From NCBI GenBank assembly GCA_013824115.1, contig PNNG01000016.1:7686-71685 (forward strand): a DNA stretch of 64,000 bases. Direction: 5' to 3'. Position numbers and translations under genes: made by a program. This document shows, in pieces, positions 1-64,000 of the stretch. This DNA comes from Sphingobacteriaceae bacterium. GTDB taxonomy: Bacteria > Bacteroidota > Bacteroidia > UBA7662. The notes under the pieces are model-generated. The model did no database searches. It was not told where the DNA came from and worked only from the letters and a program-made list of their open reading frames with translations. How positions within the stretch are numbered: position 1 is the stretch's first letter; each line of letters begins with the position of its first letter.

Positions 1-38
1 CAGCATCAATCAACTAAGAGATTAACGGTTCAAGAGAT

Positions 39-1916
39 ATGTCGCACAATCACGAACACCACCACGATCATCATCAGGAAAGCTTCATTTCGAAGTATAT
101 CTTTTCGATGGATCACAAAATGATTGCCAAGCAATACCTGATTACGGGTATGATCATGGCGGTCGTTGCAGCTCTTCTTTCACTTTTGTTCCGCTTGCAG
201 TTAGGCTGGCCTGAGGATACTTTCCCTTGGTTAGAGTCGCTGCTGGGCGATTGGGGTAAGGGTGGACGATTGGATCCTAATTTTTACCTCGCCTTGGTAA
301 CCATGCACGGAACCTTGATGGTGTTCTTTGTACTGACTGCCGGTTTGAGCGGTACTTTTTCAAACTTGCTTATACCGTTCCAAATTGGTGCACGTGACAT
401 GGCTTCGCCTTTCATGAATATGTTGAGCTACTGGTTGTTCTTCCTGTCGAGCGTCATCATGTTGGTGTCGTTGTTCGTGGAAAGCGGTCCTGCAGCTGCC
501 GGCTGGACGATTTATCCGCCACTGTCAGCTCTTCCGCAGGCTGTTCCCGGTTCCGGCTTGGGTATGACCTTGTGGTTGATTTCAATGACACTGTTCATTG
601 CCTCTTCACTGATGGGCTCTTTGAACTACATTACCACCATTCTCAATATGCGTACAGTGGGCATGAAAATGACCCGCATGCCTTTGACCATTTGGTCGTT
701 CCTCACCACCTCTATTTTAGGTGTGTTGTCATTCCCTGTATTGTTGGCTGCCGCTGTATTGTTGATTTTCGACCGCAGCTTCGGCACCAGCTTCTATTTG
801 AGCGATATCTTTATTGCTGGTGAGGCGTTGAATCGTCAGGGTGGTTCTCCTATTTTATTCCAGCACTTATTCTGGTTCCTGGGTCACCCCGAAGTGTATA
901 TTGTATTGATGCCTGCCTTGGGTATTACATCTGAGGTAATTGCCACCAATGCCCGCAAGCCTATTTTTGGTTATCGTGCCATGGTTGGTTCATTGTTAGG
1001 TATCTCTTTCCTTTCATTCATCGTTTGGGGTCACCACATGTTCGTTACCGGTATGAATCCATTCTTAGGCAACGTATTCATGATTTTGACCCTTGTAATT
1101 GCGGTTCCATCGGCGGTGAAGACTTTCAATTACTTGGCAACCCTTTGGAAAGGCAATATCCGTTTTACGCCAGCGATGTTGTTCGCCATTGGATTGGTGT
1201 CGCTCTTTATTTCGGGTGGTTTGACTGGTATTTACCTTGGAAATGCCGCGCTCGATATCAACTTGCATGATACTTATTTTGTTGTAGCTCACTTCCACTT
1301 GGTAATGGGTTCTGCTTCGATGTTTGGCATGTTGGCGGGTGTTTACCACTGGTATCCCAAAATGTTCGGTAAGTTGATGAACGAGAAGTTAGGTTACCTG
1401 CACTTCTGGTTGACTTTTGCAGCGGTATATTTGGTATTCTTCCCCATGCACTTCATGGGCTTGGATGGTGTGCCACGCCGCTACTACAACTTCACTGGAT
1501 TTGAATATATGTCGGAATGGATGGATTTGAACCGCTTTATTTCGGTATCTGCCATCCTTGGTTCTGCAGCCCAGTTGATTTTCATTTGGAACTTCTTTTA
1601 CAGCATCCGCAAAGGCAAAGATGCGCCTCAGAACCCTTGGAATTCGAATACTCTCGAGTGGACCACTCCAGTGGAGCGTATCCATGGCAACTGGCCTGGA
1701 GAGATCCCTCACGTACATCGTTGGCCGTATGATTACAGCGTGCCTGGTGCACCGCAGGACTTCATTCCTCAAACCGTAAAAGACGACGATTTGCCCGAGA
1801 CTTTGCGTGCACCGAAGGTGGCTCCTGCCCCTGAACATGCTACGGCAGAAGCTTCTACCACCGAAACCTTATTGTTTAGCCGTTTCTTGAATCTCTTTGG
1901 CTTGAAGCGGGCTTAA
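39..1916 (+). CDS. ctaD: cytochrome c oxidase subunit I (heme-copper oxidase, caa3/aa3 type)
   Basis: 625-aa multi-TM ORF with subunit I hallmarks ('HLFWFLGHPEVYIVLMP', 'VVAHFHLVMG'). It has a His-rich N-terminus and heads a cox/heme-A gene cluster. Confidence 0.95.
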   Translation: MSHNHEHHHDHHQESFISKYIFSMDHKMIAKQYLITGMIMAVVAALLSLLFRLQLGWPEDTFPWLESLLGDWGKGGRLDPNFYLALVTMHGTLMVFFVLTAGLSGTFSNLLIPFQIGARDMASPFMNMLSYWLFFLSSVIMLVSLFVESGPAAAGWTIYPPLSALPQAVPGSGLGMTLWLISMTLFIASSLMGSLNYITTILNMRTVGMKMTRMPLTIWSFLTTSILGVLSFPVLLAAAVLLIFDRSFGTSFYLSDIFIAGEALNRQGGSPILFQHLFWFLGHPEVYIVLMPALGITSEVIATNARKPIFGYRAMVGSLLGISFLSFIVWGHHMFVTGMNPFLGNVFMILTLVIAVPSAVKTFNYLATLWKGNIRFTPAMLFAIGLVSLFISGGLTGIYLGNAALDINLHDTYFVVAHFHLVMGSASMFGMLAGVYHWYPKMFGKLMNEKLGYLHFWLTFAAVYLVFFPMHFMGLDGVPRRYYNFTGFEYMSEWMDLNRFISVSAILGSAAQLIFIWNFFYSIRKGKDAPQNPWNSNTLEWTTPVERIHGNWPGEIPHVHRWPYDYSVPGAPQDFIPQTVKDDDLPETLRAPKVAPAPEHATAEASTTETLLFSRFLNLFGLKRA

Positions 1917-1918
1917 TA

Positions 1919-2908
1919 ATGAGTCAAAACGTTCGTGATTACAGCGGCCGTGAGCGCACTTTCCGTTTGGTAAGTGCGCTTACCGTCGCTGTTGTTTTTT
2001 TGTTGATCTTGATTGGCGGCATTGTGCGCAGCTCGGGGGCCGGAATGGGTTGTCCCGATTGGCCCAAGTGCTTCGACATGTGGGTTCCACCCACGGATGT
2101 AAGTGAATTGCCATCCGATTACCAAGCGATTTACGCCAAGCGCGGTTACGCTGATACTTCCTTTAACGTGGTTAAAACTTGGACAGAGTACCTGAATCGT
2201 TTGTTTGGGGTGCTTACGGGTTTGTTCATCATTGCTAATTTAATAGCTGCTTGGCGAGCCTACGGGAATGGTAGAAATAAGCGGGTGGTTTGGCTTTCTG
2301 TTTTGGGTTTGATTTTCGTATTGATTCAAGGTGGGGTAGGTGCTTTTGTTGTATTTACCAATTTGCATCAAGGCATCATCACCTTGCATTTACTGATTGC
2401 GCTATTTATTGTGTTTTTGTTGGTAGCTGCCCGCTTGTATGCCAAACCAGTCCTGGGCGAATCACAGCTTGCGGTATTGGTAAAAACACGGTGGCAAGTA
2501 TTGGCCGTAGCGGGTTTGATGCTTGTGCAAATTATACTTGGCACGCAAGTGCGAGAAATGCTGGATGCTGTGAGCGAAAGCATGGGAGGTGCCGACAAAA
2601 GGGCTTGGCTTCGGTCGTTAGGACCCGTTTATGGAATTCACAAGAATTTTTGGATGGTGGTCACTGTAGGGGTAGTTTATTTGGTTTATGTACTGCAGCG
2701 TGATTTTAGCAATGCAGGCTTTAAAAACTATGGTATTTTTGCGCTGCTTTTAACCGGAGCGCAGGTGTTTACTGGTGTGGCTTTAAATCAATTTGGATTG
2801 CCCGCAGTGCCACAAGCGTTACACATTGTGTTTAGCTCATTGGCCATCACATCGCTATTTGCTTTGTGGTTGCAATTGCACCGCTCATTGCGTGCAATTT
2901 CTAAATAA
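1919..2908 (+). CDS. ctaA: heme A synthase (COX15/CtaA family)
   Basis: 329-aa polytopic membrane ORF with the N-terminal 'GAGMGCPDWPKC' motif typical of COX15/CtaA. It starts 2 nt after the ctaD stop. Confidence 0.85.
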   Translation: MSQNVRDYSGRERTFRLVSALTVAVVFLLILIGGIVRSSGAGMGCPDWPKCFDMWVPPTDVSELPSDYQAIYAKRGYADTSFNVVKTWTEYLNRLFGVLTGLFIIANLIAAWRAYGNGRNKRVVWLSVLGLIFVLIQGGVGAFVVFTNLHQGIITLHLLIALFIVFLLVAARLYAKPVLGESQLAVLVKTRWQVLAVAGLMLVQIILGTQVREMLDAVSESMGGADKRAWLRSLGPVYGIHKNFWMVVTVGVVYLVYVLQRDFSNAGFKNYGIFALLLTGAQVFTGVALNQFGLPAVPQALHIVFSSLAITSLFALWLQLHRSLRAISK

Positions 2909-3814
2909 GTGAGTTCTATGCATTCAACTGAAGTTTCGGCAACAGGCAATTTTGAACTCATGCAAAAAGTTAGGGATTATGCGCAGTTTATGAAGGTACG
3001 CCTGGCCTCGCTGGTAGTATTCAGCTCTGGAGTAGGTTACCTCATAGCCGCTGGTGCTGATTGGGAGTGGGGTCAATTCCTGTTATTGCTTTTGGGTGGC
3101 TTCCTAATTGTAGGTTCTAGCAACGGCATCAACCAAATCATTGAGCGCGAAAGTGACCAGTTGATGAAGCGTACACTGAATCGTCCGGTTGCAACAGGCC
3201 GCATGAGTGTGGCGGAAGGAGTAATCTTGGCATTGGCCACTGGCATTGGCGGAGTGGTAATTATTGGCTTGAGCACCAATACCTTGAGTGCTACCTTGGC
3301 TTTGATGTCGCTGTTGAGCTACGGTTTTGTTTACACGCCACTCAAGAAGATAAGTCCAATTGCGGTTTTTGTGGGTGCATTTCCTGGCGCGTTACCCATA
3401 CTTATAGGTTACGCTGCATACAATGGTCATTTGAATTTAGAGGCAGGTTTATTGTTTTTGGTGCAGTTTATTTGGCAATTCCCGCATTTTTGGGCCATCG
3501 CTTGGCTGCTGCATGACGATTACGATAAAGCAGGTTTTCGATTGTTACCTACAGCCAATGAACCAGACAAGCGTTCGGCTGTACAAATTTTGTTTTACAC
3601 GGTTTGTTTAATTCCAGTGAGTTTGGCGCCTTGGTGGTTTGGATTTGCCGGGCCCGTTGCGTTGGCGGTATGTTTATTCAGCGGCTTGTTGTTTTTATGG
3701 CCCGCCTGGCAACTGTACCGTACGGTAGACAAAGGCTGGGCACGCAAACTCATGTTCGCTAGTTTTGTTTACTTACCAGTAGTTCAACTGGTGTATTTAT
3801 TCGATAAACTTTAA
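2909..3814 (+). CDS. ctaB: protoheme IX farnesyltransferase (heme O synthase, UbiA family)
   Basis: 301-aa UbiA-type prenyltransferase ('GINQIIERESDQLMKRTLNRPVATG'). The GTG at 2909 abuts the ctaA stop; an in-frame ATG at 2918 is an alternative start. Confidence 0.9.
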   Translation: MSSMHSTEVSATGNFELMQKVRDYAQFMKVRLASLVVFSSGVGYLIAAGADWEWGQFLLLLLGGFLIVGSSNGINQIIERESDQLMKRTLNRPVATGRMSVAEGVILALATGIGGVVIIGLSTNTLSATLALMSLLSYGFVYTPLKKISPIAVFVGAFPGALPILIGYAAYNGHLNLEAGLLFLVQFIWQFPHFWAIAWLLHDDYDKAGFRLLPTANEPDKRSAVQILFYTVCLIPVSLAPWWFGFAGPVALAVCLFSGLLFLWPAWQLYRTVDKGWARKLMFASFVYLPVVQLVYLFDKL

Positions 3815-3816
3815 AG

Positions 3817-4404
3817 ATGATGGAAGCAGCAATGCAAGGAAATATGGCGCCGGTAAAGAAGCGTCAGAAGCTACACCCCAAAGAATTTTTGATGTGGGTG
3901 TTTTTGGTAAGTGTATTTATGATTTTTGCCGGCTTCACTTCGGGCTACATTGTACGCAGAGCCGATGGAAATTGGGTAGAATTTGTATTGCCTGTCGGCT
4001 TTTTGTACTCCACTATTTTAGTGGTACTGAGTAGTATCAGCGCACAATGGGCTTTGATTCAAGCACGTAAAGACAATCTCGACCGGGTTAAAGTGGGAGT
4101 GGGTATAACAGCGTTGCTGGGAATTGCCTTTATATTGGCTCAGCTCAATGCTTTTAATCAACTCGTAGAAATAGGGATGTTTTTGGTAGGAAATCCGTCA
4201 GGCTCGTTTGTTTACATCATTACTGGCATACATGCTTTGCATTTGGTGAGCGCAATCATCGTGATGTTCGTTATATTTGCGAACGTATTTCGGTACCGGG
4301 TACACTCGAAAAACTTGCTGGGGATTCGTTTAGGCACGATTTATTGGCACTTTTTAGGGATTCTTTGGATATACCTATATATTTTCTTATTGATAATGAA
4401 TTAA
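3817..4404 (+). CDS. cytochrome c oxidase subunit III family protein (first of two)
   Basis: 195-aa, about 5-TM ORF with a subunit III-like C-terminus ('IYWHFLGILWIYLY'). It lies immediately downstream of ctaB. Confidence 0.75.
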   Translation: MMEAAMQGNMAPVKKRQKLHPKEFLMWVFLVSVFMIFAGFTSGYIVRRADGNWVEFVLPVGFLYSTILVVLSSISAQWALIQARKDNLDRVKVGVGITALLGIAFILAQLNAFNQLVEIGMFLVGNPSGSFVYIITGIHALHLVSAIIVMFVIFANVFRYRVHSKNLLGIRLGTIYWHFLGILWIYLYIFLLIMN

Positions 4405-4422
4405 TTAATACCTGAATAAACC

Positions 4423-5103
4423 ATGGCATCTACTACTGCAATTACCGGCAAAAAGAGCATCTGGGATGGTGGCTCCGAACCTTTCGGCGCGAGCTACGGT
4501 AAACTCATGATGTGGTTTTTCCTTTTGTCTGACGCTTTCACTTTCTCTGCCCTGCTGCTTGCCTATGCAGCCATTCGTTTCAGTGCTGGCAGTTGGCCGG
4601 TTCCGGATGATGTATTTGCTGCCATTCCTTTTGTGCATGGCAATCATTATCCTTTGGTATTTGTTGGTATCATGACCTTTATACTTATCATGAGTTCAGT
4701 TACCATGGTATTGGCTGTAGAAGCTGGCCATCGCGGCGCTAAAAACGAAGTGGTTAAGTGGATGATTTGGACCATTATTGGAGGTATTGCGTTCTTGGGT
4801 TGTCAGGCTTGGGAATGGAGCCATTTACATCACGACGGTGCATGGTGGGGTAACAATCCATTTCTGAATGCTGATGGAACGGCTGGTCATGTGAATTTCA
4901 CGAATTTGTTCTTTACCATCACTGGTTTTCACGGTTTCCACGTTTTCAGCGGTGTTGTGATTAACGTCATAGTTACTCTTATGGCTGCCAATGGTGTTTT
5001 CGATCGCCGAGGCACCTACGAAACCATCGAAAAAGTAGGACTTTACTGGCACTTTGTTGACCTGGTTTGGGTGTTTGTATTTACTTTCTTCTACCTCATC
5101 TAA
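4423..5103 (+). CDS. cytochrome c oxidase subunit III
   Basis: 226-aa ORF with subunit III motifs ('FTITGFHGFHVFSGV', 'LYWHFVDLVWVFVF'). Confidence 0.85.
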   Translation: MASTTAITGKKSIWDGGSEPFGASYGKLMMWFFLLSDAFTFSALLLAYAAIRFSAGSWPVPDDVFAAIPFVHGNHYPLVFVGIMTFILIMSSVTMVLAVEAGHRGAKNEVVKWMIWTIIGGIAFLGCQAWEWSHLHHDGAWWGNNPFLNADGTAGHVNFTNLFFTITGFHGFHVFSGVVINVIVTLMAANGVFDRRGTYETIEKVGLYWHFVDLVWVFVFTFFYLI

Positions 5104-5118
5104 TAAAATTAAAGATAT

Positions 5119-5433
5119 ATGTCGTCTCACGAGCATACTTCAAGCTTCAATGTGAAAGATATCTGGCGCGTGTTTTTCGTGCTGTTAGCTATCACGGTAG
5201 TAGAGTTTATCATTGCATTGGCTGTGCCCGAGTCTTTCATGGCCAAGGACATCAAGAACTGGTTGTACATCATTCTGACTATCATGAAGGCCTTCTACAT
5301 TGTGGCGTACTTCATGCACCTCAAATTCGAAAAAATCAATCTGATCTATAGCATTTTGTTGCCAACGGTTTTCATTTTGGGCGTCATTGCAGCCTTGATG
5401 TACGAAAGCAACTACTGGCTCGACATTCGCTAA
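5119..5433 (+). CDS. cytochrome c oxidase subunit IV-like small membrane protein
   Basis: 104 aa with three predicted TM helices. Size and position after subunit III match caa3 small subunit IV family proteins. Confidence 0.65.
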   Translation: MSSHEHTSSFNVKDIWRVFFVLLAITVVEFIIALAVPESFMAKDIKNWLYIILTIMKAFYIVAYFMHLKFEKINLIYSILLPTVFILGVIAALMYESNYWLDIR

Positions 5434-5436
5434 GGC

Positions 5437-6075
5437 ATGCTGAAAAAGTTCGGATTGCTTTTTCTGATGCTGGGTGTACCAGCTATTCTGTATCTGGTAT
5501 ACGTGAGCATTGCTGAGAATAATTATCAAAAGCTTCCTGTCTTCGGACCCAAGGAAGCTTTTTTTGTAACGGCCAACCAAAAAGTGGCAGATACCGCCTA
5601 TCATGAATTGAGGGTATTGGAGAAGTCACTCGAACGGGTAACCAATCGGGTCAGGGTAGTGAGTGTTTTTGTTCCTGGAGATGGCAAAAACAACCGGATT
5701 CGTTACCGTCAATTGGCCCGGGTGGAGGACGTTTTTAAAGACAATCCCTTGATTTGGACAATGCATTTTCACAGTGGTGAAGACAGTTTAGCTGTGCTGG
5801 GCTGGTGCAAAGACTCGCCCAAACGCCTGAGCTATTTTGCAGGCAGTGCATTCGTTGATAGTGTAGAAAAGTCACTTTGGATTTATCAGCCCGATTGGAA
5901 AGGCATTTATCCGGATGCACAGTTACACGAATTGACTTTTTTAGTTGATAAAAAACAACGTGTTCGAGGTATGTACAAAACGGTGCTTCGCAAAGAAACC
6001 GACCGTTTGATGGAAGACATCCGTACGTTAATTGTGGAATACGCGAATACAGAACCCAAGCGTCGCCGGCGATAA
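5437..6075 (+). CDS. SCO1/SenC-like thioredoxin-fold protein lacking the CxxxC copper site
   Basis: 212 aa with an N-terminal membrane anchor. The C-terminal part resembles SCO proteins ('FLVDKKQRVRGMY'), but 'VFVPGDGKNN' sits where a canonical SCO has 'FTxCPxxCP'. It occupies the usual SCO slot of Bacteroidota cox operons. Confidence 0.5.
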   Translation: MLKKFGLLFLMLGVPAILYLVYVSIAENNYQKLPVFGPKEAFFVTANQKVADTAYHELRVLEKSLERVTNRVRVVSVFVPGDGKNNRIRYRQLARVEDVFKDNPLIWTMHFHSGEDSLAVLGWCKDSPKRLSYFAGSAFVDSVEKSLWIYQPDWKGIYPDAQLHELTFLVDKKQRVRGMYKTVLRKETDRLMEDIRTLIVEYANTEPKRRRR

Positions 6076-6113
6076 ACAATTTGCCCCTTTTGCGGGTTTA
6101 TTTGGAGATTATC

Positions 6114-6638
6114 ATGAAAGAAAAATTAGCACTAAGAACAATTTATATCGTATCGGCCATTGTGTTCGTTGCAGTAGTTGTCTTGTTCAATTTACCCAAA
6201 CAAGAAAGTATACCTGGCTTTGTTCGGTACCTGCCAACCCTAAATGCGATTATCAACGGTACCTGTAGCGTGCTTTTGTTGGTGAGTTGGGTGATGATTG
6301 CGCGTAAGCAAGTGAAATGGCATAAATACTTGAATATTTCAGCCTTTATGCTGTCGGCACTATTTCTAGTGTCGTACATCATATTTCATGCTTTTGGAGT
6401 TGAGACCCGATATCCGGCCGATAGTCCATACCGCGGCATTTATTTATTCATTCTCATTACCCATATCATTTTGGCTGCCGGGGTTTTGCCTTTGGTGCTG
6501 CTTTCGTTTTACAGAGGGTTAACCGGACAAATTGAAAGTCACAAGCGTATTACCCAATGGGCCATGCCCATTTGGCTGTATGTAACAATAACAGGCGTGG
6601 TAGTTTATCTCATGATTTCACCTTATTACACATTTTGA
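6114..6638 (+). CDS. DUF420 family membrane protein (cox-operon associated)
   Basis: Four-TM ORF with DUF420-like motifs ('LPTLNAIINGTCSVLLL', 'HKYLNISAFMLSALFLVSYIIFH'). I prefer the ATG at 6114 over the upstream TTG at 6081 given in the ORF track. Confidence 0.75.
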   Translation: MKEKLALRTIYIVSAIVFVAVVVLFNLPKQESIPGFVRYLPTLNAIINGTCSVLLLVSWVMIARKQVKWHKYLNISAFMLSALFLVSYIIFHAFGVETRYPADSPYRGIYLFILITHIILAAGVLPLVLLSFYRGLTGQIESHKRITQWAMPIWLYVTITGVVVYLMISPYYTF

Positions 6639-6639
6639 T

Positions 6640-6873
6640 ATGAGGCGCTGGATTGTTGCAGTAAGTTTTTTGGCGTGCATGTCCGGGGCATCATTTTCGG
6701 TAGATGCACAGTGCCCCATGTGTAAAACCTCGTTGGAAGCCAACCGCAAAGACAGTAAAAATGCAGTAGGTAATGGCATTAATAACGGCATTCTCTACTT
6801 GCTTGCCATGCCCTTTATCATGGTAGGCGGAGTGGCCGGATTGTACATCTACCGTAATCGCAAAACGTCGTGA
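6640..6873 (+). CDS. small secreted, C-terminally membrane-anchored CxxC protein (hypothetical)
   Basis: 77 aa with a signal peptide, 'QCPMCK' directly after the predicted cleavage site, and one C-terminal TM helix. It starts 1 nt after the DUF420 stop, and its stop overlaps the next gene's GTG (GTGA). Confidence 0.5.
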   Translation: MRRWIVAVSFLACMSGASFSVDAQCPMCKTSLEANRKDSKNAVGNGINNGILYLLAMPFIMVGGVAGLYIYRNRKTS

Positions 6874-7247
6874 AGCCCGTTTCATGGGCCAAAGCTTTGG
6901 GTGAATGCCGCTGCCCACAATGCCGGCAGGGGAATATGTTTATGCATCCGGCATGGCAATTACACAAGGCTACCCGAATGCACCAAACTTGTCCACATTG
7001 CGGACTCAAATTTGAAGTGGAGCCAGGTTTTTTCTGGGGAGCCATGTATTTCAGTTATGCTTTTGGAGTAGCTATTTCAGTGATTTTTGGCGTCTTGGCC
7101 TATTGGCTCTTCGATGATCCTGAAATTTGGGTCTACATGGTGGTGATTTTTACCCCTCTTTTTCTTTTGTCTCCATTAAGCATGCGTTACAGCCGTGTTT
7201 TGATGCTGTACCTTTTTGGGGAAATTGAGTTCGAAGAAAAGGCCTGA
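6870..7247 (+). CDS. DUF983 family membrane protein
   Basis: 125 aa with two CxxC pairs ('CPQCRQG', 'CPHCGLKFEVEPGFFWGAMYFSY') followed by two TM helices, as in DUF983. Confidence 0.7.
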   Translation: MKPVSWAKALGECRCPQCRQGNMFMHPAWQLHKATRMHQTCPHCGLKFEVEPGFFWGAMYFSYAFGVAISVIFGVLAYWLFDDPEIWVYMVVIFTPLFLLSPLSMRYSRVLMLYLFGEIEFEEKA

Positions 7248-7322
7248 ATGCTTTGTGGATTAAGTGTATAAAGCTTCCTTGGATAAAGGGGCGATTCTAC
7301 CTAAATTCGCGAAACCTTTCAT

Positions 7323-10026
<2,704 letters not shown>

Positions 10027-10056
10027 CAAAAGCCCCCGATTTGGGGGCTTTTTTTA
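10027..10056 (+). terminator. rho-independent terminator (bidirectional-looking) between convergent genes
   Basis: GCCCCC (10032-10037), loop GATTT, GGGGGC (10043-10048), then T7. An A-run upstream makes it usable from both strands. Confidence 0.6.
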
Positions 10057-10066
10057 TTGGGCAAGG

Positions 10067-10426
10067 TTAATCTAGTCGGGCCAAGCGATAGAAAGTGAGT
10101 CCTTTTCTTGATTTGATGGCGGTTTCTTGTTTAACCATCTTCCATCTATCATGAAAAGCGTATTTTTCTTCTGATGTGGCCTTGAGCTTAAGCTGAGCGC
10201 CGCGCATGCTGTAGGTGCCCGATACCTTTACCTTTTGGGTAGGGTGTGAAAAGTCCTGATAGGTGAAGGTTTGGTCGGCATGCAACACCAGCTTGATGTT
10301 TGAAGGATCGGTTGGTGAGACGCCAAAAGTTTTGATTACGTTGGTTTGGGCTTTCGTGGATAGTGCCATTAAGGGCATGGCCACGATACACATCAAGCAG
10401 GTTTTTAAAAAGTTGGGGTGTGTCAT
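10067..10426 (-). CDS. hypothetical secreted protein (last gene of ECF operon)
   Basis: 119 aa with a signal peptide ('MPLMALSTKAQ'). It starts 9 nt downstream of the preceding gene on the same strand. I recognised no motif. Confidence 0.5.
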   Translation of the reverse strand: MTHPNFLKTCLMCIVAMPLMALSTKAQTNVIKTFGVSPTDPSNIKLVLHADQTFTYQDFSHPTQKVKVSGTYSMRGAQLKLKATSEEKYAFHDRWKMVKQETAIKSRKGLTFYRLARLD

Positions 10427-10435
10427 ATATGTTGA

Positions 10436-11581
10436 TTAAGGTTTGTAAGGGAATGCCAGGTTGAAGGCGCCGTTGGTGATTTCCATTTGCTCGCTGCCAT
10501 CGGCACTGAACAAGGTACATTGTACGGTGCCTTTCAGTTGTTTTACCGGTAGGCCTTGCGGGGTGTTTTTGAATTCGGCGATGTCGGTAATGAGGAAACT
10601 GGCATTTGCTTGTTGATCGCCGAAAGCCGAGCTGAACAAGGTGCCATCTGCGCGGCGATACTGAATACGGAGCGTACCGGTTTGGAGAGGGTCGTTGAAT
10701 GCGTTGCTGTTTACACGGAAGTTTACAGTACAAAAAATAGCAGGGTCATGTGTTACTTGTTTAACTACTTCGCTGCTGCACTCGTTGTTGAAGGCTCTCA
10801 TGCGCACCAGATTAACATCCCCTGTGCCCAAAGCACTTACCGGTAAGTTGATTTGAACGCCTGTGTAGGTCGCGCCATTGATTTGCCACTGAACAGTGTA
10901 AGGCGCTTGCAGGCTGATGCCCATGGCATTGAATTGTACCTGGCTGTTGTTGTTGATGAGGCTGTAATGAAAATCAGCTGTACAGGAAGTATTTACTGGC
11001 GCAGCTTGAATGATTTTTTCGAGGCTGTTGTTGCAGCCGTTGGTGAAGAATGATGTGAGGCGAACCCGGTAACTGCCTGCAGGCAGCAACAGTTGGGGAG
11101 CCGCCGCCTGGGTGCTTTGGATGAGCTGCCCACTGCTGTCGCGCACTTCCCATTGGCTGGCAATGAGCTGGTTGCCTAAACCCGGGAATGATTGATTTTG
11201 CAATTGCAAGCGGAACAAATTGGAGCCAAAACTGCGAAAGAAAGGATAGGCTTTCCGCTGAAAAGTAGAGTCGGGCACCATGGGAGCTTGGGTTTCCAAG
11301 GCGGCATGGTCGCGGATAATGAATTCCCAGCTGTTTGGGCAGCCATTACAGTTGTTAGGCTGAAGGGCTGCGGTAGTTTCATATACTTGTCGCTGATCCT
11401 GCGCTACGCTCGTTTGCAGGTAGAAGTTATTGTTTCCGGCTTGCAATTGGATGGGCGTGCCGCCGAGTTCGGCTGTGAAGTAGAATTGTGGATTGCCCCG
11501 AACAGCTCCTTCCTCAAAGTCAATAGCGTGTTGACAAGCTAGCAAGCTGCCTAAGAGCCCAAAGAATATTGCTTTTTTCAT
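10436..11581 (-). CDS. hypothetical lipoprotein
   Basis: 381 aa with a lipobox-like 'GSLLAC' and beta-rich, Asn/Gln-rich composition. Its start overlaps the upstream gene's stop by 4 nt (ATGA). Confidence 0.6.
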   Translation of the reverse strand: MKKAIFFGLLGSLLACQHAIDFEEGAVRGNPQFYFTAELGGTPIQLQAGNNNFYLQTSVAQDQRQVYETTAALQPNNCNGCPNSWEFIIRDHAALETQAPMVPDSTFQRKAYPFFRSFGSNLFRLQLQNQSFPGLGNQLIASQWEVRDSSGQLIQSTQAAAPQLLLPAGSYRVRLTSFFTNGCNNSLEKIIQAAPVNTSCTADFHYSLINNNSQVQFNAMGISLQAPYTVQWQINGATYTGVQINLPVSALGTGDVNLVRMRAFNNECSSEVVKQVTHDPAIFCTVNFRVNSNAFNDPLQTGTLRIQYRRADGTLFSSAFGDQQANASFLITDIAEFKNTPQGLPVKQLKGTVQCTLFSADGSEQMEITNGAFNLAFPYKP

Positions 11582-12771
11582 GGTTGCTGGCGTTGAAAGA
11601 GGTGGTATTGCAGGCTGAACTGCCAGGGAGCGGCAGCGGGCAAAGTGTAATTGCCGCTACTTGCATTCCTGAATTGGTATTGCAAGCCAAGGCGGAAAGC
11701 CGGACTGATATCGTACTGATAGCCCAAGCCGGGTAGGAAGCGCTGCACGCTTGCCTGCGGCCAGGCAGCACGGCCATTTTCGGCTTGGATAACCGGTGTT
11801 GCATCTTGCCTTTCAATTTGTTTGTTCAGGCTATAACGCGAAAACAAGTAATGCTGGTAGCTGAGGGCGCCATATACCCGGTGTTTGCCTCTGGCATATC
11901 CGAGTTGCCATGCATTTTGCAGGGTCCAATAATCACGCAGCTCGAGGGTTTGGGTGGTGCGCTCAAAACCAAAATCATAGGTGGTTAAGGTATTCACGTA
12001 GTTCCAATTACGCAATCCTTGCTGCTGCATGCCCACGAGCCATTGTCCGTAAAGCCCATTTTCGAATTGAACAGCAGCGAAGGTACCGGCTTGCCAGTTC
12101 AAGCTTCCGGCACCTCGTTCTCCACTTACATTCCAGGTGGGTTGACTGGCGGTATACAAGCCCAGTGCCCATACAGGTGCCGATTTGGCCTGTGGTCGCT
12201 CAAAAAGGAAGGGTTCAACAGGTCTTTCGGTTGGTGATGGTTTTTCAAATGAGGTGCTCTCCAATTGGACTTTGCGTGCCATTAGATAGGAAACAAGGCC
12301 CGGCCTTTCTACCACTTCAGCTGCTGAACTTACCATGTCAGCAGCCTGGTTGTTGTGGTCAGCAGGCGTGGTGTCTCGATTTTTACCTGGCAGTGGTAAG
12401 GCAGGGGGCAGTGCAGTTGACTCATTCGTTGACGTTCCATGGCCTTTTGCAGTTGTCCAGTCAGTGCGTGTATGCGCGGTACTTTCATCCACTTCCGCCA
12501 ACAGCTCGGTTGTTCGGTTAGGCTTTTCGGCAAGCGCATGTGCCAGCGCTTGCACATTGCTTTGGGGTTGTGTTTCTGCCTGCGAGGGCATGAGCATCCA
12601 CCAAGCGGTTCCACCTACCAGGGCAGGCAACAGCCACAGCCACCACAGGCCTTTGCGCTTGCGTTCTTTTTGAAGCAAGGCTTGCGCCTGCTGCCAATCG
12701 GCCTCCCGGTAAGGGAAGTCGGCGCCATCGAGCAGTTCGCGTATCTTTTTATCGAAGGATTCAGCTTCCAT
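11578..12771 (-). CDS. putative anti-sigma-like membrane protein with beta-barrel-like C-terminal domain
   Basis: 397 aa. It has a short cytoplasmic N-terminus ('FDKKIRELLDGADFPYREADW'), one TM helix ('LWWLWLLPALVGGTAWWMLM'), a Pro/Thr/Ala-rich linker, and about 200 aa of alternating aromatic beta-strand pattern ending '...FSLQYHLF'. It overlaps the ECF sigma stop by 11 nt. Confidence 0.6.
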   Translation of the reverse strand: MEAESFDKKIRELLDGADFPYREADWQQAQALLQKERKRKGLWWLWLLPALVGGTAWWMLMPSQAETQPQSNVQALAHALAEKPNRTTELLAEVDESTAHTRTDWTTAKGHGTSTNESTALPPALPLPGKNRDTTPADHNNQAADMVSSAAEVVERPGLVSYLMARKVQLESTSFEKPSPTERPVEPFLFERPQAKSAPVWALGLYTASQPTWNVSGERGAGSLNWQAGTFAAVQFENGLYGQWLVGMQQQGLRNWNYVNTLTTYDFGFERTTQTLELRDYWTLQNAWQLGYARGKHRVYGALSYQHYLFSRYSLNKQIERQDATPVIQAENGRAAWPQASVQRFLPGLGYQYDISPAFRLGLQYQFRNASSGNYTLPAAAPWQFSLQYHLFQRQQP

Positions 12772-13324
12772 AAGGGGTTCCCTCCATTTTTAAAATCATT
12801 TTTTGCAACACCATTCGGGCATTCATCAGGTGCCATTTCGACGTGTTTTCGCTGATGTTCAGCAGTTCACCAATTTCTCGGTGTTTGTAGCCATCCACTA
12901 CATACAGGTTAAAAACCGTGGCACTCATGGGTGGTAATTGACGTATCATGGCCAGCAGCTGTTCGTAATTGAGTTGATCGCTGATATCGAAATCTTCACT
13001 GGGCGTATTCAATAAGCTGCTGTTTTCGTAATCGGCAGCGTGGTTCAAATCGCGGTATTTTTTATCGGCACGCAGCAGGTTGAGGATGAAGTTCACAGCC
13101 AAACGCTTGAGCCAAGGCTCAAAAGGCATGTTCTGATTGTACTTGTCGAGTTGCTTCAACAGGTGCATGAAAATCTGACTCAGGTAGTCGACCGCTTCCT
13201 CGCGCGATGGGGCATATCGCATGCATACCCGCATGAGGCTGCTGTACACCAGCTGGTACAACTGGTGCTGTGCCTTGGGCTTTCCTTGCAGGCACAACCG
13301 AATCAGATCGCTGTTGAGCTCCAT
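12761..13324 (-). CDS. RNA polymerase ECF-type sigma-70 family factor
   Basis: About 187 aa with region 2 ('FEPWLKRLAVNFILNLLR') and region 4 ('VVDGYKHREIGELLNISENTSKWHLMNARMVLQK'). I prefer the ATG at 13324 to the TTG at 13330. Confidence 0.85.
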   Translation of the reverse strand: MELNSDLIRLCLQGKPKAQHQLYQLVYSSLMRVCMRYAPSREEAVDYLSQIFMHLLKQLDKYNQNMPFEPWLKRLAVNFILNLLRADKKYRDLNHAADYENSSLLNTPSEDFDISDQLNYEQLLAMIRQLPPMSATVFNLYVVDGYKHREIGELLNISENTSKWHLMNARMVLQKMILKMEGTPYGS

Positions 13325-13380
13325 ACACAAATGCCGGAGCCACCCGCAAGGGCGACTCCGGCTGCTTCAGGGTTTGATAC

Positions 13381-14985
13381 TTATTGGATAACTACACGTT
13401 GTGCCGCAAAGCCGTTGTTGCTGCGCAATTCTAGGAGGTAGATGCCTGCGGGAATGCCTTCGAGCGATAATTGCTTGCTGCCTTCACCTGCGGTCAACTG
13501 CCAGTCGTTGGCCAGAACCTGGCGACCGGTCATATCGAGTAGTTGGATTTGCAGCTCGCTTGCTTTTTGGCTCGACAAGGAGATGGTGAGCAAATCGCGC
13601 GCAGGATTGGGGTAAACACCGTTGAGGTTAAAGCCTGCTTGCTCAAGACTGGCTGCAATGCCCGACTGGTTTACAGTGAAGTGCAGCTGTGCGTTCGGAT
13701 TGCTGCTGCTAAGAGTAAAAGGATAGGCGGTAAACGGCATGCCCATCATCTCCACATGCATTTTATAGCTCCCAAAAGCGAGGTTGTTCATGCTGTAAAT
13801 GCCTTGGGTATTGGTGTGTACCGCTTTCAGCACTTGCCCTTGTAGGTTGTGTAGTTGCAGTTGTACACCCGGCATGCCTGTGCTGCCAACGATGGGCAAT
13901 CCGCCTTGGTTTACACCGCCGCCAGCACCGCCTCCGCCGCCACCGGTTCCACCAGCGGCTTGAAGGGCAATGGAGATAACCACTGTGTTGCCGCCACCAA
14001 GGGTAAAGGTGCTGGCAGCCGACCAGGTGGTAGCGTTACCGAAGTAGGTGGGCACAAAGTTGGCTGCGTTGCCACTGATTAAACTGGCCAGGATGGAATA
14101 GGTGCCTGTTCCTGTCGTAGCACGGTAAAAGGAGGCAAATCCCATCGAATCGAGTGCGTAGAATGTGTCAACCGGCGTCCAAATGTTGTTTTGTACCCGA
14201 ATTAAGATCAACCGCAAGGTATCGTTGATCATGGGGTTAGTGCTGGTATTGCCAGTTACGGTACCTGCAATGAAATTCTGAATGGCTCCGCCACGGGGTT
14301 GCAAAATAAGTGGGGGAAGCTGGGTGGTGCCTGCACCCACTTGTGGTATGATGGCGGCTTGGTTCACATTACGCGTGTTTCCGAACCAGGTGGTATCGAA
14401 ATTGTTGAATGAGGCCGAACCAGGCGTTAGGCTAGCCGAAATGCGGTATTGCGCAATATACGGTTTGGTACGGAGGCAATAGGCCGTTGAACCGAGGCCA
14501 AGTGAGTCGTGACTGAAAATAGTGGTATCGAGTAAAAAAGCGCCAGCTACTTGTCGGTACAGTGAAATGGCTACCGTATCGCCGGCGGCCAAGGGCTGTA
14601 CATTGCCGCAGAACCAACCGCCGGTAGGTGCCGGACTGTTTCCGCAGAAAAAATCGAGGTTTGCGATTGGGCTGCCTGGTGACCAAAATGCCGAATCGTA
14701 CTGCGCAACACCATTGCATATGTACATGCCGGTTACAGCACCTTGCGAGGAAGCGGGATTAAAGGTGTAAAGATTGCTGAAAAAACCATTGGCATTCGTT
14801 TGAACGCTGTCCATCATGCTGGTGGCCGGATTGCCGGTGTTGATGAACAAAACCACCCATTGATTGGGAATGCCTATGGTTGTTCCAGGTATACGTACTG
14901 TGCCTTGAATGGTGACACCTTGTGCTGCGGCCTGTGTCCAAATGGCGGCAGAAAACAGGAATAGAAATAGTAATTTTTTAAACAT
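13381..14985 (-). CDS. T9SS C-terminal-target-domain secreted protein, paralog A
   Basis: 534 aa with a signal peptide, a poly-Gly tract ('GGTGGGGGGAGGG'), a carboxypeptidase-regulatory-like segment and a Por_Secre_tail ('VYPNPARDLLTISL...GIYLLELRS...RVVIQ'). It is collinear with the 530-aa ORF at 15246-16838. Confidence 0.85.
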   Translation of the reverse strand: MFKKLLFLFLFSAAIWTQAAAQGVTIQGTVRIPGTTIGIPNQWVVLFINTGNPATSMMDSVQTNANGFFSNLYTFNPASSQGAVTGMYICNGVAQYDSAFWSPGSPIANLDFFCGNSPAPTGGWFCGNVQPLAAGDTVAISLYRQVAGAFLLDTTIFSHDSLGLGSTAYCLRTKPYIAQYRISASLTPGSASFNNFDTTWFGNTRNVNQAAIIPQVGAGTTQLPPLILQPRGGAIQNFIAGTVTGNTSTNPMINDTLRLILIRVQNNIWTPVDTFYALDSMGFASFYRATTGTGTYSILASLISGNAANFVPTYFGNATTWSAASTFTLGGGNTVVISIALQAAGGTGGGGGGAGGGVNQGGLPIVGSTGMPGVQLQLHNLQGQVLKAVHTNTQGIYSMNNLAFGSYKMHVEMMGMPFTAYPFTLSSSNPNAQLHFTVNQSGIAASLEQAGFNLNGVYPNPARDLLTISLSSQKASELQIQLLDMTGRQVLANDWQLTAGEGSKQLSLEGIPAGIYLLELRSNNGFAAQRVVIQ

Positions 14986-15009
14986 GATTTTTAGGTTTAC
15001 TTAACTCCT

Positions 15010-15037
15010 ATACACGAACGGCTCAGGGAAGGTTGGG
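15010..15037 (-). promoter_or_regulatory. putative ECF-type promoter CCCAAC-N16-GTGTAT (copy 1)
   Basis: Read on the minus strand: CCCAAC (15037-15032), a 16-nt spacer, GTGTAT (15015-10). The motif ends 24 nt before the ATG at 14985. The same bipartite motif and spacing occur at 16863-16890 and 21963-21990. Confidence 0.5.
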
Positions 15038-15193
15038 CGAGGGCCGGATTATTTAAGTGTTTATATTGGTTTTTTCTAATTCGATGATTTGCACTTGGCA
15101 CAAATGAATTGCGCCCGTTCGTAAGCCTAAGTTAGTCGTATTTTTTATGGATACACAAACCCATAGGCAGCGGCTTTCTGGCAAAGGGAGTGT

Positions 15194-15230
15194 AAACAAA
15201 AAAGGAGCTGCCACCAGGCAGCTCCTTTTC
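15194..15230 (-). terminator. rho-independent terminator after paralog B
   Basis: GGAGCTGCC (15204-15212), loop ACCA, GGCAGCTCC (15217-15225). On the minus strand a T-rich run follows (complement of AAACAAAAAA). Confidence 0.6.
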
Positions 15231-15245
15231 AATTTTGGTTTTATT

Positions 15246-16838
15246 TTATTGCACCACTACCCGTTGCGTACTGCGTTTGCCGGCACTTTCAACTTCCATC
15301 AAATACAGGCCTGGAGCAACGCCATCTACCCCAAAAGGAAATTCATTGATCCCTTCGGCGAGGTCGTAGAGCTGCTGGGCAACCACACGGCCTTGCAAGT
15401 CAAGCAAACGTGCCTTTAAATGGCCAGCTTCGTTGCCTGTGAGGCGGATGTAGGCCTGGCCCCGCACCGGATTCGGGTAAATGCCCTCCAAGGTAAAGGC
15501 TTGTTGTAAGAGGCTCGCTGCAATTCCTTGGTTAGACACCGAGAAGTGGATTTGTGGGTTCGGATTAGCCGCCGTGATGCTGAATGCATAGGGCGTAAAG
15601 GCAACACCCATCATTTCCACGTGCAATTTATAATCGCTAAATGGCAATTGACTAAAATTATAGCTGCCTTGGGTGTTGGAATGGGTGGCTTTGAGCACTT
15701 GGCCGCTGCTGCTCTGCAACTGGACTTGCACCCCCGGAATCCCGGCACTTCCTGTTACAGGCAAGCCGTTTTGGTTGACGCCTCCGCCTACACCTCCGTT
15801 GCCACCGCCAGTACCGCCAGCTGCAGCCAGGCTGATGAAGGTACTGGATATGGTTCCATTTACAAGGCTAAAGGTTTGTGCTTGCGACCAAGTAGTTACA
15901 TTGCCGAGGTAAGTGGGCACATAATTGGCCGAATTGCCCGACATCAAGGTAGCGAGCAGCGAAAACTGGCCGATGCGGTTCACAGGGATGTTGAAATAAG
16001 CCACACCTGCCGAGTCAATCACAAACAGGGTGTCGATAGGGGTCCAAATACCGTTTTGAACTTCAATGAGGATCAGCCTAACGGTGTCGAGCAGGCTGCC
16101 AGCTGGGCTTGTAAAGCCGCTTACGGTGCCCATTACCCGGTTCACAGGCGTTGACACCGTGCTTTGTAAGACAATGTTGGCAATTGATCCCCCTGTAGGG
16201 ACAAAAATCGATTGCGCCGAAAGCACATTGGTGGTATTACCAAACCAAGTAGGCAAATAGGTGGCGGCATTTACAGATCCCGCTGTCAAACTTGCCCTCA
16301 TGCGGTAAGTGCCGTTAAATACCCGCAGGCAATAGGCAGCAAAGCCAGAGCCGGTGCTGTCGGTTATGCGGATGGTAGTGTCGGCCATGAACGCACCACC
16401 GGTCATGCGGAATAACTCCACCAAAGCGGTATCTCCGGCTGCCAAAGGAGAAATGTTACCGCATAGAAACCTGGGAGTGGGAGGGGTAGGGCTTCCGGTG
16501 CAAAACAAATGGATGGTAGTGGTCATGCTGCCCGGAAACCAAGCGGCAGAGTCAACGGCAAAGCTATTTCCGCACATTGTCTGTGCCAGGACGACCCCGC
16601 TGGTCCAACCGGGTGGTATGGTGTAAATCCGCGAAAAGTTGCCCAAAGAATCGGTTATTACTGTATCTACAAGGGCACCTGGCTGGTTGAAGTTGATGAT
16701 CAATACAACCGGTTGTCCGGGTACGCCTTGCGCCGTGATGGAAGCCCGGAAACTGCCATTGACAGTCAAGGCGAGTCCTTGCGCAAATAAGGTGGAGGTG
16801 CTTAGCATCAACACCAGGAAGAGTAGTTTTTTCAACAT
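15246..16838 (-). CDS. T9SS C-terminal-target-domain secreted protein, paralog B
   Basis: 530 aa with the same architecture as paralog A. Matching blocks include 'CGNISPLAAGDTALVELFR' vs 'CGNVQPLAAGDTVAISLYR' and 'HVEMMGVAFTPYAF' vs 'HVEMMGMPFTAYPF'. The Por_Secre_tail reads 'IYPNPVRGQAYIRL...GLYLMEVES'. Confidence 0.85.
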   Translation of the reverse strand: MLKKLLFLVLMLSTSTLFAQGLALTVNGSFRASITAQGVPGQPVVLIINFNQPGALVDTVITDSLGNFSRIYTIPPGWTSGVVLAQTMCGNSFAVDSAAWFPGSMTTTIHLFCTGSPTPPTPRFLCGNISPLAAGDTALVELFRMTGGAFMADTTIRITDSTGSGFAAYCLRVFNGTYRMRASLTAGSVNAATYLPTWFGNTTNVLSAQSIFVPTGGSIANIVLQSTVSTPVNRVMGTVSGFTSPAGSLLDTVRLILIEVQNGIWTPIDTLFVIDSAGVAYFNIPVNRIGQFSLLATLMSGNSANYVPTYLGNVTTWSQAQTFSLVNGTISSTFISLAAAGGTGGGNGGVGGGVNQNGLPVTGSAGIPGVQVQLQSSSGQVLKATHSNTQGSYNFSQLPFSDYKLHVEMMGVAFTPYAFSITAANPNPQIHFSVSNQGIAASLLQQAFTLEGIYPNPVRGQAYIRLTGNEAGHLKARLLDLQGRVVAQQLYDLAEGINEFPFGVDGVAPGLYLMEVESAGKRSTQRVVVQ

Positions 16839-16862
16839 AACGAAAGGGTTTTATTACACACC

Positions 16863-16890
16863 ATACACCCTCTAATTGTTAAAAGTTGGG
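16863..16890 (-). promoter_or_regulatory. putative ECF-type promoter CCCAAC-N16-GTGTAT (copy 2)
   Basis: Read on the minus strand: CCCAAC (16890-16885), a 16-nt spacer, GTGTAT (16868-16863). The motif ends 24 nt before the ATG at 16838. The spacer sequence is unrelated to that of copy 1. Confidence 0.5.
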
Positions 16891-16940
16891 TGCTCGAACC
16901 ATTTTAAAAAACCGGTACGAGCTTGGTATGTTTCGAGTAA

Positions 16941-17408
16941 ATGAAAATCTGGATTTTATTGGGCTTTTTGGGGGCAGGATTGCTTTCAGCACAAGCACAA
17001 ACGAACACCGATGTTGCTTCGCCTGAAATGTTTGCCTACGATGCGCAAAGCATCAGGTTGTTGGGTGAAGGGATGGGCTATGTGCAAGGAAATGCCGAAC
17101 ATGAGGCCGGTATTTTCAACCGAAAAATGCGCGGCAAACTCTTGGGTGATTCGGCAAATGCGGTTATGGAAGTTTCTGTGGTAAAGCAGCGCAAGGGTTT
17201 TTGGAATGGTTTGGGGGGCTTGGTAGTCGCCAGTGCGGGATTGGCAGCCGCGGCCAATACGCCTGTTGGACTGGTAGTTTTGGTAGGTGGTGCTGTTTGG
17301 TACGGAGTAGGTATCGTCCAATCTATGGAGGGCACCGAGCATTTTCATCGTGCCATTTGGTTACATAATCGCGAGGTGATTGTGCGAGCCAATAAGCCCC
17401 AAGGCTAG
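16941..17408 (+). CDS. hypothetical secreted/membrane protein
   Basis: 155 aa with a signal peptide ('LLSAQAQ') and a Gly/Ala/Val-rich hydrophobic hairpin ('GLGGLVVASAGLAAAANTPVGLVVLVGGAVWYGVGIV'). Confidence 0.45.
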   Translation: MKIWILLGFLGAGLLSAQAQTNTDVASPEMFAYDAQSIRLLGEGMGYVQGNAEHEAGIFNRKMRGKLLGDSANAVMEVSVVKQRKGFWNGLGGLVVASAGLAAAANTPVGLVVLVGGAVWYGVGIVQSMEGTEHFHRAIWLHNREVIVRANKPQG

Positions 17409-19504
17409 ATAGAACCCCAAAACCTGCGCAACAGCCATTCGACGCCCAGTAGTGTCAAAAGTATCGCCATTAGCCACTCTAAATCAATGAGTGATTGCAA
17501 ACGTTGCTCGAAATAGGATTGACTTTCCATTCCTTCTTGCGTTTGTATGGCCAGTACCAAATCATCGGTTTTTTCGATGTCGATGAGCTTTCCTCCAGTG
17601 AGGGCTGCCATTTGTGCCAGGAGGTAGTGGTTAGCTACCGTGTTTATTTTTTCTAAGTCGAGTGCACTCACCGCAAAAACGCCTTTTGCTTCCAATTTTT
17701 TATCTCCCAGGTTCACTTCTGCCTGGTAAGTGTAGTCGCCTGGAGGTAAAGCCCCTGCATTGAGGTAATAATATTGACGGTTGCGACCCATGACGAACGA
17801 ATACTGTTGGCCGTTGAGGTTCTTTACACGTAACCGCACCTCCGGGTCATTCACCGCTTCGTTGGCCGCATTGAATAATTCAGCGTCGAAAACGATTTCT
17901 TCCTGCTCTTCATATAGTTTTTTGGAGCTGCGCACCTTAAAAGGGGCATTGTCTGCCGTAACCGACAAAAACTGTAAGGTTTTACGAACCAGCTCCTCCA
18001 ATGTTTGGCCATTGGCGATACTGGTCTCGGCCAGTGCAAGTCCCCATTTCCAAAGCCCTTCGCCTGCCAATACAGCAGTACGTGGCGTTTCGGCGGAGTA
18101 TGCCAAAAGAGGCATTCCTGTATTAAGGCTTCCTATGCGTTGAATGAGTAGTGATTGAGCTTGGCCGCCCAGCTTGTACTCGCCAAAAGGCGCATCGAGT
18201 GGTGGCAGATTGTCGAGTAGCCTGCCCAAATTCGGGTCGGAGGCAAATAAGGTAAAATCGGTAGCTGCAACGCCCTGCACTTTGTTGGTTCCACCACCTC
18301 TGCTGCTAATTTGTAAAACACTTTGCAGCTGGTTGAAAGCGAAAATTTGCGTTTGGGTTCCTACCACGTACCAAATGGGCACCTCCCAGCGCTTAAGTTG
18401 CGTCATCCATGCAACACTGTTTGGGGCCAAACTGGGTATTTGATGAAGGACTACCAGGTCGGGTTTGGAGGCTGTTTGGGGACTTTGATAAGCGTATGCC
18501 AAAGTGGTTTCGTAACGCGGATTGCCGCTGAGTGCACGGCCAATGAAGCCCAAATCGGGGTGCGGACCATTGCCTAACAACAAAATGCGGGTACGGGTAT
18601 CTACCACTTCCACATAAATTTCACGCTGGTTGTTGTTCAATAGATTGGGGTCTTCGCCAGCCACCTTGGCACTTACACGGTATTTTTGAAGCCCGGCCTT
18701 TCCTGCAGGTACAGTAAAATTGGCGGTTGCAAAGCTGTTGTCGCCACGCAGCGTTAAATTTTCGCTGCCCAACTTGATAAAGCCTCCTTTTTCAAATTTT
18801 TCGAGCTCTAACTGCACCAATTGTCCACCTAGACGTGTGGCCTCCACATCAACCAGCAGGCTAAAATCGCTTTCGATGTATACCACTTGGTTGGCGCGTA
18901 AATTTTTGATACGCAGGTCACGGGTGATTGTTGTGTCACCCAAGGGAAGGGTGTAGACCGGAACCCCAAGCGCCTCGGCTGCCCTAACGGCGTCGCCACC
19001 ACGGTTTTGTATGCCATCGCTCACCAGTACCACTGCGGCAAGCTGCTGTCCACCCAGGCGGTTGCCCAGTTGCTCAAAAGCTCGACTGAAATCAGTAGCG
19101 CCTTCGCTAAAATCGAAACCCAAGCTATCGCTTAACTTTTCACCGAAGCTAAACAGTCGAAAATCGGCTTTTTCGCCTATTTTTTGGGGGAGGTTCAAGC
19201 TCCACTGGCGCAACTTTTCGGCAAGCTTTCCACTGTCGGTTTGGTGCAGGAGCGAGGCGCTGTTGTCGAATACTACCGCCACTACTGGCTTTTCTACTAT
19301 TTTTTTGTCGGTTTTCAGGTAAAAACCAGCGAGCAGAAGCACCAAAACAAAAATACTCAAAAACCTGAGCGCCGCTAAAACGAGGTGTTGTTGGCGGTTT
19401 TCGGTTGGCTGTTTTTTATAAAAATACAGCAACCAGGCAAAAGAAGCCGCCAGCAGCGGGGCCAGCAGCCAAAACCATCCGCCTTGTTGCGAGAGTATTT
19501 CCAT
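17405..19504 (-). CDS. vWA (von Willebrand A) domain-containing membrane protein, BatA/BatB-like
   Basis: 699 aa with two N-terminal TM helices, a MIDAS-like DxSxS ('VVAVVFDNSASLL') and a C-terminal TM helix. Confidence 0.7.
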   Translation of the reverse strand: MEILSQQGGWFWLLAPLLAASFAWLLYFYKKQPTENRQQHLVLAALRFLSIFVLVLLLAGFYLKTDKKIVEKPVVAVVFDNSASLLHQTDSGKLAEKLRQWSLNLPQKIGEKADFRLFSFGEKLSDSLGFDFSEGATDFSRAFEQLGNRLGGQQLAAVVLVSDGIQNRGGDAVRAAEALGVPVYTLPLGDTTITRDLRIKNLRANQVVYIESDFSLLVDVEATRLGGQLVQLELEKFEKGGFIKLGSENLTLRGDNSFATANFTVPAGKAGLQKYRVSAKVAGEDPNLLNNNQREIYVEVVDTRTRILLLGNGPHPDLGFIGRALSGNPRYETTLAYAYQSPQTASKPDLVVLHQIPSLAPNSVAWMTQLKRWEVPIWYVVGTQTQIFAFNQLQSVLQISSRGGGTNKVQGVAATDFTLFASDPNLGRLLDNLPPLDAPFGEYKLGGQAQSLLIQRIGSLNTGMPLLAYSAETPRTAVLAGEGLWKWGLALAETSIANGQTLEELVRKTLQFLSVTADNAPFKVRSSKKLYEEQEEIVFDAELFNAANEAVNDPEVRLRVKNLNGQQYSFVMGRNRQYYYLNAGALPPGDYTYQAEVNLGDKKLEAKGVFAVSALDLEKINTVANHYLLAQMAALTGGKLIDIEKTDDLVLAIQTQEGMESQSYFEQRLQSLIDLEWLMAILLTLLGVEWLLRRFWGSI

Positions 19505-19525
19505 CAGTTAGTTGTGCCCTAAAAA

Positions 19526-20272
19526 TTACATTTGCAATCCACCACAAACGTTGATTACTTGTCCGGTGATATAGGCACTGGCATCCGATGCCAAGAAAAT
19601 AGTCAGGTTGGCCACATCGTCGGTGCTGCCTGCACGGCCCAGTGGAATCATTTTGTTCCATTCTTCAATCACCTTGGGGTCGAGGGAGTCGGTCATTTCG
19701 GTTTGGATGAAGCCCGGAGCAATGGCATTGCAGCGGATATTGCGTGAGCCTAGCTCCTTGGCGATAGATTGGGTGAAGCCGATTACGCCTGCCTTGGAAG
19801 CGCTGTAGTTCGATTGGCCGGCGTTGCCATCACGACCCACTACCGAACTCATATTGATGATGCTGCCACGGCGGTTTTTCATCAAATGCCGCGCAGCATG
19901 TTTGGTGATGTTGTACACCGATTTGAGATTGGTATCAATCACCGCATCCCATTGTTCTTCGCCCATGCGCAACAGCAGGCCGTCTTTGGTGATGCCGGCA
20001 TTATTCACGATGATTTCCAGATCGCCGAAATCAGCAATAATGGCATTGATGAGGCTTTCGGCTTCGGCATAATTGCCAGCATCCGATTTATATCCTTTGG
20101 CACGTACGCCTGCAGCCTGCAATTCGGCTTCGAGGGCACGGGCTTTTTCTTCCGATGAGAGGTAGGTGAAGGCCACATCGGCGCCTTCGGCGGCAAATTT
20201 GCGGGCAATGCCCAAACCTATGCCACGTGATGCACCTGTAATGAGGGCTACTTTTCCTTGCAATGCTTTCAT
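19526..20272 (-). CDS. fabG: 3-oxoacyl-[acyl-carrier-protein] reductase
   Basis: SDR protein with 'GKVALITGASRGIG', 'NNAGIT' and 'YSASKAGVIGFTQSIAKEL'. I prefer the ATG at 20272 (MKALQGK...). Confidence 0.9.
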   Translation of the reverse strand: MKALQGKVALITGASRGIGLGIARKFAAEGADVAFTYLSSEEKARALEAELQAAGVRAKGYKSDAGNYAEAESLINAIIADFGDLEIIVNNAGITKDGLLLRMGEEQWDAVIDTNLKSVYNITKHAARHLMKNRRGSIINMSSVVGRDGNAGQSNYSASKAGVIGFTQSIAKELGSRNIRCNAIAPGFIQTEMTDSLDPKVIEEWNKMIPLGRAGSTDDVANLTIFLASDASAYITGQVINVCGGLQM

Positions 20273-20598
20273 GATGGGTAGTTTGCTAGCTGGCAAAGAT
20301 AAGGGTGCAACTGAAGTTTTGGGGAAGGTGCTACATGAATTTTGGAACTCGGGATGATGTCATTCATCGATTTCTTCTGACTAGCTGGGGGTTGCATTCT
20401 GGTTCTTGGCTAAAGAATGGGGCTGGGGGCATTTCATGGATGGTCGTGGAAGACATTGTCATGGATTTTGGTCTTGAACCAAGAAAATGAAGTACGCGAT
20501 GGAGGCTGTCTTCTTAATGGCAACCTATGAATTGCTTTAATTGGGGCTTATTTGTTCGGATGTAAGTAGAAGTGTAGCTTTAAAAAGTTTTTTAGACT

Positions 20599-21942
20599 AT
20601 GAATTTCTTTCGGTTCGTTTTCCTCTTCACTTTGCTAGGCTTTGGTGGACAGACGATGGGGCAAGGGCTCCAAAATTTAATCAGCCAGACGCAATGGCAG
20701 TCGATGTTCCCCCAGCGAGCAGGTACCGCAGCGGGACATCCGCAAGGTTACACCAGTGATTTTTTCGCTTATGTAAAACTGCAGCAAGCCATGCAGCAAA
20801 TGGCCGATTTCAGGGCAACCATTGAAACCAAAGCAGGTGTATGGGGCGAGCGCATCACCATTACCCGTTTGGGCAGCGGTCAGCAGTACCTGTATGCCGA
20901 ACCCGACAACAACTGGCTACAAAGCAGTGTGCCCATCACCACCCAGGTAATCAACTTTGCCGATTTTGCCAATACCCCATCTATCAATCAAAACAAACGC
21001 GAACTGGCTGCTTTTTTAGCGAATATTTCTAAAGAAACTACAGGCGGATGGCAGTTTCCTATTGGCGGCGGCAGTTTTGGCGATTATGCTTTATGGGGAT
21101 TGTATTTTGTGCATGAAGTTGGTTATACTGCGTCTAACAGCGCAGGTGCTTACTCGCAAGCACATCCACTTTATCCTCCCAATCCGAGCAAAGGCTACTA
21201 CGGCAGGGGTCCCATCCAGTTATCGTGGAACTACAATTACGGACAGTTCAGTAAATTTTTGTTTAACGATGCCTCTGTTTTGCTCAACGATCCAGACTCA
21301 TTGCAACGTGATGGTGTGATCGCTTTTCAATCGGCACTTTGGTTTTGGATGATGCCGCAATGTCCCAAGCCTTCGTGCCACCAGGTGATGCACGGACGCT
21401 GGGTGCCCCAGGTGGGTGCTTACAGTGCAAGCAAAATGTACCAGCAAGGTTTTGCGCATACCAACAACATCATCAACGGAGGGCTGGAGTGTCGCAGCAC
21501 ATCTACGCCTGCATTCACCCAAAAAGTGGTGCTTCGTTCGGGCTTGTACAAGTATTATTTGGGATTAATGGGCTTCACCCCAGCTGAAATAGCCGCCGAA
21601 GACAGCGCCCATTTCACAACCACTTGCTACGACAGTACTGGCCAATCCATGGAAAACTACCTGCAATGTGATGTATTGCCCACCACCCAAACGGCAGTGG
21701 TCCCCTTAGCGCATAGCGGCTTGAAGGCCCATCCATCTCCTTTTTCCAACCAGCTTATCATAGAAATGCCAGATGCGCAACACATGAATAGCTTGGTGAT
21801 AAGGAATAGCTTGGGCCAAGTGGTTTACCAGGGTGCCCTTCAAAATAGGCTGGAACTACCAACTGCCGATTGGACTTCAGGGATTTACCTCCTTCAACTT
21901 TCAGCCGGTTCGGGCCATGTTTTCAAGATCATTAAATACTAA
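20599..21942 (+). CDS. glycoside hydrolase family 19 (class I-type) chitinase with T9SS C-terminal domain
   Basis: 447 aa with a signal peptide, GH19 signatures ('FLANISKETTGGW', 'YYGRGPIQLSWNYNYG', 'INGGLEC') and a Por_Secre_tail ('AHPSPFSNQLIIEM...GIYLLQLSAG'). Confidence 0.85.
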   Translation: MNFFRFVFLFTLLGFGGQTMGQGLQNLISQTQWQSMFPQRAGTAAGHPQGYTSDFFAYVKLQQAMQQMADFRATIETKAGVWGERITITRLGSGQQYLYAEPDNNWLQSSVPITTQVINFADFANTPSINQNKRELAAFLANISKETTGGWQFPIGGGSFGDYALWGLYFVHEVGYTASNSAGAYSQAHPLYPPNPSKGYYGRGPIQLSWNYNYGQFSKFLFNDASVLLNDPDSLQRDGVIAFQSALWFWMMPQCPKPSCHQVMHGRWVPQVGAYSASKMYQQGFAHTNNIINGGLECRSTSTPAFTQKVVLRSGLYKYYLGLMGFTPAEIAAEDSAHFTTTCYDSTGQSMENYLQCDVLPTTQTAVVPLAHSGLKAHPSPFSNQLIIEMPDAQHMNSLVIRNSLGQVVYQGALQNRLELPTADWTSGIYLLQLSAGSGHVFKIIKY

Positions 21943-21962
21943 GTGAAAAAAACACGGAGTGA

Positions 21963-21990
21963 CCCAACCTTATGCTTTTGAAAAGTGTAT
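21963..21990 (+). promoter_or_regulatory. putative ECF-type promoter CCCAAC-N16-GTGTAT (copy 3)
   Basis: CCCAAC (21963-21968), a 16-nt spacer, GTGTAT (21985-21990). The motif ends 23 nt before the ATG at 22014. It lies 21 nt after the chitinase stop. Confidence 0.5.
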
Positions 21991-22013
21991 ATCCTAACAT
22001 TGTGTCGCATTTC

Positions 22014-24563
22014 ATGTCGTTCAGATGCCTTGAGCACCGCTACCCTGTAGTCTTGCCCCATTTCCTTGCCACTTTCTTTTGTATTGCCTTTCTTATTACA
22101 AGTGGAAACTCCTTAGCGCAGCCCTTAAACGGCAATTACACCATTGGCGGAACAACCCCAAATTTCGCCACCATCAATGCGGCTGTTCAGCAATTAGACA
22201 GTGTAGGCATAAGCGGACCGGTTACCTTTTGGATCCGCAATGGCATTTACCCCGAAGTTTTGTTCATCGATTCGGTGAATGGATCGTCGGCGGTTAACAC
22301 CATCACCTTTCGCTCGGAAAGTGGCGACAGCAGTGCGGTGGTGATCAACGGTACTACCAACAGTGTTATCGACAAAACTCTTTGGCTGAACCGTGTGGCT
22401 TATATGCGCTTTCATCAAATTACTTTCAGACAGCTGCCTTCGGTGCACAATAGAGCCGTAGTTTTTGTGGGCCGGGGGCACAACATCACCCTTTCGAATT
22501 GTGTGATTTGGGGACATTTAAGCTCTACCAGCAGTCGAACCATCACGGCACTGCAAGGGGCGTGTGACTCGAATTACTTGGTAGAAAATTGCGTCATCAG
22601 AGGTGCCTATCAAGGCCTGATTTCGGCAGGAAGCAGCTTTCCCGCGCAACAACGGCCCATTTTTAGAAACAATTATATTTTCGGCATTGCTACCGATTGT
22701 ATTTATGTCGTTGGAGGGGCCTTCGCCAAGATCGCAGGTAATCGAATTGAAGCGGGTGGAGGGTCGTCAACGGCGGCTATTCTGTTGTCGGGACACAGCA
22801 GGGCCCAAATTGTGGGCAACCGCATTTCAGTGCTGAGCGGTGCGCAAAATAGCCATGGCATCCAAATCATTTCTTCAAGTGGTTGGCCCAATGAGCCGCT
22901 TTTGGTGGCCAATAATGAAATCAGCTTTACGGCTGGCGGTTCACCCATAGCCTATGGCATCAGGGCCAGTGGCTCTTACCTTCATTATGCTCACAACTCC
23001 GTACGCATGAGCGGTGGGGTGTATTCGGTGGCCCTACAATTGGAAGTAACCCACAACTGCCGCTTATTTAACAATGTGTTGGTGCATGAAGGAACTGGGA
23101 CAGGCAATCACGCCTTGCATCTTTCCGTCAATTCGCAAGATGCCGTGAGCAATTATAATAACCTGTATACGGCAGGCCCCAACTTAACCCCTATCCACAC
23201 CACTTTGGCCGCCTACCAAACTGCCACTGGCCGAGATTCAATGTCGGTTTCGGTGCCACCGCAATTCGTCAGCACAAGCATACTTATTCCCAACGCACCT
23301 GCCTTGATGAACAGTGGCTTGCTTTTGCCCGAAGTGCCCTTTGATATCAATGGTGTGCCACGCAATAACCCACCCGATATGGGGGCTTATGAACAGCTCA
23401 CGGCTCCGGTTGTGGCGCTAGGCCCCGATACAACAGCCTGCGATTCGTTGGTCTTGAGTGTTCCTACGCAACCAGGCACGCAATGGCTGTGGAGTACGGG
23501 CGATACCCAGCGTGGTATCGTCGTCCGCAATTCTGGAACTTATTGGCTGCAAGGCACCAACAGCATAGGCGTTTCGCGCGATACGGTGGTGGTAAGCATT
23601 CTGCCTCGACCCATTTTGCAGTTGGGCTTTACGGCCGATACCCTCTGCTCCGGCACTTGTGTGACCTTACAAGCCAATGTGAGCGGTGGATCAGGTAATT
23701 TTAGCTATTCGTGGCAACCAGCCAATGGCCTGAGCAATCCACTTATTGCTAATCCGGTGGCATGTCCTGCTAGTTCAACGACCTATCGCTTGTGGCTGAA
23801 TGATGCCAACGGTTGTGCAGTCTTGAGCGATTCCATCCTCATAAACGTAACGCCCGATGCCCAGCTAACGGCCGGACCAGCCGATACGGCCTGTGCTGGC
23901 GATACCATTTTCATTGAAGCCAATACCGCTTGGACTGGGGCTCAAATCAGGTGGGAACCAGCCTTGTGGATCGAAAATCCAAACGCAGCCCGCACCCGAG
24001 CCTGGCCGCCCGTTGGTACCCGCACTTTTGTGGTGCTGGCCACCCACCCCGATGGTTGCAGCGACACGGCTCAAAAAACAGTGACCATTGATCCGGTGCC
24101 ATTAACACCACAGATCAGCTGGCAAAACGGCCTTTTACAGAGCTCAGCTTCTGCGGGCAATCAGTGGTTGTTCAATGATTCGGCGATAGCCGGAGCAAAC
24201 AGCCAAAGCTATCAGCCCACTGTGAATGGCAATTATCAGGTACGAGTAACCAATGCGCAAACTTGCAGCAGTATTTCTGCTGTTTTCGTGCTACAACAAG
24301 TGGGCGTTCGTCCATTGGAGCCGCTCCATCTGAGCGTTTGGCCAAATCCGGCCAGCGATGTATTGCATTTGAAAGCAGACATGATAGGTGAATGGATCAT
24401 CACAGACGCCGCGGGTAGGCAATTGCGCAAAGCCATTGCAGATCAATCATCCCATTCAACAACTGTAGACATCAGCCATCTAGCCGCTGGCATGTACCTG
24501 CTGCATTTTAAGGCCAGCAATGGACAAAGCCGCAGCATTCCATGGATCAAAGCCGCTTACTGA
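22014..24563 (+). CDS. T9SS C-terminal-target-domain protein with right-handed beta-helix repeats
   Basis: About 849 aa. The signal peptide begins at M15 of the tracked ORF ('MSFRCLEHRYPVVLPHFLATFFCIAFLITSGNSLAQ'). It has pectate-lyase-like repeats ('NCVIWG','NCVIRG','GNRIEAG','GNRISV','NNEISF'), Ig-like Cys-containing modules and a Por_Secre_tail ('VWPNPASDVLHLKAD...GMYLLHFKAS'). I moved the start because the tracked ATG at 21972 lies inside the promoter motif. Confidence 0.8.
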   Translation: MSFRCLEHRYPVVLPHFLATFFCIAFLITSGNSLAQPLNGNYTIGGTTPNFATINAAVQQLDSVGISGPVTFWIRNGIYPEVLFIDSVNGSSAVNTITFRSESGDSSAVVINGTTNSVIDKTLWLNRVAYMRFHQITFRQLPSVHNRAVVFVGRGHNITLSNCVIWGHLSSTSSRTITALQGACDSNYLVENCVIRGAYQGLISAGSSFPAQQRPIFRNNYIFGIATDCIYVVGGAFAKIAGNRIEAGGGSSTAAILLSGHSRAQIVGNRISVLSGAQNSHGIQIISSSGWPNEPLLVANNEISFTAGGSPIAYGIRASGSYLHYAHNSVRMSGGVYSVALQLEVTHNCRLFNNVLVHEGTGTGNHALHLSVNSQDAVSNYNNLYTAGPNLTPIHTTLAAYQTATGRDSMSVSVPPQFVSTSILIPNAPALMNSGLLLPEVPFDINGVPRNNPPDMGAYEQLTAPVVALGPDTTACDSLVLSVPTQPGTQWLWSTGDTQRGIVVRNSGTYWLQGTNSIGVSRDTVVVSILPRPILQLGFTADTLCSGTCVTLQANVSGGSGNFSYSWQPANGLSNPLIANPVACPASSTTYRLWLNDANGCAVLSDSILINVTPDAQLTAGPADTACAGDTIFIEANTAWTGAQIRWEPALWIENPNAARTRAWPPVGTRTFVVLATHPDGCSDTAQKTVTIDPVPLTPQISWQNGLLQSSASAGNQWLFNDSAIAGANSQSYQPTVNGNYQVRVTNAQTCSSISAVFVLQQVGVRPLEPLHLSVWPNPASDVLHLKADMIGEWIITDAAGRQLRKAIADQSSHSTTVDISHLAAGMYLLHFKASNGQSRSIPWIKAAY

Positions 24564-24564
24564 T

Positions 24565-25050
24565 TCAGGGCAAGCGGGCCAGCATTTTTTCGAGCACCAG
24601 GTAGGTAATCGGACAAAAAGTGCTGTTTTTCAGGGTGATGCTGGGGCGCTTGAGTAGCACGTCTTCATCGGTATAAGGGAATCGCTGGCAATCAGACGGC
24701 CGCATTTCATAAATGCTGCAAGCGTTGTCGCTACCCAAGAAAGGACAAGGGGAACTTTTCACCACATAATCACCGTCTTCGTCGAGCCTTAGGTAGGTAT
24801 CTATGAAAATCCCTTCGCGCATGCCCAAGCCTTTGCTGATGCGCTTGATATCGGGGGTTTTGAAGCGTGGCGAATAGTTTTTGCAGCAGGCGGCGCAACT
24901 CAAACAGTCGATTTGGGCCACCGCTTCCTTGTGCGCATCGGGCTGCGCTTTGAGGAAGGCTCTTTTATCGGTCCTCTGAAGTAACCTTTTGTAGTGCTTC
25001 TGCTGATCGAGGGCGCGTTTCTGCCAATGGCCGGGGAGGGGAGCTGTCAT
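24565..25050 (-). CDS. YkgJ-family cysteine-cluster (CxxCxxCC) protein
   Basis: 161 aa with 'CLSCAACCKNYSP' and a second Cys group ('PCPFL...NACSIY'), as in the UPF0153/YkgJ zinc- or iron-chelating domain. Confidence 0.75.
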   Translation of the reverse strand: MTAPLPGHWQKRALDQQKHYKRLLQRTDKRAFLKAQPDAHKEAVAQIDCLSCAACCKNYSPRFKTPDIKRISKGLGMREGIFIDTYLRLDEDGDYVVKSSPCPFLGSDNACSIYEMRPSDCQRFPYTDEDVLLKRPSITLKNSTFCPITYLVLEKMLARLP

Positions 25051-25217
25051 GATTGGGAGGTGAATTTAAGGCAAGCATGGCGTGTAGGCAAAAAAATCAT
25101 TCAAATGCATTCTCCCTTGCTACTGAGTCGCGCCCTCCGATTGTTCCTATTGACTTCAGCGAATTTAGCTTTTCTTAAACCCTTGCCGCGGGGCATTTCC
25201 GTACTTTTGTGGTCGTT

Positions 25218-25856
25218 ATGGCTTTGTTCTTCGCTACTTTCAGTGCTTTGTTTTCGGTGGTTAATCCCCTTGGAGCAATGCCGGTTTATTTGGCGCTCAC
25301 GGCCAACGACAGTCCGGGCTGGCGCGAAGTACAAATCCGCAAGGCCGCCATCTACCTCGCCTGCATCCTCATCGCTTTTTTTCTCATTGGGAGCTATATT
25401 CTCGAGTTTTTTGGCATCAGCATAGAGGGATTGCGCATTGCGGGCGGCATTATCATCACCAAGTCGGGCCTTGATTTATTGCGCTCTAAATCGGAATATT
25501 CAAAAGGACGTGCCATCAACAAAAAGGTGAAGCAGGAGGCCTTGCTGAAGAACGATATCAGTTTTTCGCCCTTGGCCATGCCCATGTTGGCCGGACCAGG
25601 AAGTATTTCATTGCTCATCAGCTTGGCCTTAGAGCTGCGGCTCATTTGGGATTATTTGTTGGTGGTGGCTGCCGTACTTACCATGGCTTTTATCACCTAT
25701 TTGATTTTGCGTGTATCGCCCCGTTTGGTAGGTTTCTTGGGCGAATCGGGCATCAGTGCCCTCTCACGCATGATGGGCTTTATTGTATTGGCCATTGGCA
25801 TTCAGTTCATTGCCAACGGTGCTTTGCCCATGTTGAAGCAGGTAATGCAGCCTTAG
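25218..25856 (+). CDS. MarC family (UPF0056) integral membrane protein
   Basis: Six-TM ORF with 'FSALFSVVNPLGAMPVYLALT'. I prefer the ATG at 25218 to the GTG at 25209. Confidence 0.8.
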   Translation: MALFFATFSALFSVVNPLGAMPVYLALTANDSPGWREVQIRKAAIYLACILIAFFLIGSYILEFFGISIEGLRIAGGIIITKSGLDLLRSKSEYSKGRAINKKVKQEALLKNDISFSPLAMPMLAGPGSISLLISLALELRLIWDYLLVVAAVLTMAFITYLILRVSPRLVGFLGESGISALSRMMGFIVLAIGIQFIANGALPMLKQVMQP

Positions 25857-26482
25857 GGCATGAAAAATGCCTTGGGGTAACTGATTTTCCACATGCCCCT
25901 CAGCTCCCCCAGTTTGAAATTTTGAGCCTGGTCGTTTGGGTAGCGGCTTTGAATGCTGGCCAGGGTGGCTGCGTCGATTTCGCCCTCAGCAGCATTTCCA
26001 TGGCACTTTAAACAAGCTGGCTGGTTGAGCACAATGGCACCATACCAAACCATGTGGGATTCGCGCTCTTGCCATTGCGCTTTGGCTGGTTGACCGGCTG
26101 TAAGTGCTTTCTCCCAGCTTGCCAGCATGGACTTTTCTTCGGTATTGGCGGCATTGGCCACATTTCGGTACCTATTGGCCAAACGCTGCACCTTGATGCC
26201 ATGCTGCTGAGCTACTGAATCGGTAATGGAAAGTGCTTTTTCGTTGCAAAATGTTACTGCCGCGGCTGTTCCTTTGGCTTTGATTTGTGCCATGAGGGTA
26301 CTGCTCAAGGCTTGAAACACCTGCATGCTCAGGTATCGCGAGGTGTCCTGCAGCTGCCTGACGAAGGTAGTGCTGTCGACCTTGTCAAAAAATGGTACTT
26401 CCGTGGAGGAACTGCCTTTTTTCTCGCTTTGCTGGCATGCCACCGCAGCCATCAAAAAGCCCGCCACCAACCACCTTACCAC
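25853..26482 (-). CDS. DUF3365-like c-type heme protein
   Basis: 209 aa with a lipoprotein-type signal ('LMAAVAC') and a single CxxCH heme-binding motif ('CLKCHG'). The GTG start overlaps the hydratase stop by 7 nt. Confidence 0.6.
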   Translation of the reverse strand: MVRWLVAGFLMAAVACQQSEKKGSSSTEVPFFDKVDSTTFVRQLQDTSRYLSMQVFQALSSTLMAQIKAKGTAAAVTFCNEKALSITDSVAQQHGIKVQRLANRYRNVANAANTEEKSMLASWEKALTAGQPAKAQWQERESHMVWYGAIVLNQPACLKCHGNAAEGEIDAATLASIQSRYPNDQAQNFKLGELRGMWKISYPKAFFMP

Positions 26483-27255
26483 CTGATTTTCTCCTTGTTT
26501 AGAAAAGCACCAATGCCTTGCTGGCAGTCATCGGTGGCCCGTGCTTGTGCATTGCGGTCGGCAGCCAAAGCCAGTGCCGCCTGGTAAGGCAGGTCTTGCA
26601 CATCGGCCAAGAGTTGTTTGGTCATGGCAAGGGCGCTTCCCGAGCAGTTTTTGGCCATATTGACGGCAAATTGCTGCACCCTTTCCCCTATTTCATCGGC
26701 ACCCACCACAAAGTTGATGAGGCCTTGGTTCAAGGCTTCGGCTGCTGTTAAAAGGTCGCCCGACAAAAGCAACTCACGGGCTTTTCCTTCGCCTATTTTC
26801 CGCGTTAGAAACACCGATACGATGGCAGGAATGAAGCCAATGCGCACCTCTGTATAGCCGAAATTGGCAGCGGGGACGGCAAAACAAAAGTCGGTAACCG
26901 TGGCCAAACCGCAGCCACCTGCTATAGCATGGCCTTCTACCTGACTAATCACCACCTTGGGGCCCGTATAAATCATTTCATACAGCTCCATGAGGTGACG
27001 CGAGTCGGCCCGGTTTTCTTCGTAAGTGTTTTTTTGCAATTGCTGCAGGTAACCCAAATCGGCACCGGCGCTAAAAACCTCGCCTTTGGCCCGTAGCACA
27101 ATGATTTTACAATCGGGTGCCTCAAAAAAATGCCCAAAGGCGGCCTTGAGTTCGGTAACTAGTTCGGCATTGAAGGCATTGCGCTTTTCGGGGCGGTTAA
27201 GGACGATGTGCCCAATGCGTTCGTGGAGCTGTATTTGGAGGTACTGGTATTCCAT
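26476..27255 (-). CDS. enoyl-CoA hydratase/isomerase family protein
   Basis: 259-aa crotonase fold ('IVLNRPEKRNAFN', 'FSAGADL', 'GHAIAGGCGLA'). Confidence 0.9.
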   Translation of the reverse strand: MEYQYLQIQLHERIGHIVLNRPEKRNAFNAELVTELKAAFGHFFEAPDCKIIVLRAKGEVFSAGADLGYLQQLQKNTYEENRADSRHLMELYEMIYTGPKVVISQVEGHAIAGGCGLATVTDFCFAVPAANFGYTEVRIGFIPAIVSVFLTRKIGEGKARELLLSGDLLTAAEALNQGLINFVVGADEIGERVQQFAVNMAKNCSGSALAMTKQLLADVQDLPYQAALALAADRNAQARATDDCQQGIGAFLNKEKIRW

Positions 27256-29300
27256 AATGAAAGCTGAATGGCTCCTTCTTCACTAACCATCTTGATGGGT
27301 AGCTGGTGCTGAGCAGCCAATTGTTTGAGTTTCCTACAATAATAAGGCGAATTAGACGAATCGAGAAGCAGCCCTTTGAATTTGCCGAGTTGTGGAGCTA
27401 AATCACGCCAGGAGGGTTGGTTAGAAAGCAAAAGCCAATCGGCCGCGGGTAAATTTTCGTTTACCGAATGCTTGCCGCGCAGGTGTAGCAAACGGCCACC
27501 CGACCATCGCCAGAGTTTGCTCGCTGAGTCGGGTAAATGGATGGATTTACGGATGCCCAATTGGGTGAAATGAGGATGATGAGGCGCAAATGCCGTTTCG
27601 GCGGTGCTACCCCAATACCAGGCGGTTTGGCCAGTAATGATGGCGCCACTGGCTTTTCGGTTTTCGTCGTAAAGCACCAACAGGGCCTGTTGCCTATCGT
27701 TTTGCTGCTGCCACAAACTTTTGCCGAGCAGCACTGCAGCCAACAGCAAACTGACCCGTCGCCAATGGGCCGATGCATCAGTTTTCCACCAGCTCAAGCA
27801 CAGCAGCAGTGCAAAAATCAGTAGTCCCGAAGCTAAATCAAGCCGAATGCCGGTGCTTACTGCCCCGGGCAATTGTTCAAAAAATTGAACCAATTGATTG
27901 AGCCAACCTATGGAAGTGCTCAGCAACCAGCCAAAAGGCGCTGCCAGCATGGGGAAGGGTGAAATCACTATCAACAACAAACAGGCGCCCAATACCGGAG
28001 CCATGGCCGGCAGTACGATGAGGTTGGTCATTAGAAAATAATTGGGAAACTGTCCGAAATAGTACAATGTGAGGGGCAAAGTGAATAGCTGCGCCGACAG
28101 GGTCACACAACTTAATTCCCAAATTTTGTACAGCCAGGGAAGAGGGATATAAACCGACCGCAACAAAATGGGTTGGAGGTATACAATGCCTGCTACTGCC
28201 GCAAACGACAATTGAAAACCAGTGTCGAGCAGCCAGTTGGGCTGGTACCAAAGCAGCAGGAGGGCCGCTGCCGAAAGGGTGTTGTACACGCCCGACTGCC
28301 GGTGAAAATGTTTGCCCAAGGCCAACATGCTACACATCAGGCTTGCCCTTGTAACTGAAGCTGATAGGCCGGTGATGGCGGCATAGGCCCACAAACAAAC
28401 AAGCAAACACCCAAGAAGTACTGCTGGCTTGCGGCGGATGATTTTTCCTAGAATCGTTTGCAGCAGCACGTAGATGATGCCCACGTGTAGACCCGAAACT
28501 GCCAGCACATGTATCAAACCACTGCTGCTATAGGCCTTCACCAGTTCGCCGGGCAAAGATGAGCGGTCGCCAAGCAACAGGGCGGTGGCAAAGGCGCTGC
28601 TGGCCGCATCGGGCATGTAATGCTTGAGCCTGTTGCCTGCCTCATGTTGGAGCATTGCGGGATGGTACCAGGCAAAGCTTCCTTGTGCGGGTTGGATCAA
28701 GGAAGTGTTGCCCACATACAATTGGTAATGGATGTTTTTGCGTGACAGGTATTGCCGGTACGAAAAGCCAGCCGGATTTCGATTTTCGGGCGGATACTGC
28801 AGGTTTTGGGCCCATACCCAGCAGCGACTGCCCACCGAAAGGCCGGTTGGATTTTTGGGAAGGTAGAGGAGTAATCCTGCTTGTGCAGGCGCACTACCAG
28901 CGACATCGGCTACTGCCTGAATGCGGGCAAATACACGCTGACTTTTGGTGCGCTCGCTGGGTGCGTGCTCGAGTTGCACCAGCAGCCAGCGCTTTTGTAG
29001 TTGTTCTAAGGGCGTAGCCTGGTTTTGTGATGCGTATTGTTCGGCCCGCCACCAACCCAAAAAAAGCATGAGCATGGCAATACAAAATCCAGGTATCCAC
29101 CAAGCACGGTACTGCCAACGCCAAGGGATGCGCTCCCAAAGCAAAATGGGAAGAAGCAAAAGTACCAGGGTGGGGGATATTGATAAGTCGTTCCAACCCA
29201 ACTTTTGCTGGTACGTATGCAGGGCTACCCCCAAGGCCATAAAAAGCAACAGCCTGAACAAGGGTACTTGGCGCCAATCGAAAGCCGGACGCAATTTCAT
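27159..29300 (-). CDS. comEC: ComEC/Rec2 family competence (DNA internalisation) membrane protein
   Basis: 713-aa polytopic protein with 'LLLGDRSSLPGELVKAYSSSGLIHVLAVSGLHVGII', typical of the ComEC competence domain. Its 3' end overlaps the hydratase gene by 97 nt. Confidence 0.85.
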   Translation of the reverse strand: MKLRPAFDWRQVPLFRLLLFMALGVALHTYQQKLGWNDLSISPTLVLLLLPILLWERIPWRWQYRAWWIPGFCIAMLMLFLGWWRAEQYASQNQATPLEQLQKRWLLVQLEHAPSERTKSQRVFARIQAVADVAGSAPAQAGLLLYLPKNPTGLSVGSRCWVWAQNLQYPPENRNPAGFSYRQYLSRKNIHYQLYVGNTSLIQPAQGSFAWYHPAMLQHEAGNRLKHYMPDAASSAFATALLLGDRSSLPGELVKAYSSSGLIHVLAVSGLHVGIIYVLLQTILGKIIRRKPAVLLGCLLVCLWAYAAITGLSASVTRASLMCSMLALGKHFHRQSGVYNTLSAAALLLLWYQPNWLLDTGFQLSFAAVAGIVYLQPILLRSVYIPLPWLYKIWELSCVTLSAQLFTLPLTLYYFGQFPNYFLMTNLIVLPAMAPVLGACLLLIVISPFPMLAAPFGWLLSTSIGWLNQLVQFFEQLPGAVSTGIRLDLASGLLIFALLLCLSWWKTDASAHWRRVSLLLAAVLLGKSLWQQQNDRQQALLVLYDENRKASGAIITGQTAWYWGSTAETAFAPHHPHFTQLGIRKSIHLPDSASKLWRWSGGRLLHLRGKHSVNENLPAADWLLLSNQPSWRDLAPQLGKFKGLLLDSSNSPYYCRKLKQLAAQHQLPIKMVSEEGAIQLSLWNTSTSKYSSTNALGTSSLTAPKSAMPSMPN

Positions 29301-29498
29301 GCTTGAAATTAGTGAGTCAGGCTGCAGAATGAACGCTTGTATAAGGTTCTGTATATATACAAAAGGTTATACAAAGGCCTCTCGGTAAATGTTTTTTGGC
29401 TGATGAAGCAGTTAAGCGGCTGAGCAGTTAGAAATACTTCCCGAAGTAAGATTTTGAAGCAAATAGGCATTTAGCATGCAAGCCTTTATCTTCGCTAC

Positions 29499-29915
29499 AT
29501 GCCTAGCCTCAGTCTGCACCGATTTCGCATGCGTCGCCATTTGGCTGCCCGCATTGATAGGGCCTTGCAGCTGCTTCCCTTGAGCATCCGTCAAAAGGCT
29601 ACACTCGTTAAGTTGATCCACGAAGGCGGTTTTTGGGTGTCGTTTGCGCTTTATTGGCTGTGGCCTGCCGCTCGTCCTGCCATTTTGGTTTTGTACCTGC
29701 TGGTGTGGGCCAGTCAGCTTTGGTTGGGCGGCTGCCTGCTCACCATCCTCGAGCGCCATTACAGCCAGCAGCGCACCACCATCATGGATCCTTGGTTGCG
29801 CTGGATGGGGCTGCCCCAAACGCATCCTTGGCGGATTAGACTGACCCTTTTTGCCAGCAGTGGTTCGTTGTTGCTGATGTTGCTTGAAAGGGCGGGGTAT
29901 TTGAGTTGGTATTAA
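29499..29915 (+). CDS. hypothetical small membrane protein (possibly DUF2784-like)
   Basis: 138 aa with 2-3 TM helices. 'GGCLLTILERH' resembles the CPLT-type motif of DUF2784. Support is weak. Confidence 0.4.
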   Translation: MPSLSLHRFRMRRHLAARIDRALQLLPLSIRQKATLVKLIHEGGFWVSFALYWLWPAARPAILVLYLLVWASQLWLGGCLLTILERHYSQQRTTIMDPWLRWMGLPQTHPWRIRLTLFASSGSLLLMLLERAGYLSWY

Positions 29916-29990
29916 TCAAGGGACGAAAAAACTGCAGCGGATTGATTATCACTTAAGCTCAATGGCTTATCTTGTGTGCGGGATTCCTGA

Positions 29991-32900
29991 ATGTTGAATG
30001 AAGTGAAGTATCTATTAGCCATCGCCTGCGCTGTTTTTTTTCTTTGGATGGGCCATGCAACAGGTCAATCTGCCGTTACCATCCCGCCAAATGCCCGGAT
30101 ATTCAACATTGGCGCCGACACCAGTAACCATTTTCCCACCATACGCGCTGCTTCCTTGTTCATCGACACGGCGCGCATCACAAGGCCTTTTGTTTTTCTC
30201 TTGCGCGATTCGGTTTATCCGCTCGATACGGCCACCATCAGCTTCGGATTTGCACTAAACATGACCGATTCGGGCTCCATTATCCTGCAACCGGCCAATG
30301 GGGTGCATGTACGGTTTGAAAATCCGGCCTGGCGAAATCAGGCTGTTTTTTTATTCCCCTCGAGCTGGAATTTCAAGTTTCTCGGGCGTTCACCCGATAG
30401 CAGCGGAACCCTTACCATTGTAGATCACTCGGGTTTCGCTAAAAATGTAATCACCCTAACAGCCACCAACCAACGAGCCAACATCCGTACGGAAATTAGC
30501 TATTTATCTATTAGAGCAACCCAGGCCACGAATGGTCTTATTGCCATTAGAGGGTCCTTGATTCAAAACCAGCGCATGGTGAATTTGGTCATTGCCAACA
30601 ACCGTTTTGAGGGGCTAAACCTGGGCATCTTTTTATCTCAAAATCTTCAACCATTTATTACCCAGCCACGCATAGTCAACAACCACTTTGGAGGAAATCC
30701 CTCGAACTACCTGCCAATGTCGGGAGCCATTTTCATGGGTTCGGGCACCAGCGCCGAAATCGTAGGAAACACCATTGCTTATGTAAGAAACCCCACTGAA
30801 TTTAGAGGGATTTTTCTTTCAGGCACTTCTGCAACCATAGAATCCAATCGCATTCACCACATACAAGTTACAGGCAGCGCTGAAGTAATGGGAATAAGCA
30901 CTCAATTAGGCGCCAATGCCGTGCTTATCAATAATGTAATCCATTCCTTCAGCTCAGTAAACGCTAGCATCTTTAATGGAATAATGGCCATTTCATCAGG
31001 TGGAGGGCCCATATCCATGTACAACAACACCATTAGCTTGTCTGATACGGGAACCTCACTGTATGCAGACATGTTCGCTGTCAGGTTTTTGTCGGAGAAT
31101 GGCCTGCATGCAGTGGTCAATAACATCATCGAGTTAAAAACAAGGCCACAGAATACGGGTCGCGTCTTTGTGTACAGCTCGAACAACCAGTTTGATATGG
31201 CCCGCACGGCCCTAAATCCGAACCACAATGTATACCTGGTGCCCAAAAGTGCTACCAGTGGCATAGGAGATGGTAATCCGAATCATGTTTCTTTTCAACT
31301 GTGGCGAAATGGATTGCAACAGCATCATTGGAACAAGGAGAGTGTTTCTTTTGCCGATAGTAACCGCCTTTTTAGTTTGATTCTACAACCCAATGGGACA
31401 TTGGTACCTAACAGCCTTTTGGCCAATCGCATCAATGATATGGGAATGCCAGTTAATGGTATCCTTGGTCGACCTCTGTTCGACCTAAATGGCCAGCTGA
31501 GACCAGCTTTTGGAGGCATTCGGCCCGATCCGGGAGCTTTTGAATTTCATGCCGCCAACAGCCGAGATGTTGATCAGCCAATGGCACAAGCGGTTCAAAG
31601 CAATTTAAATGAATTGAACTACCATGCGCAAACCAGAACATTAACCGTAGCGGTTTCCGACACAAGTTCGGGCGTCAAAAGTGTTCAAATAAGCATTAAC
31701 TGCAACGATTCGGTCAGGCTGCTGCAGATGACAAGGGTGGCTGGAACTGCCTATCAAGGTCAATGGCAATTAAGCCTGCCATTTGTTTTGGGTCGCACTT
31801 GCAGTGCCGATTTATGGGTCACCGACAGCACCGATAACCGCATCACGCAAATGTTGGCCTATGGCTGGGAAGATGCTCGTTTATCGGTACAAGTAAAGGG
31901 CGATACCTTGCTTACCCAAGCCGATTCGGCCCGTTTTACTGCCAGCAGTCCACAGCGTTATCCTTTGAAGTTCACCGAGCTCATGTTTTTCAGAACTGGA
32001 AATGGTGCACCTGCTTCTTTGCCGGCACATCTTCCGGCCGATCTGAGTTTCGCCCTTGAGATAACCAATATGGGCAACGACACGCTTTCGTTGGCAGGCG
32101 TAACCATAAAAGCTTGGTATCAATACAACGTTGCTCACAGCTGTATTTTACCTGCAGGGGCACGGTTAAATCCCAAAGAATCGTTGGTGGTGGGCAGGAG
32201 CAGCACGGCGCAAAGCCCGGGATTTTATGCTTTAGAATTAGATACCATCAGAGGTTATCGATGGTGGGTGGGGAGCGAGCTTGAAATGTATGATGCCGAC
32301 GGCCATTTGCTCGATTACCTGCCCATGAACTTCCAAACCAACAATCCGGCATTTGCGCAGGCATGGCAAGGCATCGGATTGCTAATGGGCGGCATTGTAG
32401 GAGCTGGCTTGGTACATTGGGACTTGAATCATGAAAGGGCCTGGCAGCTGTACGACAGATTCACACCCAGCTTGGGCACCAATCACCTGGCATCATTGCG
32501 GACCGATAGCTTGCGCTGGCAATGGCAGGGAGATGTTTCGGGCAATAAGGCAGATGTGGTTGCCGTTCCCCGCGCAGCCGGTTTGTATCAAGCCCAACTT
32601 AACTTGCTTGCCGGTACAGCCCATCAATCAGACACGATCCATTGGCGGGTTTCAGGAGCGGGAGCTTTCGATTTTATGGCACCTGAAATGAAGGGCTTGC
32701 GATTATCTCAGCGATTCCACGAAAGTTGTGTACAGGAACAGCGCTATATCGACCTTCAGATGGTAGATACCGCAGACGGTTCAGGAATTGCCAATGTTCA
32801 AGCCATTTTGATTTCCAATGGCCTCAATACCGTTGTTCCTGCCATGCTCGATTCGGGAAACGCCTTTGCAGGCAATTACCGGGTTGTTGTGCCTGCTCTT

Positions 32901-34397
32901 CCCAGGAATGAAAATCATCAACTGGCAGTAGTTGCCACCGATAGTACGGGAAACCGCAGCGATACCACTTATTCCATCGGCTTCAGCGGGCGCCGTCATC
33001 AATTTTTTGGTTTGGGGGGAGATACTGCCTTGAATTACGGAGAACGTGTGATCAGGAGCATCAAGGCATTTTCTGCCAACAGGAGTACGCTTCAATTAAC
33101 AGAGTTTGTGTTTCAATTCGGTGGGGCAGGTAGCCAACTCACCTCAAGTCTCCCTGCGGGCTTAACAAATTTGAACGGCCAGCACGATGTTGTACGGATA
33201 ACCAATCTAGGCAGCGATACGGTGCACACGGCTGGTATTGTTTTAAACTACTTTGCCTCCACCAGCAGCTTTAGGCGGGCTTTACCGCAGGTGCTTTTGG
33301 GTCCTGGTCAAGACCTCTACCTCGTTTTTGGGCCAGGAATTCCGACTTCTGTTGCCGACCGGGTCTATGTCATTTCGGAAAATGGTTTTTTTGCTACCGG
33401 AAACAGCGGCGCCTTGTTGTTGTCTGATACTTTGAGTGAATTTTTTTTGTCGGCCATTGTTTTGAATGGCTATCAGCTACCAGCTAACATACAAATTCCG
33501 GCGCATATTTGGAGCGGTGTTTCTTCAGTGACTGGCATTTCTGCCGGCATTTTCAGAATAAATCTGCAAGCCGGAGCTTTGGCCTGGCTTCCCACAACAA
33601 GCCAACAGCCAACTCGATTGGGCACAGCCGTTCCTTTGGTTGTTTTCGTTCCTTTGGTTTGGCAAAAAGACGGGCAGGTCATTGCACAAGGCGATAGCAT
33701 CAACCTCTTGGCAACCAGTTCTGGTTGGATCACAGTCACAAGTCCAACCATTCCTTGTGCAGCAGCCGATAGCATGAGACTTACCGTATGGGGCGGCGAT
33801 AATGAAGCCGATTTGGCCATTGAAAGCTTACTTATGCCACCCATATGGAGCAGCAATGCCACCATTCAGCCAAGTATTCGCTTGGTGAATTTTTCAGCCG
33901 AAAGTGTTTCACGTATCGGACTCCAGGTATTTTGGAATCAGCAGTTGGTATCGTCCGATTTTATTCAAACCACTTTGATGGGCGGAGATACGCTTGCATT
34001 TACTTTCAACCAAGGGATCGATCTTTCTGATTCTCTGTCGGGAAGGCTGTTGTGCATCAGGCACCTGTGGGCTTTTGACCCAGTGAGCGGGAACAACGAA
34101 AAATGCATCGACATCGGTGCCATTTTGGGTGTAAATAGTCCCGAAACGCGCTCACTGCACGTTTATCCAAATCCCGCCCAAAATGTGCTGAACATACAGT
34201 TGCAGATAGCTGCCGCACGGGTGCGTGGCTGGCAAGTATACGATCAGCTAGGCAGGCAAGTGTTGCAAGCCGCCGAAGTTGTGAGCAATGGTGAGCAGCT
34301 GCAATTAGCTACGGCAAACTTGGCCAATGGCCATTATCTCTTAGTGGCCAAAAGCGATCAAGCCATTTGGCAGGCTAGATTTGTGGTGAGGCACTGA
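29991..34397 (+). CDS. giant T9SS C-terminal-target-domain surface protein
   Basis: 1468 aa with a signal peptide, an N-terminal beta-helix-like repeat region ('NNRFEG','NNHFGG','GNTIAY','SNRIHH','NNVIHS','NNTISL'), two internally duplicated lamin-tail-like modules and a Por_Secre_tail ('VYPNPAQNVLNIQL...GHYLLVAKS'). Confidence 0.85.
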   Translation: MLNEVKYLLAIACAVFFLWMGHATGQSAVTIPPNARIFNIGADTSNHFPTIRAASLFIDTARITRPFVFLLRDSVYPLDTATISFGFALNMTDSGSIILQPANGVHVRFENPAWRNQAVFLFPSSWNFKFLGRSPDSSGTLTIVDHSGFAKNVITLTATNQRANIRTEISYLSIRATQATNGLIAIRGSLIQNQRMVNLVIANNRFEGLNLGIFLSQNLQPFITQPRIVNNHFGGNPSNYLPMSGAIFMGSGTSAEIVGNTIAYVRNPTEFRGIFLSGTSATIESNRIHHIQVTGSAEVMGISTQLGANAVLINNVIHSFSSVNASIFNGIMAISSGGGPISMYNNTISLSDTGTSLYADMFAVRFLSENGLHAVVNNIIELKTRPQNTGRVFVYSSNNQFDMARTALNPNHNVYLVPKSATSGIGDGNPNHVSFQLWRNGLQQHHWNKESVSFADSNRLFSLILQPNGTLVPNSLLANRINDMGMPVNGILGRPLFDLNGQLRPAFGGIRPDPGAFEFHAANSRDVDQPMAQAVQSNLNELNYHAQTRTLTVAVSDTSSGVKSVQISINCNDSVRLLQMTRVAGTAYQGQWQLSLPFVLGRTCSADLWVTDSTDNRITQMLAYGWEDARLSVQVKGDTLLTQADSARFTASSPQRYPLKFTELMFFRTGNGAPASLPAHLPADLSFALEITNMGNDTLSLAGVTIKAWYQYNVAHSCILPAGARLNPKESLVVGRSSTAQSPGFYALELDTIRGYRWWVGSELEMYDADGHLLDYLPMNFQTNNPAFAQAWQGIGLLMGGIVGAGLVHWDLNHERAWQLYDRFTPSLGTNHLASLRTDSLRWQWQGDVSGNKADVVAVPRAAGLYQAQLNLLAGTAHQSDTIHWRVSGAGAFDFMAPEMKGLRLSQRFHESCVQEQRYIDLQMVDTADGSGIANVQAILISNGLNTVVPAMLDSGNAFAGNYRVVVPALPRNENHQLAVVATDSTGNRSDTTYSIGFSGRRHQFFGLGGDTALNYGERVIRSIKAFSANRSTLQLTEFVFQFGGAGSQLTSSLPAGLTNLNGQHDVVRITNLGSDTVHTAGIVLNYFASTSSFRRALPQVLLGPGQDLYLVFGPGIPTSVADRVYVISENGFFATGNSGALLLSDTLSEFFLSAIVLNGYQLPANIQIPAHIWSGVSSVTGISAGIFRINLQAGALAWLPTTSQQPTRLGTAVPLVVFVPLVWQKDGQVIAQGDSINLLATSSGWITVTSPTIPCAAADSMRLTVWGGDNEADLAIESLLMPPIWSSNATIQPSIRLVNFSAESVSRIGLQVFWNQQLVSSDFIQTTLMGGDTLAFTFNQGIDLSDSLSGRLLCIRHLWAFDPVSGNNEKCIDIGAILGVNSPETRSLHVYPNPAQNVLNIQLQIAAARVRGWQVYDQLGRQVLQAAEVVSNGEQLQLATANLANGHYLLVAKSDQAIWQARFVVRH

Positions 34398-34409
34398 TCT
34401 ATTCTGCTT

Positions 34410-34868
34410 TTAACGAATGGGTTGTTGGTACACACACTTAAAATGCGGGATATTCGCCTCCCAAAAACGCTCTCCTTCGGGCAAAAAGCTGTTTTTGCGG
34501 TAAAACTCCAAGGCGTGCTCCTGGGCATGGAGGTAAATGGGGCGGCCATCGCGCGGAATCAAGGCTAACATGCCCCGCAGTACTTCTTGTCCGTACCCTT
34601 TTCCACGTGCCTCGGCCAATACAGCCATGCGTTCTACCTTCCAACCCTTGTCGGTGCTGCGGAAACGCCCGGTAGCCACACCAATACCTGCCACTTTCAA
34701 CAAAAAGTGCCTTGAGCTGCTTTCATATTCGTCGTATTCTTCTTCCGGATCTACCTGCTGCTCCTCCACAAATACCACCCGGCGGATGGCAAAAACTTCG
34801 TTGAGCGACTGGCTGTCGGTGATTTCGGAGAACTCCACAGCGGGTTGATTTTCGTGAATGGCGGTCAT
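34410..34868 (-). CDS. GNAT family N-acetyltransferase
   Basis: The acetyl-CoA binding motif region 'VLAEARGKGYGQEVL' identifies a GNAT fold. I prefer the ATG at 34868 (MTAIHENQ...); the ORF-track TTG at 34898 is an alternative. Confidence 0.8.
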   Translation of the reverse strand: MTAIHENQPAVEFSEITDSQSLNEVFAIRRVVFVEEQQVDPEEEYDEYESSSRHFLLKVAGIGVATGRFRSTDKGWKVERMAVLAEARGKGYGQEVLRGMLALIPRDGRPIYLHAQEHALEFYRKNSFLPEGERFWEANIPHFKCVYQQPIR

Positions 34869-34923
34869 GCGTTTTTTGCTTAGTTTTGTCGCTTCCAAAT
34901 TAACCCAATAATAACTGCTCGTT

Positions 34924-35982
34924 ATGGCAAATCAAAAAATAGTGGAAGCTTTGGGCGCTCAGGCCGATTACCTGTTGGGCCATACCTCCAAAACCATCAG
35001 CAAAGAAATGTTGCACGCTCCGGGTGGCGATTTTGTAGATCGCATTTGGGCGGCTTCTAACCGCAATAACCAAACCCTGCGCAGCATGCAGGCCCTGTAC
35101 GACAATGGCCGTTTGGCTGGTACAGGCTATTTGAGCATTTTGCCAGTTGACCAGGGCATCGAACACTCTGCCGGTGCTTCGTTCGCTCCCAATCCCATTT
35201 ATTTCGACAGCGAAAACATCGTGAAGCTGGCCATCGAGTCGGGTTGCAATGCAGTGGCTTCTACCTTTGGCGTTTTGGCCTCGGTATCGCGTAAATACGC
35301 ACACAAAATCCCGTTCGTGGTGAAAATCAACCACAATGAGTTTTTGAGCTACCCCAACAAGTACGACCAAATCATGTTTGGCTCTATCAAAGAAGCCTGG
35401 GAAATGGGTGCCGTGGCCGTGGGCGCTACCATTTATTTTGGTTCAGCCGAATCGGGCCGCCAAATCATTGAGGTGTCTAAAGCCTTTGAAATGGCACATG
35501 CGCTGGGCATGACCACCATTTTGTGGTGCTACACCCGCAACAACGGCTTCAAAGTAGATGGGGTTGATTACCACACTTCGGCCGACCTCTCGTCGCAGGC
35601 CAACCACCTGGGCGTAACCATCCAGGCCGACATCATCAAACAAAAACTTCCCACCAACAACGGCGGTTACCTGGCTACCAAGCACGGCAAAACCCACCCC
35701 AAGGTGTACAGCGAATTGACTAGCGACCACCCCATCGATTTGTGCCGCTACCAGGTAGCCAACTGCTACATGGGCCGTGCTGGTTTGATCAACTCAGGTG
35801 GTGAATCAAAGGGCGAAAGCGATTTGGCAGAAGCCGTAGCAACCGCCGTGATCAACAAGCGCGCAGGTGGTACCGGTCTCATCCTGGGCCGCAAAGCCTT
35901 CCAGCGCCCCATGAATGAGGGTGTAACGTTGCTGAATACCATTCAGGACGTTTACCTCGACAATAGCATAGACTTAGCATAA
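34924..35982 (+). CDS. fbaB: class I fructose-bisphosphate aldolase (FbaB/DhnA type)
   Basis: 352 aa, near-collinear with E. coli FbaB ('[32 protein letters not shown]', '[29 protein letters not shown]'). Confidence 0.92.
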
Positions 35983-35997
35983 CCTAAATACAACCGA

Positions 35998-36843
35998 ATG
36001 GCTTGGTTTAAGCGTTCCACCGCTGGGGTGACTACCAGCACCGATGAAAAACTCGACGTCCCCGACGGCCTGTGGTTCAAATGCCCTTCGTGCAAAACGT
36101 CTTTGCTGTCGAAAGACCTCAAGGAGAACAAATTCGTTTGCACCCAGTGTAACTACCACTGCCGCATTGGCTCGGCCGAGTATTTCGAAATCATTTTCGA
36201 CGAAAACCAATTCGAAGAGCTCGATGCCAACATGACCTCGGGCGACCCATTGAATTTCACCGACACCAAGGCGTACAAAGACCGCTTGAAGGCTACCATT
36301 GCCAAAACCGGTTTGAAAGACGCCATCCGTTCGGCGGTAGGCAACGTAGAAGGACTGCCGTTGGTGGTGAGCTGCATGGATTTCGACTTCATAGGCGGAT
36401 CGATGGGCTCGGTGATGGGCGAAAAAATTGCCCGCGCCATCGACAAAGCCCGCGAACTCAAGTGTCCGGTAATGGTGATCAGCAAATCGGGTGGGGCACG
36501 CATGATGGAAGCTGCTTTTTCGCTCATGCAAATGGCCAAAACCTCGGCCAAGCTGGCCCAGGCCGGACAAGAAGGCGTGCCTTACATTTCGCTCATGACC
36601 GACCCAACCACCGGCGGGGTTACAGCTTCGTTTGCCATGTTGGGCGACTTTAACCTGGCCGAACCCAATGCCTTGATTGGTTTTGCCGGTCCCCGCGTGA
36701 TCAAAGAAACCATCAAAAAAGACCTGCCCAAGGGCTTCCAGTCGGCCGAATCGGTGATGGAAACCGGTTTTATCGACTTCATTGTCGACCGCAAGGAGCT
36801 CAAGCCCACCCTGGCCAAGCTGCTGCGGTTGATGGCGAATTAA
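35998..36843 (+). CDS. accD: acetyl-CoA carboxylase carboxyltransferase beta subunit
   Basis: 281 aa with an N-terminal Zn ribbon ('CPSCKT...CTQCNYH') and a carboxyltransferase core ('[14 protein letters not shown]'). Confidence 0.95.
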
Positions 36844-36854
36844 AGTATGAATAA

Positions 36855-36887
36855 TGCAAAAAGCCCCGGAAACGGGGCTTTTTGCAT
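36855..36887. terminator. bidirectional rho-independent terminator
   Basis: Palindrome TGCAAAAAGCCCCG-GAAA-CGGGGCTTTTTGCA, with stem GCCCCG 36863-36868 pairing CGGGGC 36873-36878. It lies between convergent accD and the 36997-37578 gene. Confidence 0.65.
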
Positions 36888-36996
36888 TTATTGCTTCACC
36901 AGCTTGCGGTAAGTAACCACCCACCAAGTAAGTAGCGTAAAAAACAGAAAAGCCCCCTTGTATGAACAAGGGGGCCGGTGAATGGTGGAAGTACCT

Positions 36997-37578
36997 TTAC
37001 TGCGGACTCACCAATGGCCTTTTAAAATGGAAACGACCAGTTACAAGGCAGGAATCAGGCACGTCGGCAGGATTCCGATCATCACCTGGCAATTTCATGC
37101 GAAAGGTCCCCTTGATTTCGTAATCCACATTGCTGGTGCCGCGGAATTCTTCAAAAACCACTTCTGAAAATCCATCTGGAGCAAGGTTATGCACTGTATA
37201 GGAATAGCCTTTTAATGTGCCTTGAGGATTGAAGTAAATAGTAGAGGTAGTTACCCCTATATTGAAGTAGTCACAAGAATCGCGGAATATAGGAAAACGC
37301 TTTTGAGCTGGCCAGGCTTCTAGATTACATAAATCGAGGCGTACAGAAACGTAATACTCCGAGTCTTCTGTATCACCTTGTATAAAGGCATTCTTTCCAG
37401 GAGTTCCGCTGTTATTAACGATACTCAATGAGTGGGTTTTGCCATTAACTTCGATTTCAAAAATGTCTTTATGGCGTTTCTGTACCTCTTTTTCACATGC
37501 CGTTAAAAAGGGTAGGCTTAGCACAACCAGCCATAATTTGCTGTTAGCATTGCGGAGTTGACTTAATATTTGATCCAT
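36997..37578 (-). CDS. hypothetical lipoprotein
   Basis: 193 aa with the lipobox 'LPFLTAC'. Hand counts of sample lines give about 40-42% G+C, lower than in the flanking genes. Confidence 0.55.
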   Translation of the reverse strand: MDQILSQLRNANSKLWLVVLSLPFLTACEKEVQKRHKDIFEIEVNGKTHSLSIVNNSGTPGKNAFIQGDTEDSEYYVSVRLDLCNLEAWPAQKRFPIFRDSCDYFNIGVTTSTIYFNPQGTLKGYSYTVHNLAPDGFSEVVFEEFRGTSNVDYEIKGTFRMKLPGDDRNPADVPDSCLVTGRFHFKRPLVSPQ

Positions 37579-37927
37579 AAGGCATTTTGTTTATGGTTGG
37601 CGAACACAATGGTGATGTGATATGCTCCTGCGGGTTCAAGCTGATTGAAAGATGAAAATGAAATCCCATACCATCAAAACTAATCACTGAACACTAACCA
37701 GCCAAAACATTTGACGATTATATTTTCAGGTGTGCTTCCCAATTTGGCAAAGCAAAGTAAAGTCCCATCAAAACGCCTCGTGGGGTGATGTCTTGTCCCG
37801 AATGTGTGAATGCCATTCGCCACCATACATTCATGCATATGGGAAGCGGTTTGCTTTTCGCCTTTCCTTGCATTCCTTTTCAGAAAACTTTGTTTGCAAC
37901 AAATTGGTATCTTTGAAAAAAGACGCC

Positions 37928-38137
37928 ATGAAAACCCTTGTCCTAAACGTGGAAGAAAGTAAGTTAGATGCCTTCTTGGGCTTTCTCAAGAGCTTGGATT
38001 ATGTCTCGATTGCAGACCAGGAAAATTGGTTGGATGAAAAGTCATTGATTGAAAAGCGGTTGGGCGACTTAAAACAGGGTAAGGAGCCTATTTTTCTTTG
38101 GGATGATGTCAAAGATATAGCCTTTCACAAAGGGTGA
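37928..38137 (+). CDS. putative antitoxin (addiction-module component, Unstab_antitox-like C-terminus)
   Basis: 70 aa from ATG 37928. The C-terminus 'LIEKRLGDLKQGKEPIFLWDDVKDIAF' resembles TIGR02574/PF09720 antitoxins. Its stop overlaps the toxin's GTG (GTGA). Confidence 0.6.
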   Translation: MKTLVLNVEESKLDAFLGFLKSLDYVSIADQENWLDEKSLIEKRLGDLKQGKEPIFLWDDVKDIAFHKG

Positions 38138-38433
38138 AGTATACGGTTTACATCACCTCCAGCGCTTTAACAGATATCCGCACTGCTGTTAGCTGGTATG
38201 TTGCGAAAAGCGCTAGTGCGGCACGTCAATTCGAGCATGAAGTAAAGGAAGCTTTAGATGCCATCCATTCGAATCCTTATGTGTTCCAAGAGCGTTATTC
38301 GGAAGTTCGGGTTTCTTTTCTCACGCGCTTTCCATATGGTGTCTTTTACACAGTTGTTCATGAGAGGATTGTAATCTTGGCGGTTATTCATAGTTCACAA
38401 TCACCGGAGCGCTGGCCAAAGCCGCAATTGTAA
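38134..38433 (+). CDS. type II toxin-antitoxin system RelE/ParE family toxin
   Basis: 99 aa with a ParE-like pattern ('ALTDIRTAVSWY...','RFPYGVFYTVVHERIVILAVIHSSQSPERW'). Confidence 0.75.
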   Translation: MKYTVYITSSALTDIRTAVSWYVAKSASAARQFEHEVKEALDAIHSNPYVFQERYSEVRVSFLTRFPYGVFYTVVHERIVILAVIHSSQSPERWPKPQL

Positions 38434-38452
38434 TCCTATTTTTCACCGCCTC

Positions 38453-38483
38453 TTGGAAATTAATTTTTCTTGCCGTACATTTG
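38453..38483 (+). promoter_or_regulatory. putative Bacteroidota sigma-A promoter of rpsO (-33 TTG / -7 TAnnTTTG)
   Basis: TTG at 38453-38455 and TACATTTG at 38476-38483, 20 nt apart and 35 nt upstream of the rpsO ATG. This matches the published Bacteroides-type consensus. Confidence 0.4.
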
Positions 38484-38518
38484 CAGACTCGTTTAGAAAC
38501 AAGGAAAAACACAATAAG

Positions 38519-38788
38519 ATGCATCTCGATACCGCTCAAAAGCAAGAGATTTATAAGAAGTATGGTAAAGGCGCTCAGGACACAGGTTCTGCAGAAAGCC
38601 AAATCGCGCAATTCACAGAGCGCATTGCATACCTTACGGGCCACCTCAAGAGTAACCGCAAAGACTTTTCTACCCAGCAAGCTCTTATCAAGCTGGTAGG
38701 TAAGCGTCGCGATCTGCTGACCTATCTGCAGAAAAACGACATCTTGCGTTACCGCGCTATTCTCGAAAAACTGAACCTGCGTAAGTGA
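38519..38788 (+). CDS. rpsO: 30S ribosomal protein S15
   Basis: 89 aa from ATG 38519 ('MHLDTAQKQEIYKKYG...TGSAESQIAQFTERIAYLTGHLKSNRKDFSTQQALIKLVGKRRDLLTYL'). Confidence 0.95.
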   Translation: MHLDTAQKQEIYKKYGKGAQDTGSAESQIAQFTERIAYLTGHLKSNRKDFSTQQALIKLVGKRRDLLTYLQKNDILRYRAILEKLNLRK

Positions 38789-38810
38789 TTAGCAGGTGAT
38801 TACCAAAAAC

Positions 38811-38841
38811 AAGGCGATGTATTACACATTCGCCTTTTTTA
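38811..38841 (+). terminator. rpsO terminator / pnp leader hairpin
   Basis: A 9-bp stem with one bulge (38812-38820 pairs 38826-38835), a 5-nt loop, then a T-run to 38840. It sits between rpsO and pnp, as in the E. coli rpsO-pnp arrangement. Confidence 0.55.
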
Positions 38842-38883
38842 CTTTATACTAGCTGCAATAAAAGAAAGATTGAGAGGAAAAAA

Positions 38884-41151
38884 ATGAAACCAACTCCTGT
38901 TAGCAAAACCATCGATTTAGGCGATGGCAGGAACATCACCATCGAAACCGGATTACTGGCCAAGCAGGCCGACGGTGCGGTGGTAGTACGCATGGGCGAC
39001 ACCATGTTGCTCGCCACCGTGGTATCAGCACGCGAAGCCAAAGAAGACGTTGACTTCATGCCGCTGACCGTAGATTACCAAGAAAAATTTGCCTCTACCG
39101 GTAAAATCCCCGGAGGCTTCCTCAAGCGCGAAGGCCGTTTGAGCGATTACGAAATTTTGATCAGCCGCCTCATCGACCGGGCTTTGCGTCCGCTCTTCCC
39201 TGAGGACTACCATGCCGATACCCAGGTGCAGGTGACACTCATCAGCGCCGACAAAGATATTTATCCCGATGCCCTCGCCGGTTTGGCCGCTTCGGCAGCC
39301 CTGGCCGTTTCAGATGTGCCTTTCAACGGTCCCATCTCCGAAGTACGCGTGGCCCGCATCAACGGTGAATTCCGCATCAACCCCACCATCAGCGAAATGG
39401 CTGGTGCCGACATCGACATCATGTTGGCTGCCACCCTCGAGAACGTGATGATGGTAGAAGGCGAAGCGAAAGAATGTTCAGAAGCCGAATTGGCCGAAGC
39501 CATCCGCATTGGCCACGAAGCCATTAAAAAGCAGTGTCAGGCCCAGCTCGATCTCCGTGCTGCCGTTGGCGTAACCCCACGCACCTACAACCACGAGCGT
39601 TCGAAGCCCGAATTGCAGGCGGCGGTAGAAGCCTTCTGCTACGACAAAGTATATGCTGTTGCCAAATCGGGCGCTCCCAAGCACGAGCGTGCCGCTGGCT
39701 TTAAGCAAGTGCTCGACGAGTTTATTGCCAGCCTGGGCGAAGGTGCTGAGCTAGACAAGTTTTTGGTGAAGAAGTATTTCCACGATGTGGAGTACCGCGC
39801 CATGCGCAACATGATCCTCGATGAGGAGCGTCGCCTCGACGGCCGCAAACTCAACGAAATCCGCCCCATTTGGTGCGAAGTAGGCTATTTGCCCAGCACC
39901 CACGGTTCGGCGGTATTCACCCGCGGCGAAACCCAGTCGCTCACTTCGGTGACCCTGGGCTCCAAAGAAGACGAGCAGATGTTGGATGGCGCCATGTTCT
40001 CGGGTTACAACCAGTTCATGTTGCACTACAACTTCCCATCGTTCTCTACGGGCGAAACACGTCCGAACCGCGGTCCCGGCCGTCGTGAAATTGGTCACGG
40101 CAACCTGGCCATGCGTTCACTCAAGCAAGTATTGCCTCCGGCCGAAGAATGTCCCTACACCATCCGCATCGTGAGCGACATCCTCGAGTCGAACGGTTCT
40201 TCATCTATGGCCACCGTTTGTGCCGGTACCCTGGCGCTCATGGATGCCGGTGTGCAAATCAAGGCGCCTGTTTCGGGTATTGCCATGGGTTTGGTAACCG
40301 ACGGCAAGCGCTTCAAGGTATTGAGCGACATCCTCGGCGACGAAGACCACCTCGGTGACATGGACTTCAAACTCACCGGTACTGTAAACGGTATCACCGG
40401 TTGTCAGATGGACATCAAAATCGACGGCCTTCCTTATGAAGTGCTGTTGCAAGCTCTCAAGCAAGCCGGCGAAGGCCGTGCCCACATCTTGGGTGAAATG
40501 AACAAAACCTTGGTTGCGCCACGCGAAGATTACCGCGAGCACGTACCACGGATTACCCAGCTCAAGATCGACCGCGAGTTCATTGGTGCCGTAATCGGAC
40601 CTGGTGGCAAAATCATCCAGGAAATCCAGCGCGAAACCAATTCAACAGTCAGCATCGAAGAAAAGGGCGAATTTGGCTTCGTACAAATTTACACCAACGA
40701 CAAGGCAGGTATGGATGCCGCTGTTAAGCGCATCAAAGGCATTGCCGCCAAGGCCGAAGTAGGCATGGTGTACAAAGGCAAAGTGCGCAGCATCATGCCA
40801 TTTGGCGCTTTCGTAGAGTTCTTGCCCGGCAAAGACGGTTTGCTCCACATCAGCGAAATCAGCTGGGAGCGCCTCGAAACCATGGACGGCATCTACAAAG
40901 AAGGCGACCAGGTAGAGGTGAAGTTGGTAGAGGTTGATCCGAAGACGGGCAAGTTCCGTTTGTCGGCCAAGGCCCTGCTGCCACGTCCCGAAGGCATGCC
41001 TGAGCCGAGCGAGCGTCCACGCCGCGAAGACCGTGGCGACCGTGGTGACCGCCGCGATCGTGGTCCACGCGATGGCGACCGCCGCGACCGTGGTCCGCGC
41101 GAAGACCGTGGTCCCCGTCCTCCCCGTGAGGAAGGCGGCAGCAACGAATAA
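38884..41151 (+). CDS. pnp: polyribonucleotide nucleotidyltransferase (PNPase) with Arg/Asp-rich C-terminal tail
   Basis: 755 aa with two RNase PH domains, KH and S1 ('[29 protein letters not shown]'), plus an extra low-complexity tail of about 55 aa. Confidence 0.95.
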
Positions 41152-41180
41152 GTTTATTTATCCTGTTTAATGCGAGAGAG

Positions 41181-41208
41181 GCCACCTTCGGGTGGCTTTT
41201 CTTTTTGG
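41181..41208 (+). terminator. rho-independent terminator after pnp
   Basis: GCCACC-TTCG-GGTGGC (41181-41196) followed by TTTTCTTTTT. Confidence 0.65.
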
Positions 41209-41425
41209 TCATGCATTTGCGAACATATTATAAATGCAGCAATGTTGCATCGAAAATGCAAATGAGCGCCTGATTTTTGAAAGTGTAAAAAAACGTTAAG
41301 TAAAATTTTACTATAAAGCTTGACAAGCTGCTGCTTCTGGCTTTAATTCGTAGTTGGTTCGGGAAAGAGTGGACCAAGGCTTGGTACAAGTCAATCCCTT
41401 CGCTTCCCTAAAGTCAGGAGAAATT

Positions 41426-42292
41426 ATGCGCCAGCTCAAGATCAGCAAACAAATTACCAACCGCGAAAGCCAATCACTCGACAAATACCTACAAGAAATT
41501 GGGAAGGTAGATTTGATTACGGCCGACGAGGAGGTGCAGCTGGCCAAACGGATACAAGCGGGCGACCAACGAGCCCTTGAAAAACTTACCAAAGCTAATT
41601 TGCGCTTTGTGGTGTCGGTGGCCAAGCAATACCAAAACCAAGGATTAACGCTTGGCGACTTGATCAACGAAGGCAATTTAGGCCTTATCAAAGCCGGTCA
41701 GCGTTTCGACGAAACCCGGGGTTTTAAATTCATTTCATACGCCGTTTGGTGGATCCGCCAGTCGATTTTGCAGGCCTTGGCCGAACAGTCGCGCATTGTG
41801 CGTTTGCCCCTCAACCGGGTAGGCTCGCTCAATAAAATCTCCAAGGCATTTTCGCAGCTCGAGCAACAATTTGAGCGTGAACCCACGGCCGAAGAGCTGG
41901 CCGAGGTGCTTGACATGACCATCAACGATGTGGAAGACACCATGAAAGTATCGGGCCGCCACGTATCGATGGATGCGCCTTTTGCCGATGGCGAAGAAAA
42001 CTCGCTGCTGGATGTATTGACCGACGAAGACCAGATCCGTCCCGACAACAGCCTCATGAGCGAATCGCTGCGTCGCGAGGTTGAACGCGCCCTCACCACC
42101 CTCACCAAACGCGAAGCCGATGTGTTGCGTTACTATTTTGGTTTGGGAGGTATTCCGCCGCTCACCCTCGAAGAAATTGGTGATAAGTTCAGCCTTACCC
42201 GCGAAAGGGTGCGCCAAATCAAAGAAAAATCGATTCGCAGGCTGCGGAATACGAGCCGGAGCAAAGCCTTGAAGGTCTATCTCGGCCAGTAA
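41426..42292 (+). CDS. rpoD: primary RNA polymerase sigma factor (Bacteroidota sigma-A, RpoD)
   Basis: 288 codons from ATG 41426 ('[26 protein letters not shown]'). It has region 2.4 ('[13 protein letters not shown]') and region 4.2 ('[29 protein letters not shown]'). Confidence 0.92.
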
Positions 42293-42308
42293 CAAGCGCT
42301 ACCGCGCC

Positions 42309-42484
42309 GTTCAAAGTTCAAAGTTCAAGGTTGAGCGAAGCGAAATCCCGAGAGTATGTGGCCGATTCGGGATTCAAAGTTCAATAATGGCTTTCAGCTT
42401 TCCTGAAAACTCTTCAACACTTTTGAGTCTATGAAGGCGCAGCCTTCATCCTCTTTTGAACCTCGAACCTTGAACCTTGAACCC
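42309..42484. repeat. MITE-like composite repeat: GTTCAAR heptamer arrays as terminal inverted repeats around a conserved hairpin module
   Basis: The left arm is GTTCAAAGTTCAAAGTTCAAGGTT (from 42309). The right arm, TTTTGAACCTCGAACCTTGAACCTTGAACCC (42454-42484), is its imperfect reverse complement. The internal module GAGCGAAGCGAAATCCCGAGAG..GCCGATTCGGGATTCAAAGTT matches the 49-bp unit at 53602-53846, with hairpin arms at 42344-42351 and 42367-42374. A second perfect hairpin, ATGAAGGC-GCA-GCCTTCAT, is at 42431-42449. Confidence 0.7.
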
Positions 42485-42535
42485 GCTGGAGCGTGGCACT
42501 GCCGCCTCAAGCCTTGAACAAGTGCTTACCCGCCC

Positions 42536-44137
42536 CTAGTCCTGCTCCGTCTCTTCGTGCAGCATGATTTCCGACGAAAACTGAAATCTCAGCTTGGGGT
42601 TTTCGTCGATGGCGCGCTGCAGCATCCAGAGGCTGTCGGCCAGATACACAGGACGGTCGTCTTTGTCGTAGGCCAGGTGGTCTTTGCGGTAACGGAAAAA
42701 CTCTTCCACCGCGGCTTCGTCCTCACTGTCTATCCAACAGGCTTTGAGGTAGGCAAGTGAGCGGAAACTTACTTTGGCGCCGTATTCCTGCATCAGGCGG
42801 AATTGAATAACATCAAACTGCAGTTCACCCACGGTGCCAATGATTTTGCGGTTGCCGGGTTGCTGGGTGAATAGCTGGGCCACCCCTTCGTCGGTGAGCT
42901 GCTTGAGGCCTTTTTCGAACTGTTTGGCACGGAAAGGATCGTTGTTCTCTACCATGCGGAACAATTCGGGCGAAAAGGCCGGAATGCCCTTGAAGAACAT
43001 ATTGCTGCCTTCGGTGAGCGAATCGCCGATTTTGAAGTTGCCTGTATCGTATAAACCCACCACATCGCCCGGATAAGCCGTTTCCACATTGTTGCGCTCG
43101 TTGGCTTGGAACATGATGGGCGTGCTGAAGCGGTACTTCTTGCCCAAACGAGGGTGGTGGTAAAAGGTGTTCTTTTCGAAAACCCCCGAACACACGCGCA
43201 TGAAGGCAATGCGGTCGCGGTGGTTGGGGTCGAGGTTGGCGTGGATCTTAAACACAAATCCCGACAGCTTGGCATCTTCGGGCTTCACCTCGCCGGTGCT
43301 GCTGAGGCGCGGACGGGGTGCCGGGGCAATTTCGATGAAGGTGTTGAGCAATTCTTTCACCCCAAAATTGTTGAGGGCCGAACCGAAGAATACGGGGGCA
43401 ATTTCGCCGGCGAGGTATTCTTCGCGTTTGTAAGTTGGGAAGGCGCTTGCCAGTTCCACTTCTTCACGCAATTGGTCGGCATAACGGTCGATGATTTGGT
43501 CGAGCGCGGGGTCTGCCAAATCGGCAAACGCCTTCACATCGTCGCTGATGCCGGTTTTATTGGGCGAAAAGAGGTTGAGCTCGCCGCGGTACATATTGTA
43601 AACGCCTTTAAAAGTGGCGCCTTTGCTGATGGGCCAGGTGAGGGGCGTTACGCGGATGTTGAGCTTCTTTTCGAGTTCGTCGAGCAAATCGAAGGGATCT
43701 TGTCCTTCGCGGTCCATTTTATTGATGAAAATAATCACCGGTGTATTGCGCATGCGGCACACGCCCATGAGCTTTTCGGTTTGCTCTTCCACGCCCTTGG
43801 CCGCATCTACCACCAGAATTACGGAGTCAACGGCTGTCAAGGTGCGGTAGGTGTCTTCAGCGAAGTCTTTGTGACCGGGCGTATCGAGGATGTTCACCCG
43901 GCAGCCGCCGTATTCGAAGCCCATCACCGAGGTGCTCACCGAAATGCCCCGTTGCTTTTCAATTTCCATGAAGTCGGACGTTGCCGACTTCTTTATTTTA
44001 TTGCTTTTTACCGCACCGGCGGTTTGAATGGCGCCACCAAAAAGCAAGAACTTTTCGGTGAGGGTGGTTTTACCGGCGTCGGGGTGCGAAATGATGGCAA
44101 AAGTGCGCCTGCGGGCAATTTCTTCGGTTCGGGTCAT
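42536..44137 (-). CDS. prfC: peptide chain release factor 3
   Basis: 533-aa translational GTPase ('[32 protein letters not shown]', 'DTPGHKDF', 'NKMDR'). Confidence 0.95.
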
Positions 44138-44260
44138 GCGGCTGCTGCGTAAGAAAGCGCAAAAATAGGCTTTTTGGGGCAGACTACCGCAGGTGGTGGC
44201 GAAGCGACAATCTTTCTGTACGCATTTGACCTTGCCGTAAATGCCCTTAGTTTTGCGCCC

Positions 44261-46117
44261 ATGATGAAGTGGATGATGTTTGTGGCAGCTTTACTAGCTT
44301 GCCAAATGACAGTAGCACAATCGCAACCCGACAGCTCGCGTTGGTTGCAAGATGTAGAAATTAGTGGGGAACGCATTCAAACACCTTTTTCTCAAGCCAG
44401 TCGCAGCATGAGTGTATTGTCGAAACGCGAAATAGAACAATTGCCTGCCCAGCAATTGGCGGAGATACTGTCTTATATTCCGGGAATCGACATCCGACAG
44501 CGGGGGCCCCAAGGCGTGCAAGCCGATGTAGGCATCCGGGGCGGTTCTTTCGACCAAACTTTGGTGCTAATCAACGGCATACGCCTGAGCGATCCGCAAA
44601 CAGGTCACCATTTACTGAACCTGGTGGTGCAGCCCGATCAAATTGAACGCATAGAAGTACTCAAAGGTCCGGGTACACGCATCTACGGCCCCAATGCCTT
44701 CGCCGGTGCTATCAATATCATCACCCGCCCCGGCAAGGAACGTGCAGTAACAGCCGCATTGAGTGGTGGAGAATTTGGCTTATACCACACCAACTTGTCG
44801 GTTCAGTTGCCTGTAAAAGGCTGGCATCAAACGTTGTCGGCCGGATTGCAAGGCAGCAACGGCTATCGCTACAATACGGATTTTCGTTTAGGGAATGTGT
44901 TTTACGATGGGGGTACTGTTCGTGGCAAACACCAATTTCGCGCCATGGCCGGTTACAACCAACGCGCTTTTGGCGCCAATGGCTTTTATGCCAACGAAAA
45001 TTTCAAGGATCAGTACGAAGAAACCTCCGCCATATTTGGAGCATTTACGCATCAATTTCAGGCGAAAAATGGGAAGAGCGAAGTGCGGGCCTATTATCGC
45101 CAGCATACCGATGACTATTTTTTCATTCGCAGCAATCCCGGCTTTTTTCACAACCATCATGTAAGCAGGGTGGGTGGACTTGAATGGAACGGCAGCCGCA
45201 AACATGCCTATCTGCAGCAAAGAGGATGGGAAGCCGCTACCGGTTGGGGGGCTGAACTGCGCAGCGAAAATCTCGTAAGTAGCAATTTGGGGGAGCGGCA
45301 GCGACAATGGGCCGGACTATACACAGAGCACCGATTGCAACACAAACGCTGGATGTTGAACCCAGGCTTGTATCTCAACGGCATCAGCGGATATGGCTGG
45401 CGGATTTATCCCGGATTGGAAGCAGCTTGGTTTCCGGCAAAAGGCCTGAATATATATGGCAATGTGGCGCAAAGTTTCAGGGTGCCCACTTATACTGATT
45501 TGTACTACAGGAGCCCGTCGAATATTGGAAATCCGAATCTCGCGCCCGAACAAGCATGGACCTACGAATTGGGCAGCCGATTTATTCACCGCCAATGGTT
45601 GATTCAAGGCGCATTGTTTGTACGCGATGCCAACAGACTCATTGAGTGGGTACGTCCCGATGCTTTTAGTCCCTGGCAGGCCAACAATTTCATAGAAGTA
45701 GTGAGTCGGGGTGCCGAGATAGAGGGCCAATGGCGGCCACAGCTCAGCTGGCTACGACAATTGCGCCTGGGGTATACCTACATTGATGCTGGCTTTGCTG
45801 TGATGCCTGGTTTTCAATCGCGATATGTGCTCGAAAACTTGCGTCACCAACTCGTATTACAAGGCGTTTTTTCGCTTCCTTGGGGCATAGAGGCCAGTTT
45901 GGGCGTGCGCATGATGCAACGCATCAATCAACTGCAGTCCGATTGGGTAAGCGATTTACAGTTGCAGCGTCGCTGGGGCAAGGGTTTCGAAACCTTTGTG
46001 CAGGCCACCAACCTCACCAATAATAGCTACCGCGAAATAGGTACAGTACCTATGCCGGGTAGGTGGGTGCGGGGCGGACTGCGCTTGCGCTTGGATGTGT
46101 TAAAAGCCGATGCTTAA
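44261..46117 (+). CDS. TonB-dependent outer-membrane receptor
   Basis: The signal peptide begins at ATG 44261 ('[20 protein letters not shown]'). It has a plug domain ('[25 protein letters not shown]'), a beta-barrel and a C-terminal aromatic-rich strand region. Confidence 0.85.
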
Positions 46118-46129
46118 CCAGAAATAGGC

Positions 46130-46942
46130 TTAACCTTTGGCGAGCGTCTCGCTGTAAAGCCACAAAGTATCAGCCAATCCAGCATCTCGGCCGGCAGGGG
46201 CGGCTTTGTTGAGCTTGCGGTTTTTGTAGTAGCCTCCCGAAACGTGTCCATGGGTGGTGGCCAGGTGCAAAGTGGTGGCAGCACCTTTGGCTGGGGTGAT
46301 GAGGAAAGGCCGCATCAAAGCCCACATCCATTTCATGCCACCCAAACCATTGCCAAAGCCGGTATTCACTACGCCCGGATGGAGCGCAAAGGCCTGTAAA
46401 CCCTGTGCATGGTAGCGTTTGTGCAGCTCAGCTGTGAATAGCACATTGCACAATTTGGCGTTGGCATAAGCGCCAAAAGCCGACCAACCTTTTTCAAGTT
46501 GGAAATCGTTCGGGTTCAATCGTCCGGCCCGGTGCGCCTCTGAACTTACGTTGATGACTTTTCCCTTGGCAGCAAGCAATTGGGGTAGCAAGCTGTTGGT
46601 GAGTAAAAAGTGACCCAAATGGTTCATCTGAAACTGCATTTCGTGCCCGTCTACGGTTACTTCGCGCTGCGAAGTGAGTCCACCTGCATTGTTGATGAGT
46701 ACATCAATGGAGCCGATGTTTTTGATTGCCGACGCTGCCGCACGTACGCTGTTCAAATGGGCCAGGTCGCAAGTAACGGTTTCAATTTTGGCTTGGGGAT
46801 ATTTTTGAAGCAACTCGTTTTTTTGGGCTGCACTTTTTTGTGGATTGCGGTTGAGCAACCAAAGCTGATGGCCTGCTGCTGCTAAATGCTCGGCAGTGGC
46901 GGCACCAATGCCCGAGGTGGTTCCGGTAATGACAATGTTCAT
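46130..46942 (-). CDS. SDR family oxidoreductase
   Basis: 270 aa with 'ITGTTSGIGAATA', 'NNAG' and 'YANAKLCNVLF'. Confidence 0.85.
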   Translation of the reverse strand: MNIVITGTTSGIGAATAEHLAAAGHQLWLLNRNPQKSAAQKNELLQKYPQAKIETVTCDLAHLNSVRAAASAIKNIGSIDVLINNAGGLTSQREVTVDGHEMQFQMNHLGHFLLTNSLLPQLLAAKGKVINVSSEAHRAGRLNPNDFQLEKGWSAFGAYANAKLCNVLFTAELHKRYHAQGLQAFALHPGVVNTGFGNGLGGMKWMWALMRPFLITPAKGAATTLHLATTHGHVSGGYYKNRKLNKAAPAGRDAGLADTLWLYSETLAKG

Positions 46943-47033
46943 AGCGGTAAAACACCCTCTGGCTTTGAAAGTTCAATGACAAAGCAAAGGTGCTAAATAG
47001 GGTTCATTGACGTATTTTTGAAAGATCAAAGGC

Positions 47034-47585
47034 ATGCAAATGAACCTCGAAAAAATACTTAAGTACAGCATTGTGGCAGTTGCCCTGTTTATTGTGGGAT
47101 ACCTGGCCTATGAGCAACTAAAACCCGCTGCGAGCACACCCGGGCGATTGACCGAATTGCCCAAATTCAGCTTCCCCCAAATGGGCAGCAAAGGCGATGT
47201 GGAACGTTCGGATTTAAGGGGTGGTAAAACCGTGGTGCTGTATTTTAGTCCCGATTGCGAACATTGCCGTGCCTTGGGCAAAGACATCGGCATGCAGTTA
47301 GGCCGCCTGCGCGACATTGACTTTGTGTTCATCACCCGTTTCGATGAAGCCGATGCGGTTACTTACGCTCGCGAGTTCAAATTGTGGGAACAGCCCAATG
47401 TCTATTTTGGTCTCGATATGAACGCAGCATTTTACAGCTATTTCGGCGAAATGTTCATTCCTTCGGCCTACGTATTTGATGCCGAGGGCCAGTTGCTGCA
47501 AACCTTGCATCAAAATGCGGAGGTGCAAGACATACTTGATGTGTACGCTGGCAAGCGCAGCGACAAGAACAAGGGCACACGTTAA
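47034..47585 (+). CDS. TlpA/thioredoxin-like thiol-disulfide oxidoreductase
   Basis: 183 aa with an N-terminal anchor and a redoxin CxxC ('VVLYFSPDCEHCR'). Confidence 0.7.
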   Translation: MQMNLEKILKYSIVAVALFIVGYLAYEQLKPAASTPGRLTELPKFSFPQMGSKGDVERSDLRGGKTVVLYFSPDCEHCRALGKDIGMQLGRLRDIDFVFITRFDEADAVTYAREFKLWEQPNVYFGLDMNAAFYSYFGEMFIPSAYVFDAEGQLLQTLHQNAEVQDILDVYAGKRSDKNKGTR

Positions 47586-47765
47586 CCAGCTGAACCCTAA
47601 ACCGCGGAGACTGGTAAGAGCCTTGTATTGGTAGGCAGTGATGCTGAAGCACAAAGGGGTGTCTTGTTGCAATACGTAATCCATCCAACAATGTATCGAC
47701 CCTCCAACCAACTGGCATAGGTGTAGCGGTGCCTGATGCTCTCGAAGGCACCGTGGTCCACCCGC

Positions 47766-50267
47766 CTAGAAATCCATCTCCATCCCGCCGCCACCGCCTC
47801 CAGGCCGGCGCATGCGCTTGAGCAACGATACATCAAACTCGCCAAAGCGGTAGCTTACCGTTAAGCGCACAAAACGCGTATCGCGGCGGCGCATCACTTC
47901 TTGGTAAAAGAAAGGCGTGGAGAATACGTTGCCGAACCTGCGGGTATTGAATACATCACTAACCGTGAGGTTAAAATTCCATACTTGCTTGTGGCTTTTG
48001 GCCACCGAAAAATCGGAACCAAAAACAGGAATGGTGCGACCCTGTGGAATGATGCGCGGTGCTTCGTAATCGCCATTCAATTGAACATTCCAATTCTTAG
48101 GCAAACGGTATTGGGCAATGAGCTTGGCGTTCCAGCTGAATCCTTGGTTGCTGAGGTTGCCCAAAGCATTGCCTCCCTGGATATCGGTATAAAAGACGTT
48201 GGCGTTCAAGGTGAGGTCGAGGGCCTTCACCGGACTGTATTTCACCGAATGCTCGGTGCCATAGCTCCATTGGTTGTTGCCGTTGATAAAGCTGTTCACC
48301 AAAATGCTCGAATCGGTAGGCAGCACATAAACAAAGCTGGTAATCACATCCTGCGTTTGGCGCACATATACCGAGCCCAGGTAATTGCCCTTGTCGTATT
48401 GCTTGCTGTAATTGATTTCTGCCAAATTGAAGAATTCGGGGGCGAGCGCCGGATTGCCTATGCGAAAGCTCTGTGCATCGGCAAACATGATGAAGGGCAT
48501 GAGCTGCATCCAACCCGGACGGTTGATTTTGCGGCTGAAATTGAGTTGAAGCTCGTTTTTGGCATCGAACTTACGCGAAAAGAAAAGGCTGGGGAAAAGT
48601 GCCTTGCCTAAGTTGTCGAAACCACGGGGATAGAGGTATTCGAAACTTTGGTTTTTATTGGTGATGTTGGCAATGAAATAGGTTTGCTCAAAACGCATCC
48701 CGGCCGAATAGGTCCATTTGCCCAAAGGCGCGCTGTAGTTTACGTAAGCCGCGTTGATGATGTCGTCAACATCGAAATAGTTGGTGAGGCTGGTATCGGC
48801 TACAAAACCTGCATTGGCCTGGTTGATTTGTACATCGAGTTTTGAAGCATTGATCTTATAGTTGCTGCGCAGGCCCCATTCGAGTTTGCTTTTTTCGGTG
48901 AGTGGATCTACATAATCGAACTGGAAGGTAAGCACCTCACTGCGGCCCGAACCATCGTTCTTTTGCAAGCGGGGCATGCCAGGAAGCGCAGCACCCCCTA
49001 TGTCGAAGGTGCGCAGGTCGTAAAGCGCATCGGTGCCGTTGCGCGAGCGGTTGTAGGTAAGGTCGGCCGTCCACTCTTTGCCTTCTTTGGGCGCATTATG
49101 CTTAAATAGCAGTTGAGTGGTGCCGTTACGCCAAAAGTTTTCCTGCTGGTTGAATTGTTGCCCAGTGCTTATGATATCGCGACTTCCATTCACATTGCTG
49201 AATTGCTGTTCGTCGTTCATGGTAAATCCACCGCCGCCAAAACTTTGTGATACGGTAAGTAGGTTGCGGTTGCTGAGTTGGTAATCGAAGCCAAAACGTC
49301 CGAATTGAAACAAACGGCTTTGGTAGTTGAGGTTGTCTTGACGGAATCCGCCGATAAAATCGTCGTTTCTGAAGTTCTCTCTGATGGTATAGCCCTCTAC
49401 ATTGTAGTTGGCTTGGTTGGCATTGTATGCACCAAAGAAATTCAGTTTTCCCTCTTTGATGTTGAGGTTGAATCCGCCGTTGTAACGCCCTACAATACCT
49501 ACACCCGCATTCACCGAGCCATTATAACCCGGCTTGGTGTTCTTTTTAAGCACTACGTTGAGGATGCCCCCTGTGGTGCTGGCATCGAACTTGGCCGAGG
49601 GATTGGTGATTACCTCTACCCGCTCAATTTGTTCGGCGGGAATTTGATCGAGACTCAAAGTGGTAGGCCTGCCATCAACAAAAATGGTAGGGGAGGCATT
49701 GCGCATTTTTACCCCGCCATCAGCATCAACCGTCAGCCCCGGAATGTTGCGCATCACTTCCAAGGCAGTACCACCCTGACTGGTAAGGTCTTTATCGACC
49801 GTATAATTGCGGCGATCGATACTCATCACTACATTGCTGCGCTCTTCCGAAATTTCTACAGTGGCCAACTGAGCGGCATCAATTTCGAGCCGCAAATTGC
49901 CCAAATCGAGCTCAAATTTTTGCGGGGTGATGGTGACTTGCTTTTCTATAGGCTTGTAGCCAATAAAGCTAAAGCGCACCCGGTGCTGGCCAAAAGGCAG
50001 TTTGTCGACCGAAAAATCGCCATTGCTTTGCACCAGGCTGCCTCCTAAAATACTGTCTTTGCGGGCTGCCAAAACGGTAACGGTGGCATATTCTACCGGT
50101 TTGCGACTTTGTGCATCGAGTAACTTCCCGTATATGCGGCCAATTTTGGGCATGTTGGGGCGCGCTGCACCAGCAGGCATACCGGCGGGCATTTGGGCTT
50201 GAACGTCGATGCTTAAAAAACAGAGGCCCAGTCCGAAAAGGACCAGGCTAAACTTCAAAAACTTCAT
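47766..50267 (-). CDS. outer-membrane beta-barrel / TonB-dependent-receptor-like protein with carboxypeptidase-regulatory-like N-domain
   Basis: About 833 aa with a signal peptide, 'GKLLDAQSRKPVEYATVTV' (CarboxypepD_reg-like), a plug ('IERVEVITNPSAKFDASTTGGILNVVLK') and a barrel ending '...RLTVSYRF'. I prefer the ATG at 50267. Confidence 0.8.
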   Translation of the reverse strand: MKFLKFSLVLFGLGLCFLSIDVQAQMPAGMPAGAARPNMPKIGRIYGKLLDAQSRKPVEYATVTVLAARKDSILGGSLVQSNGDFSVDKLPFGQHRVRFSFIGYKPIEKQVTITPQKFELDLGNLRLEIDAAQLATVEISEERSNVVMSIDRRNYTVDKDLTSQGGTALEVMRNIPGLTVDADGGVKMRNASPTIFVDGRPTTLSLDQIPAEQIERVEVITNPSAKFDASTTGGILNVVLKKNTKPGYNGSVNAGVGIVGRYNGGFNLNIKEGKLNFFGAYNANQANYNVEGYTIRENFRNDDFIGGFRQDNLNYQSRLFQFGRFGFDYQLSNRNLLTVSQSFGGGGFTMNDEQQFSNVNGSRDIISTGQQFNQQENFWRNGTTQLLFKHNAPKEGKEWTADLTYNRSRNGTDALYDLRTFDIGGAALPGMPRLQKNDGSGRSEVLTFQFDYVDPLTEKSKLEWGLRSNYKINASKLDVQINQANAGFVADTSLTNYFDVDDIINAAYVNYSAPLGKWTYSAGMRFEQTYFIANITNKNQSFEYLYPRGFDNLGKALFPSLFFSRKFDAKNELQLNFSRKINRPGWMQLMPFIMFADAQSFRIGNPALAPEFFNLAEINYSKQYDKGNYLGSVYVRQTQDVITSFVYVLPTDSSILVNSFINGNNQWSYGTEHSVKYSPVKALDLTLNANVFYTDIQGGNALGNLSNQGFSWNAKLIAQYRLPKNWNVQLNGDYEAPRIIPQGRTIPVFGSDFSVAKSHKQVWNFNLTVSDVFNTRRFGNVFSTPFFYQEVMRRRDTRFVRLTVSYRFGEFDVSLLKRMRRPGGGGGGMEMDF

Positions 50268-50270
50268 CAA

Positions 50271-50284
50271 GTGTGTGTGTGTGT
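50271..50284. repeat. (GT)7 dinucleotide microsatellite
   Basis: GTGTGTGTGTGTGT is followed by C, T and A7. It sits in the 26-nt spacer between the DUF2911 stop (50294) and the receptor start (50267). Confidence 0.9.
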
Positions 50285-50293
50285 CTAAAAAAA

Positions 50294-50836
50294 TTACTTC
50301 AATGCTTCTACAGGGATTTCCACCGAAGTTTTATCCCACACCATGGTAAGGGTACTCACCTTACCGGTTTTATCAAATTTAATGGTGAAAGCTTCCCAGC
50401 TTTGGTCTACCATTTTCACGGGTACGTCAAAGCGCAATTGGTCTTGCTTCTGTTTGTAGTCGTATTCGCCCCATAAGCCCACTTCCTTATTCAAAATAAT
50501 GGTCCATTTATTGGCTTGAGGAATGGCAAACAGGGTATAGGTACCTGCTGGCAGGGTTTTTCCACCTATTTTGATTTTGTGCGTAGTGGTTAGCTCGGTG
50601 GCTTCATTGGCACCCAAGCGCCATACTTTGTCGTATGGAACCAGGCCTCCAAAAATTTGCCGGTCGTTTTTAAAGGGCTGACTGTAAATGATGCGGATAT
50701 AGGTCTTACCCGATTTAAGCTGGGTAACCGCCAATGGGCTTTTTCGTGGTTTGGGTGCGGCCTGGGCTTGAACGTCGTAGGTGGTTGACAAGCTCCAAGT
50801 GAGCACGAGTGCCAATAAGGCAAATAACTTCTTCAT
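50294..50836 (-). CDS. DUF2911 domain-containing secreted protein
   Basis: 180 aa with a signal peptide and DUF2911-like motifs ('IFGGLVPYDKVWRLGANEAT', 'LPAGTYTLFAIP'). Confidence 0.75.
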   Translation of the reverse strand: MKKLFALLALVLTWSLSTTYDVQAQAAPKPRKSPLAVTQLKSGKTYIRIIYSQPFKNDRQIFGGLVPYDKVWRLGANEATELTTTHKIKIGGKTLPAGTYTLFAIPQANKWTIILNKEVGLWGEYDYKQKQDQLRFDVPVKMVDQSWEAFTIKFDKTGKVSTLTMVWDKTSVEIPVEALK

Positions 50837-50929
50837 AAGGTCAAATTTCGACTAATGACTCGGTAACCACAAGGGATGTGGCGACAAAGACTTGATATTA
50901 ACCTTTTTTAATGCCTTATGGTTTTGAGC

Positions 50930-52444
50930 TTATGGCCGTTGAATGTTGTAAATGCGCGACAATCGGGCTGGCTCTTCTCTTTTTTGACCTGTAAATTGGA
51001 TGGTTTTACCGCTTACCACCGCTTTTTCTGCAGCTCCGCTATGCAATTGCAGGTATTGCGCTGTGCTGATTTCGGTACGGTTGGCAAGCAGCGCATCTAA
51101 ACCAAATGCCTTGGCTGTAGCTTGCCAATGGCTGGCCAACTGCATGCTGAAAACCTTGCTTTTCGATCCACTGCCATAGGCAATGCCTCCCAAACGGCTT
51201 CCTTCCGGCAAATGCGCTGGGGCATGGTATAACCAACTGGCCAAGGCCAAAAAAATGCTTCCGGTATACACATTGCCTACTTGCTGAGAAGCGAGTTGAC
51301 CGGCGTCAATTTTATCTTTCACGAATTGCTTGTAGGGCTCCGATTTGGCTACCCATTTTTCGGCACCTTCGCTCGCGACTTCGTTACCAAAATAGGTCTC
51401 CCACAAGCCTGCATCTGCTACGGCGCGGGTGTAGGTGCCCGAAAGCATGCGTTTTCCGTGGAAAGCATAGGGCAGGTGGAATACGAGGCCTTGCCACTTT
51501 TCAAGCAGTAGTTGTGCAATGCTCGTGACTGCCTGCGAGGCGTAATGGGCAAGGGCTTCCTCCATGCGGTCGGTGTAGCACTGGTTGCTGTACTGCCCGT
51601 CGAACAAGGGTGTGTCGTCGTGCCCCTGGAAATACACATCGGGGGTAGTGAAGTCGCTCGGATGAGAAGCTTGCATTTGGGTCCATACTTCTTCTACCGA
51701 CGCCTCACTGCCAGCAGCCTCCAAAACTTGCTGGAGCAGTTCCTTTTTGTGGATAGGGCGGAGGGGCTTGTAAAAATCATGCACCCCTTCCATGCCTACT
51801 CCCCAGTGCGGGTCGAAGGTCAACAATCCCGGCTCATGCCGAACCAACACGGCTACGGCTCCAGCGCCCTGGGTGTATTCACCGGTAGAGTGTTGTTGAT
51901 AGCGGGCCGTATCGGAAGCAACCACGATGGCTTGGCGTTGGGCCGCGAGGCCGCCTGCCAGCACCCAATCGATGGCGTTTTGAAGCGCATCAATGGCTCC
52001 AATGCAGGCAAAAGTCATGTCTACCACATCGCAATGTTGTAGGCTACGCTTTCCGTGGGCGAGTTCGAACCAATCTTCCACCAACTTGGCTATGTAAGTG
52101 GCGGTAGGTTTGGCGCCATCAACAGCGCTTTCGGTACCCAAATACAAGCGGCCAATGGCCTTTGGCGAAAGCTGCTGTTTTTCGAGCAAGTCAATCACCG
52201 CACGGGCTCCCAGGGTGACCACATCTTCGTCGGCATCGGGTACCGCCATTTGCTCCAGGCCCAAACCCAAACGCAATTTGTCGGCCTCTAAGCCACGCAA
52301 TTCGGCCAAAGCGGTAATGGGGTAACGAAGCGCTGGAAGGGCAACAGAGAGGTCGTGGATGCCAACAGCAACAGATGAATTAGACAATGCCGTAATGTTT
52401 AAAAAATTGATACGATGCGAATTACGATAATTGAAACGCACCAA
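50930..52444 (-). CDS. hydroxymethylglutaryl-CoA synthase family protein
   Basis: Thiolase-fold HMGS pattern ('GIHDLSVALP','LYLGTESAVDGAKP','DMTFACIGAIDAL','GNVYTGSIFLALAS'). The start is uncertain. The track uses TTG at 52444, and TTG at 52387 (MSNSSVAVGIHD...) looks more plausible. Confidence 0.8.
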   Translation of the reverse strand: MVRFNYRNSHRINFLNITALSNSSVAVGIHDLSVALPALRYPITALAELRGLEADKLRLGLGLEQMAVPDADEDVVTLGARAVIDLLEKQQLSPKAIGRLYLGTESAVDGAKPTATYIAKLVEDWFELAHGKRSLQHCDVVDMTFACIGAIDALQNAIDWVLAGGLAAQRQAIVVASDTARYQQHSTGEYTQGAGAVAVLVRHEPGLLTFDPHWGVGMEGVHDFYKPLRPIHKKELLQQVLEAAGSEASVEEVWTQMQASHPSDFTTPDVYFQGHDDTPLFDGQYSNQCYTDRMEEALAHYASQAVTSIAQLLLEKWQGLVFHLPYAFHGKRMLSGTYTRAVADAGLWETYFGNEVASEGAEKWVAKSEPYKQFVKDKIDAGQLASQQVGNVYTGSIFLALASWLYHAPAHLPEGSRLGGIAYGSGSKSKVFSMQLASHWQATAKAFGLDALLANRTEISTAQYLQLHSGAAEKAVVSGKTIQFTGQKREEPARLSRIYNIQRP

Positions 52445-52555
52445 CGGGCAAAAGGTGTGGCCTTCCCGAAAAATTAGGTTTTTTTCAATGGGGCCACTTA
52501 AAATGGGCCTTCAATGGAACCGAAAGCCTCCCAAAGGCCTGCCATTAGAAAATCC

Positions 52556-53212
52556 TTAAGGCAACTCTTGAAGTAAACTTTCTATGCCCGACTTCAAAGC
52601 GGGTAACTGACCGTCGTTGGTGCCGTCGTACACCCCTCTGATGCGCTTGTTGGCATCGAGAAGGATGATGTGGCCCGAATGAATGTAGCCTCCAGGTGCT
52701 AAACTGTCGGCCTGGGCATGACTGAGGTAGGCTTTTTGGGCCAAGTAGTAAATCACTGCTTCTTCGCCCCTCAAAAAGAGCCAGTTACGACCTTGCGCAC
52801 CTGCTTGTTTGGCGTATTGGGCCAATACCTCGCGTGTATCGTAGGTTGGGTCAACCGAATGTGAAAGCAAGCGTATGCGTGAATCGCTGCTGAACTGCTC
52901 ATTCAGCTTCCGCATATTACGCAAGAGGTCTTTGCAAATAGTGGGACAAGTGCTAAAAAAGAAGTCGACCACCAGCACCTGATTTTCGAGGCTGTCGGGC
53001 GTAATGGGAAGTCCGTATTGGTCTTCCAGTACAAAATCGGGATAGGGATAAAATACCGTATCTACGCTTCCATCAGTCTGTGAGACCAATTCCATGGGCC
53101 CAAGTACAGGCAAGCGCTCGGGTTGTTCCGATGGCTGGCAGGCTGCAGCCCAGAGGGCAAGCGCCAACAGCGATACATACTTACTTACCCAATAGCGACT
53201 TGGCATCGGCAA
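52556..53212 (-). CDS. SCO1/SenC family copper chaperone (intact CxxxC)
   Basis: 218 aa with the lipobox 'WAAAC', the canonical 'VDFFFSTCPTICKD', and a conserved His in 'YIHSGHIILLD'. Confidence 0.85.
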   Translation of the reverse strand: MPMPSRYWVSKYVSLLALALWAAACQPSEQPERLPVLGPMELVSQTDGSVDTVFYPYPDFVLEDQYGLPITPDSLENQVLVVDFFFSTCPTICKDLLRNMRKLNEQFSSDSRIRLLSHSVDPTYDTREVLAQYAKQAGAQGRNWLFLRGEEAVIYYLAQKAYLSHAQADSLAPGGYIHSGHIILLDANKRIRGVYDGTNDGQLPALKSGIESLLQELP

Positions 53213-53582
53213 TGCTGCTTTCCATTTGCGCTTTCACTTTTTCAATGGCTTGCAGCTGAAATTCAGCCACTGGCTTCAGCTCTTCGAGCGACTTTTTGTA
53301 GTCGGGCATTTGGTAATTGTGCATCCAGTCTTTCATGCCGTCTTCGCCTTTTACCAAGGCTTCGTAGGCCGCCTCCAAGGCTGCCTTGTCGGTAGAAGTG
53401 CTGTCGAGGCTTTCGATTTTTGCCTTTATTTCACCTTTGAGGGCAATGATTTCACCCATTTTGGGCATCACTTCGTCGTGCAACTCAATGGCCCTGGCGT
53501 CCATTTCTTTGATGGCGGCTTTGTCTTGGCCGCAAGCCAAAAGCACGAGGGGAAGGAGCAGGAGGTAGAGGAGTTTATGCAT
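53181..53582 (-). CDS. hypothetical helical lipoprotein
   Basis: 133 aa from ATG 53582 with the lipobox 'LVLLAC'. It is Lys/Glu/Ala-rich. Its stop overlaps the SCO start by about 26-32 nt, implying one operon. Confidence 0.55.
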   Translation of the reverse strand: MHKLLYLLLLPLVLLACGQDKAAIKEMDARAIELHDEVMPKMGEIIALKGEIKAKIESLDSTSTDKAALEAAYEALVKGEDGMKDWMHNYQMPDYKKSLEELKPVAEFQLQAIEKVKAQMESSIADAKSLLGK

Positions 53583-53846
53583 AGTTCTAAAGTTCAAAGT
53601 TAAGCGAAGCGAAATCCCGAGAGGCGATAGCCGATTCGGGATTCAAAGTTAAGCGAAGCGAAATCCCGAGAGGCGATAGCCGATTCGGGATTCAAAGTTG
53701 AGCGAAGCGAAATCCCGAGAGGCGATAGCCGATTCGGGATTCAAAGTTGAGCGAAGCGAAATCCCGAGAGGCGATAGCCGATTCGGGATTCAAAGTTAAG
53801 CGAAGCGAAATCCCGAGAGGCGATAACCGATTCGGGATACAAAGTT
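53583..53846. repeat. tandem array of five 49-bp hairpin-containing repeats preceded by GTTCAAA-type heptamers
   Basis: Units start at 53602, 53651, 53700, 53749 and 53798, an exact 49-bp period. The unit is RAGCGAAGCGAAATCCCGAGAGGCGATAGCCGATTCGGGATTCAAAGTT. Each carries the inverted repeat AATCCCGA/TCGGGATT. Only the first base and two bases of the last unit vary. Confidence 0.9.
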
Positions 53847-53891
53847 ACGGGTTCATCGGCAGTTTTCGCACCGCCCCAACCAAGCATGGCC

Positions 53892-55070
53892 TCAAGCTTT
53901 CCGTCGCTTGCGCTCGGCAACAATCAAACTCAGCTCGCGCGACATTTGTCCGGCAATGCTGGTGTTTTCGTGTGCCCGGCGGATGAGGTAAGGCAACATA
54001 GCGCGCACAGGAGCATAAGGCAAGTATTTAGCCACCTGATACCCGGCATGGGCCAGGTTGTAGCTGATGTGGTCGCTCATGCCTTTGAGTTGGGCGAACC
54101 AAATGCGTGGATGTTTGTGGTCGATGCCGTGTTTAGACATCAATTCGGCCAGCAAGCGGTTGCTGTCTTCGTTGTGGCTGCCCGAACAAACGGCCATGTG
54201 CTCAATATGCTCTACGCAAAAAGCCAAAGCGGCATTGTAATCGCGGTCGCTCGAGGCTTTGTCGGGCTGAATGGGAGAGGGATAGCCTTTTTCAGCAGCC
54301 CGTTCGCGCTCTTTTTCCATGTAGGCACCGCGTACCAGCTTAACGGCGTACCAATAGCCCTTTTCACGAGCGTTGGCAAACGCCTTTTTCATGTAAGCCA
54401 ATCGGTCGTGGCGGTACAACTGAATAGTATTGTACACAATAGGAGCCTCGCGGTTGTAGCGCTCCATCATTTCGGTGGCCAAGGCGTCGATGGCATCTTG
54501 TATCCAACTTTCTTCGGCATCGATGAAGAGGGGTTGTCCTGCCTCAAAAGCAGCTTTGGCAATGCCGTCGACCCGTCTTTGGGCACGTTCCCATTCGGCC
54601 TGTTCGTCGGCGTTGAGGACAGCACCTTCATTCAATTTCTCCAACAAACCAAAACGCACTACGCCGGTGGTTTTAAATACCGAAAAGGGAATGCAGGCAT
54701 CGCCTTTGGCTTTTTGGATGGTGCGGATAATTTCGGCCTGACAGGCATCAAACTCCGCTTCCGATTCCTTGCCTTCTACCGAATAGTCGAGGATGGTGCC
54801 AATACCGTAACGCGAGAGTTCCGTCATGCTTTTTTCGCAGCCCGCAATGCTTTCTCCCCCGCAAAACTGGTCGTAAACCGTAGCTTTCACCATGGGATCG
54901 ATGGGAAGGCGCAATTTCAAAGCCAATGGGGCCAGCGCCGATAGAGTTTCTACCAGCCACTTGGCATTCATCAGGCGGAACATCCAATACGACTTCCGTA
55001 ATTCTTGGTCTGATTTGCCTGCAAAAGCAATGGCGGTATTCGAAAAATCGAGGCGTGGGTGTGCTTCCAT
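53892..55070 (-). CDS. proline dehydrogenase family protein
   Basis: 392-aa monofunctional PutA-like TIM barrel ('GIGTILDYSVEG', 'VKLVRGAYMEKER', 'FAQLKGMSD'). Confidence 0.88.
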   Translation of the reverse strand: MEAHPRLDFSNTAIAFAGKSDQELRKSYWMFRLMNAKWLVETLSALAPLALKLRLPIDPMVKATVYDQFCGGESIAGCEKSMTELSRYGIGTILDYSVEGKESEAEFDACQAEIIRTIQKAKGDACIPFSVFKTTGVVRFGLLEKLNEGAVLNADEQAEWERAQRRVDGIAKAAFEAGQPLFIDAEESWIQDAIDALATEMMERYNREAPIVYNTIQLYRHDRLAYMKKAFANAREKGYWYAVKLVRGAYMEKERERAAEKGYPSPIQPDKASSDRDYNAALAFCVEHIEHMAVCSGSHNEDSNRLLAELMSKHGIDHKHPRIWFAQLKGMSDHISYNLAHAGYQVAKYLPYAPVRAMLPYLIRRAHENTSIAGQMSRELSLIVAERKRRKA

Positions 55071-55189
55071 GGTTGCGAAATGAGCTGTGCAAAGTTAACA
55101 GCCCAAAGCGAGGCTTGGTTGTTACCAATGCAAATTTGCTCACCACTGTTTGGCTGAAATACTGCCCCTATGCTGCCTTTTAGGAATTT

Positions 55190-56512
55190 TCAATGTTTCA
55201 AAAAACGCTGCCAATAGGTTCTATTCGGCGTTTCCACAAACAATAAATATACGCCTTTTGCCAAAAAATCAATTTTTACCGATTTGTCTGCTGCAGTGAT
55301 CTCTCCTTGCAGCAATCGTTTTCCGTGCAAGTCGAAAATGCTGTAGGTCTGCTGTCCAACTTCATTCGCTAGCTGAAAAAATAGCACATTGCTGGCAGGA
55401 TTGGGGTACAAAAGCATGCCTTCAGGCATTTCCTCAGCAAAAACGGAGCTGATATTGGGCAGCAAAAAGCCGGTATTTCGCAAGGCAATGGCATGCAAGG
55501 TAGAAGCTTCAATTTTCAACCAATTGTTTGCATTTCCTATGCGCACAGGTGCCAGGCGGTCGGTGGTGCTTGAGTCGCCCAATTGCCTGAAGTTGTTTGC
55601 ACCCCATGCCCAAAGCGATTGGTCGGTTTTGATGGCATATACATTGGCCTCTCCCGAAGCTATTTGGCTCCAGTTTGAATCGGTGCCAATTTGCACAAAA
55701 CCAGCCGAGGTATTGCTGTTGCCTTGCCCCAGTTGACCGGCGTAATTCAAACTTCCCATCGACCAGAGGGTGCCGTTGTTCTTGATGGCAATTAAACCAC
55801 TGGCAATTACGCTCAAATCACGCCAATCGTTTGCCGTGCCTACACGTACCGGCAAGGTATCGCGCTGGGCATTTCCCCACAGCCAAATGCTGCCATCGGT
55901 TTTTATGCCCCCCGAATTTTGGTTGATCGCATCAATTTTTGCCCAGTTGTTGTCGGTACCAATTTGGGTAGGATTTCTGTTGATAACTCCAGCCGTATTG
56001 TTTGTCCAGCGCCAAATGGTGCCATTCGATTTGAGACCAATCATATGGTCCATGCCGCCTTTGAGGTCTACCCATTGGTTGTCGGTACCAATTTGTTGCG
56101 GTACCGTGTCGAGGATGTTCCACAGTGTACCGTCGGTTTTGATGGCATAACGTCCGGAGTTTGAGAAACCTGCCAGCTTCCAGTTGTTGTCGTTGCCGTA
56201 ACGTTGAATGTCGGGTGCTAAGCTCGGGTTGCCATTGTTTTGCCACCTCCACAAACTGCCATCGGAGCGTACACCAGCCGAAGCCGCGCTCGCCCCGGCT
56301 GCACACAAATGCACAAACTCACCACCGGGAGAGATAATGGGCACCGGTTGACGGAAATGGAAAGGCCAGGGATTTTGAAAGTTGGTGCCGTAAAAATTGT
56401 TTATGTTGTAAAAGCTGCCGATTGGACTTCCCCAAGTCCATAAAAAATTGTTTTGGGCCTTTGTAGCAACCGTGGTGCACAAGCCAAGCAAGCCGAATAA
56501 AAGGTATTTCAT
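55190..56512 (-). CDS. RCC1-like beta-propeller repeat protein with T9SS C-terminal domain
   Basis: 440 aa with a signal peptide and about 6 repeats of the type 'IKTDGSLWxWG...QIGTDNNW'. The Por_Secre_tail reads 'LYPNPASNVLFFQL...GVYLLFVET'. Confidence 0.8.
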   Translation of the reverse strand: MKYLLFGLLGLCTTVATKAQNNFLWTWGSPIGSFYNINNFYGTNFQNPWPFHFRQPVPIISPGGEFVHLCAAGASAASAGVRSDGSLWRWQNNGNPSLAPDIQRYGNDNNWKLAGFSNSGRYAIKTDGTLWNILDTVPQQIGTDNQWVDLKGGMDHMIGLKSNGTIWRWTNNTAGVINRNPTQIGTDNNWAKIDAINQNSGGIKTDGSIWLWGNAQRDTLPVRVGTANDWRDLSVIASGLIAIKNNGTLWSMGSLNYAGQLGQGNSNTSAGFVQIGTDSNWSQIASGEANVYAIKTDQSLWAWGANNFRQLGDSSTTDRLAPVRIGNANNWLKIEASTLHAIALRNTGFLLPNISSVFAEEMPEGMLLYPNPASNVLFFQLANEVGQQTYSIFDLHGKRLLQGEITAADKSVKIDFLAKGVYLLFVETPNRTYWQRFLKH

Positions 56513-56669
56513 GTTTTTTTTTGGACAATTTTAGCGCAGAAACAAAGGGCAAAAAATGCCGTGGATTGGGTATTTTCACTACCAACTTGCCAGCACGATT
56601 GGCCATGAAGCTGCAAATGGAATGGCAATTTGTGCTGCTCTCAACCTTTCTGCGTTATTTTGCGTTTAA

Positions 56670-57785
56670 ATGCTGATGAAACCACAACTGGATTTAGTGC
56701 CTAAAGCTGCGTGGAAAGCCCATGGTCCTTTGCTTATTGCCGGTCCCTGCAGTGCCGAAACGCCTGCCCAATTCCGTGCCACCCTCACGCCTTTGGCCGA
56801 GCTAAAGCCCGATTTTGTGCGTGCTGGCATTTGGAAGCCGCGTACCCGTCCGAACAGTTTCGAAGGAGTAGGGGTAGATGCGCTCGCTTGGAGCGTGGAA
56901 ATCAGTCGCGAATTGGGTTTACCTTTGGCCGTTGAAGTGGCTAGCGGCAAGCACGTGGAAGCTGCATTGAAAGCCGGCGTGAGCCTGTTGTGGGTGGGTG
57001 CCCGCACCACGGTAAATCCGTTTATGGTGCAAGACATTGCCGATGCAGTGCAGGGCGTAAACAATCCGATGCTCGTGAAAAATCCGGTGAACCCCGATTT
57101 GGAGCTGTGGATTGGTGCCATCGAACGCCTCAACAAGGCGGGCATCCGCAAGTTGGGGGCTATTCACCGCGGTTTTTCGGGTTACGAAAAGAGCATTTTC
57201 CGCAACCACCCCAATTGGGAAATTCCCATTGAACTCAAGCGCCTTTTGCCCGATATGCTGCTCATTGCCGATCCTTCGCACATCAGCGGCAACCGTTTGC
57301 TGGTGCCCGAAACAGCGCAAGTAGCGCTCGATTTGGATTTCGACGGCTTGATGATCGAAACCCATTGCGATCCTGAAAATGCCTGGAGCGACGCCCGCCA
57401 GCAAATTACCCCCGCCAGCTTGGGAGAATTGCTGCAAAACCTTATTTACCGTCGACCACAAACCGACGATGTGGTGTTCAATGCCCGTTTGGAGGCCCTG
57501 CGCCGCGACATCGACGGGGTAGATGCCGCATTGTTGGACTTGTTGGCCAAGCGTTTGGCCCTGACTTCGGAGGTGGGTGCCGTGAAAAAAGACAACGACA
57601 TTACCATTTTGCAACCCGAGCGCTGGGCCGAAATTGTGGAAAGTCGACTTCAAAAATCGGGCAGTCTGGGCATGGACCCCACCTTCGTAACCCGCCTGTT
57701 GCAGCTGCTTCACCAGGAAAGCATCAATACCCAAGTGAAAATGTTCCAAGAGGCACGCCTAAACGCCTCCAAAACCGCTGAATGA
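56670..57785 (+). CDS. bifunctional 3-deoxy-7-phosphoheptulonate (DAHP) synthase / chorismate mutase type II
   Basis: 371 aa. The N-terminal type I-beta DAHPS/KDO8PS-like barrel has 'LIAGPCSAE' and 'WVGARTT'. The C-terminal chorismate mutase helix bundle has 'LRRDIDGVDAALLDLLAKRLALTSEVGAVK'. Confidence 0.9.
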   Translation: MLMKPQLDLVPKAAWKAHGPLLIAGPCSAETPAQFRATLTPLAELKPDFVRAGIWKPRTRPNSFEGVGVDALAWSVEISRELGLPLAVEVASGKHVEAALKAGVSLLWVGARTTVNPFMVQDIADAVQGVNNPMLVKNPVNPDLELWIGAIERLNKAGIRKLGAIHRGFSGYEKSIFRNHPNWEIPIELKRLLPDMLLIADPSHISGNRLLVPETAQVALDLDFDGLMIETHCDPENAWSDARQQITPASLGELLQNLIYRRPQTDDVVFNARLEALRRDIDGVDAALLDLLAKRLALTSEVGAVKKDNDITILQPERWAEIVESRLQKSGSLGMDPTFVTRLLQLLHQESINTQVKMFQEARLNASKTAE

Positions 57786-58801
57786 GTACACCGCTGTATT
57801 TCAGCGATGATTTGGAGGTCGATATGGAGGCCTTTGTAGCCGACCGCTATTCGGCCCGCTTCGTTTTGGCTGATACCAACACACGCCTGCATGCCGAACC
57901 TTTGGCCAAAGCACTCAACGCCAAATTGCTGGTTGTGCCTGCTGGTGAAAACCACAAAAATCTCCAACAAGCCGAAAAAATTTGGCAGCAACTGCTCAAT
58001 GCGGGGGCCGACCGCCGGGCGGTGCTTCTCAACCTGGGCGGCGGCATGATTACCGATTTGGGTGGATTTGTGGCCGCTAGTTATAAACGCGGTATTTCCT
58101 GCATCCATGTGCCTTCCAGTTTATTGGCCATGGTAGATGCTGCGCACGGCAGCAAAACAGGCATCAATATGGGCGGTGTAAAAAACGCCATCGGCCATTT
58201 TTATCCAGCCGAAGCCATTTTTATTCACGCAGCCCTGCTCGATACCTTGCCTTTGCGCGAATTGCAAAGCGGCAAGGCCGAAATGTTCAAACATGGCTTG
58301 CTGGGCGATGCGGAATTGTGGCAGCAAATGACAGCTCTTCCGGCAGCAGCTAGGCCCGGTCGTGCTTTGCTCGAACGTGCCATTGCCCTCAAAACCACAA
58401 TTGCAGCCGCTGACCCCACCGAAAAAGGCCTACGCAAACTCCTTAACCTGGGCCATACTTTTGGCCATGCTTTCGAAAGTTATTTCATGTACAGCAGCAC
58501 GCCTTGGTTGCACGGTGAGGCCATTTTTGCAGGGATGCTGCTAGAAGCCCGGTTATCGAATCGGCTGGGTTTGCTGAGCGAAGCCGATTTAGATGAAATA
58601 CAACGGGTGCTTCAAAACTGGCAGCCCGCTGGAAAATGGCCTCCGTTGGCGCTCATTTTACCTTGGTTACTTAACGATAAAAAGAACCACAGCAGTCAGG
58701 TGCAATTTGTACTTCCCGTCGCCATCGGCAGCGCGGTGTACGACCAAGCCGTTTCGGTTGCCGATTTGGAAAAGTGGTACCCCCAACTCCTTGAAGGATG
58801 A
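57782..58801 (+). CDS. aroB: 3-dehydroquinate synthase
   Basis: 339 aa with 'LGGGMITDLGGFVAASYKRGISCIHVPSSLLAMVDAAHGSKTGIN' and 'LNLGHTFGHAFE'. Its start overlaps the previous stop as ATGA. Confidence 0.92.
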   Translation: MSTPLYFSDDLEVDMEAFVADRYSARFVLADTNTRLHAEPLAKALNAKLLVVPAGENHKNLQQAEKIWQQLLNAGADRRAVLLNLGGGMITDLGGFVAASYKRGISCIHVPSSLLAMVDAAHGSKTGINMGGVKNAIGHFYPAEAIFIHAALLDTLPLRELQSGKAEMFKHGLLGDAELWQQMTALPAAARPGRALLERAIALKTTIAAADPTEKGLRKLLNLGHTFGHAFESYFMYSSTPWLHGEAIFAGMLLEARLSNRLGLLSEADLDEIQRVLQNWQPAGKWPPLALILPWLLNDKKNHSSQVQFVLPVAIGSAVYDQAVSVADLEKWYPQLLEG

Positions 58802-59087
58802 AGATTTCAAAGCCATCGACCCGTTCGTTGGTCAAAGTTGTGAATTTGCCTGCAACTAAAATCGTTGGTTTTATTCTCTGCGGCCTCCGGCCAAGTTGCG
58901 TAGCAACAATGGCCAAAAGGCTCCGTTCACTCCAGGCCCGCGTGCAGCCGTTCTTGATGTCAATGAATGCCAATTCAAGTGCCAATAGTAGTGGGCTTGC
59001 ACAGTGGGAATTCGTGACAAGTACTCCCTCCGCGCCTCTGCGCTGTGCCCCGGCTATCCGGGGGTTCAATCCTGAAACCCGCTAGTC

Positions 59088-60338
59088 ATGATGCAAGTAG
59101 CCGTCTCCACCAAGCTCCAGCCCGCCACCCGCCCACTCTCCGGCCCCATCGCCCTGCCCGGCTCCAAGAGCGCCAGCAACCGCCTCTTGATCCTCCGCGC
59201 ACTGGCCAACGCCAATACCCAACTCCTCGGCCTCTCCACCGCCGCCGATACCGCCTATATGCAAGCCGCCTTGCAACAAATAACAGCCCAGCCGGGTGGA
59301 CGCATCTTCGCCGGAGCCGCCGGAACAGTGATGCGCTTTTTGCTGCCCGTTTTGGCCCTGCGCCCTGGCATTTGGGAGCTGTACGGCAGCGATCGCGCCC
59401 ACGAACGGCCCATCGGCCCGCTGGTAGATGCCTTACGCAGCTTGGGAGCGAAAATTGATTACCTCGACAAGGAAGGATTTCCACCCTTGCGCATTGAAGG
59501 CGGAACGTTAAATGGGGGAGACGTACAGCTTCCAGCACACCAAAGTTCACAGTTCGCCACGGCGCTGTTGTTGGTAGGAGCCAGGCTACCCGGTGGACTC
59601 CAACTGCAACTTACCGGCGAGCTGGTATCGCGCCCCTATTTGCAGCAAACCATCGAGCTGTTGGCTGCGTGTGGTGTAAAGGTGCAGCAAGCAGGAAATA
59701 CCTACACGATCGCGGAGCAATACATCAACATGCCTGCGGTGGTGCAGGTGGAGCCCGATTGGTCGTCGGCCGCTTATTGGTTGGCCTGGGTGGCTGCTGT
59801 GCCAGGCAGTGAGCTGCTGCTCGAAAATTTGCCGCTTTACTCGCACCAAGCCGATAGCCGAGCGGTGGAATGGATGGGGCCACTGGGCGTGAAGGTGACC
59901 GGACAACCGAACGGATTGCTGCTCCGTCACCAAACGCCTGAAATTACAGATGGGCGAAACTACGACGGTCGCGATTGTCCCGATCTCGTACCCGCCCAAG
60001 CAGTTTTGTGCGCCTTGCAGCAACAACCCGCCTTGTTTACCGGTTTGGCTACCTTGCGCCTCAAAGAAAGCGACCGCATCGAAGCCCTGGCCGTGAATTT
60101 ACGTGCTGCCGGAGCGGTGGTGAGCAGCGGTCCCGATTGGTTGCACATCGAAAAAGGCATTCCAGAAGGAGCGGGAGAGGTACACGTCCAATGCTTCCAC
60201 GACCACCGCATGGCCCTGGCATTTAGTGTGCTCGCAGCGGCCCAAAAAACCGTTATTTTTGACCAGCCCGAGGTCGTAGCCAAATCGTATCCCAACTATT
60301 GGGAACAGCTGGCCACCCAAGGCATCAATTTTCGATAA
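59088..60338 (+). CDS. aroA: 3-phosphoshikimate 1-carboxyvinyltransferase (EPSP synthase)
   Basis: 416 aa with 'LPGSKSASNRLLILRALA', 'GAAGTVMRFL', 'LRLKESDRI' and 'DHRMALAFSVLA'. Confidence 0.93.
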   Translation: MMQVAVSTKLQPATRPLSGPIALPGSKSASNRLLILRALANANTQLLGLSTAADTAYMQAALQQITAQPGGRIFAGAAGTVMRFLLPVLALRPGIWELYGSDRAHERPIGPLVDALRSLGAKIDYLDKEGFPPLRIEGGTLNGGDVQLPAHQSSQFATALLLVGARLPGGLQLQLTGELVSRPYLQQTIELLAACGVKVQQAGNTYTIAEQYINMPAVVQVEPDWSSAAYWLAWVAAVPGSELLLENLPLYSHQADSRAVEWMGPLGVKVTGQPNGLLLRHQTPEITDGRNYDGRDCPDLVPAQAVLCALQQQPALFTGLATLRLKESDRIEALAVNLRAAGAVVSSGPDWLHIEKGIPEGAGEVHVQCFHDHRMALAFSVLAAAQKTVIFDQPEVVAKSYPNYWEQLATQGINFR

Positions 60339-61418
60339 ATGGCAGGCAACAGTTTCGGACAGTTTTTCCGCATCACCACCTTTGGCGAATCGCACGGACC
60401 GGCCATTGGGGTGGTGGTAGATGGGTGTCCGGCCGGACTCGATTTCGACCTTGCCTTTATTCAGCAGCAAATGGACCGCCGCCGTCCGGGACAAAGCGCC
60501 CTCACCACCGACCGCAACGAAGCCGACCGGGTGGAGGTGCTGTCGGGCGTATTCGACGGCAAAACCACCGGAACGCCCATTGCCATGCTGTTGCGCAATG
60601 CCGACCAGCGCTCTAAAGATTACGATGCTTTGAAGGAAGTGTACCGCCCTTCGCATGCCGATTATACCTACGAGGCCCGTTATGGCCTGCGCGACCACCG
60701 CGGAGGTGGACGCAGCTCGGCGCGCGAAACAGCCGCGCGCGTGGCATCCGGTGCCCTGGCCCAATTGCTTCTCCGAACGGTTGGCGTACAGGTGCAGGCC
60801 TATGTGAGCGCGGTGGGGCCTGTTGAACTCCAAAAGTCGGCTGCTGAGTTGGATTTAAGCCTCGTTGACAGCCATGCCGTGCGTTGTCCCGACCCTGAAA
60901 CCGCCGCTGCCATGGAAGCCCTCATCACCCAGCTCAAAGCCGAGGGCGATTCGGTAGGCGGGGTGATCAGTTGTGTGGCCAGTGGTGTGCCGGCAGGTTG
61001 GGGCGAACCCGTTTTCGATAAGCTGGAGGCCGATTTGGCCAAGGCCATGCTCAGCATCAATGCCGTAAAAGGATTTGAAGTAGGCAGTGGTTTTGCCGCC
61101 AGCAAAGGTCGTGGTTCCGCCTTCAACGATGCGTTTGTGCTGGAAGAAGGCAAAGTCCGCACCCGCACCAACCATTCAGGCGGCATCCAGGGTGGCATCA
61201 GCAATGGCGAAGACATCACCTTCCGCGTGGGTTTCAAACCTGTGGCCACCATTGCCCAAAAGCAACAAACGCTCACCCGCAGCGGCGAAGCCACCGAGCT
61301 CCAAGCCCAAGGCCGCCACGACCCCTGCGTGGTGCCCCGCGCCGTACCCATCGTAGAAGCCATGGCCGCTTTGGTGCTGGCCGATCATATGTTGCGGGAA
61401 AGGGTGGCGCGGGTGTAG
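60339..61418 (+). CDS. aroC: chorismate synthase
   Basis: 359 aa with '[19 protein letters not shown]', '[15 protein letters not shown]' and '[13 protein letters not shown]'. It starts immediately after the aroA stop. Confidence 0.95.
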
Positions 61419-61425
61419 GGGTGAG

Positions 61426-61818
61426 TTAGTATTGTTGCCTCCCCGGAATCACCCCTCTCACCCCGCCTATTGGATTTTCTACATCACCATCATAACGCGG
61501 AATCAAATGCAAATGCACATGCATGACCGTTTGGCCGGCTATTTCGCCCACATTCACGCCGATGTTGTAGCCTTGGGGTTGAAAGTCAGTATCGAGTAAG
61601 CGCTTTACTTCATCGAGAAGTTGCCAACAGGCCGCTTTTTCATCGGGCGACAGCTCAAAGTAATTGGTTACATGACGTCTGGGGATGATGAGTGCATGGC
61701 CGGCATTCACCGGGAATTTGTCAAATATGGTGTAAGCAAAGTCGTTTTCAGCCAGAATGCGGCGGTCAGTCATGGGTGTGCAAAAGGGGCATTGCGCTGA
61801 ATAATTCAAATGCTCCAT
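61426..61818 (-). CDS. HIT (histidine triad) family nucleotide hydrolase/transferase
   Basis: 130 aa with an N-terminal 'CPFC', 'GHALIIPRRH' and the histidine triad 'HVHLHLIPR'. Its start overlaps the upstream HNH gene's stop by 13 nt. Confidence 0.85.
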   Translation of the reverse strand: MEHLNYSAQCPFCTPMTDRRILAENDFAYTIFDKFPVNAGHALIIPRRHVTNYFELSPDEKAACWQLLDEVKRLLDTDFQPQGYNIGVNVGEIAGQTVMHVHLHLIPRYDGDVENPIGGVRGVIPGRQQY

Positions 61819-62951
61819 GCTTCAAATCCCCTGCTTTCGATGAGGTAGTTGCAGCTCTTTTGAAGCTGTGCCAAACTTGCATGTTGCCAATTGTCAAAAT
61901 CACGTTTGCCTAACAAAGCCACTTGCATTTCGCGCTGAAACCGGTCATTTTGATTTTTCTGGATGATTTGCCAATAATTTAGAATCAGGTCTTTTTGCCT
62001 TTCAATCAGTTCTGGAGTAGGAATACGGTCGCGCTTTTTGCCATTTACAGTAGAGTGAGCAGGCAGAAGGTTCCACAAATCGTTGTTTTTCCAGACTGAG
62101 AAAGGGATAACATGGTCGATGTCGTAGGAATGGAGCTTGTCGCCTGTCCATACACAATACACCTGGCCTTGCTGGTTCAGCACCTCACGGTAAATCTTTT
62201 TTGATTCTTCAATATTGCGTGCCGTTATGGGGCTCACCAGAACTTCATTGATGACGTTTTCAATGGACAGATTTTGCCCCGAGGCATTTACCGAAAACTG
62301 TGCCCATTTGAATAAGATGGAATTTTGGCCATTGATGAAACTGCCGAAAACCTTGAAGGCTTCGTAATATTCTACCGGAATACTGAAAGTACCAGCATGC
62401 TGAATGAGGTATTCTACATTTACGTAAATGGGTAAATGCATAGGAGCATTCTCGTATTCGAATATGGAGTAGTAAGCATTGGTGATGGAACGTCCAATGT
62501 ATTTCATGGGCATTTGGGTGATGGTATCACGCAGTTTTTTTATCAACTGAAAGACATCTTCCCTTAGCTCATGCGGTATGCCTTTGTTTTTGAGGTCGTT
62601 GTAAAAGGCCGAAAAGCCGCCCCTCAGTTCGTAGGTATCAATCACTTTTTTAAACTGCGTACTGAATGCCAATTTGGCTTCGCCATTGATTTGCGGAATG
62701 GTTGTTTCCGACCGCAATATGGGGTAGTAATACATCAACCACTTTTCGATGAGCAAGCCAGTGGGTATGTATACCCTACCAAGTATTTCGTCAATAAAGG
62801 GTGAATTATCGTCGATGATATCTATTACCCCGCGCAACAAAGCAAATTTATAGGTCGTCGACTTGCTGTCGCGCTCAATGATTTTGCTGATGTTGGTAAA
62901 GACTTCGCGGTTCATTTGTTCAAAAATAGGGTGTCTGGCGAGAAAAACCAC
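61806..62951 (-). CDS. HNH / His-Me finger nuclease domain protein with large uncharacterised N-terminal domain
   Basis: 381 aa from GTG 62951; ATG 62915 is an alternative start. The C-terminal motif is 'YDIDHVIPFSVWKNNDLWNLLPAHSTVNGKKRDRIP'. I recognised no motif in the roughly 280-aa N-terminal region. Hand counts of sample lines give about 38-47% G+C. Confidence 0.7.
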   Translation of the reverse strand: MVFLARHPIFEQMNREVFTNISKIIERDSKSTTYKFALLRGVIDIIDDNSPFIDEILGRVYIPTGLLIEKWLMYYYPILRSETTIPQINGEAKLAFSTQFKKVIDTYELRGGFSAFYNDLKNKGIPHELREDVFQLIKKLRDTITQMPMKYIGRSITNAYYSIFEYENAPMHLPIYVNVEYLIQHAGTFSIPVEYYEAFKVFGSFINGQNSILFKWAQFSVNASGQNLSIENVINEVLVSPITARNIEESKKIYREVLNQQGQVYCVWTGDKLHSYDIDHVIPFSVWKNNDLWNLLPAHSTVNGKKRDRIPTPELIERQKDLILNYWQIIQKNQNDRFQREMQVALLGKRDFDNWQHASLAQLQKSCNYLIESRGFEAWSI

Positions 62952-62973
62952 CCTTTGTTTTGGCAGCTGAAAA

Positions 62974-63010
62974 TTTTGAACTTTGAACTTTGAACTTTGA
63001 ACTTTGAACT
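62974..63010. repeat. five tandem TTTGAAC (= GTTCAAA) heptamers
   Basis: The sequence is TTTTGAACTTTGAACTTTGAACTTTGAACTTTGAACT, with TTTG at 62975, 62982, 62989, 62996 and 63003. It lies in the divergent intergenic region between the HNH gene and the symporter gene. Confidence 0.85.
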
Positions 63011-63051
63011 ACCCCGTAGGGGGATTACCTTCGCCTTTCTATCGTGTGGCC

Positions 63052-64000
63052 ATGAAAAAGAAAAAACTCGCACTGCATTGGCAAATCATCATCGGTTTGG
63101 TGGCCGGGGTGCTGTTCGGATTGCTATCGAGCAGCCTAGGCTGGAACAGTTGGGTGGTCGATTGGGTGAAGCCCATAGGTACCATCTTTGTGAATTTGTT
63201 GAAGCTGATTGCCATGCCTTTGGTGCTGGCATCGCTGGTGGTGGGCATTGCGAGCTTGAAAGACGTGAGCAAATTATCGCGACTGGGTACCAAAACCATC
63301 AGCCTTTACCTCGCAACCACGGTCATCGCCATCACCATTGGTTTGGTAACGGTGAACCTGCTGCAGCCAGGCAGTTATTTGTCGGCCCAAAAACGCGACG
63401 AGCTCAAAGCCCGGTATGCTACCGAAGCGGCCTCTAAATCGGAAAAGGCCGAATTGGTTACCCAAACCGGACCTTTGCAACCTTTGGTTGATGTGGTGCC
63501 CGACAACCTCTTCAAAGCCATGGGCGACAATATCAATATGCTGCAGGTGGTGTTTTTCGCGGTCTTTTTTGGCATTGCGCTCATCCTCATTCCCGATGAA
63601 CAAACCGCCGGGGTGCGTTCCTTTTTTGAAGGTGCCAACCACATCATCCTCAAAATGGTTGATTTGATCATGATTGGTGCGCCTTATGGTGTTTTTGCCT
63701 TGTTGGCGGCGCTCATTGCCGAATTTGCTGGGAGCAATCCGGCCGATGCATTGGAATTGCTCAAAGCCTTAAGTGTGTACAGCCTCACCGTCATCATTGG
63801 TTTGGCGACCATGATTTTTATCATTTACCCGCTGCTGTTTCGCATTTTCACCAAGTTCAATTACGCCCGTTTTTTCAAGGGTATTGGTCCGGCCCAATTG
63901 CTGGCCTTTTCCACCAGCTCTAGCTCGGCTACCCTGCCGGTAACCATGGAGCGGGTAGAAGACCACCTGGGGGTATCGGAAGAGGTATCGAGTTTTGTGC
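63052..64000 (+). CDS. dicarboxylate/amino acid:cation symporter (DAACS/GltP family), 5' partial (runs off the window)
   Basis: I translated this by hand from ATG 63052: 'MKKKKLALHWQIIIGLVAGVLFG...IFVNLLKLIAMPLVLASLVVGIASL...MLQVVFFAVFFGIAL...GAPYGVFALLAALI...AFSTSSSSATLPVTME'. The open frame continues to 64000 with no stop. The ORF track lacks it, presumably because it has no stop in the window. Confidence 0.9.
   Translation, partial: MKKKKLALHWQIIIGLVAGVLFGLLSSSLGWNSWVVDWVKPIGTIFVNLLKLIAMPLVLASLVVGIASLKDVSKLSRLGTKTISLYLATTVIAITIGLVTVNLLQPGSYLSAQKRDELKARYATEAASKSEKAELVTQTGPLQPLVDVVPDNLFKAMGDNINMLQVVFFAVFFGIALILIPDEQTAGVRSFFEGANHIILKMVDLIMIGAPYGVFALLAALIAEFAGSNPADALELLKALSVYSLTVIIGLATMIFIIYPLLFRIFTKFNYARFFKGIGPAQLLAFSTSSSSATLPVTMERVEDHLGVSEEVSSFV

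Follow-up and report, generated by a model that had tools for sequence, protein, structure and literature searches.

In the window, the whole 64-kb stretch of DNA analysed here, three genes for type IX secretion system (T9SS) cargo were preceded at a fixed distance by the bipartite motif CCCAAC-N16-GTGTAT. The best explanation, to which we assign a probability of roughly three in four, is that the motif is a promoter recognised by the ECF sigma factor encoded next to one of these genes, cargo A, with the mechanism proposed below. The interpretation as a whole was largely supported by sequence comparison. The exact motif occurred three times in the window, against 0.00 expected from 100 dinucleotide-preserving shuffles, and allowing up to two mismatches added just two matches, both at background level. 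The three copies (P_A, P_B and P_H; Table 1), their fixed distance to the start codons and their mutually unrelated 16-nt spacers agreed with a first-pass annotation of the window, as did the identity of the downstream genes as T9SS cargo, all three carrying Por_Secre_tail/TIGR04183. The same annotation had reported the motif missing from the window's other three T9SS cargo genes, and both their cargo status and the absence of the motif were confirmed. No Bacteroidota sigma-A -7 box was found at the cargo genes; the neighbouring SDR gene had a conserved TAtcTTTG. The -10 block of the window, GTGTAT, is without the C of canonical CGT.

Table 1. Coordinates of the promoter copies, genes and terminator-like elements in the window.
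Feature	Position	Strand	Remarks
Secreted protein, 119 aa	10067..10426	-	Borderline DUF3994; last operon gene
Bidirectional terminator	10028-10052		Closes operon after the 119-aa gene
Predicted lipoprotein, 381 aa	10436..11581	-	Lipobox LLAC near N terminus; 4-nt overlap with anti-sigma gene
Dma-type anti-sigma candidate, 397 aa	11578..12771	-	11-nt overlap with sigma gene
ECF sigma factor, 187 aa	12761..13324	-	Sigma70_r2, Sigma70_r4_2, TIGR02937
Terminator-like hairpin	13333..13362	-	Between cargo A stop codon and sigma ATG
Cargo A, 534 aa	13381..14985	-	Pfam and NCBIfam; T9SS type-A CTD
Promoter P_A	15010..15037	-	Exact motif; GTGTAT end to cargo A ATG, 24 nt
Terminator after cargo B	15229-15200		Canonical; -25.1 kcal/mol
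Cargo B, 530 aa	15246..16838	-	Paralog of A, 47% identity, same architecture; monocistronic
Promoter P_B	16863..16890	-	Exact motif; GTGTAT end to cargo B ATG, 24 nt
GH19 chitinase	20599-21942		T9SS cargo without motif
Promoter P_H	21963..21990	+	Exact motif; 23 nt before ATG (22014) of beta-helix cargo
Beta-helix cargo, 849 aa	22014..24563	+	Pfam and NCBIfam; unrelated to A/B
T9SS cargo	29991-34397		Without motif
T9SS cargo	55190-56512	-	Without motif

Cargo A had a signal peptide and, in its N-terminal part, three beta-sandwich domains; a linker rich in Gly, a CarboxypepD_reg/SdrD_B-like domain and the T9SS type-A CTD made up the rest. Its AF2 model (pLDDT 76) was all-beta, with Foldseek matches to surface proteins built of tandem beta-sandwiches (TIE protein, MG domains, SdrD and pilins), and the family was small and confined to the clade. 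The 849-aa cargo was a right-handed beta-helix protein with a type-A CTD and a sub-threshold SprB-repeat match, but without a sequence match among solved structures; its start codon agreed with the signal peptide and with database gene calls.

Among 20 non-redundant orthologous promoters from related Chitinophaga-like contigs, CCCAAC retained 1.7–2 bits per position and the G, T and A of the -10 block 1.5 bits each, while the spacer and upstream flank retained about 0 bits. Both hexamers, and not the spacers, were kept in orthologous promoters of cargo A, cargo B and the beta-helix gene on 10 further contigs. The P_A motif was found with a different spacer in seven orthologues (L001, L064, L066, L067, L111, L112 and L117), and the corresponding site in L118 and L119 was CCCAACC-N17-CGTA. 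The orthologous -10 of P_B was GGGTAC (L001), GTGTAT (L066), TTGTAT (L067), GTGTAC (L112), GGGTAA (L117) or ACGTAT (L119). Orthologous P_H sites occurred in L067, L111, L112, L113 and L115, among them L113, where the site has ACCAAC and a different genomic setting, and L115, with CCCAAC-N16-GCGTAA upstream of a beta-helix orthologue of 49% identity; the motif was present at six of the eight beta-helix orthologues and absent at those of L114 and L116. Conservation at orthologous loci, which the first-pass annotation had left to be checked, was thus found at cargo A, cargo B and most beta-helix orthologues. Deeper branches of the clade had sites of the type CCCAACC-N16/17-CGTA (-10 of CGTA in L118, L119 and L115), in which CGTA is the canonical ECF “CGT” -10. 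Every relaxed-motif match followed by a start codon in about 278 kb of clade DNA preceded cargo A, cargo B or the beta-helix gene; because this DNA, on which the earlier idea of a regulon dedicated to T9SS cargo rests, represents mostly one syntenic region rather than whole genomes, the regulon may include non-cargo genes beyond it.

The -35 element was also associated with distant homologues of the sigma factor (24–43% identity). At 57 of 98 such loci, the 250 nt preceding the sigma gene contained CAAC[CT]-N15-17-(CGT/CGA/TGTC/TGTA), against an expectation of about 4% derived from the remainder of these loci (binomial P = 6e-53, the loci not being independent), indicating that the -35 goes with this sigma family. 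CAACC-N16-CGT preceded the homologues' own genes, and the nearest non-orthologous sigmas, from Saprospiraceae (~40% identity), had exactly the same -35, CCCAACC, ahead of their own genes. Together with the footprint and the CGTA of the deep branches, the CAACC -35 at these genes argues for the earlier reading of the motif as an ECF promoter, which is supported by all comparative tests run. The layout of promoter, T9SS cargo, hairpin and sigma recurred independently in other lineages: L002 had two PKD cargo genes, each preceded by CCAACT-N16-CGTT/CGTC, and in L096 CAACT lay upstream of a fasciclin cargo gene, with a terminator hairpin ahead of sigma. In L079 and L088, a cargo gene was directly upstream of sigma.

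The sigma factor of the window is probably ECF21-like and is the presumed reader of the motif. There was no motif copy directly upstream of its gene in the window, and P_A is presumed to be the autoregulatory promoter of the sigma operon. The operon (cargo, sigma, the 397-aa partner and the “38x” lipoprotein) was kept in every clade locus; lipoprotein orthologues held the same position in all of them and the 381-aa protein had no Pfam or PDB match, while the 119-aa secreted protein was found in only some relatives. From the cargo A stop codon to the sigma ATG (13324) the gap was 56 nt, the previously given 50 nt applying solely with TTG at 13330 as the start. The hairpin in this gap, earlier described as “U-tract-less”, proved to be terminator-like, with a 13-bp stem of 10 G-C pairs and a tetraloop followed by ATTTGTGTAT; its tail, AUUUGUGUAU, is partly U-rich. 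Of the terminator-like sites listed for the region it came first and had the highest number of G-C pairs; its folding energy was -31.5 kcal/mol (z = -4.5). The cargo A–sigma intergenic region was 88% identical among close relatives, the differences including wobble changes and one compensatory change, and L118 and L119 had an equivalent hairpin and U-rich tail of different sequence at the same place. The element is presumed to be an attenuator, or a processing or stability element. Because such a strong, conserved hairpin follows cargo A, sigma expression would need read-through, and, as the sigma gene has no motif of its own, autoregulation would likewise depend on it. The cargo–sigma operon proposed earlier would have to be transcribed across this element, which is not innocuous.

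For the 397-aa partner, a role as Dma-type anti-sigma is predicted. Alignment and an AF2 model revealed a conserved N-terminal cytoplasmic helix, a TM helix (~41–60), a variable disordered tether (~60–195) and a C-terminal OmpA-like beta-barrel (~200–396), the mean pLDDT being only 58 and that of the barrel region mostly ~80–90. Foldseek searches with the model matched outer-membrane barrels only (OmpA, Ail, OmpX, OmpW and NspA). A Pfam search of the window protein gave no match, including none to OMP_b-brl_2, and no sequence similarity was detectable between it and the partners of the distant sigma homologues. Because the partner has the Dma architecture, the system looks like an ECF21/Dma pair; it is not a new kind of sigma/anti-sigma pair, this architecture having been described in 2024 for ECF21 sigmas.

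In the proposed mechanism, CCCAAC(C) would serve as the -35 element and (G/T)TGTA(T), 16 nt downstream, as a form of the ECF ‘CGT’ -10 particular to this lineage. The Dma-type partner, with its predicted sigma-binding N-terminal helix, TM helix, disordered tether in the periplasm and barrel in the outer membrane, would hold sigma at the inner membrane until a signal arriving at the cell surface or outer membrane led to anti-sigma proteolysis and sigma release. The released sigma would transcribe at least three T9SS type-A cargo genes, encoding the paralogous surface proteins A and B and the unrelated beta-helix protein. P_A lies ahead of cargo A, which is followed directly by sigma, anti-sigma, lipoprotein and the small secreted protein; transcripts passing the hairpin into sigma would close a positive-feedback loop, and by its presence the hairpin would let more cargo than regulator be made.

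It is unlikely, though conceivable, that the motif is a genuine ECF-type promoter read by a paralogous ECF sigma encoded elsewhere, the adjacency being coincidental or reflecting cross-talk. With some 20 ECF sigmas per Bacteroidota genome (22.5 on average; PMC7826278), the motif could in fact be read by a paralog that prefers the same -35, and specificities may overlap given that CAACC-type -35 elements are common to such divergent homologues; the sigma gene also lacks a motif immediately before it and is divided from P_A by the terminator-like hairpin. However, the cargo–sigma–anti-sigma block was inherited whole in every clade locus, always with the motif at its head, the promoter–cargo–sigma layout was repeated in independent lineages, and the Saprospiraceae sigmas shared the identical upstream -35, which favours recognition by the adjacent sigma.

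That the hexamers form a transcription-factor binding site or a 5'-leader RNA element rather than a promoter is considerably less probable. The evidence is one of conservation and GTGTAT is not a textbook -10, but the two-block anatomy, the rigid 16–17 nt spacing, the information-free spacer and the fixed distance to start codons all point to a promoter, as do the ECF hallmark AAC in the first block, CGTA as the second block in relatives and the same bipartite element before sigma genes across the family; moreover, the hexamers are neither palindromic nor repeated, unlike most transcription-factor sites. A by-product of history, in which the motif reached B from A by duplication and turned up a third time by chance, was effectively refuted by the footprint data. 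Although A and B are paralogs, so that their copies do not count as independent, no matches were expected by chance, the spacers and flanks of A and B have fully diverged with the hexamers intact in the 10 further contigs, as the earlier claim of selection on the motif rather than duplication carry-over would have it, and the unrelated beta-helix gene kept the motif in most orthologues, even in another context or at 49% identity.

The closest known systems are Das1/Dma1 (BT_4720/BT_4721) and Das2/Dma2 of Bacteroides thetaiotaomicron, described in PMC10927553 and PMC13088901 as ECF21 sigmas with dual membrane-spanning anti-sigmas. They share with the window a co-encoded partner consisting of an N-terminal sigma-binding segment, TM helix, disordered tether and small barrel, a restriction to Bacteroidota, and a small regulon including an operon-adjacent gene (NigD2 in B. 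thetaiotaomicron). The Das/Dma regulon comprises NigD-like lipoproteins and BT_1287 and controls vesiculation, whereas the predicted targets in the window are T9SS type-A cargo, and a cargo gene opens the transcription unit of sigma. In the sections of the two papers covered here, no promoter motif is described for Das/Dma (“motif” has 0 occurrences in PMC13088901). EcfO/Reo of Bacteroides fragilis, cited in PMC10927553 as an orthologue of the Dma1 system, similarly has an anti-sigma that sequesters sigma via its N-terminal cytoplasmic region; as described there, it is linked to oxidative-stress protection and not to the T9SS, which sets it apart from the window pair.

PorXY-SigP of Porphyromonas gingivalis and the SM6 ‘CGT -10’ promoters of Flavobacterium psychrophilum also tie an ECF sigma to type IX secretion in Bacteroidota, through ECF-type promoters with a CGT-like -10, but control T9SS machinery genes (por, gldN, porU), while the predicted window targets are cargo and do not involve the machinery (PMC4800418, PMC8265659, PMC7712824, PMC9723704). 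SigP partners a two-component system, whereas the regulator proposed for the window is a sigma/anti-sigma pair. As in FecI/FecR/FecA, a barrel in the outer membrane would be linked to an anti-sigma in the inner membrane and to an ECF sigma that activates a small set of genes encoded nearby; unlike in Fec, a single polypeptide is predicted to act as both receptor and anti-sigma, a TonB-dependent transducer and a FecR domain are missing, and the regulon contains no transport genes. Classical ECF promoters, such as those of Bacillus subtilis sigma-W/X/M, follow ‘AAC-N16/17-CGT’ with a -35 of TGAAAC or TGCAAC. The window promoters resemble them in the AAC-ending -35, the rigid 16–17 nt spacer, the G-T core of the -10 and putative autoregulation, but their -35 is CCCAAC(C), the C of CGT is replaced in this lineage (TGTA or GGTA), and a whole cargo gene and a hairpin lie between the presumed autoregulatory promoter and sigma.

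Three exact copies of the bipartite motif CCCAAC-N16-GTGTAT were found in the 64-kb window, against none expected from 100 dinucleotide-preserving shuffles. Each copy lay upstream of a T9SS cargo gene, with GTGTAT ending 24, 24 and 23 nt before the start codons of cargo A, cargo B and the gene for an 849-aa beta-helix protein, respectively, confirming the positions and distances reported in the first-pass annotation. For the beta-helix gene, the start at 22014 agrees with both the signal peptide and the gene calls in databases, unlike an upstream in-frame ATG at 21972 that falls inside the spacer. The remaining three cargo genes of the window, encoding a GH19 chitinase, a 1468-aa protein and an RCC1-repeat protein, lacked the motif, as previously noted, and it was also absent upstream of the SDR and 699-aa protein genes. 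Relaxing the search to two or fewer mismatches added only two matches in the window, a background frequency, and neither was promoter-like. The family weight matrix additionally matched at 46485 (+; CAACC-N17-CGTT), inside an SDR-like ORF of the opposite strand, and at 56642 (+; CTCAAC-N16-GCGTTT), where the match ends 2 nt ahead of a DAHP-synthase/chorismate-mutase gene; we attribute both matches to chance. When spacers of 12–24 nt were allowed, four exact hexamer pairs were found versus 0.11 expected in total, the fourth being CCCAAC-N20-GTGTAT at 10386–10417 (-), within the initial codons of the sigma operon's 119-aa ORF. This pair was retained in one relative (L066) and read CCCGGC...TTTGTAT in two others (L064 and L065); it is probably a coding coincidence, since it was not kept in the latter two and its 20-nt spacer is unlike ECF geometry.

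Positions of the promoter-like motif, the hairpin and the surrounding genes in the window
Feature	Position	Strand	Remark
CCCAAC-N16-GTGTAT	15010-15037	-	exact match, before cargo A
CCCAAC-N16-GTGTAT	16863-16890	-	exact match, before cargo B
CCCAAC-N16-GTGTAT	21963-21990	+	exact match, before 849-aa beta-helix gene
Terminator-like hairpin	13333-13362	-	between cargo A stop codon and sigma ATG
119-aa ORF	10067-10426	-	last operon gene
381-aa protein	10436-11581	-	predicted lipoprotein
397-aa protein	11578-12771	-	candidate anti-sigma
ECF sigma	12761-13324	-	
Cargo A	13381-14985		T9SS cargo
Cargo B	15246-16838		T9SS cargo
155-aa protein	16941-17408	+	
699-aa protein	17405-19504	-	
SDR	19526-20296		
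Sigma-A -7 box region of SDR gene	about 20297-20330	-	
GH19 chitinase and 849-aa beta-helix gene pair	20599-24563	+	chitinase from 20599
849-aa beta-helix protein	22014-24563	+	T9SS cargo
1468-aa protein	29991		T9SS cargo, no motif
RCC1-repeat protein	55190-56512	-	T9SS cargo, no motif

The products of the three motif-bearing genes carried the T9SS type-A sorting domain (PF18962, TIGR04183), with TIGR04183 scores of 59.5 (A), 47 (B) and 33.6 bits (849-aa protein) against a cutoff of 23, and their translations had hydrophobic N termini, the combination of CTD and signal peptide that defines type-A cargo. A and B are paralogs, to which the 849-aa protein, a right-handed beta-helix, is unrelated. 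The model of cargo A (pLDDT 76) comprised three N-terminal beta-sandwich domains, a Gly-rich linker, a CarboxypepD_reg-like domain and the CTD; its structural neighbours were tandem beta-sandwich surface proteins, the B. anthracis TIE protein, macroglobulin domains, SdrD and pilins. Because no catalytic domain was evident in cargo A, its role at the surface is most likely adhesin-like or structural, judging from the predicted fold. A single cargo paralog preceded the sigma gene in L064/L065, L111 and L118, all loci of Chitinophaga-like relatives, so the A/B duplication is not universal in the clade; L119 had two cargo copies, arranged in tandem with no divergent 155-aa gene in between. The chitinase gene lay directly upstream of the beta-helix gene, its stop codon 20 nt before the motif. 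L111 and L113, the latter otherwise non-syntenic, retained this pairing, and L112 and L067 lacked the chitinase; from the two retained pairs, the beta-helix protein may act on a substrate related to that of the chitinase.

Related loci were fetched from genome and metagenome collections with the sigma protein as query, and tracing the beta-helix and cargo A orthologues to their contigs yielded eleven further Chitinophaga-like contigs. The order cargo A, sigma, 397-aa protein and predicted lipoprotein of 38x aa was found in every clade contig holding the module. Sequences ahead of the cargo A, cargo B and beta-helix orthologues had changed throughout except for the two hexamers, which were retained. 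Five aligned A promoters had the invariant blocks CCCAACC and GTGTA with unalignable sequence between them, and four aligned B promoters had the invariant blocks ACCCAAC and GTA. The motif was also retained before the beta-helix orthologues of L067, L111 and L112, before that of L113 in a different genomic context (ACCAAC-N16-GTGTAT, 43 nt before the real ATG), and before that of L115 (49% identity; -10 block GCGTAA), and was absent before the distant orthologues of L114 and L116. With the exception of these two, the conservation at orthologous loci that the first-pass annotation had put forward as a check was thus borne out for all three promoters. Over 20 non-redundant clade sites, each CCCAAC position carried 1.7–2 bits of information, the -10 block carried 1.5 bits each at its G, T and A, and spacer and upstream flank carried about 0 bits; CCCAAC was invariant in 19 of these sites and read ACCAAC in the remaining one. 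The spacer was 16 nt at every site in the window and 16–17 nt across the clade. An AAC within the -35 and a rigid spacing of 16–17 nt with free sequence agree with what is expected of ECF-type promoters. In 278 kb of clade DNA, which is largely the same syntenic region and hence no genome-wide test, every relaxed-motif match followed by a start codon preceded cargo A, cargo B or the beta-helix gene.

In L118 and L119, which branch deepest in the clade, the element read CCCAACC-N16/17-CGTA, and CGTA was also present in L115. Aligned as TGTA, the -10 element of the window keeps the G and T of the CGT core and not the C; since L118 and L119 read CGTA, GTGTAT probably represents a lineage-specific form (x-TGTA-T) of the canonical ECF CGT -10.

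The adjacent sigma gene encodes a protein of 187 aa with PF04542 at residues 24–90 and PF08281 at residues 123–173, that is, with sigma-2 and sigma-4 domains only, as expected of ECF sigma factors, which measure about 170–200 aa, and with a TIGR02937 score of 78 bits (cutoff 42.9). Among 98 loci of distant sigma homologues (24–43% identity) from Saprospiraceae, Flavobacteriaceae, Bacteroidales and others, 57 carried CAAC[CT]-N15-17-(CGT/CGA/TGTC/TGTA) at most 250 nt upstream of the sigma gene, compared to about 4% expected from the remainder of the same loci (nominal binomial P = 6e-53, which overstates independence since the loci are phylogenetically related). The consensus of the aligned sites was xxCAACC(c/t/a)TTT...CGTC/CGAT/CGTT/TGTC, and the Saprospiraceae subgroup nearest to the window had an identical CCCAACC -35. 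Because distant homologues carry the same box before their own genes, the -35 box of the three cargo genes is, as far as sequence tells, the autoregulatory -35 box of this sigma clade, and this provides the best evidence that the motif is read by the adjacent sigma or, failing that, by another member of its clade. The interpretation as ECF promoters is thereby supported by the footprint in the clade, by CGTA in relatives and by the family-wide CAAC[CT] -35, and we put the probability that the adjacent sigma reads the three promoters at about 0.75. In Flavobacterium urocaniciphilum (L047), the region upstream of the sigma gene contains three tandem copies of aatgCAACC-N16-CGTCt, at distances of about 105, 190 and 275 nt. 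With a period of about 85 nt, they resemble an autoregulatory promoter in triplicate or a repeat unit of 85 nt.

The sigma gene and the 397-aa gene lie on one strand and have 11 nt in common, an arrangement kept in all clade loci. Its protein family of 13 clusters was clade-specific. Neither this protein nor the 381-aa protein had Pfam, NCBIfam or PDB sequence matches, and phmmer found no sequence homologues of either beside the distant sigma homologues, so that the only lead on the 397-aa protein is its predicted fold. The N-terminal 60 residues, nearly invariant among 12 orthologues, consist of a charged helix followed by hydrophobic WWLWLLPALVGG, and AlphaFold2 predicted helices at residues 5–15 and 24–58, the latter including WWLWLLPALVGG. 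This would fit the Dma (dual membrane-spanning anti-sigma) plan of a cytoplasmic sigma-binding segment of about 40 aa and one TM helix. Residues ~60–195 (pLDDT <50) had no secondary structure and were gapped and poorly conserved in the alignment, in line with a predicted long, disordered tether in the periplasm. The C-terminal 200 residues were conserved, and residues 200–396 were modelled as ten long antiparallel strands with pLDDT mostly about 80–90; the best Foldseek matches of the model were all outer-membrane barrels (OmpA TM domain, Ail, OmpX, OmpW and NspA). Proteins encoded after the distant sigmas followed a similar plan, with an "EFPFDExAW"-like N-terminal segment, a TM helix and often an aromatic C-terminal residue, and Pfam OMP_b-brl_2 (PF13568) scored above cutoff in three of ten such partners tested (L003, L019 and L049), with no Pfam match in the 397-aa protein itself. 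The Dma family was published in 2024, with ECF21 sigmas as partners and in Bacteroidota only (PMC10927553; PMC13088901); ECF21 sigmas are described as encoded next to Dma proteins (PMC13088901), and Dma1 carries an OMP_b-brl_2 annotation. The predicted architecture of the 397-aa protein is that of the Dma family, the regulatory pair probably belongs to this recently described kind, and the sigma is presumably an ECF21 member, judging from the architecture of its partner and the published Dma/ECF21 adjacency.

The layout with a cargo gene before the sigma gene recurred in four other lineages, represented by the distant loci L002, L096, L079 and L088. In L002, where sigma identity is 43%, the sigma gene comes after two T9SS cargo genes with PKD repeats. 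Both have a separate CCAACT-N16-CGTT/CGTC element, and 28 nt lie between the end of the second and the sigma gene. A four-fasciclin T9SS cargo gene with an upstream CAACT box precedes the sigma gene in L096, and the gene in this position encodes a PKD cargo in L079 and a CarboxypepD_reg cargo in L088. In seven Bacteroidales MAGs (L043, L051, L053, L055, L056, L058 and L101), a second high-scoring site, CAACC-N15-TGTC, was found about 2.2 kb downstream of the sigma start. It precedes a conserved lipoprotein of 262–264 aa with GSG-rich repeats, which is not T9SS cargo and is likely a regulon member in that lineage. These lipoproteins were considered as NigD-like, as for Das1 of B. thetaiotaomicron, but by eye they resemble GIN/DUF2807-like repeat proteins instead. 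As a lipoprotein takes the place of cargo behind the second site, regulon content appears to vary between lineages.

The hairpin between cargo A and sigma had been described as lacking a U-tract. It has a 13-bp stem with 10 G-C pairs, a tetraloop and the tail AUUUGUGUAU, with 6 U in 10 nt, interrupted, within which the sigma ATG begins; the equivalent tail in L119 is UUGUUUUUGUU. It was the first site listed as terminator-like in the region, with the most G-C pairs, and its fold of -31.5 kcal/mol (z = -4.5) compares with -25.1 kcal/mol for the less stable canonical terminator after cargo B. The 56-nt gap between cargo A and sigma was 88% identical in close relatives, with wobble changes and one compensatory change (C-G to U-A, L067). 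At the same position, L118 and L119 had ACAGGGUGGG...CCCGCCCUGU, a hairpin very unlike the others in sequence and followed by a U-rich tail; these hairpins could not be aligned with the others (MAFFT, RNAalifold) and the covariation statistics of the clade were weak, so individual folds were relied on. A terminator hairpin also lies between the cargo and sigma genes in L096, of an unrelated lineage. The earlier description therefore understates an element that is stable, conserved in position and partly U-rich in its tail, and we read it as an attenuator or processing element setting a high cargo-to-regulator ratio. In L119, the deposited sigma call (7327–7782, 151 aa) starts too late; an ATG right after the hairpin, about 100 nt upstream of the deposited start, restores a full-length sigma.

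As the hairpin lies between cargo A and sigma, the proposed autoregulation of sigma from the cargo A promoter would require read-through. The cargo A 3' end and the 56-nt gap contained no conserved motif for a promoter of sigma's own; CAAACC...CGCC bore a weak resemblance to one, failed the T of CGT and was absent from L118 and L119. The SDR gene has a Bacteroidota sigma-A -7 box (TAtcTTTG or TAtaTTTG) about 25 nt before its start codon, which is conserved in all clade loci and at the same position in L001, L111, L112, L117, L118 and L119, whereas no such box was found before the three motif-bearing cargo genes. Some basal expression of sigma could come from transcripts that start at this housekeeping promoter and read through. 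The SDR and 699-aa protein genes were always just upstream of the cargo/sigma module, and the 699-aa and 155-aa genes, whose products had no Pfam or NCBIfam match, were syntenic with it in most or all clade loci.

The recurrent design of promoter, cargo, hairpin, sigma and anti-sigma suggests that certain surface proteins have their expression coupled to an envelope-spanning sensor. The cargo-first operon might even constitute T9SS-coupled surface signalling, in which the head-of-operon cargo is exported by the T9SS and its display at the surface feeds back on its own sigma. We consider such feedback improbable; if true, it would explain why unrelated cargo (tandem beta-sandwich, PKD, fasciclin) is repeatedly placed between the autoregulatory promoter and sigma, and why, in at least the window clade and L096, a terminator-like hairpin stands between the cargo and sigma genes. 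The locus yields a concrete consensus for promoters of the clade that can be tested, (C)CAACC-N16-CGT, which in the window reads CCCAAC-N16-GTGTAT, and if it is confirmed, condition-specific T9SS secretomes would be predictable from sequence in environmental Bacteroidota. ECF21/Dma systems were recognised only in 2024, and the locus bears on their signals, promoters and regulons outside gut Bacteroides.

The open-access literature yielded no ECF or Dma regulon of T9SS cargo, no promoter consensus for Dma/ECF21 systems and no cargo-first operon, although absence there is no proof. ECF sigma factors are linked to the T9SS machinery in P. gingivalis through PorXY-SigP, into which the CTD protein PorA feeds, and the SM6 "CGT -10" promoters of F. 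psychrophilum are likewise tied to that machinery (PMC4800418; PMC8265659; PMC7712824; PMC9723704). The Dma/ECF21 regulon of B. thetaiotaomicron comprises NigD-like lipoproteins and is associated with vesiculation, and stress phenotypes are described for B. fragilis and P. vulgatus (PMC10927553). PorXY-SigP and SM6 thus target the secretion machinery and the Dma regulon of B. thetaiotaomicron consists of NigD-like lipoproteins, whereas the predicted targets in the window are T9SS cargo. The T9SS-cargo wiring and the cargo-first operon design are new variants of these systems, and, within the open-access literature, this is a first predicted regulon of T9SS cargo instead of T9SS machinery.

Follow-up and report, generated by a model that had tools for sequence, protein, structure and literature searches.

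Introduction

Bacterial immunity relies centrally on nuclease effectors whose sensor domains can be swapped. Among the described systems closest to the locus studied here, several are linked to DNA phosphorothioation (PT). Dnd loci commonly encode PT-binding HNH nucleases (PMC10853773), enzymes of the ScoMcrA/SprMcrA type are often encoded in such PT (Dnd) loci (PMC10853773, PMC7461809), and SspE and DndI share an architecture of DUF262, a ParB-like NTPase, and DUF1524 (PMC11662687). In addition, HINT-type HIT enzymes convert (d)NMPS to (d)NMP and H2S, and HINT1 hydrolyses phosphoramidates (PMC8775712).

In this study, we analyzed a nuclease and HIT gene pair of a Sphingobacteriaceae bacterium, located in a 64,000-nucleotide stretch of DNA; "the window" refers to this whole stretch. 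A sequence-only reading had proposed the pair as a candidate defence or DNA-end-processing module belonging to no named defence system. We also found no such system: neither protein matches a system component over its full length in PADLOC-DB v2.0.0, a literature search for named systems combining HNH with HIT, or linking HIT to Ssp, returned none, and the cassette is not described in the papers on the Dnd reappraisal, on BREX and on DndI. The nuclease, whose family is termed HNHx here, carries a putative sensor without a known fold, and we found no published defence system combining a nuclease and a HIT hydrolase.

Results

The gene pair occupies a variable slot beside aroC

The features of the locus are as follows.

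61419..62960, no strand assigned: inserted segment, present in the window and in genome G002 and missing from the junction in sister genome G004 (tblastn maps, junction alignments)
61426..61818, minus: HIT-family hydrolase gene, 130 aa, stand-alone form without a methyltransferase domain (PF01230 match)
61507..61521, minus: histidine triad H100-x-H102-x-H104 (HVHLH), invariant in 63 cassette HIT domains
61806..61818, minus: overlap of the HNHx stop and the HIT start (ATGGAGCATTTGA), 13 nt, from the ORF coordinates
61806..62915, minus: HNHx gene, predicted 369-aa nuclease with its stop codon at 61806-61808 (ORF, and length and start of homologues)
61809..62018, minus: helical C-terminal extension, residues 300-369, about 70 aa, conserved, with helices at 301-362 in the model
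62019..62159, minus: predicted HNH (His-Me finger) core, Cas9-type HNH_4 (PF13395 3e-9; Cas9 HNH PDB match 5e-8)
62211..62915, minus: N-terminal domain, residues 1-235, without a family match (AF2 model)

A longer ORF for HNHx starts from a GTG at 62951 (61806..62951, minus, 381 aa). However, nearly all homologues are 369 aa long, and their first residue corresponds to residue 13 of the 381-aa reading (ATG 62915). Because the homologues begin at this ATG, HNHx is 12 codons shorter, and the true protein is most likely 369 aa rather than 381 aa. The ORF coordinates agree with the 13-nt overlap of the two genes that had been noted earlier, and methyltransferase-HIT fusions in relatives use the identical overlap (in L003, the HNH gene spans 6013-7122 and the fusion starts at 7110). 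The reported placement of the pair is likewise correct: the aroC stop lies at 61418, 7 nt from the HIT stop, and an array of five TTTGAAC heptamers (62972-63010) forms the boundary on the other side.

The pair had also been described as atypically low in G+C, and this claim holds in part. Its G+C content is 44.5% (HNH 42.9%, HIT 48.9%), below the genome mean of 49.1% (sd 3.7%, 1.5-kb genome windows), but the atypicality is weak, with a z score of −1.25 and 8.7% of genome windows equally low or lower. The sharper contrast seen earlier arose because the aro genes used for comparison are unusually G+C-rich in the window (55-64%). Low G+C was therefore rejected as a strong sign of foreign origin.

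Horizontal acquisition itself, which the sequence-only reading had suggested, is borne out by comparison of genomes. In sister genome G004, the aroC-symporter junction is empty (about 130 nt), and the slot also differs between genomes in G002 and G003. The cassette was found in 9 of 41 relatives and, across the class, in 6 of 401 genomes (about 1.5%), with a patchy distribution inside the genus. Moreover, the HNHx gene tree conflicts with taxonomy, near-identical copies occur across orders and phyla, and the flanks change at nearly every cassette locus. We detected no flanking direct repeats, integrase or tRNA as integration signatures at the pair, and promoter and terminator scans there remained at chance level. 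The phage collection held no copy of the cassette, and the plasmid matches comprised distant methyltransferase-fused relatives only, at 24-30% identity. Overall, few genomes carry the cassette, which spreads horizontally and has been inserted at variable slots.

Domain organization of HNHx and the HIT protein

Based on Pfam, residues 273-311 of HNHx match HNH_4 (PF13395) at 3e-9 (37.1 bits, cut-off 22). Thus, of the 381-aa protein with a C-terminal His-Me finger described earlier, the finger stands and the length does not. A profile search against PDB sequences found the Cas9 HNH domain as the best and sole match (5e-8), so that the nearest family is Cas9-type HNH_4 and not the McrA- or GmrSD-like nucleases to which the domain had been compared. 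Similarly, the matches of HNHx in PADLOC-DB v2.0.0 are confined to the HNH region of the Cas9 and PDC-M01B models. Across 29 relatives, 53 positions are invariant for the N-terminal domain, and in the nuclease core the predicted catalytic pair Asp267 and His268 and the metal- or structure-holding Asn277, Asn278, Asn282 and Asn291 (369-aa numbering) are likewise invariant. The conserved columns of the C-terminal extension are Ile311, Tyr314, Trp315, Phe326, Glu329, Leu334-Gly336, Arg362-Gly363 and Trp367.

The N-terminal region had been said to match nothing, and this remained so with four HMM libraries, PDB sequences and Foldseek, none of which gave a significant match. In particular, residues 1-260 have no match in HMM scans of Pfam, NCBIfam, PADLOC and PHROGs, and Foldseek searches of the PDB with the full-length model and the N-domain model returned nothing at E ≤ 0.001. 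In the AF2 model (pLDDT 83, pTM 0.85), the domain is predicted to open with a winged-helix-like part (helix 22-35, β hairpin 42-51, helix 52-68), followed by helical and α/β parts. The sulfur-binding domain (SBD) of ScoMcrA (5zmo/5zmm) ranked 48-49 with E = 7.5 and TM scores of 0.19-0.30, which is not significant, and this match was not taken as evidence; because this is the level of the ScoMcrA/SBD match, a role of the N-domain in modification reading is conjecture. Collectively, sequence and model support the view that the N-terminal ~235 aa of HNHx lie outside known families and solved folds.

The HIT protein matches PF01230 at 1.4e-23 (83.8 bits, cut-off 21.5). It is 130 aa long, contains a CPFC motif and has a C-terminal tail, NPxGGVRGVIP, that is conserved, and His102 of its triad is the residue that we take, from family knowledge, to be the nucleotidyl-accepting histidine. 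The protein misses the NCBIfam cut-offs of the HinT and purine nucleoside phosphoramidase equivalogs (58.8 bits vs 130 for NF045834; 25 vs 206 for NF007965), and its likeness to the Ap4A phosphorylase, ATP adenylyltransferase and DcpS profiles is also below their cut-offs. In PADLOC, it matches ThsC, the Thoeris accessory HIT model, at 4.5e-13 as a generic HIT-domain match, and no Ths partners are present (PADLOC-DB v2.0.0). Furthermore, Pfam and NCBIfam gave no aprataxin-type C-terminal zinc finger or other repair-family match in the 130-aa protein. The dN/dS values are 0.064 for HNHx (vs G002) and 0.098 for HIT, compared with 0.168 for aroC; both genes in the window are intact and under strong purifying selection.

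A methyltransferase-HIT fusion is the usual partner of HNHx

By tblastn, a HIT domain lies downstream of HNHx in 62 of 80 loci. Among complete loci, with two partial HITs at contig ends counted, the figure is 65 of 77, comprising 50 methyltransferase-HIT fusions and 15 HIT-only genes. The HNH-HIT pairing is thus conserved in other genomes, but the pair is not the full two-gene unit that had been proposed, since the usual second gene is the fusion. HNHx also occurs without any HIT in 13 loci and without a methyltransferase in 28; the 13 HIT-less relatives indicate that HIT is dispensable for carriage of the nuclease.

The methyltransferase of the fusions is a small class-I SAM domain (Methyltransf_23/25/11) with VLDFGCGFG as motif I. 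Inspection revealed neither the (D/N/S)PP(Y/F) motif of DNA amino-methyltransferases nor the C5 motifs PCQ and ENV. When aligned with the fusions, the window HIT misses about 155 residues in frame, after the first few codons. The HIT-only state is found in a clade of three species in the host genus with 100/100 support and in a second genus of the family, and tblastn detected no methyltransferase partner in the host's own genome. As judged from these alignments, the window copy is a reduced variant whose methyltransferase was lost by in-frame deletion in the host's bacterial family. In other phyla, this class-I methyltransferase is fused to the N-terminus of HNHx in 7 of the 10 long distant relatives scanned, and about 35 of the best 150 representatives share the length layout of such fusions. 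The fused methyltransferases also match TPMT (1e-7) and TehB. When grouped at 50% identity, the HNHx family as a whole spans at least 1,289 clusters.

Phosphorothioation and defence genes near relatives

The window pair sits among housekeeping genes, outside any defence island. Around its relatives, the neighbour survey, which covered cassette loci alone, gave matches to SspB (6e-105), SspC (E = 0), SspA/DndA, PbeA, pAgo and DrmC, as well as to type IV REase, AbiD/O, MADS and PDC candidates. Neighbourhoods in other genomes are thus rich in defence genes, a point for which the sequence-only reading had suggested a survey. In 13 of 80 loci, SspB or what remains of it is found no more than 6 kb from the cassette, and the other 67 have no Ssp gene in this range. 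Against a genome-wide SspB base rate of 10/401, the 13/80 loci give a binomial P of 1e-7, a value that ignores relatedness.

In 13 of the 80 loci, the cassette directly follows sspB-sspC, without SspD, and the Ssp genes are often decayed. Operons of the form sspB-sspC-HNHx-MTaseHIT exist, and in L015, SspC overlaps the HNHx start. Most SspC copies beside the cassette are shortened, and the cassette itself is intact. No PAPS-reductase gene lies near the SspB/SspC/SspA islands, and none was found anywhere in 4 of 6 such genomes, which are mostly incomplete MAGs. In addition, one distant fused relative resides in an operon with PAPS_reduct and an FtsK/HerA ATPase. A small ORF upstream of HNHx (L003, L004, L016, L027) was considered as an SspB fragment and rejected: it encodes a distinct 129-aa protein, PDC-M11B, whose clustering link to SspB arises solely via a deletion chimera in L008.

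The host's own genome has no SspB, SspC or PbeA by tblastn and no DUF4007. The SspB search was validated by its 10 positives among the 401 genomes, and in this sample, the 6 cassette carriers and 10 SspB carriers never overlap. With 6 carriers among 401 genomes and zero overlap, a genome-level 2 × 2 test of cassette against SspB was dropped.

Discussion

We conclude, with a probability of roughly 55%, that the pair is a reduced yet functional version of a mobile cassette that has no name so far, and forms an autonomous nuclease and HIT module of the defence type. The full cassette would consist of HNHx, with a novel sensor or DNA-binding domain of ~235 aa and a Cas9-type HNH domain, followed by the methyltransferase-HIT partner; deletion of the methyltransferase would have left HNHx and HIT translationally coupled. 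In its rarity, horizontal transfer, variable slots, defence-gene neighbours and repeated placement after sspB-sspC, the cassette behaves like an accessory defence or restriction-type module. The N-domain might sense an invariant feature of foreign DNA, namely a modified backbone or base or a structure, instead of a variable sequence, and the HNH domain might nick or cut at the recognized feature. HIT could then hydrolyse a nucleotide-linked product or cofactor, with thiophosphorylated or adenylylated ends and mononucleotides as candidates. Because the genome has no Ssp genes, yet both genes are under strong purifying selection, the module appears to work without host phosphorothioation.

The Ssp neighbourhoods raise a more specific reading, in which the N-domain of HNHx reads sulfur, HIT desulfurates 5'-thiophosphate ends or dNMPS, and the TehB/TPMT-like methyltransferase alkylates the sulfur or thiol product; the window copy would then attack incoming PT-DNA. 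A role of the pair in PT reading and processing is plausible but unproven, and we regard this full scheme as doubtful. The sspB-sspC-HNHx-MTaseHIT operons, the overlap of SspC with the HNHx start, the relative that shares an operon with PAPS_reduct and the ATPase, and the TPMT and TehB matches of the fused methyltransferases are consistent with it, as is the desulfuration of dNMPS by HINT1 (PMC8775712). Shortened Ssp genes beside an intact cassette are what selection against PT writing by a PT-dependent nuclease should produce, and the strong conservation of the N-domain is easier to reconcile with an invariant chemical ligand than with variable sequences. However, SBD, DUF262 and other PT-reading domains have no significant similarity to HNHx, generic class-I methyltransferases cross-match many families, and 67 of 80 cassette loci are devoid of Ssp genes within 6 kb. 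A PT-dependent nuclease sharing an operon with PT writers would also be self-toxic unless regulated. In a separate and very unlikely reading, the cassette would be part of a DNA-modification pathway and not a restriction effector: HIT, as a nucleotidyl-transfer fold, would replace the SspD/SspE chemistry in SspD-less sspB-sspC islands together with HNHx and, in some cases, the methyltransferase, and the window copy would be a leftover of this DNA-modification pathway. The position of the cassette after SspC, where SspD/SspE would stand, and the islands without a nearby PAPS-reductase (or, in four of six genomes, any) fit this idea, but the genomes concerned are mostly incomplete MAGs, and the truncation of most SspC copies suggests decay and not a working variant pathway. 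Moreover, the cassette is under purifying selection in genomes devoid of Ssp genes, and other contexts pair its relatives with PAPS_reduct.

Tight translational coupling, kept in both architectures, might instead reflect an abortive-infection or toxin pair, with HNHx as a latent toxin that HIT, with or without the methyltransferase, controls through a nucleotide signal (Ap4A-like or capped dinucleotides) or by adduct removal. The ThsC model, the sub-threshold resemblance of HIT to Ap4A phosphorylase, ATP adenylyltransferase and DcpS, and the AbiD, AbiO and pAgo neighbours point in this direction. We nevertheless consider it unlikely, and more so than the sulfur-reading scheme. In 13 loci, HNHx has stayed intact although HIT is missing, so HIT is no obligatory antitoxin; the pair has no linked cyclase or other source of a signal; and the ThsC match is generic. 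The least probable explanation is a housekeeping repair or end-processing pair, in which aprataxin-like removal of 5'-AMP is coupled to a nuclease for repair, or else a selfish homing endonuclease that stands alone and carries a passenger gene. HIT enzymes include aprataxin, HNH nucleases include homing enzymes, and the window copy adjoins aro genes. Against a housekeeping role stand the carriage of the cassette by about 1.5% of class genomes, its patchiness within the genus, the empty site in G004, and the missing aprataxin zinc finger or repair-family match of HIT. Flanks that differ at nearly every locus argue against a homing site, and the phage collection contains no copy.

Relative to these alternatives, the autonomous defence-type module remains our preferred reading, although the housekeeping surroundings in the window, the phage collection devoid of copies, the plasmid copies being distant relatives only, the 13 relatives with HNHx but no HIT, and the separate sets of cassette and SspB carriers among the 401 genomes speak against it. 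A bolder form, which we find possible but well short of likely, is that HNHx and the (methyltransferase-)HIT partner represent an undescribed family of PT-linked conflict systems: a reader of ~235 aa with a new fold for the PT mark or another invariant backbone feature, a Cas9-type HNH cutter, HIT for desulfuration or de-nucleotidylation of cut ends or released nucleotides, a chemistry that would be new to defence, and sometimes a TehB/TPMT-like methyltransferase. If so, the methyltransferase-less orphan would act on its own, as a type IV-like enzyme, against invaders with PT-modified DNA. The repeated wiring of the cassette into Ssp operons lacking SspD and SspE makes the reading and turnover of PT marks directly testable, and the role of HIT enzymes in prokaryotic conflict systems is likewise directly testable through the HNHx family. 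Experiments are feasible because several cultured carriers exist, among them Chryseobacterium sp. R2A-55 (L004), which carries sspB-sspC-HNHx-MTaseHIT, Mariniflexile soesokkakense KCTC 32427, Algoriphagus antarcticus DSM 15986 and Lacihabitans lacunae CECT 7956. The window copy, a natural minimal variant without the methyltransferase, helps to sort out the essential parts.

Comparison with known systems

SspE and DndI are single polypeptides in which a sensor and a His-Me finger nuclease directly follow PT-writing genes, and the cassette takes the same position in 13 relatives. In contrast, HNHx has no DUF262 (DGQQR motif), DUF1524 or NTPase motif and matches no SspE/DndI model in Pfam or PADLOC; its HNH domain belongs to the Cas9-type family, a HIT or methyltransferase partner is missing from SspE and DndI, and HNHx is kept in its own genome without cognate SspB, SspC or PbeA. 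ScoMcrA and SprMcrA, with the order SBD(wHTH)-(SRA)-HNH, likewise place an N-terminal DNA-reading region before the HNH domain, and HNHx is predicted to start in a winged-helix-like manner. However, they have no sequence match to HNHx, the fold match is not significant, and HNHx differs in its missing SRA, its further N-terminal subdomains and its obligate-looking HIT/methyltransferase partner.

The HNH domain of Cas9 is the best sequence match to the HNHx core, and both contain the catalytic D-H...N...N pattern, but they have only the nuclease core of ~50-100 aa in common; HNHx has no RuvC, REC lobe, guide RNA or CRISPR context. Type IIG and fused R-M enzymes resemble the distant HNHx relatives in combining a methyltransferase, a recognition region and a nuclease in one polypeptide, whereas the cassette methyltransferase is a generic class-I enzyme without DNA-methyltransferase motifs. 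Unlike in classical R-M, HNHx survives without the methyltransferase, in 28 loci and in its own genome. Finally, the window HIT shares the HxHxHxx triad, the CPFC motif and a length of ~130 aa with the Hint/HinT branch, including the PADLOC ThsC model, and is set apart by its scores below the equivalog cut-offs, its NPxGGVRGVIP tail and its genetic coupling to a nuclease.

Structure and domain composition of the gene pair

The sequence-only reading had placed two overlapping genes at 61426-62951, and both are present as it described them, with a 13-nt overlap:

61426-61818, minus strand: HIT, a hydrolase of 130 aa
61806-62951, minus strand: HNHx, the nuclease; stop codon at 61806-61808, 381 aa from the GTG at 62951

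The true nuclease start is most likely the ATG at 62915, since nearly all homologues among the 120 closest listed are 369 aa long and align from residue 13 of the 381-aa reading. The stop codons of aroC and HIT lie 7 nt apart. An imperfect 19-nt inverted repeat (74% complementary; 61406-61467) extends across the aroC stop and the HIT 3′ end and may form a shared terminator hairpin for the convergent genes in this region. On the other side, five TTTGAAC heptamers (62972-63010) separate the nuclease gene from a divergent symporter gene. They are phased within a 136-nt intergenic region, and the equivalent region of the sister genomes G002, G003 and G004 lacks the array. An ATG at 63052 (MKKKKLALHW...) is conserved in four genomes and is the most likely start of the DctA-like symporter; the TTG listed by the ORF finder at 63004 (region 63004-63060) is probably wrong.

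Based on Pfam, residues 273-311 of the 381-aa reading form an HNH_4 domain (3e-9, above the cut-off), and the small protein is a HIT protein (1.4e-23). The Cas9 HNH domain is the nearest relative of the nuclease core according to NCBIfam, PADLOC and a PDB sequence search. For the first ~250 residues, no model in four libraries matched. AlphaFold2 models of the full-length nuclease and of residues 1-235 are confident (pLDDT 83, pTM 0.85). They begin with a winged-helix-like element; a helical bundle and an alpha/beta region follow, then the HNH core and a helical C-terminal extension. Foldseek searches of the PDB with these models returned no match at E<=0.001; ScoMcrA with its sulfur-binding domain appeared at E = 7.5 only and was not counted as evidence. 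The gene structure and domain identity of the pair are established. Among 29 sequences sharing 58-85% identity, 53 positions of the N-domain are invariant. Whereas the specificity domains of restriction enzymes evolve fast, the N-domain of HNHx is strongly conserved, and we infer from this that it would read an invariant ligand, for example a chemical mark, a structural feature of DNA or another protein acting as partner.

Conservation of the pairing and loss of the methyltransferase

The genome collection contains 212 confirmed relatives, and the best 80 of these were examined. Bacteroidota predominate; some relatives come from Ignavibacteriota, and Cyanobacteria and Gammaproteobacteria contribute single MAGs. 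The pairing is established as conserved: tblastn places a HIT gene directly downstream in 62 of these 80 loci, and among the 77 complete loci the count is 65, two partial HITs at contig ends included. The downstream product in 50 loci is a fusion of ~288 aa (MTaseHIT): a class-I SAM methyltransferase (Methyltransf_23/25/11, motif VLDFGCGFG) makes up the first ~155 residues and HIT the last ~130. A stand-alone HIT of the window's type occurs in 15 loci, and the nuclease lacks a HIT in 13. A 13-nt overlap with the nuclease stop is shared by the fusion gene and the window's HIT gene. The latter keeps the first few codons of the fusions and resumes just before the CPFC motif, as expected after an in-frame deletion of the methyltransferase.

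Loss of the methyltransferase is likewise established. On a maximum-likelihood tree, the HIT-only state requires at least three and up to nine origins. The window, G002 and G004 constitute one HIT-only clade (support 100/100), and HIT-only copies are also found in a second genus of the family. In the window lineage, the nuclease and HIT have dN/dS values of 0.064 and 0.098, compared with 0.168 for aroC, and the catalytic residues of both proteins are invariant. Strong purifying selection is thus established for both genes, and because of this selection and the invariant catalytic residues, the methyltransferase-less pair is a working variant rather than debris. In the comparison of the window with G002 (L091), dS of the pair (61426-62915) is 1.38, about twice the 0.61 of the adjoining aroC, although both are syntenic; codon constraint may be weaker, evolution may be faster or an allele may have been replaced.

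The relatives found in an exhaustive nuclease search fall into 1,289 clusters at 50% identity, and 239 clusters reach E<=1e-30. Among the top 150, about 35 are longer proteins (550-780 aa) that contain the entire 369-aa module from around residue 210 onward. Ten long relatives were scanned; the extra N-terminus is a class-I methyltransferase with secondary TPMT/TehB matches in seven, and a C-terminal Peptidase_S24 is present in four. The methyltransferase-nuclease fusions stand alone on proteobacterial megaplasmids; one adjoins dGTPase and NERD-nuclease genes, and one is encoded in the same operon as a PAPS_reduct protein and a FtsK/HerA ATPase of 1,461 aa. The link between methyltransferase and nuclease module is ancient, and the fusion of the same methyltransferase type to either partner in different phyla argues that nuclease, methyltransferase and HIT act together. 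In the operon of locus L096 (159-12695), a 216-aa PAPS_reduct protein and four unknown proteins accompany a 770-aa methyltransferase-N-domain-HNH-Peptidase_S24 fusion and the 1,461-aa ATPase; the arrangement resembles a HerA/FtsK 'capture'-type conflict system using the same nuclease module.

Base composition, distribution and mobility

The window's genome (2.84 Mb, 40 contigs, about 85% complete) has 49.1% G+C, against 42.9% for the nuclease gene, 48.9% for the HIT gene and 44.5% for the pair. The low G+C noted from sequence alone is real for the nuclease gene, though modest, and is poor evidence of foreign origin (z = -1.25 for the pair), because equal or lower values occur in 8.7% of 1.5-kb genome windows and the perceived contrast stems from the adjoining, unusually rich aro genes (55-64%). 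These genes (56600-61400; DAHP synthase/chorismate mutase-like, aroB, aroA, aroC) are themselves stronger local outliers from the genome mean than the pair.

Horizontal acquisition, proposed in the sequence-only reading, is instead borne out by genome comparison, through patchy distribution and a variable aroC-symporter junction, which establish mobility. The nuclease occurs in 3/5 genomes of the genus, 9/41 relatives and 6/401 genomes drawn evenly from the class. The content of the junction differs between sister genomes, which makes it a variable slot: G002 carries the pair at the same aroC site along with an ORF6N/PDC-S05 gene; in G004 about 130 nt separate aroC from the symporter gene, and the pair is located on another contig; in G003 the slot is filled by unrelated cargo, a duplicated 3′ end of aroC and a gene for a YhcG/DUF1016 nuclease. 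The duplication points to an insertion in which the end of aroC was rebuilt. The G003 slot (L092, 2221-6302) encodes two secreted proteins with a T9SS tail, the aroC duplication (aa 287-359) and the YhcG/DUF1016 PDDEXK nuclease. An integrase, a tRNA and flanking direct repeats were sought at the junction, and none was found. The nuclease genes of a Pseudanabaena MAG (L036) and two Flavobacterium MAGs (L031, L033) are near-identical (branch lengths 0.0015-0.023), which reflects either contamination during binning or a very recent transfer between phyla.

Defence and Ssp neighbourhoods

Flanks vary among loci, and only the two cassette genes are conserved. Immediate neighbours match many defence models, for PbeA, SspC, pAgo, DrmC, type IV restriction enzymes, AbiD, AbiO, MADS components and several PADLOC candidate systems, an enrichment that is qualitative, from a survey without a matched control. 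The clearest signal is the Ssp link: in 13/80 loci, spread over several clades of the tree, SspB (6e-105), in most cases accompanied by SspC, is located immediately upstream in the same orientation. As SspB occurs anywhere in the genome in only 10/401 genomes of the class, this link greatly exceeds chance expectation (binomial 1e-7, without correction for relatedness). Defence and Ssp neighbourhoods are established. The order is sspB-sspC-HNHx-MTaseHIT, and in L015 SspC overlaps the nuclease start; in some loci SspA and a GHKL-type ATPase are divergent and downstream. Islands of this order from Bacteroidota and Ignavibacteriota (L015, L017, L018, L046, L059; also L003, L004, L016, L027) carry a divergent sspA and an HATPase_c_3 gene. 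The PAPS-reductase gene (SspD) is absent from the islands, and 4/6 such genomes lack any.

SspC is mostly truncated in the SspB-linked loci, and in three loci (L020, L025, L057) an SspB stub of 73-90 aa directly precedes an intact cassette, so the cassette outlives the surrounding Ssp genes. In L008 (2981-3403), the N-terminal part of SspB is fused, in a deletion chimera, to the C-terminal part of a 129-aa PDC-M11B protein; this chimera and the stubs look like snapshots of Ssp decay. A search of the window's own genome found no SspB, SspC, PbeA or methyltransferase; the window locus is an orphan, reduced copy of the cassette.

Interpretation and relation to known systems

We favour, with a probability of roughly 0.55, the reading that the window pair is an autonomous, unnamed nuclease-plus-HIT defence-type cassette in minimal form. 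The N-domain would target foreign DNA, the HNH domain would cut it, and HIT would process a nucleotide-linked product. HNHx is not a classical restriction-modification enzyme, because it persists without a protective methyltransferase in 28 loci; a nuclease that depends on modification (type IV-like) or is gated in some other way fits best. That the cassette would read and process phosphorothioate (PT) DNA modification is an attractive but rather unlikely idea. Its appeal is that the cassette is nested in Ssp operons, that HINT-type enzymes desulfurate dNMPS (PMC8775712), and that Dnd loci commonly encode PT-binding HNH nucleases (PMC10853773).

For the autonomous cassette, the closest functional analogues are SspE/DndI and the type IV enzymes that join a sulfur-binding domain to HNH. 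HNHx lacks the defining domains of SspE/DndI and does not belong to that group; sequence and fold searches gave no significant match to a sulfur-binding domain, and it probably does not belong to the second group either. DndI is toxic without PT, and SspE is inert without it and would not be selectively maintained (PMC11662687); HNHx is unlike both. No PADLOC v2 model extends over the nuclease beyond the HNH core, and a literature search found no named HNH-plus-HIT system. A sensor-nuclease defence effector is a known kind; new in this cassette are the sensor fold and the kind of partner.
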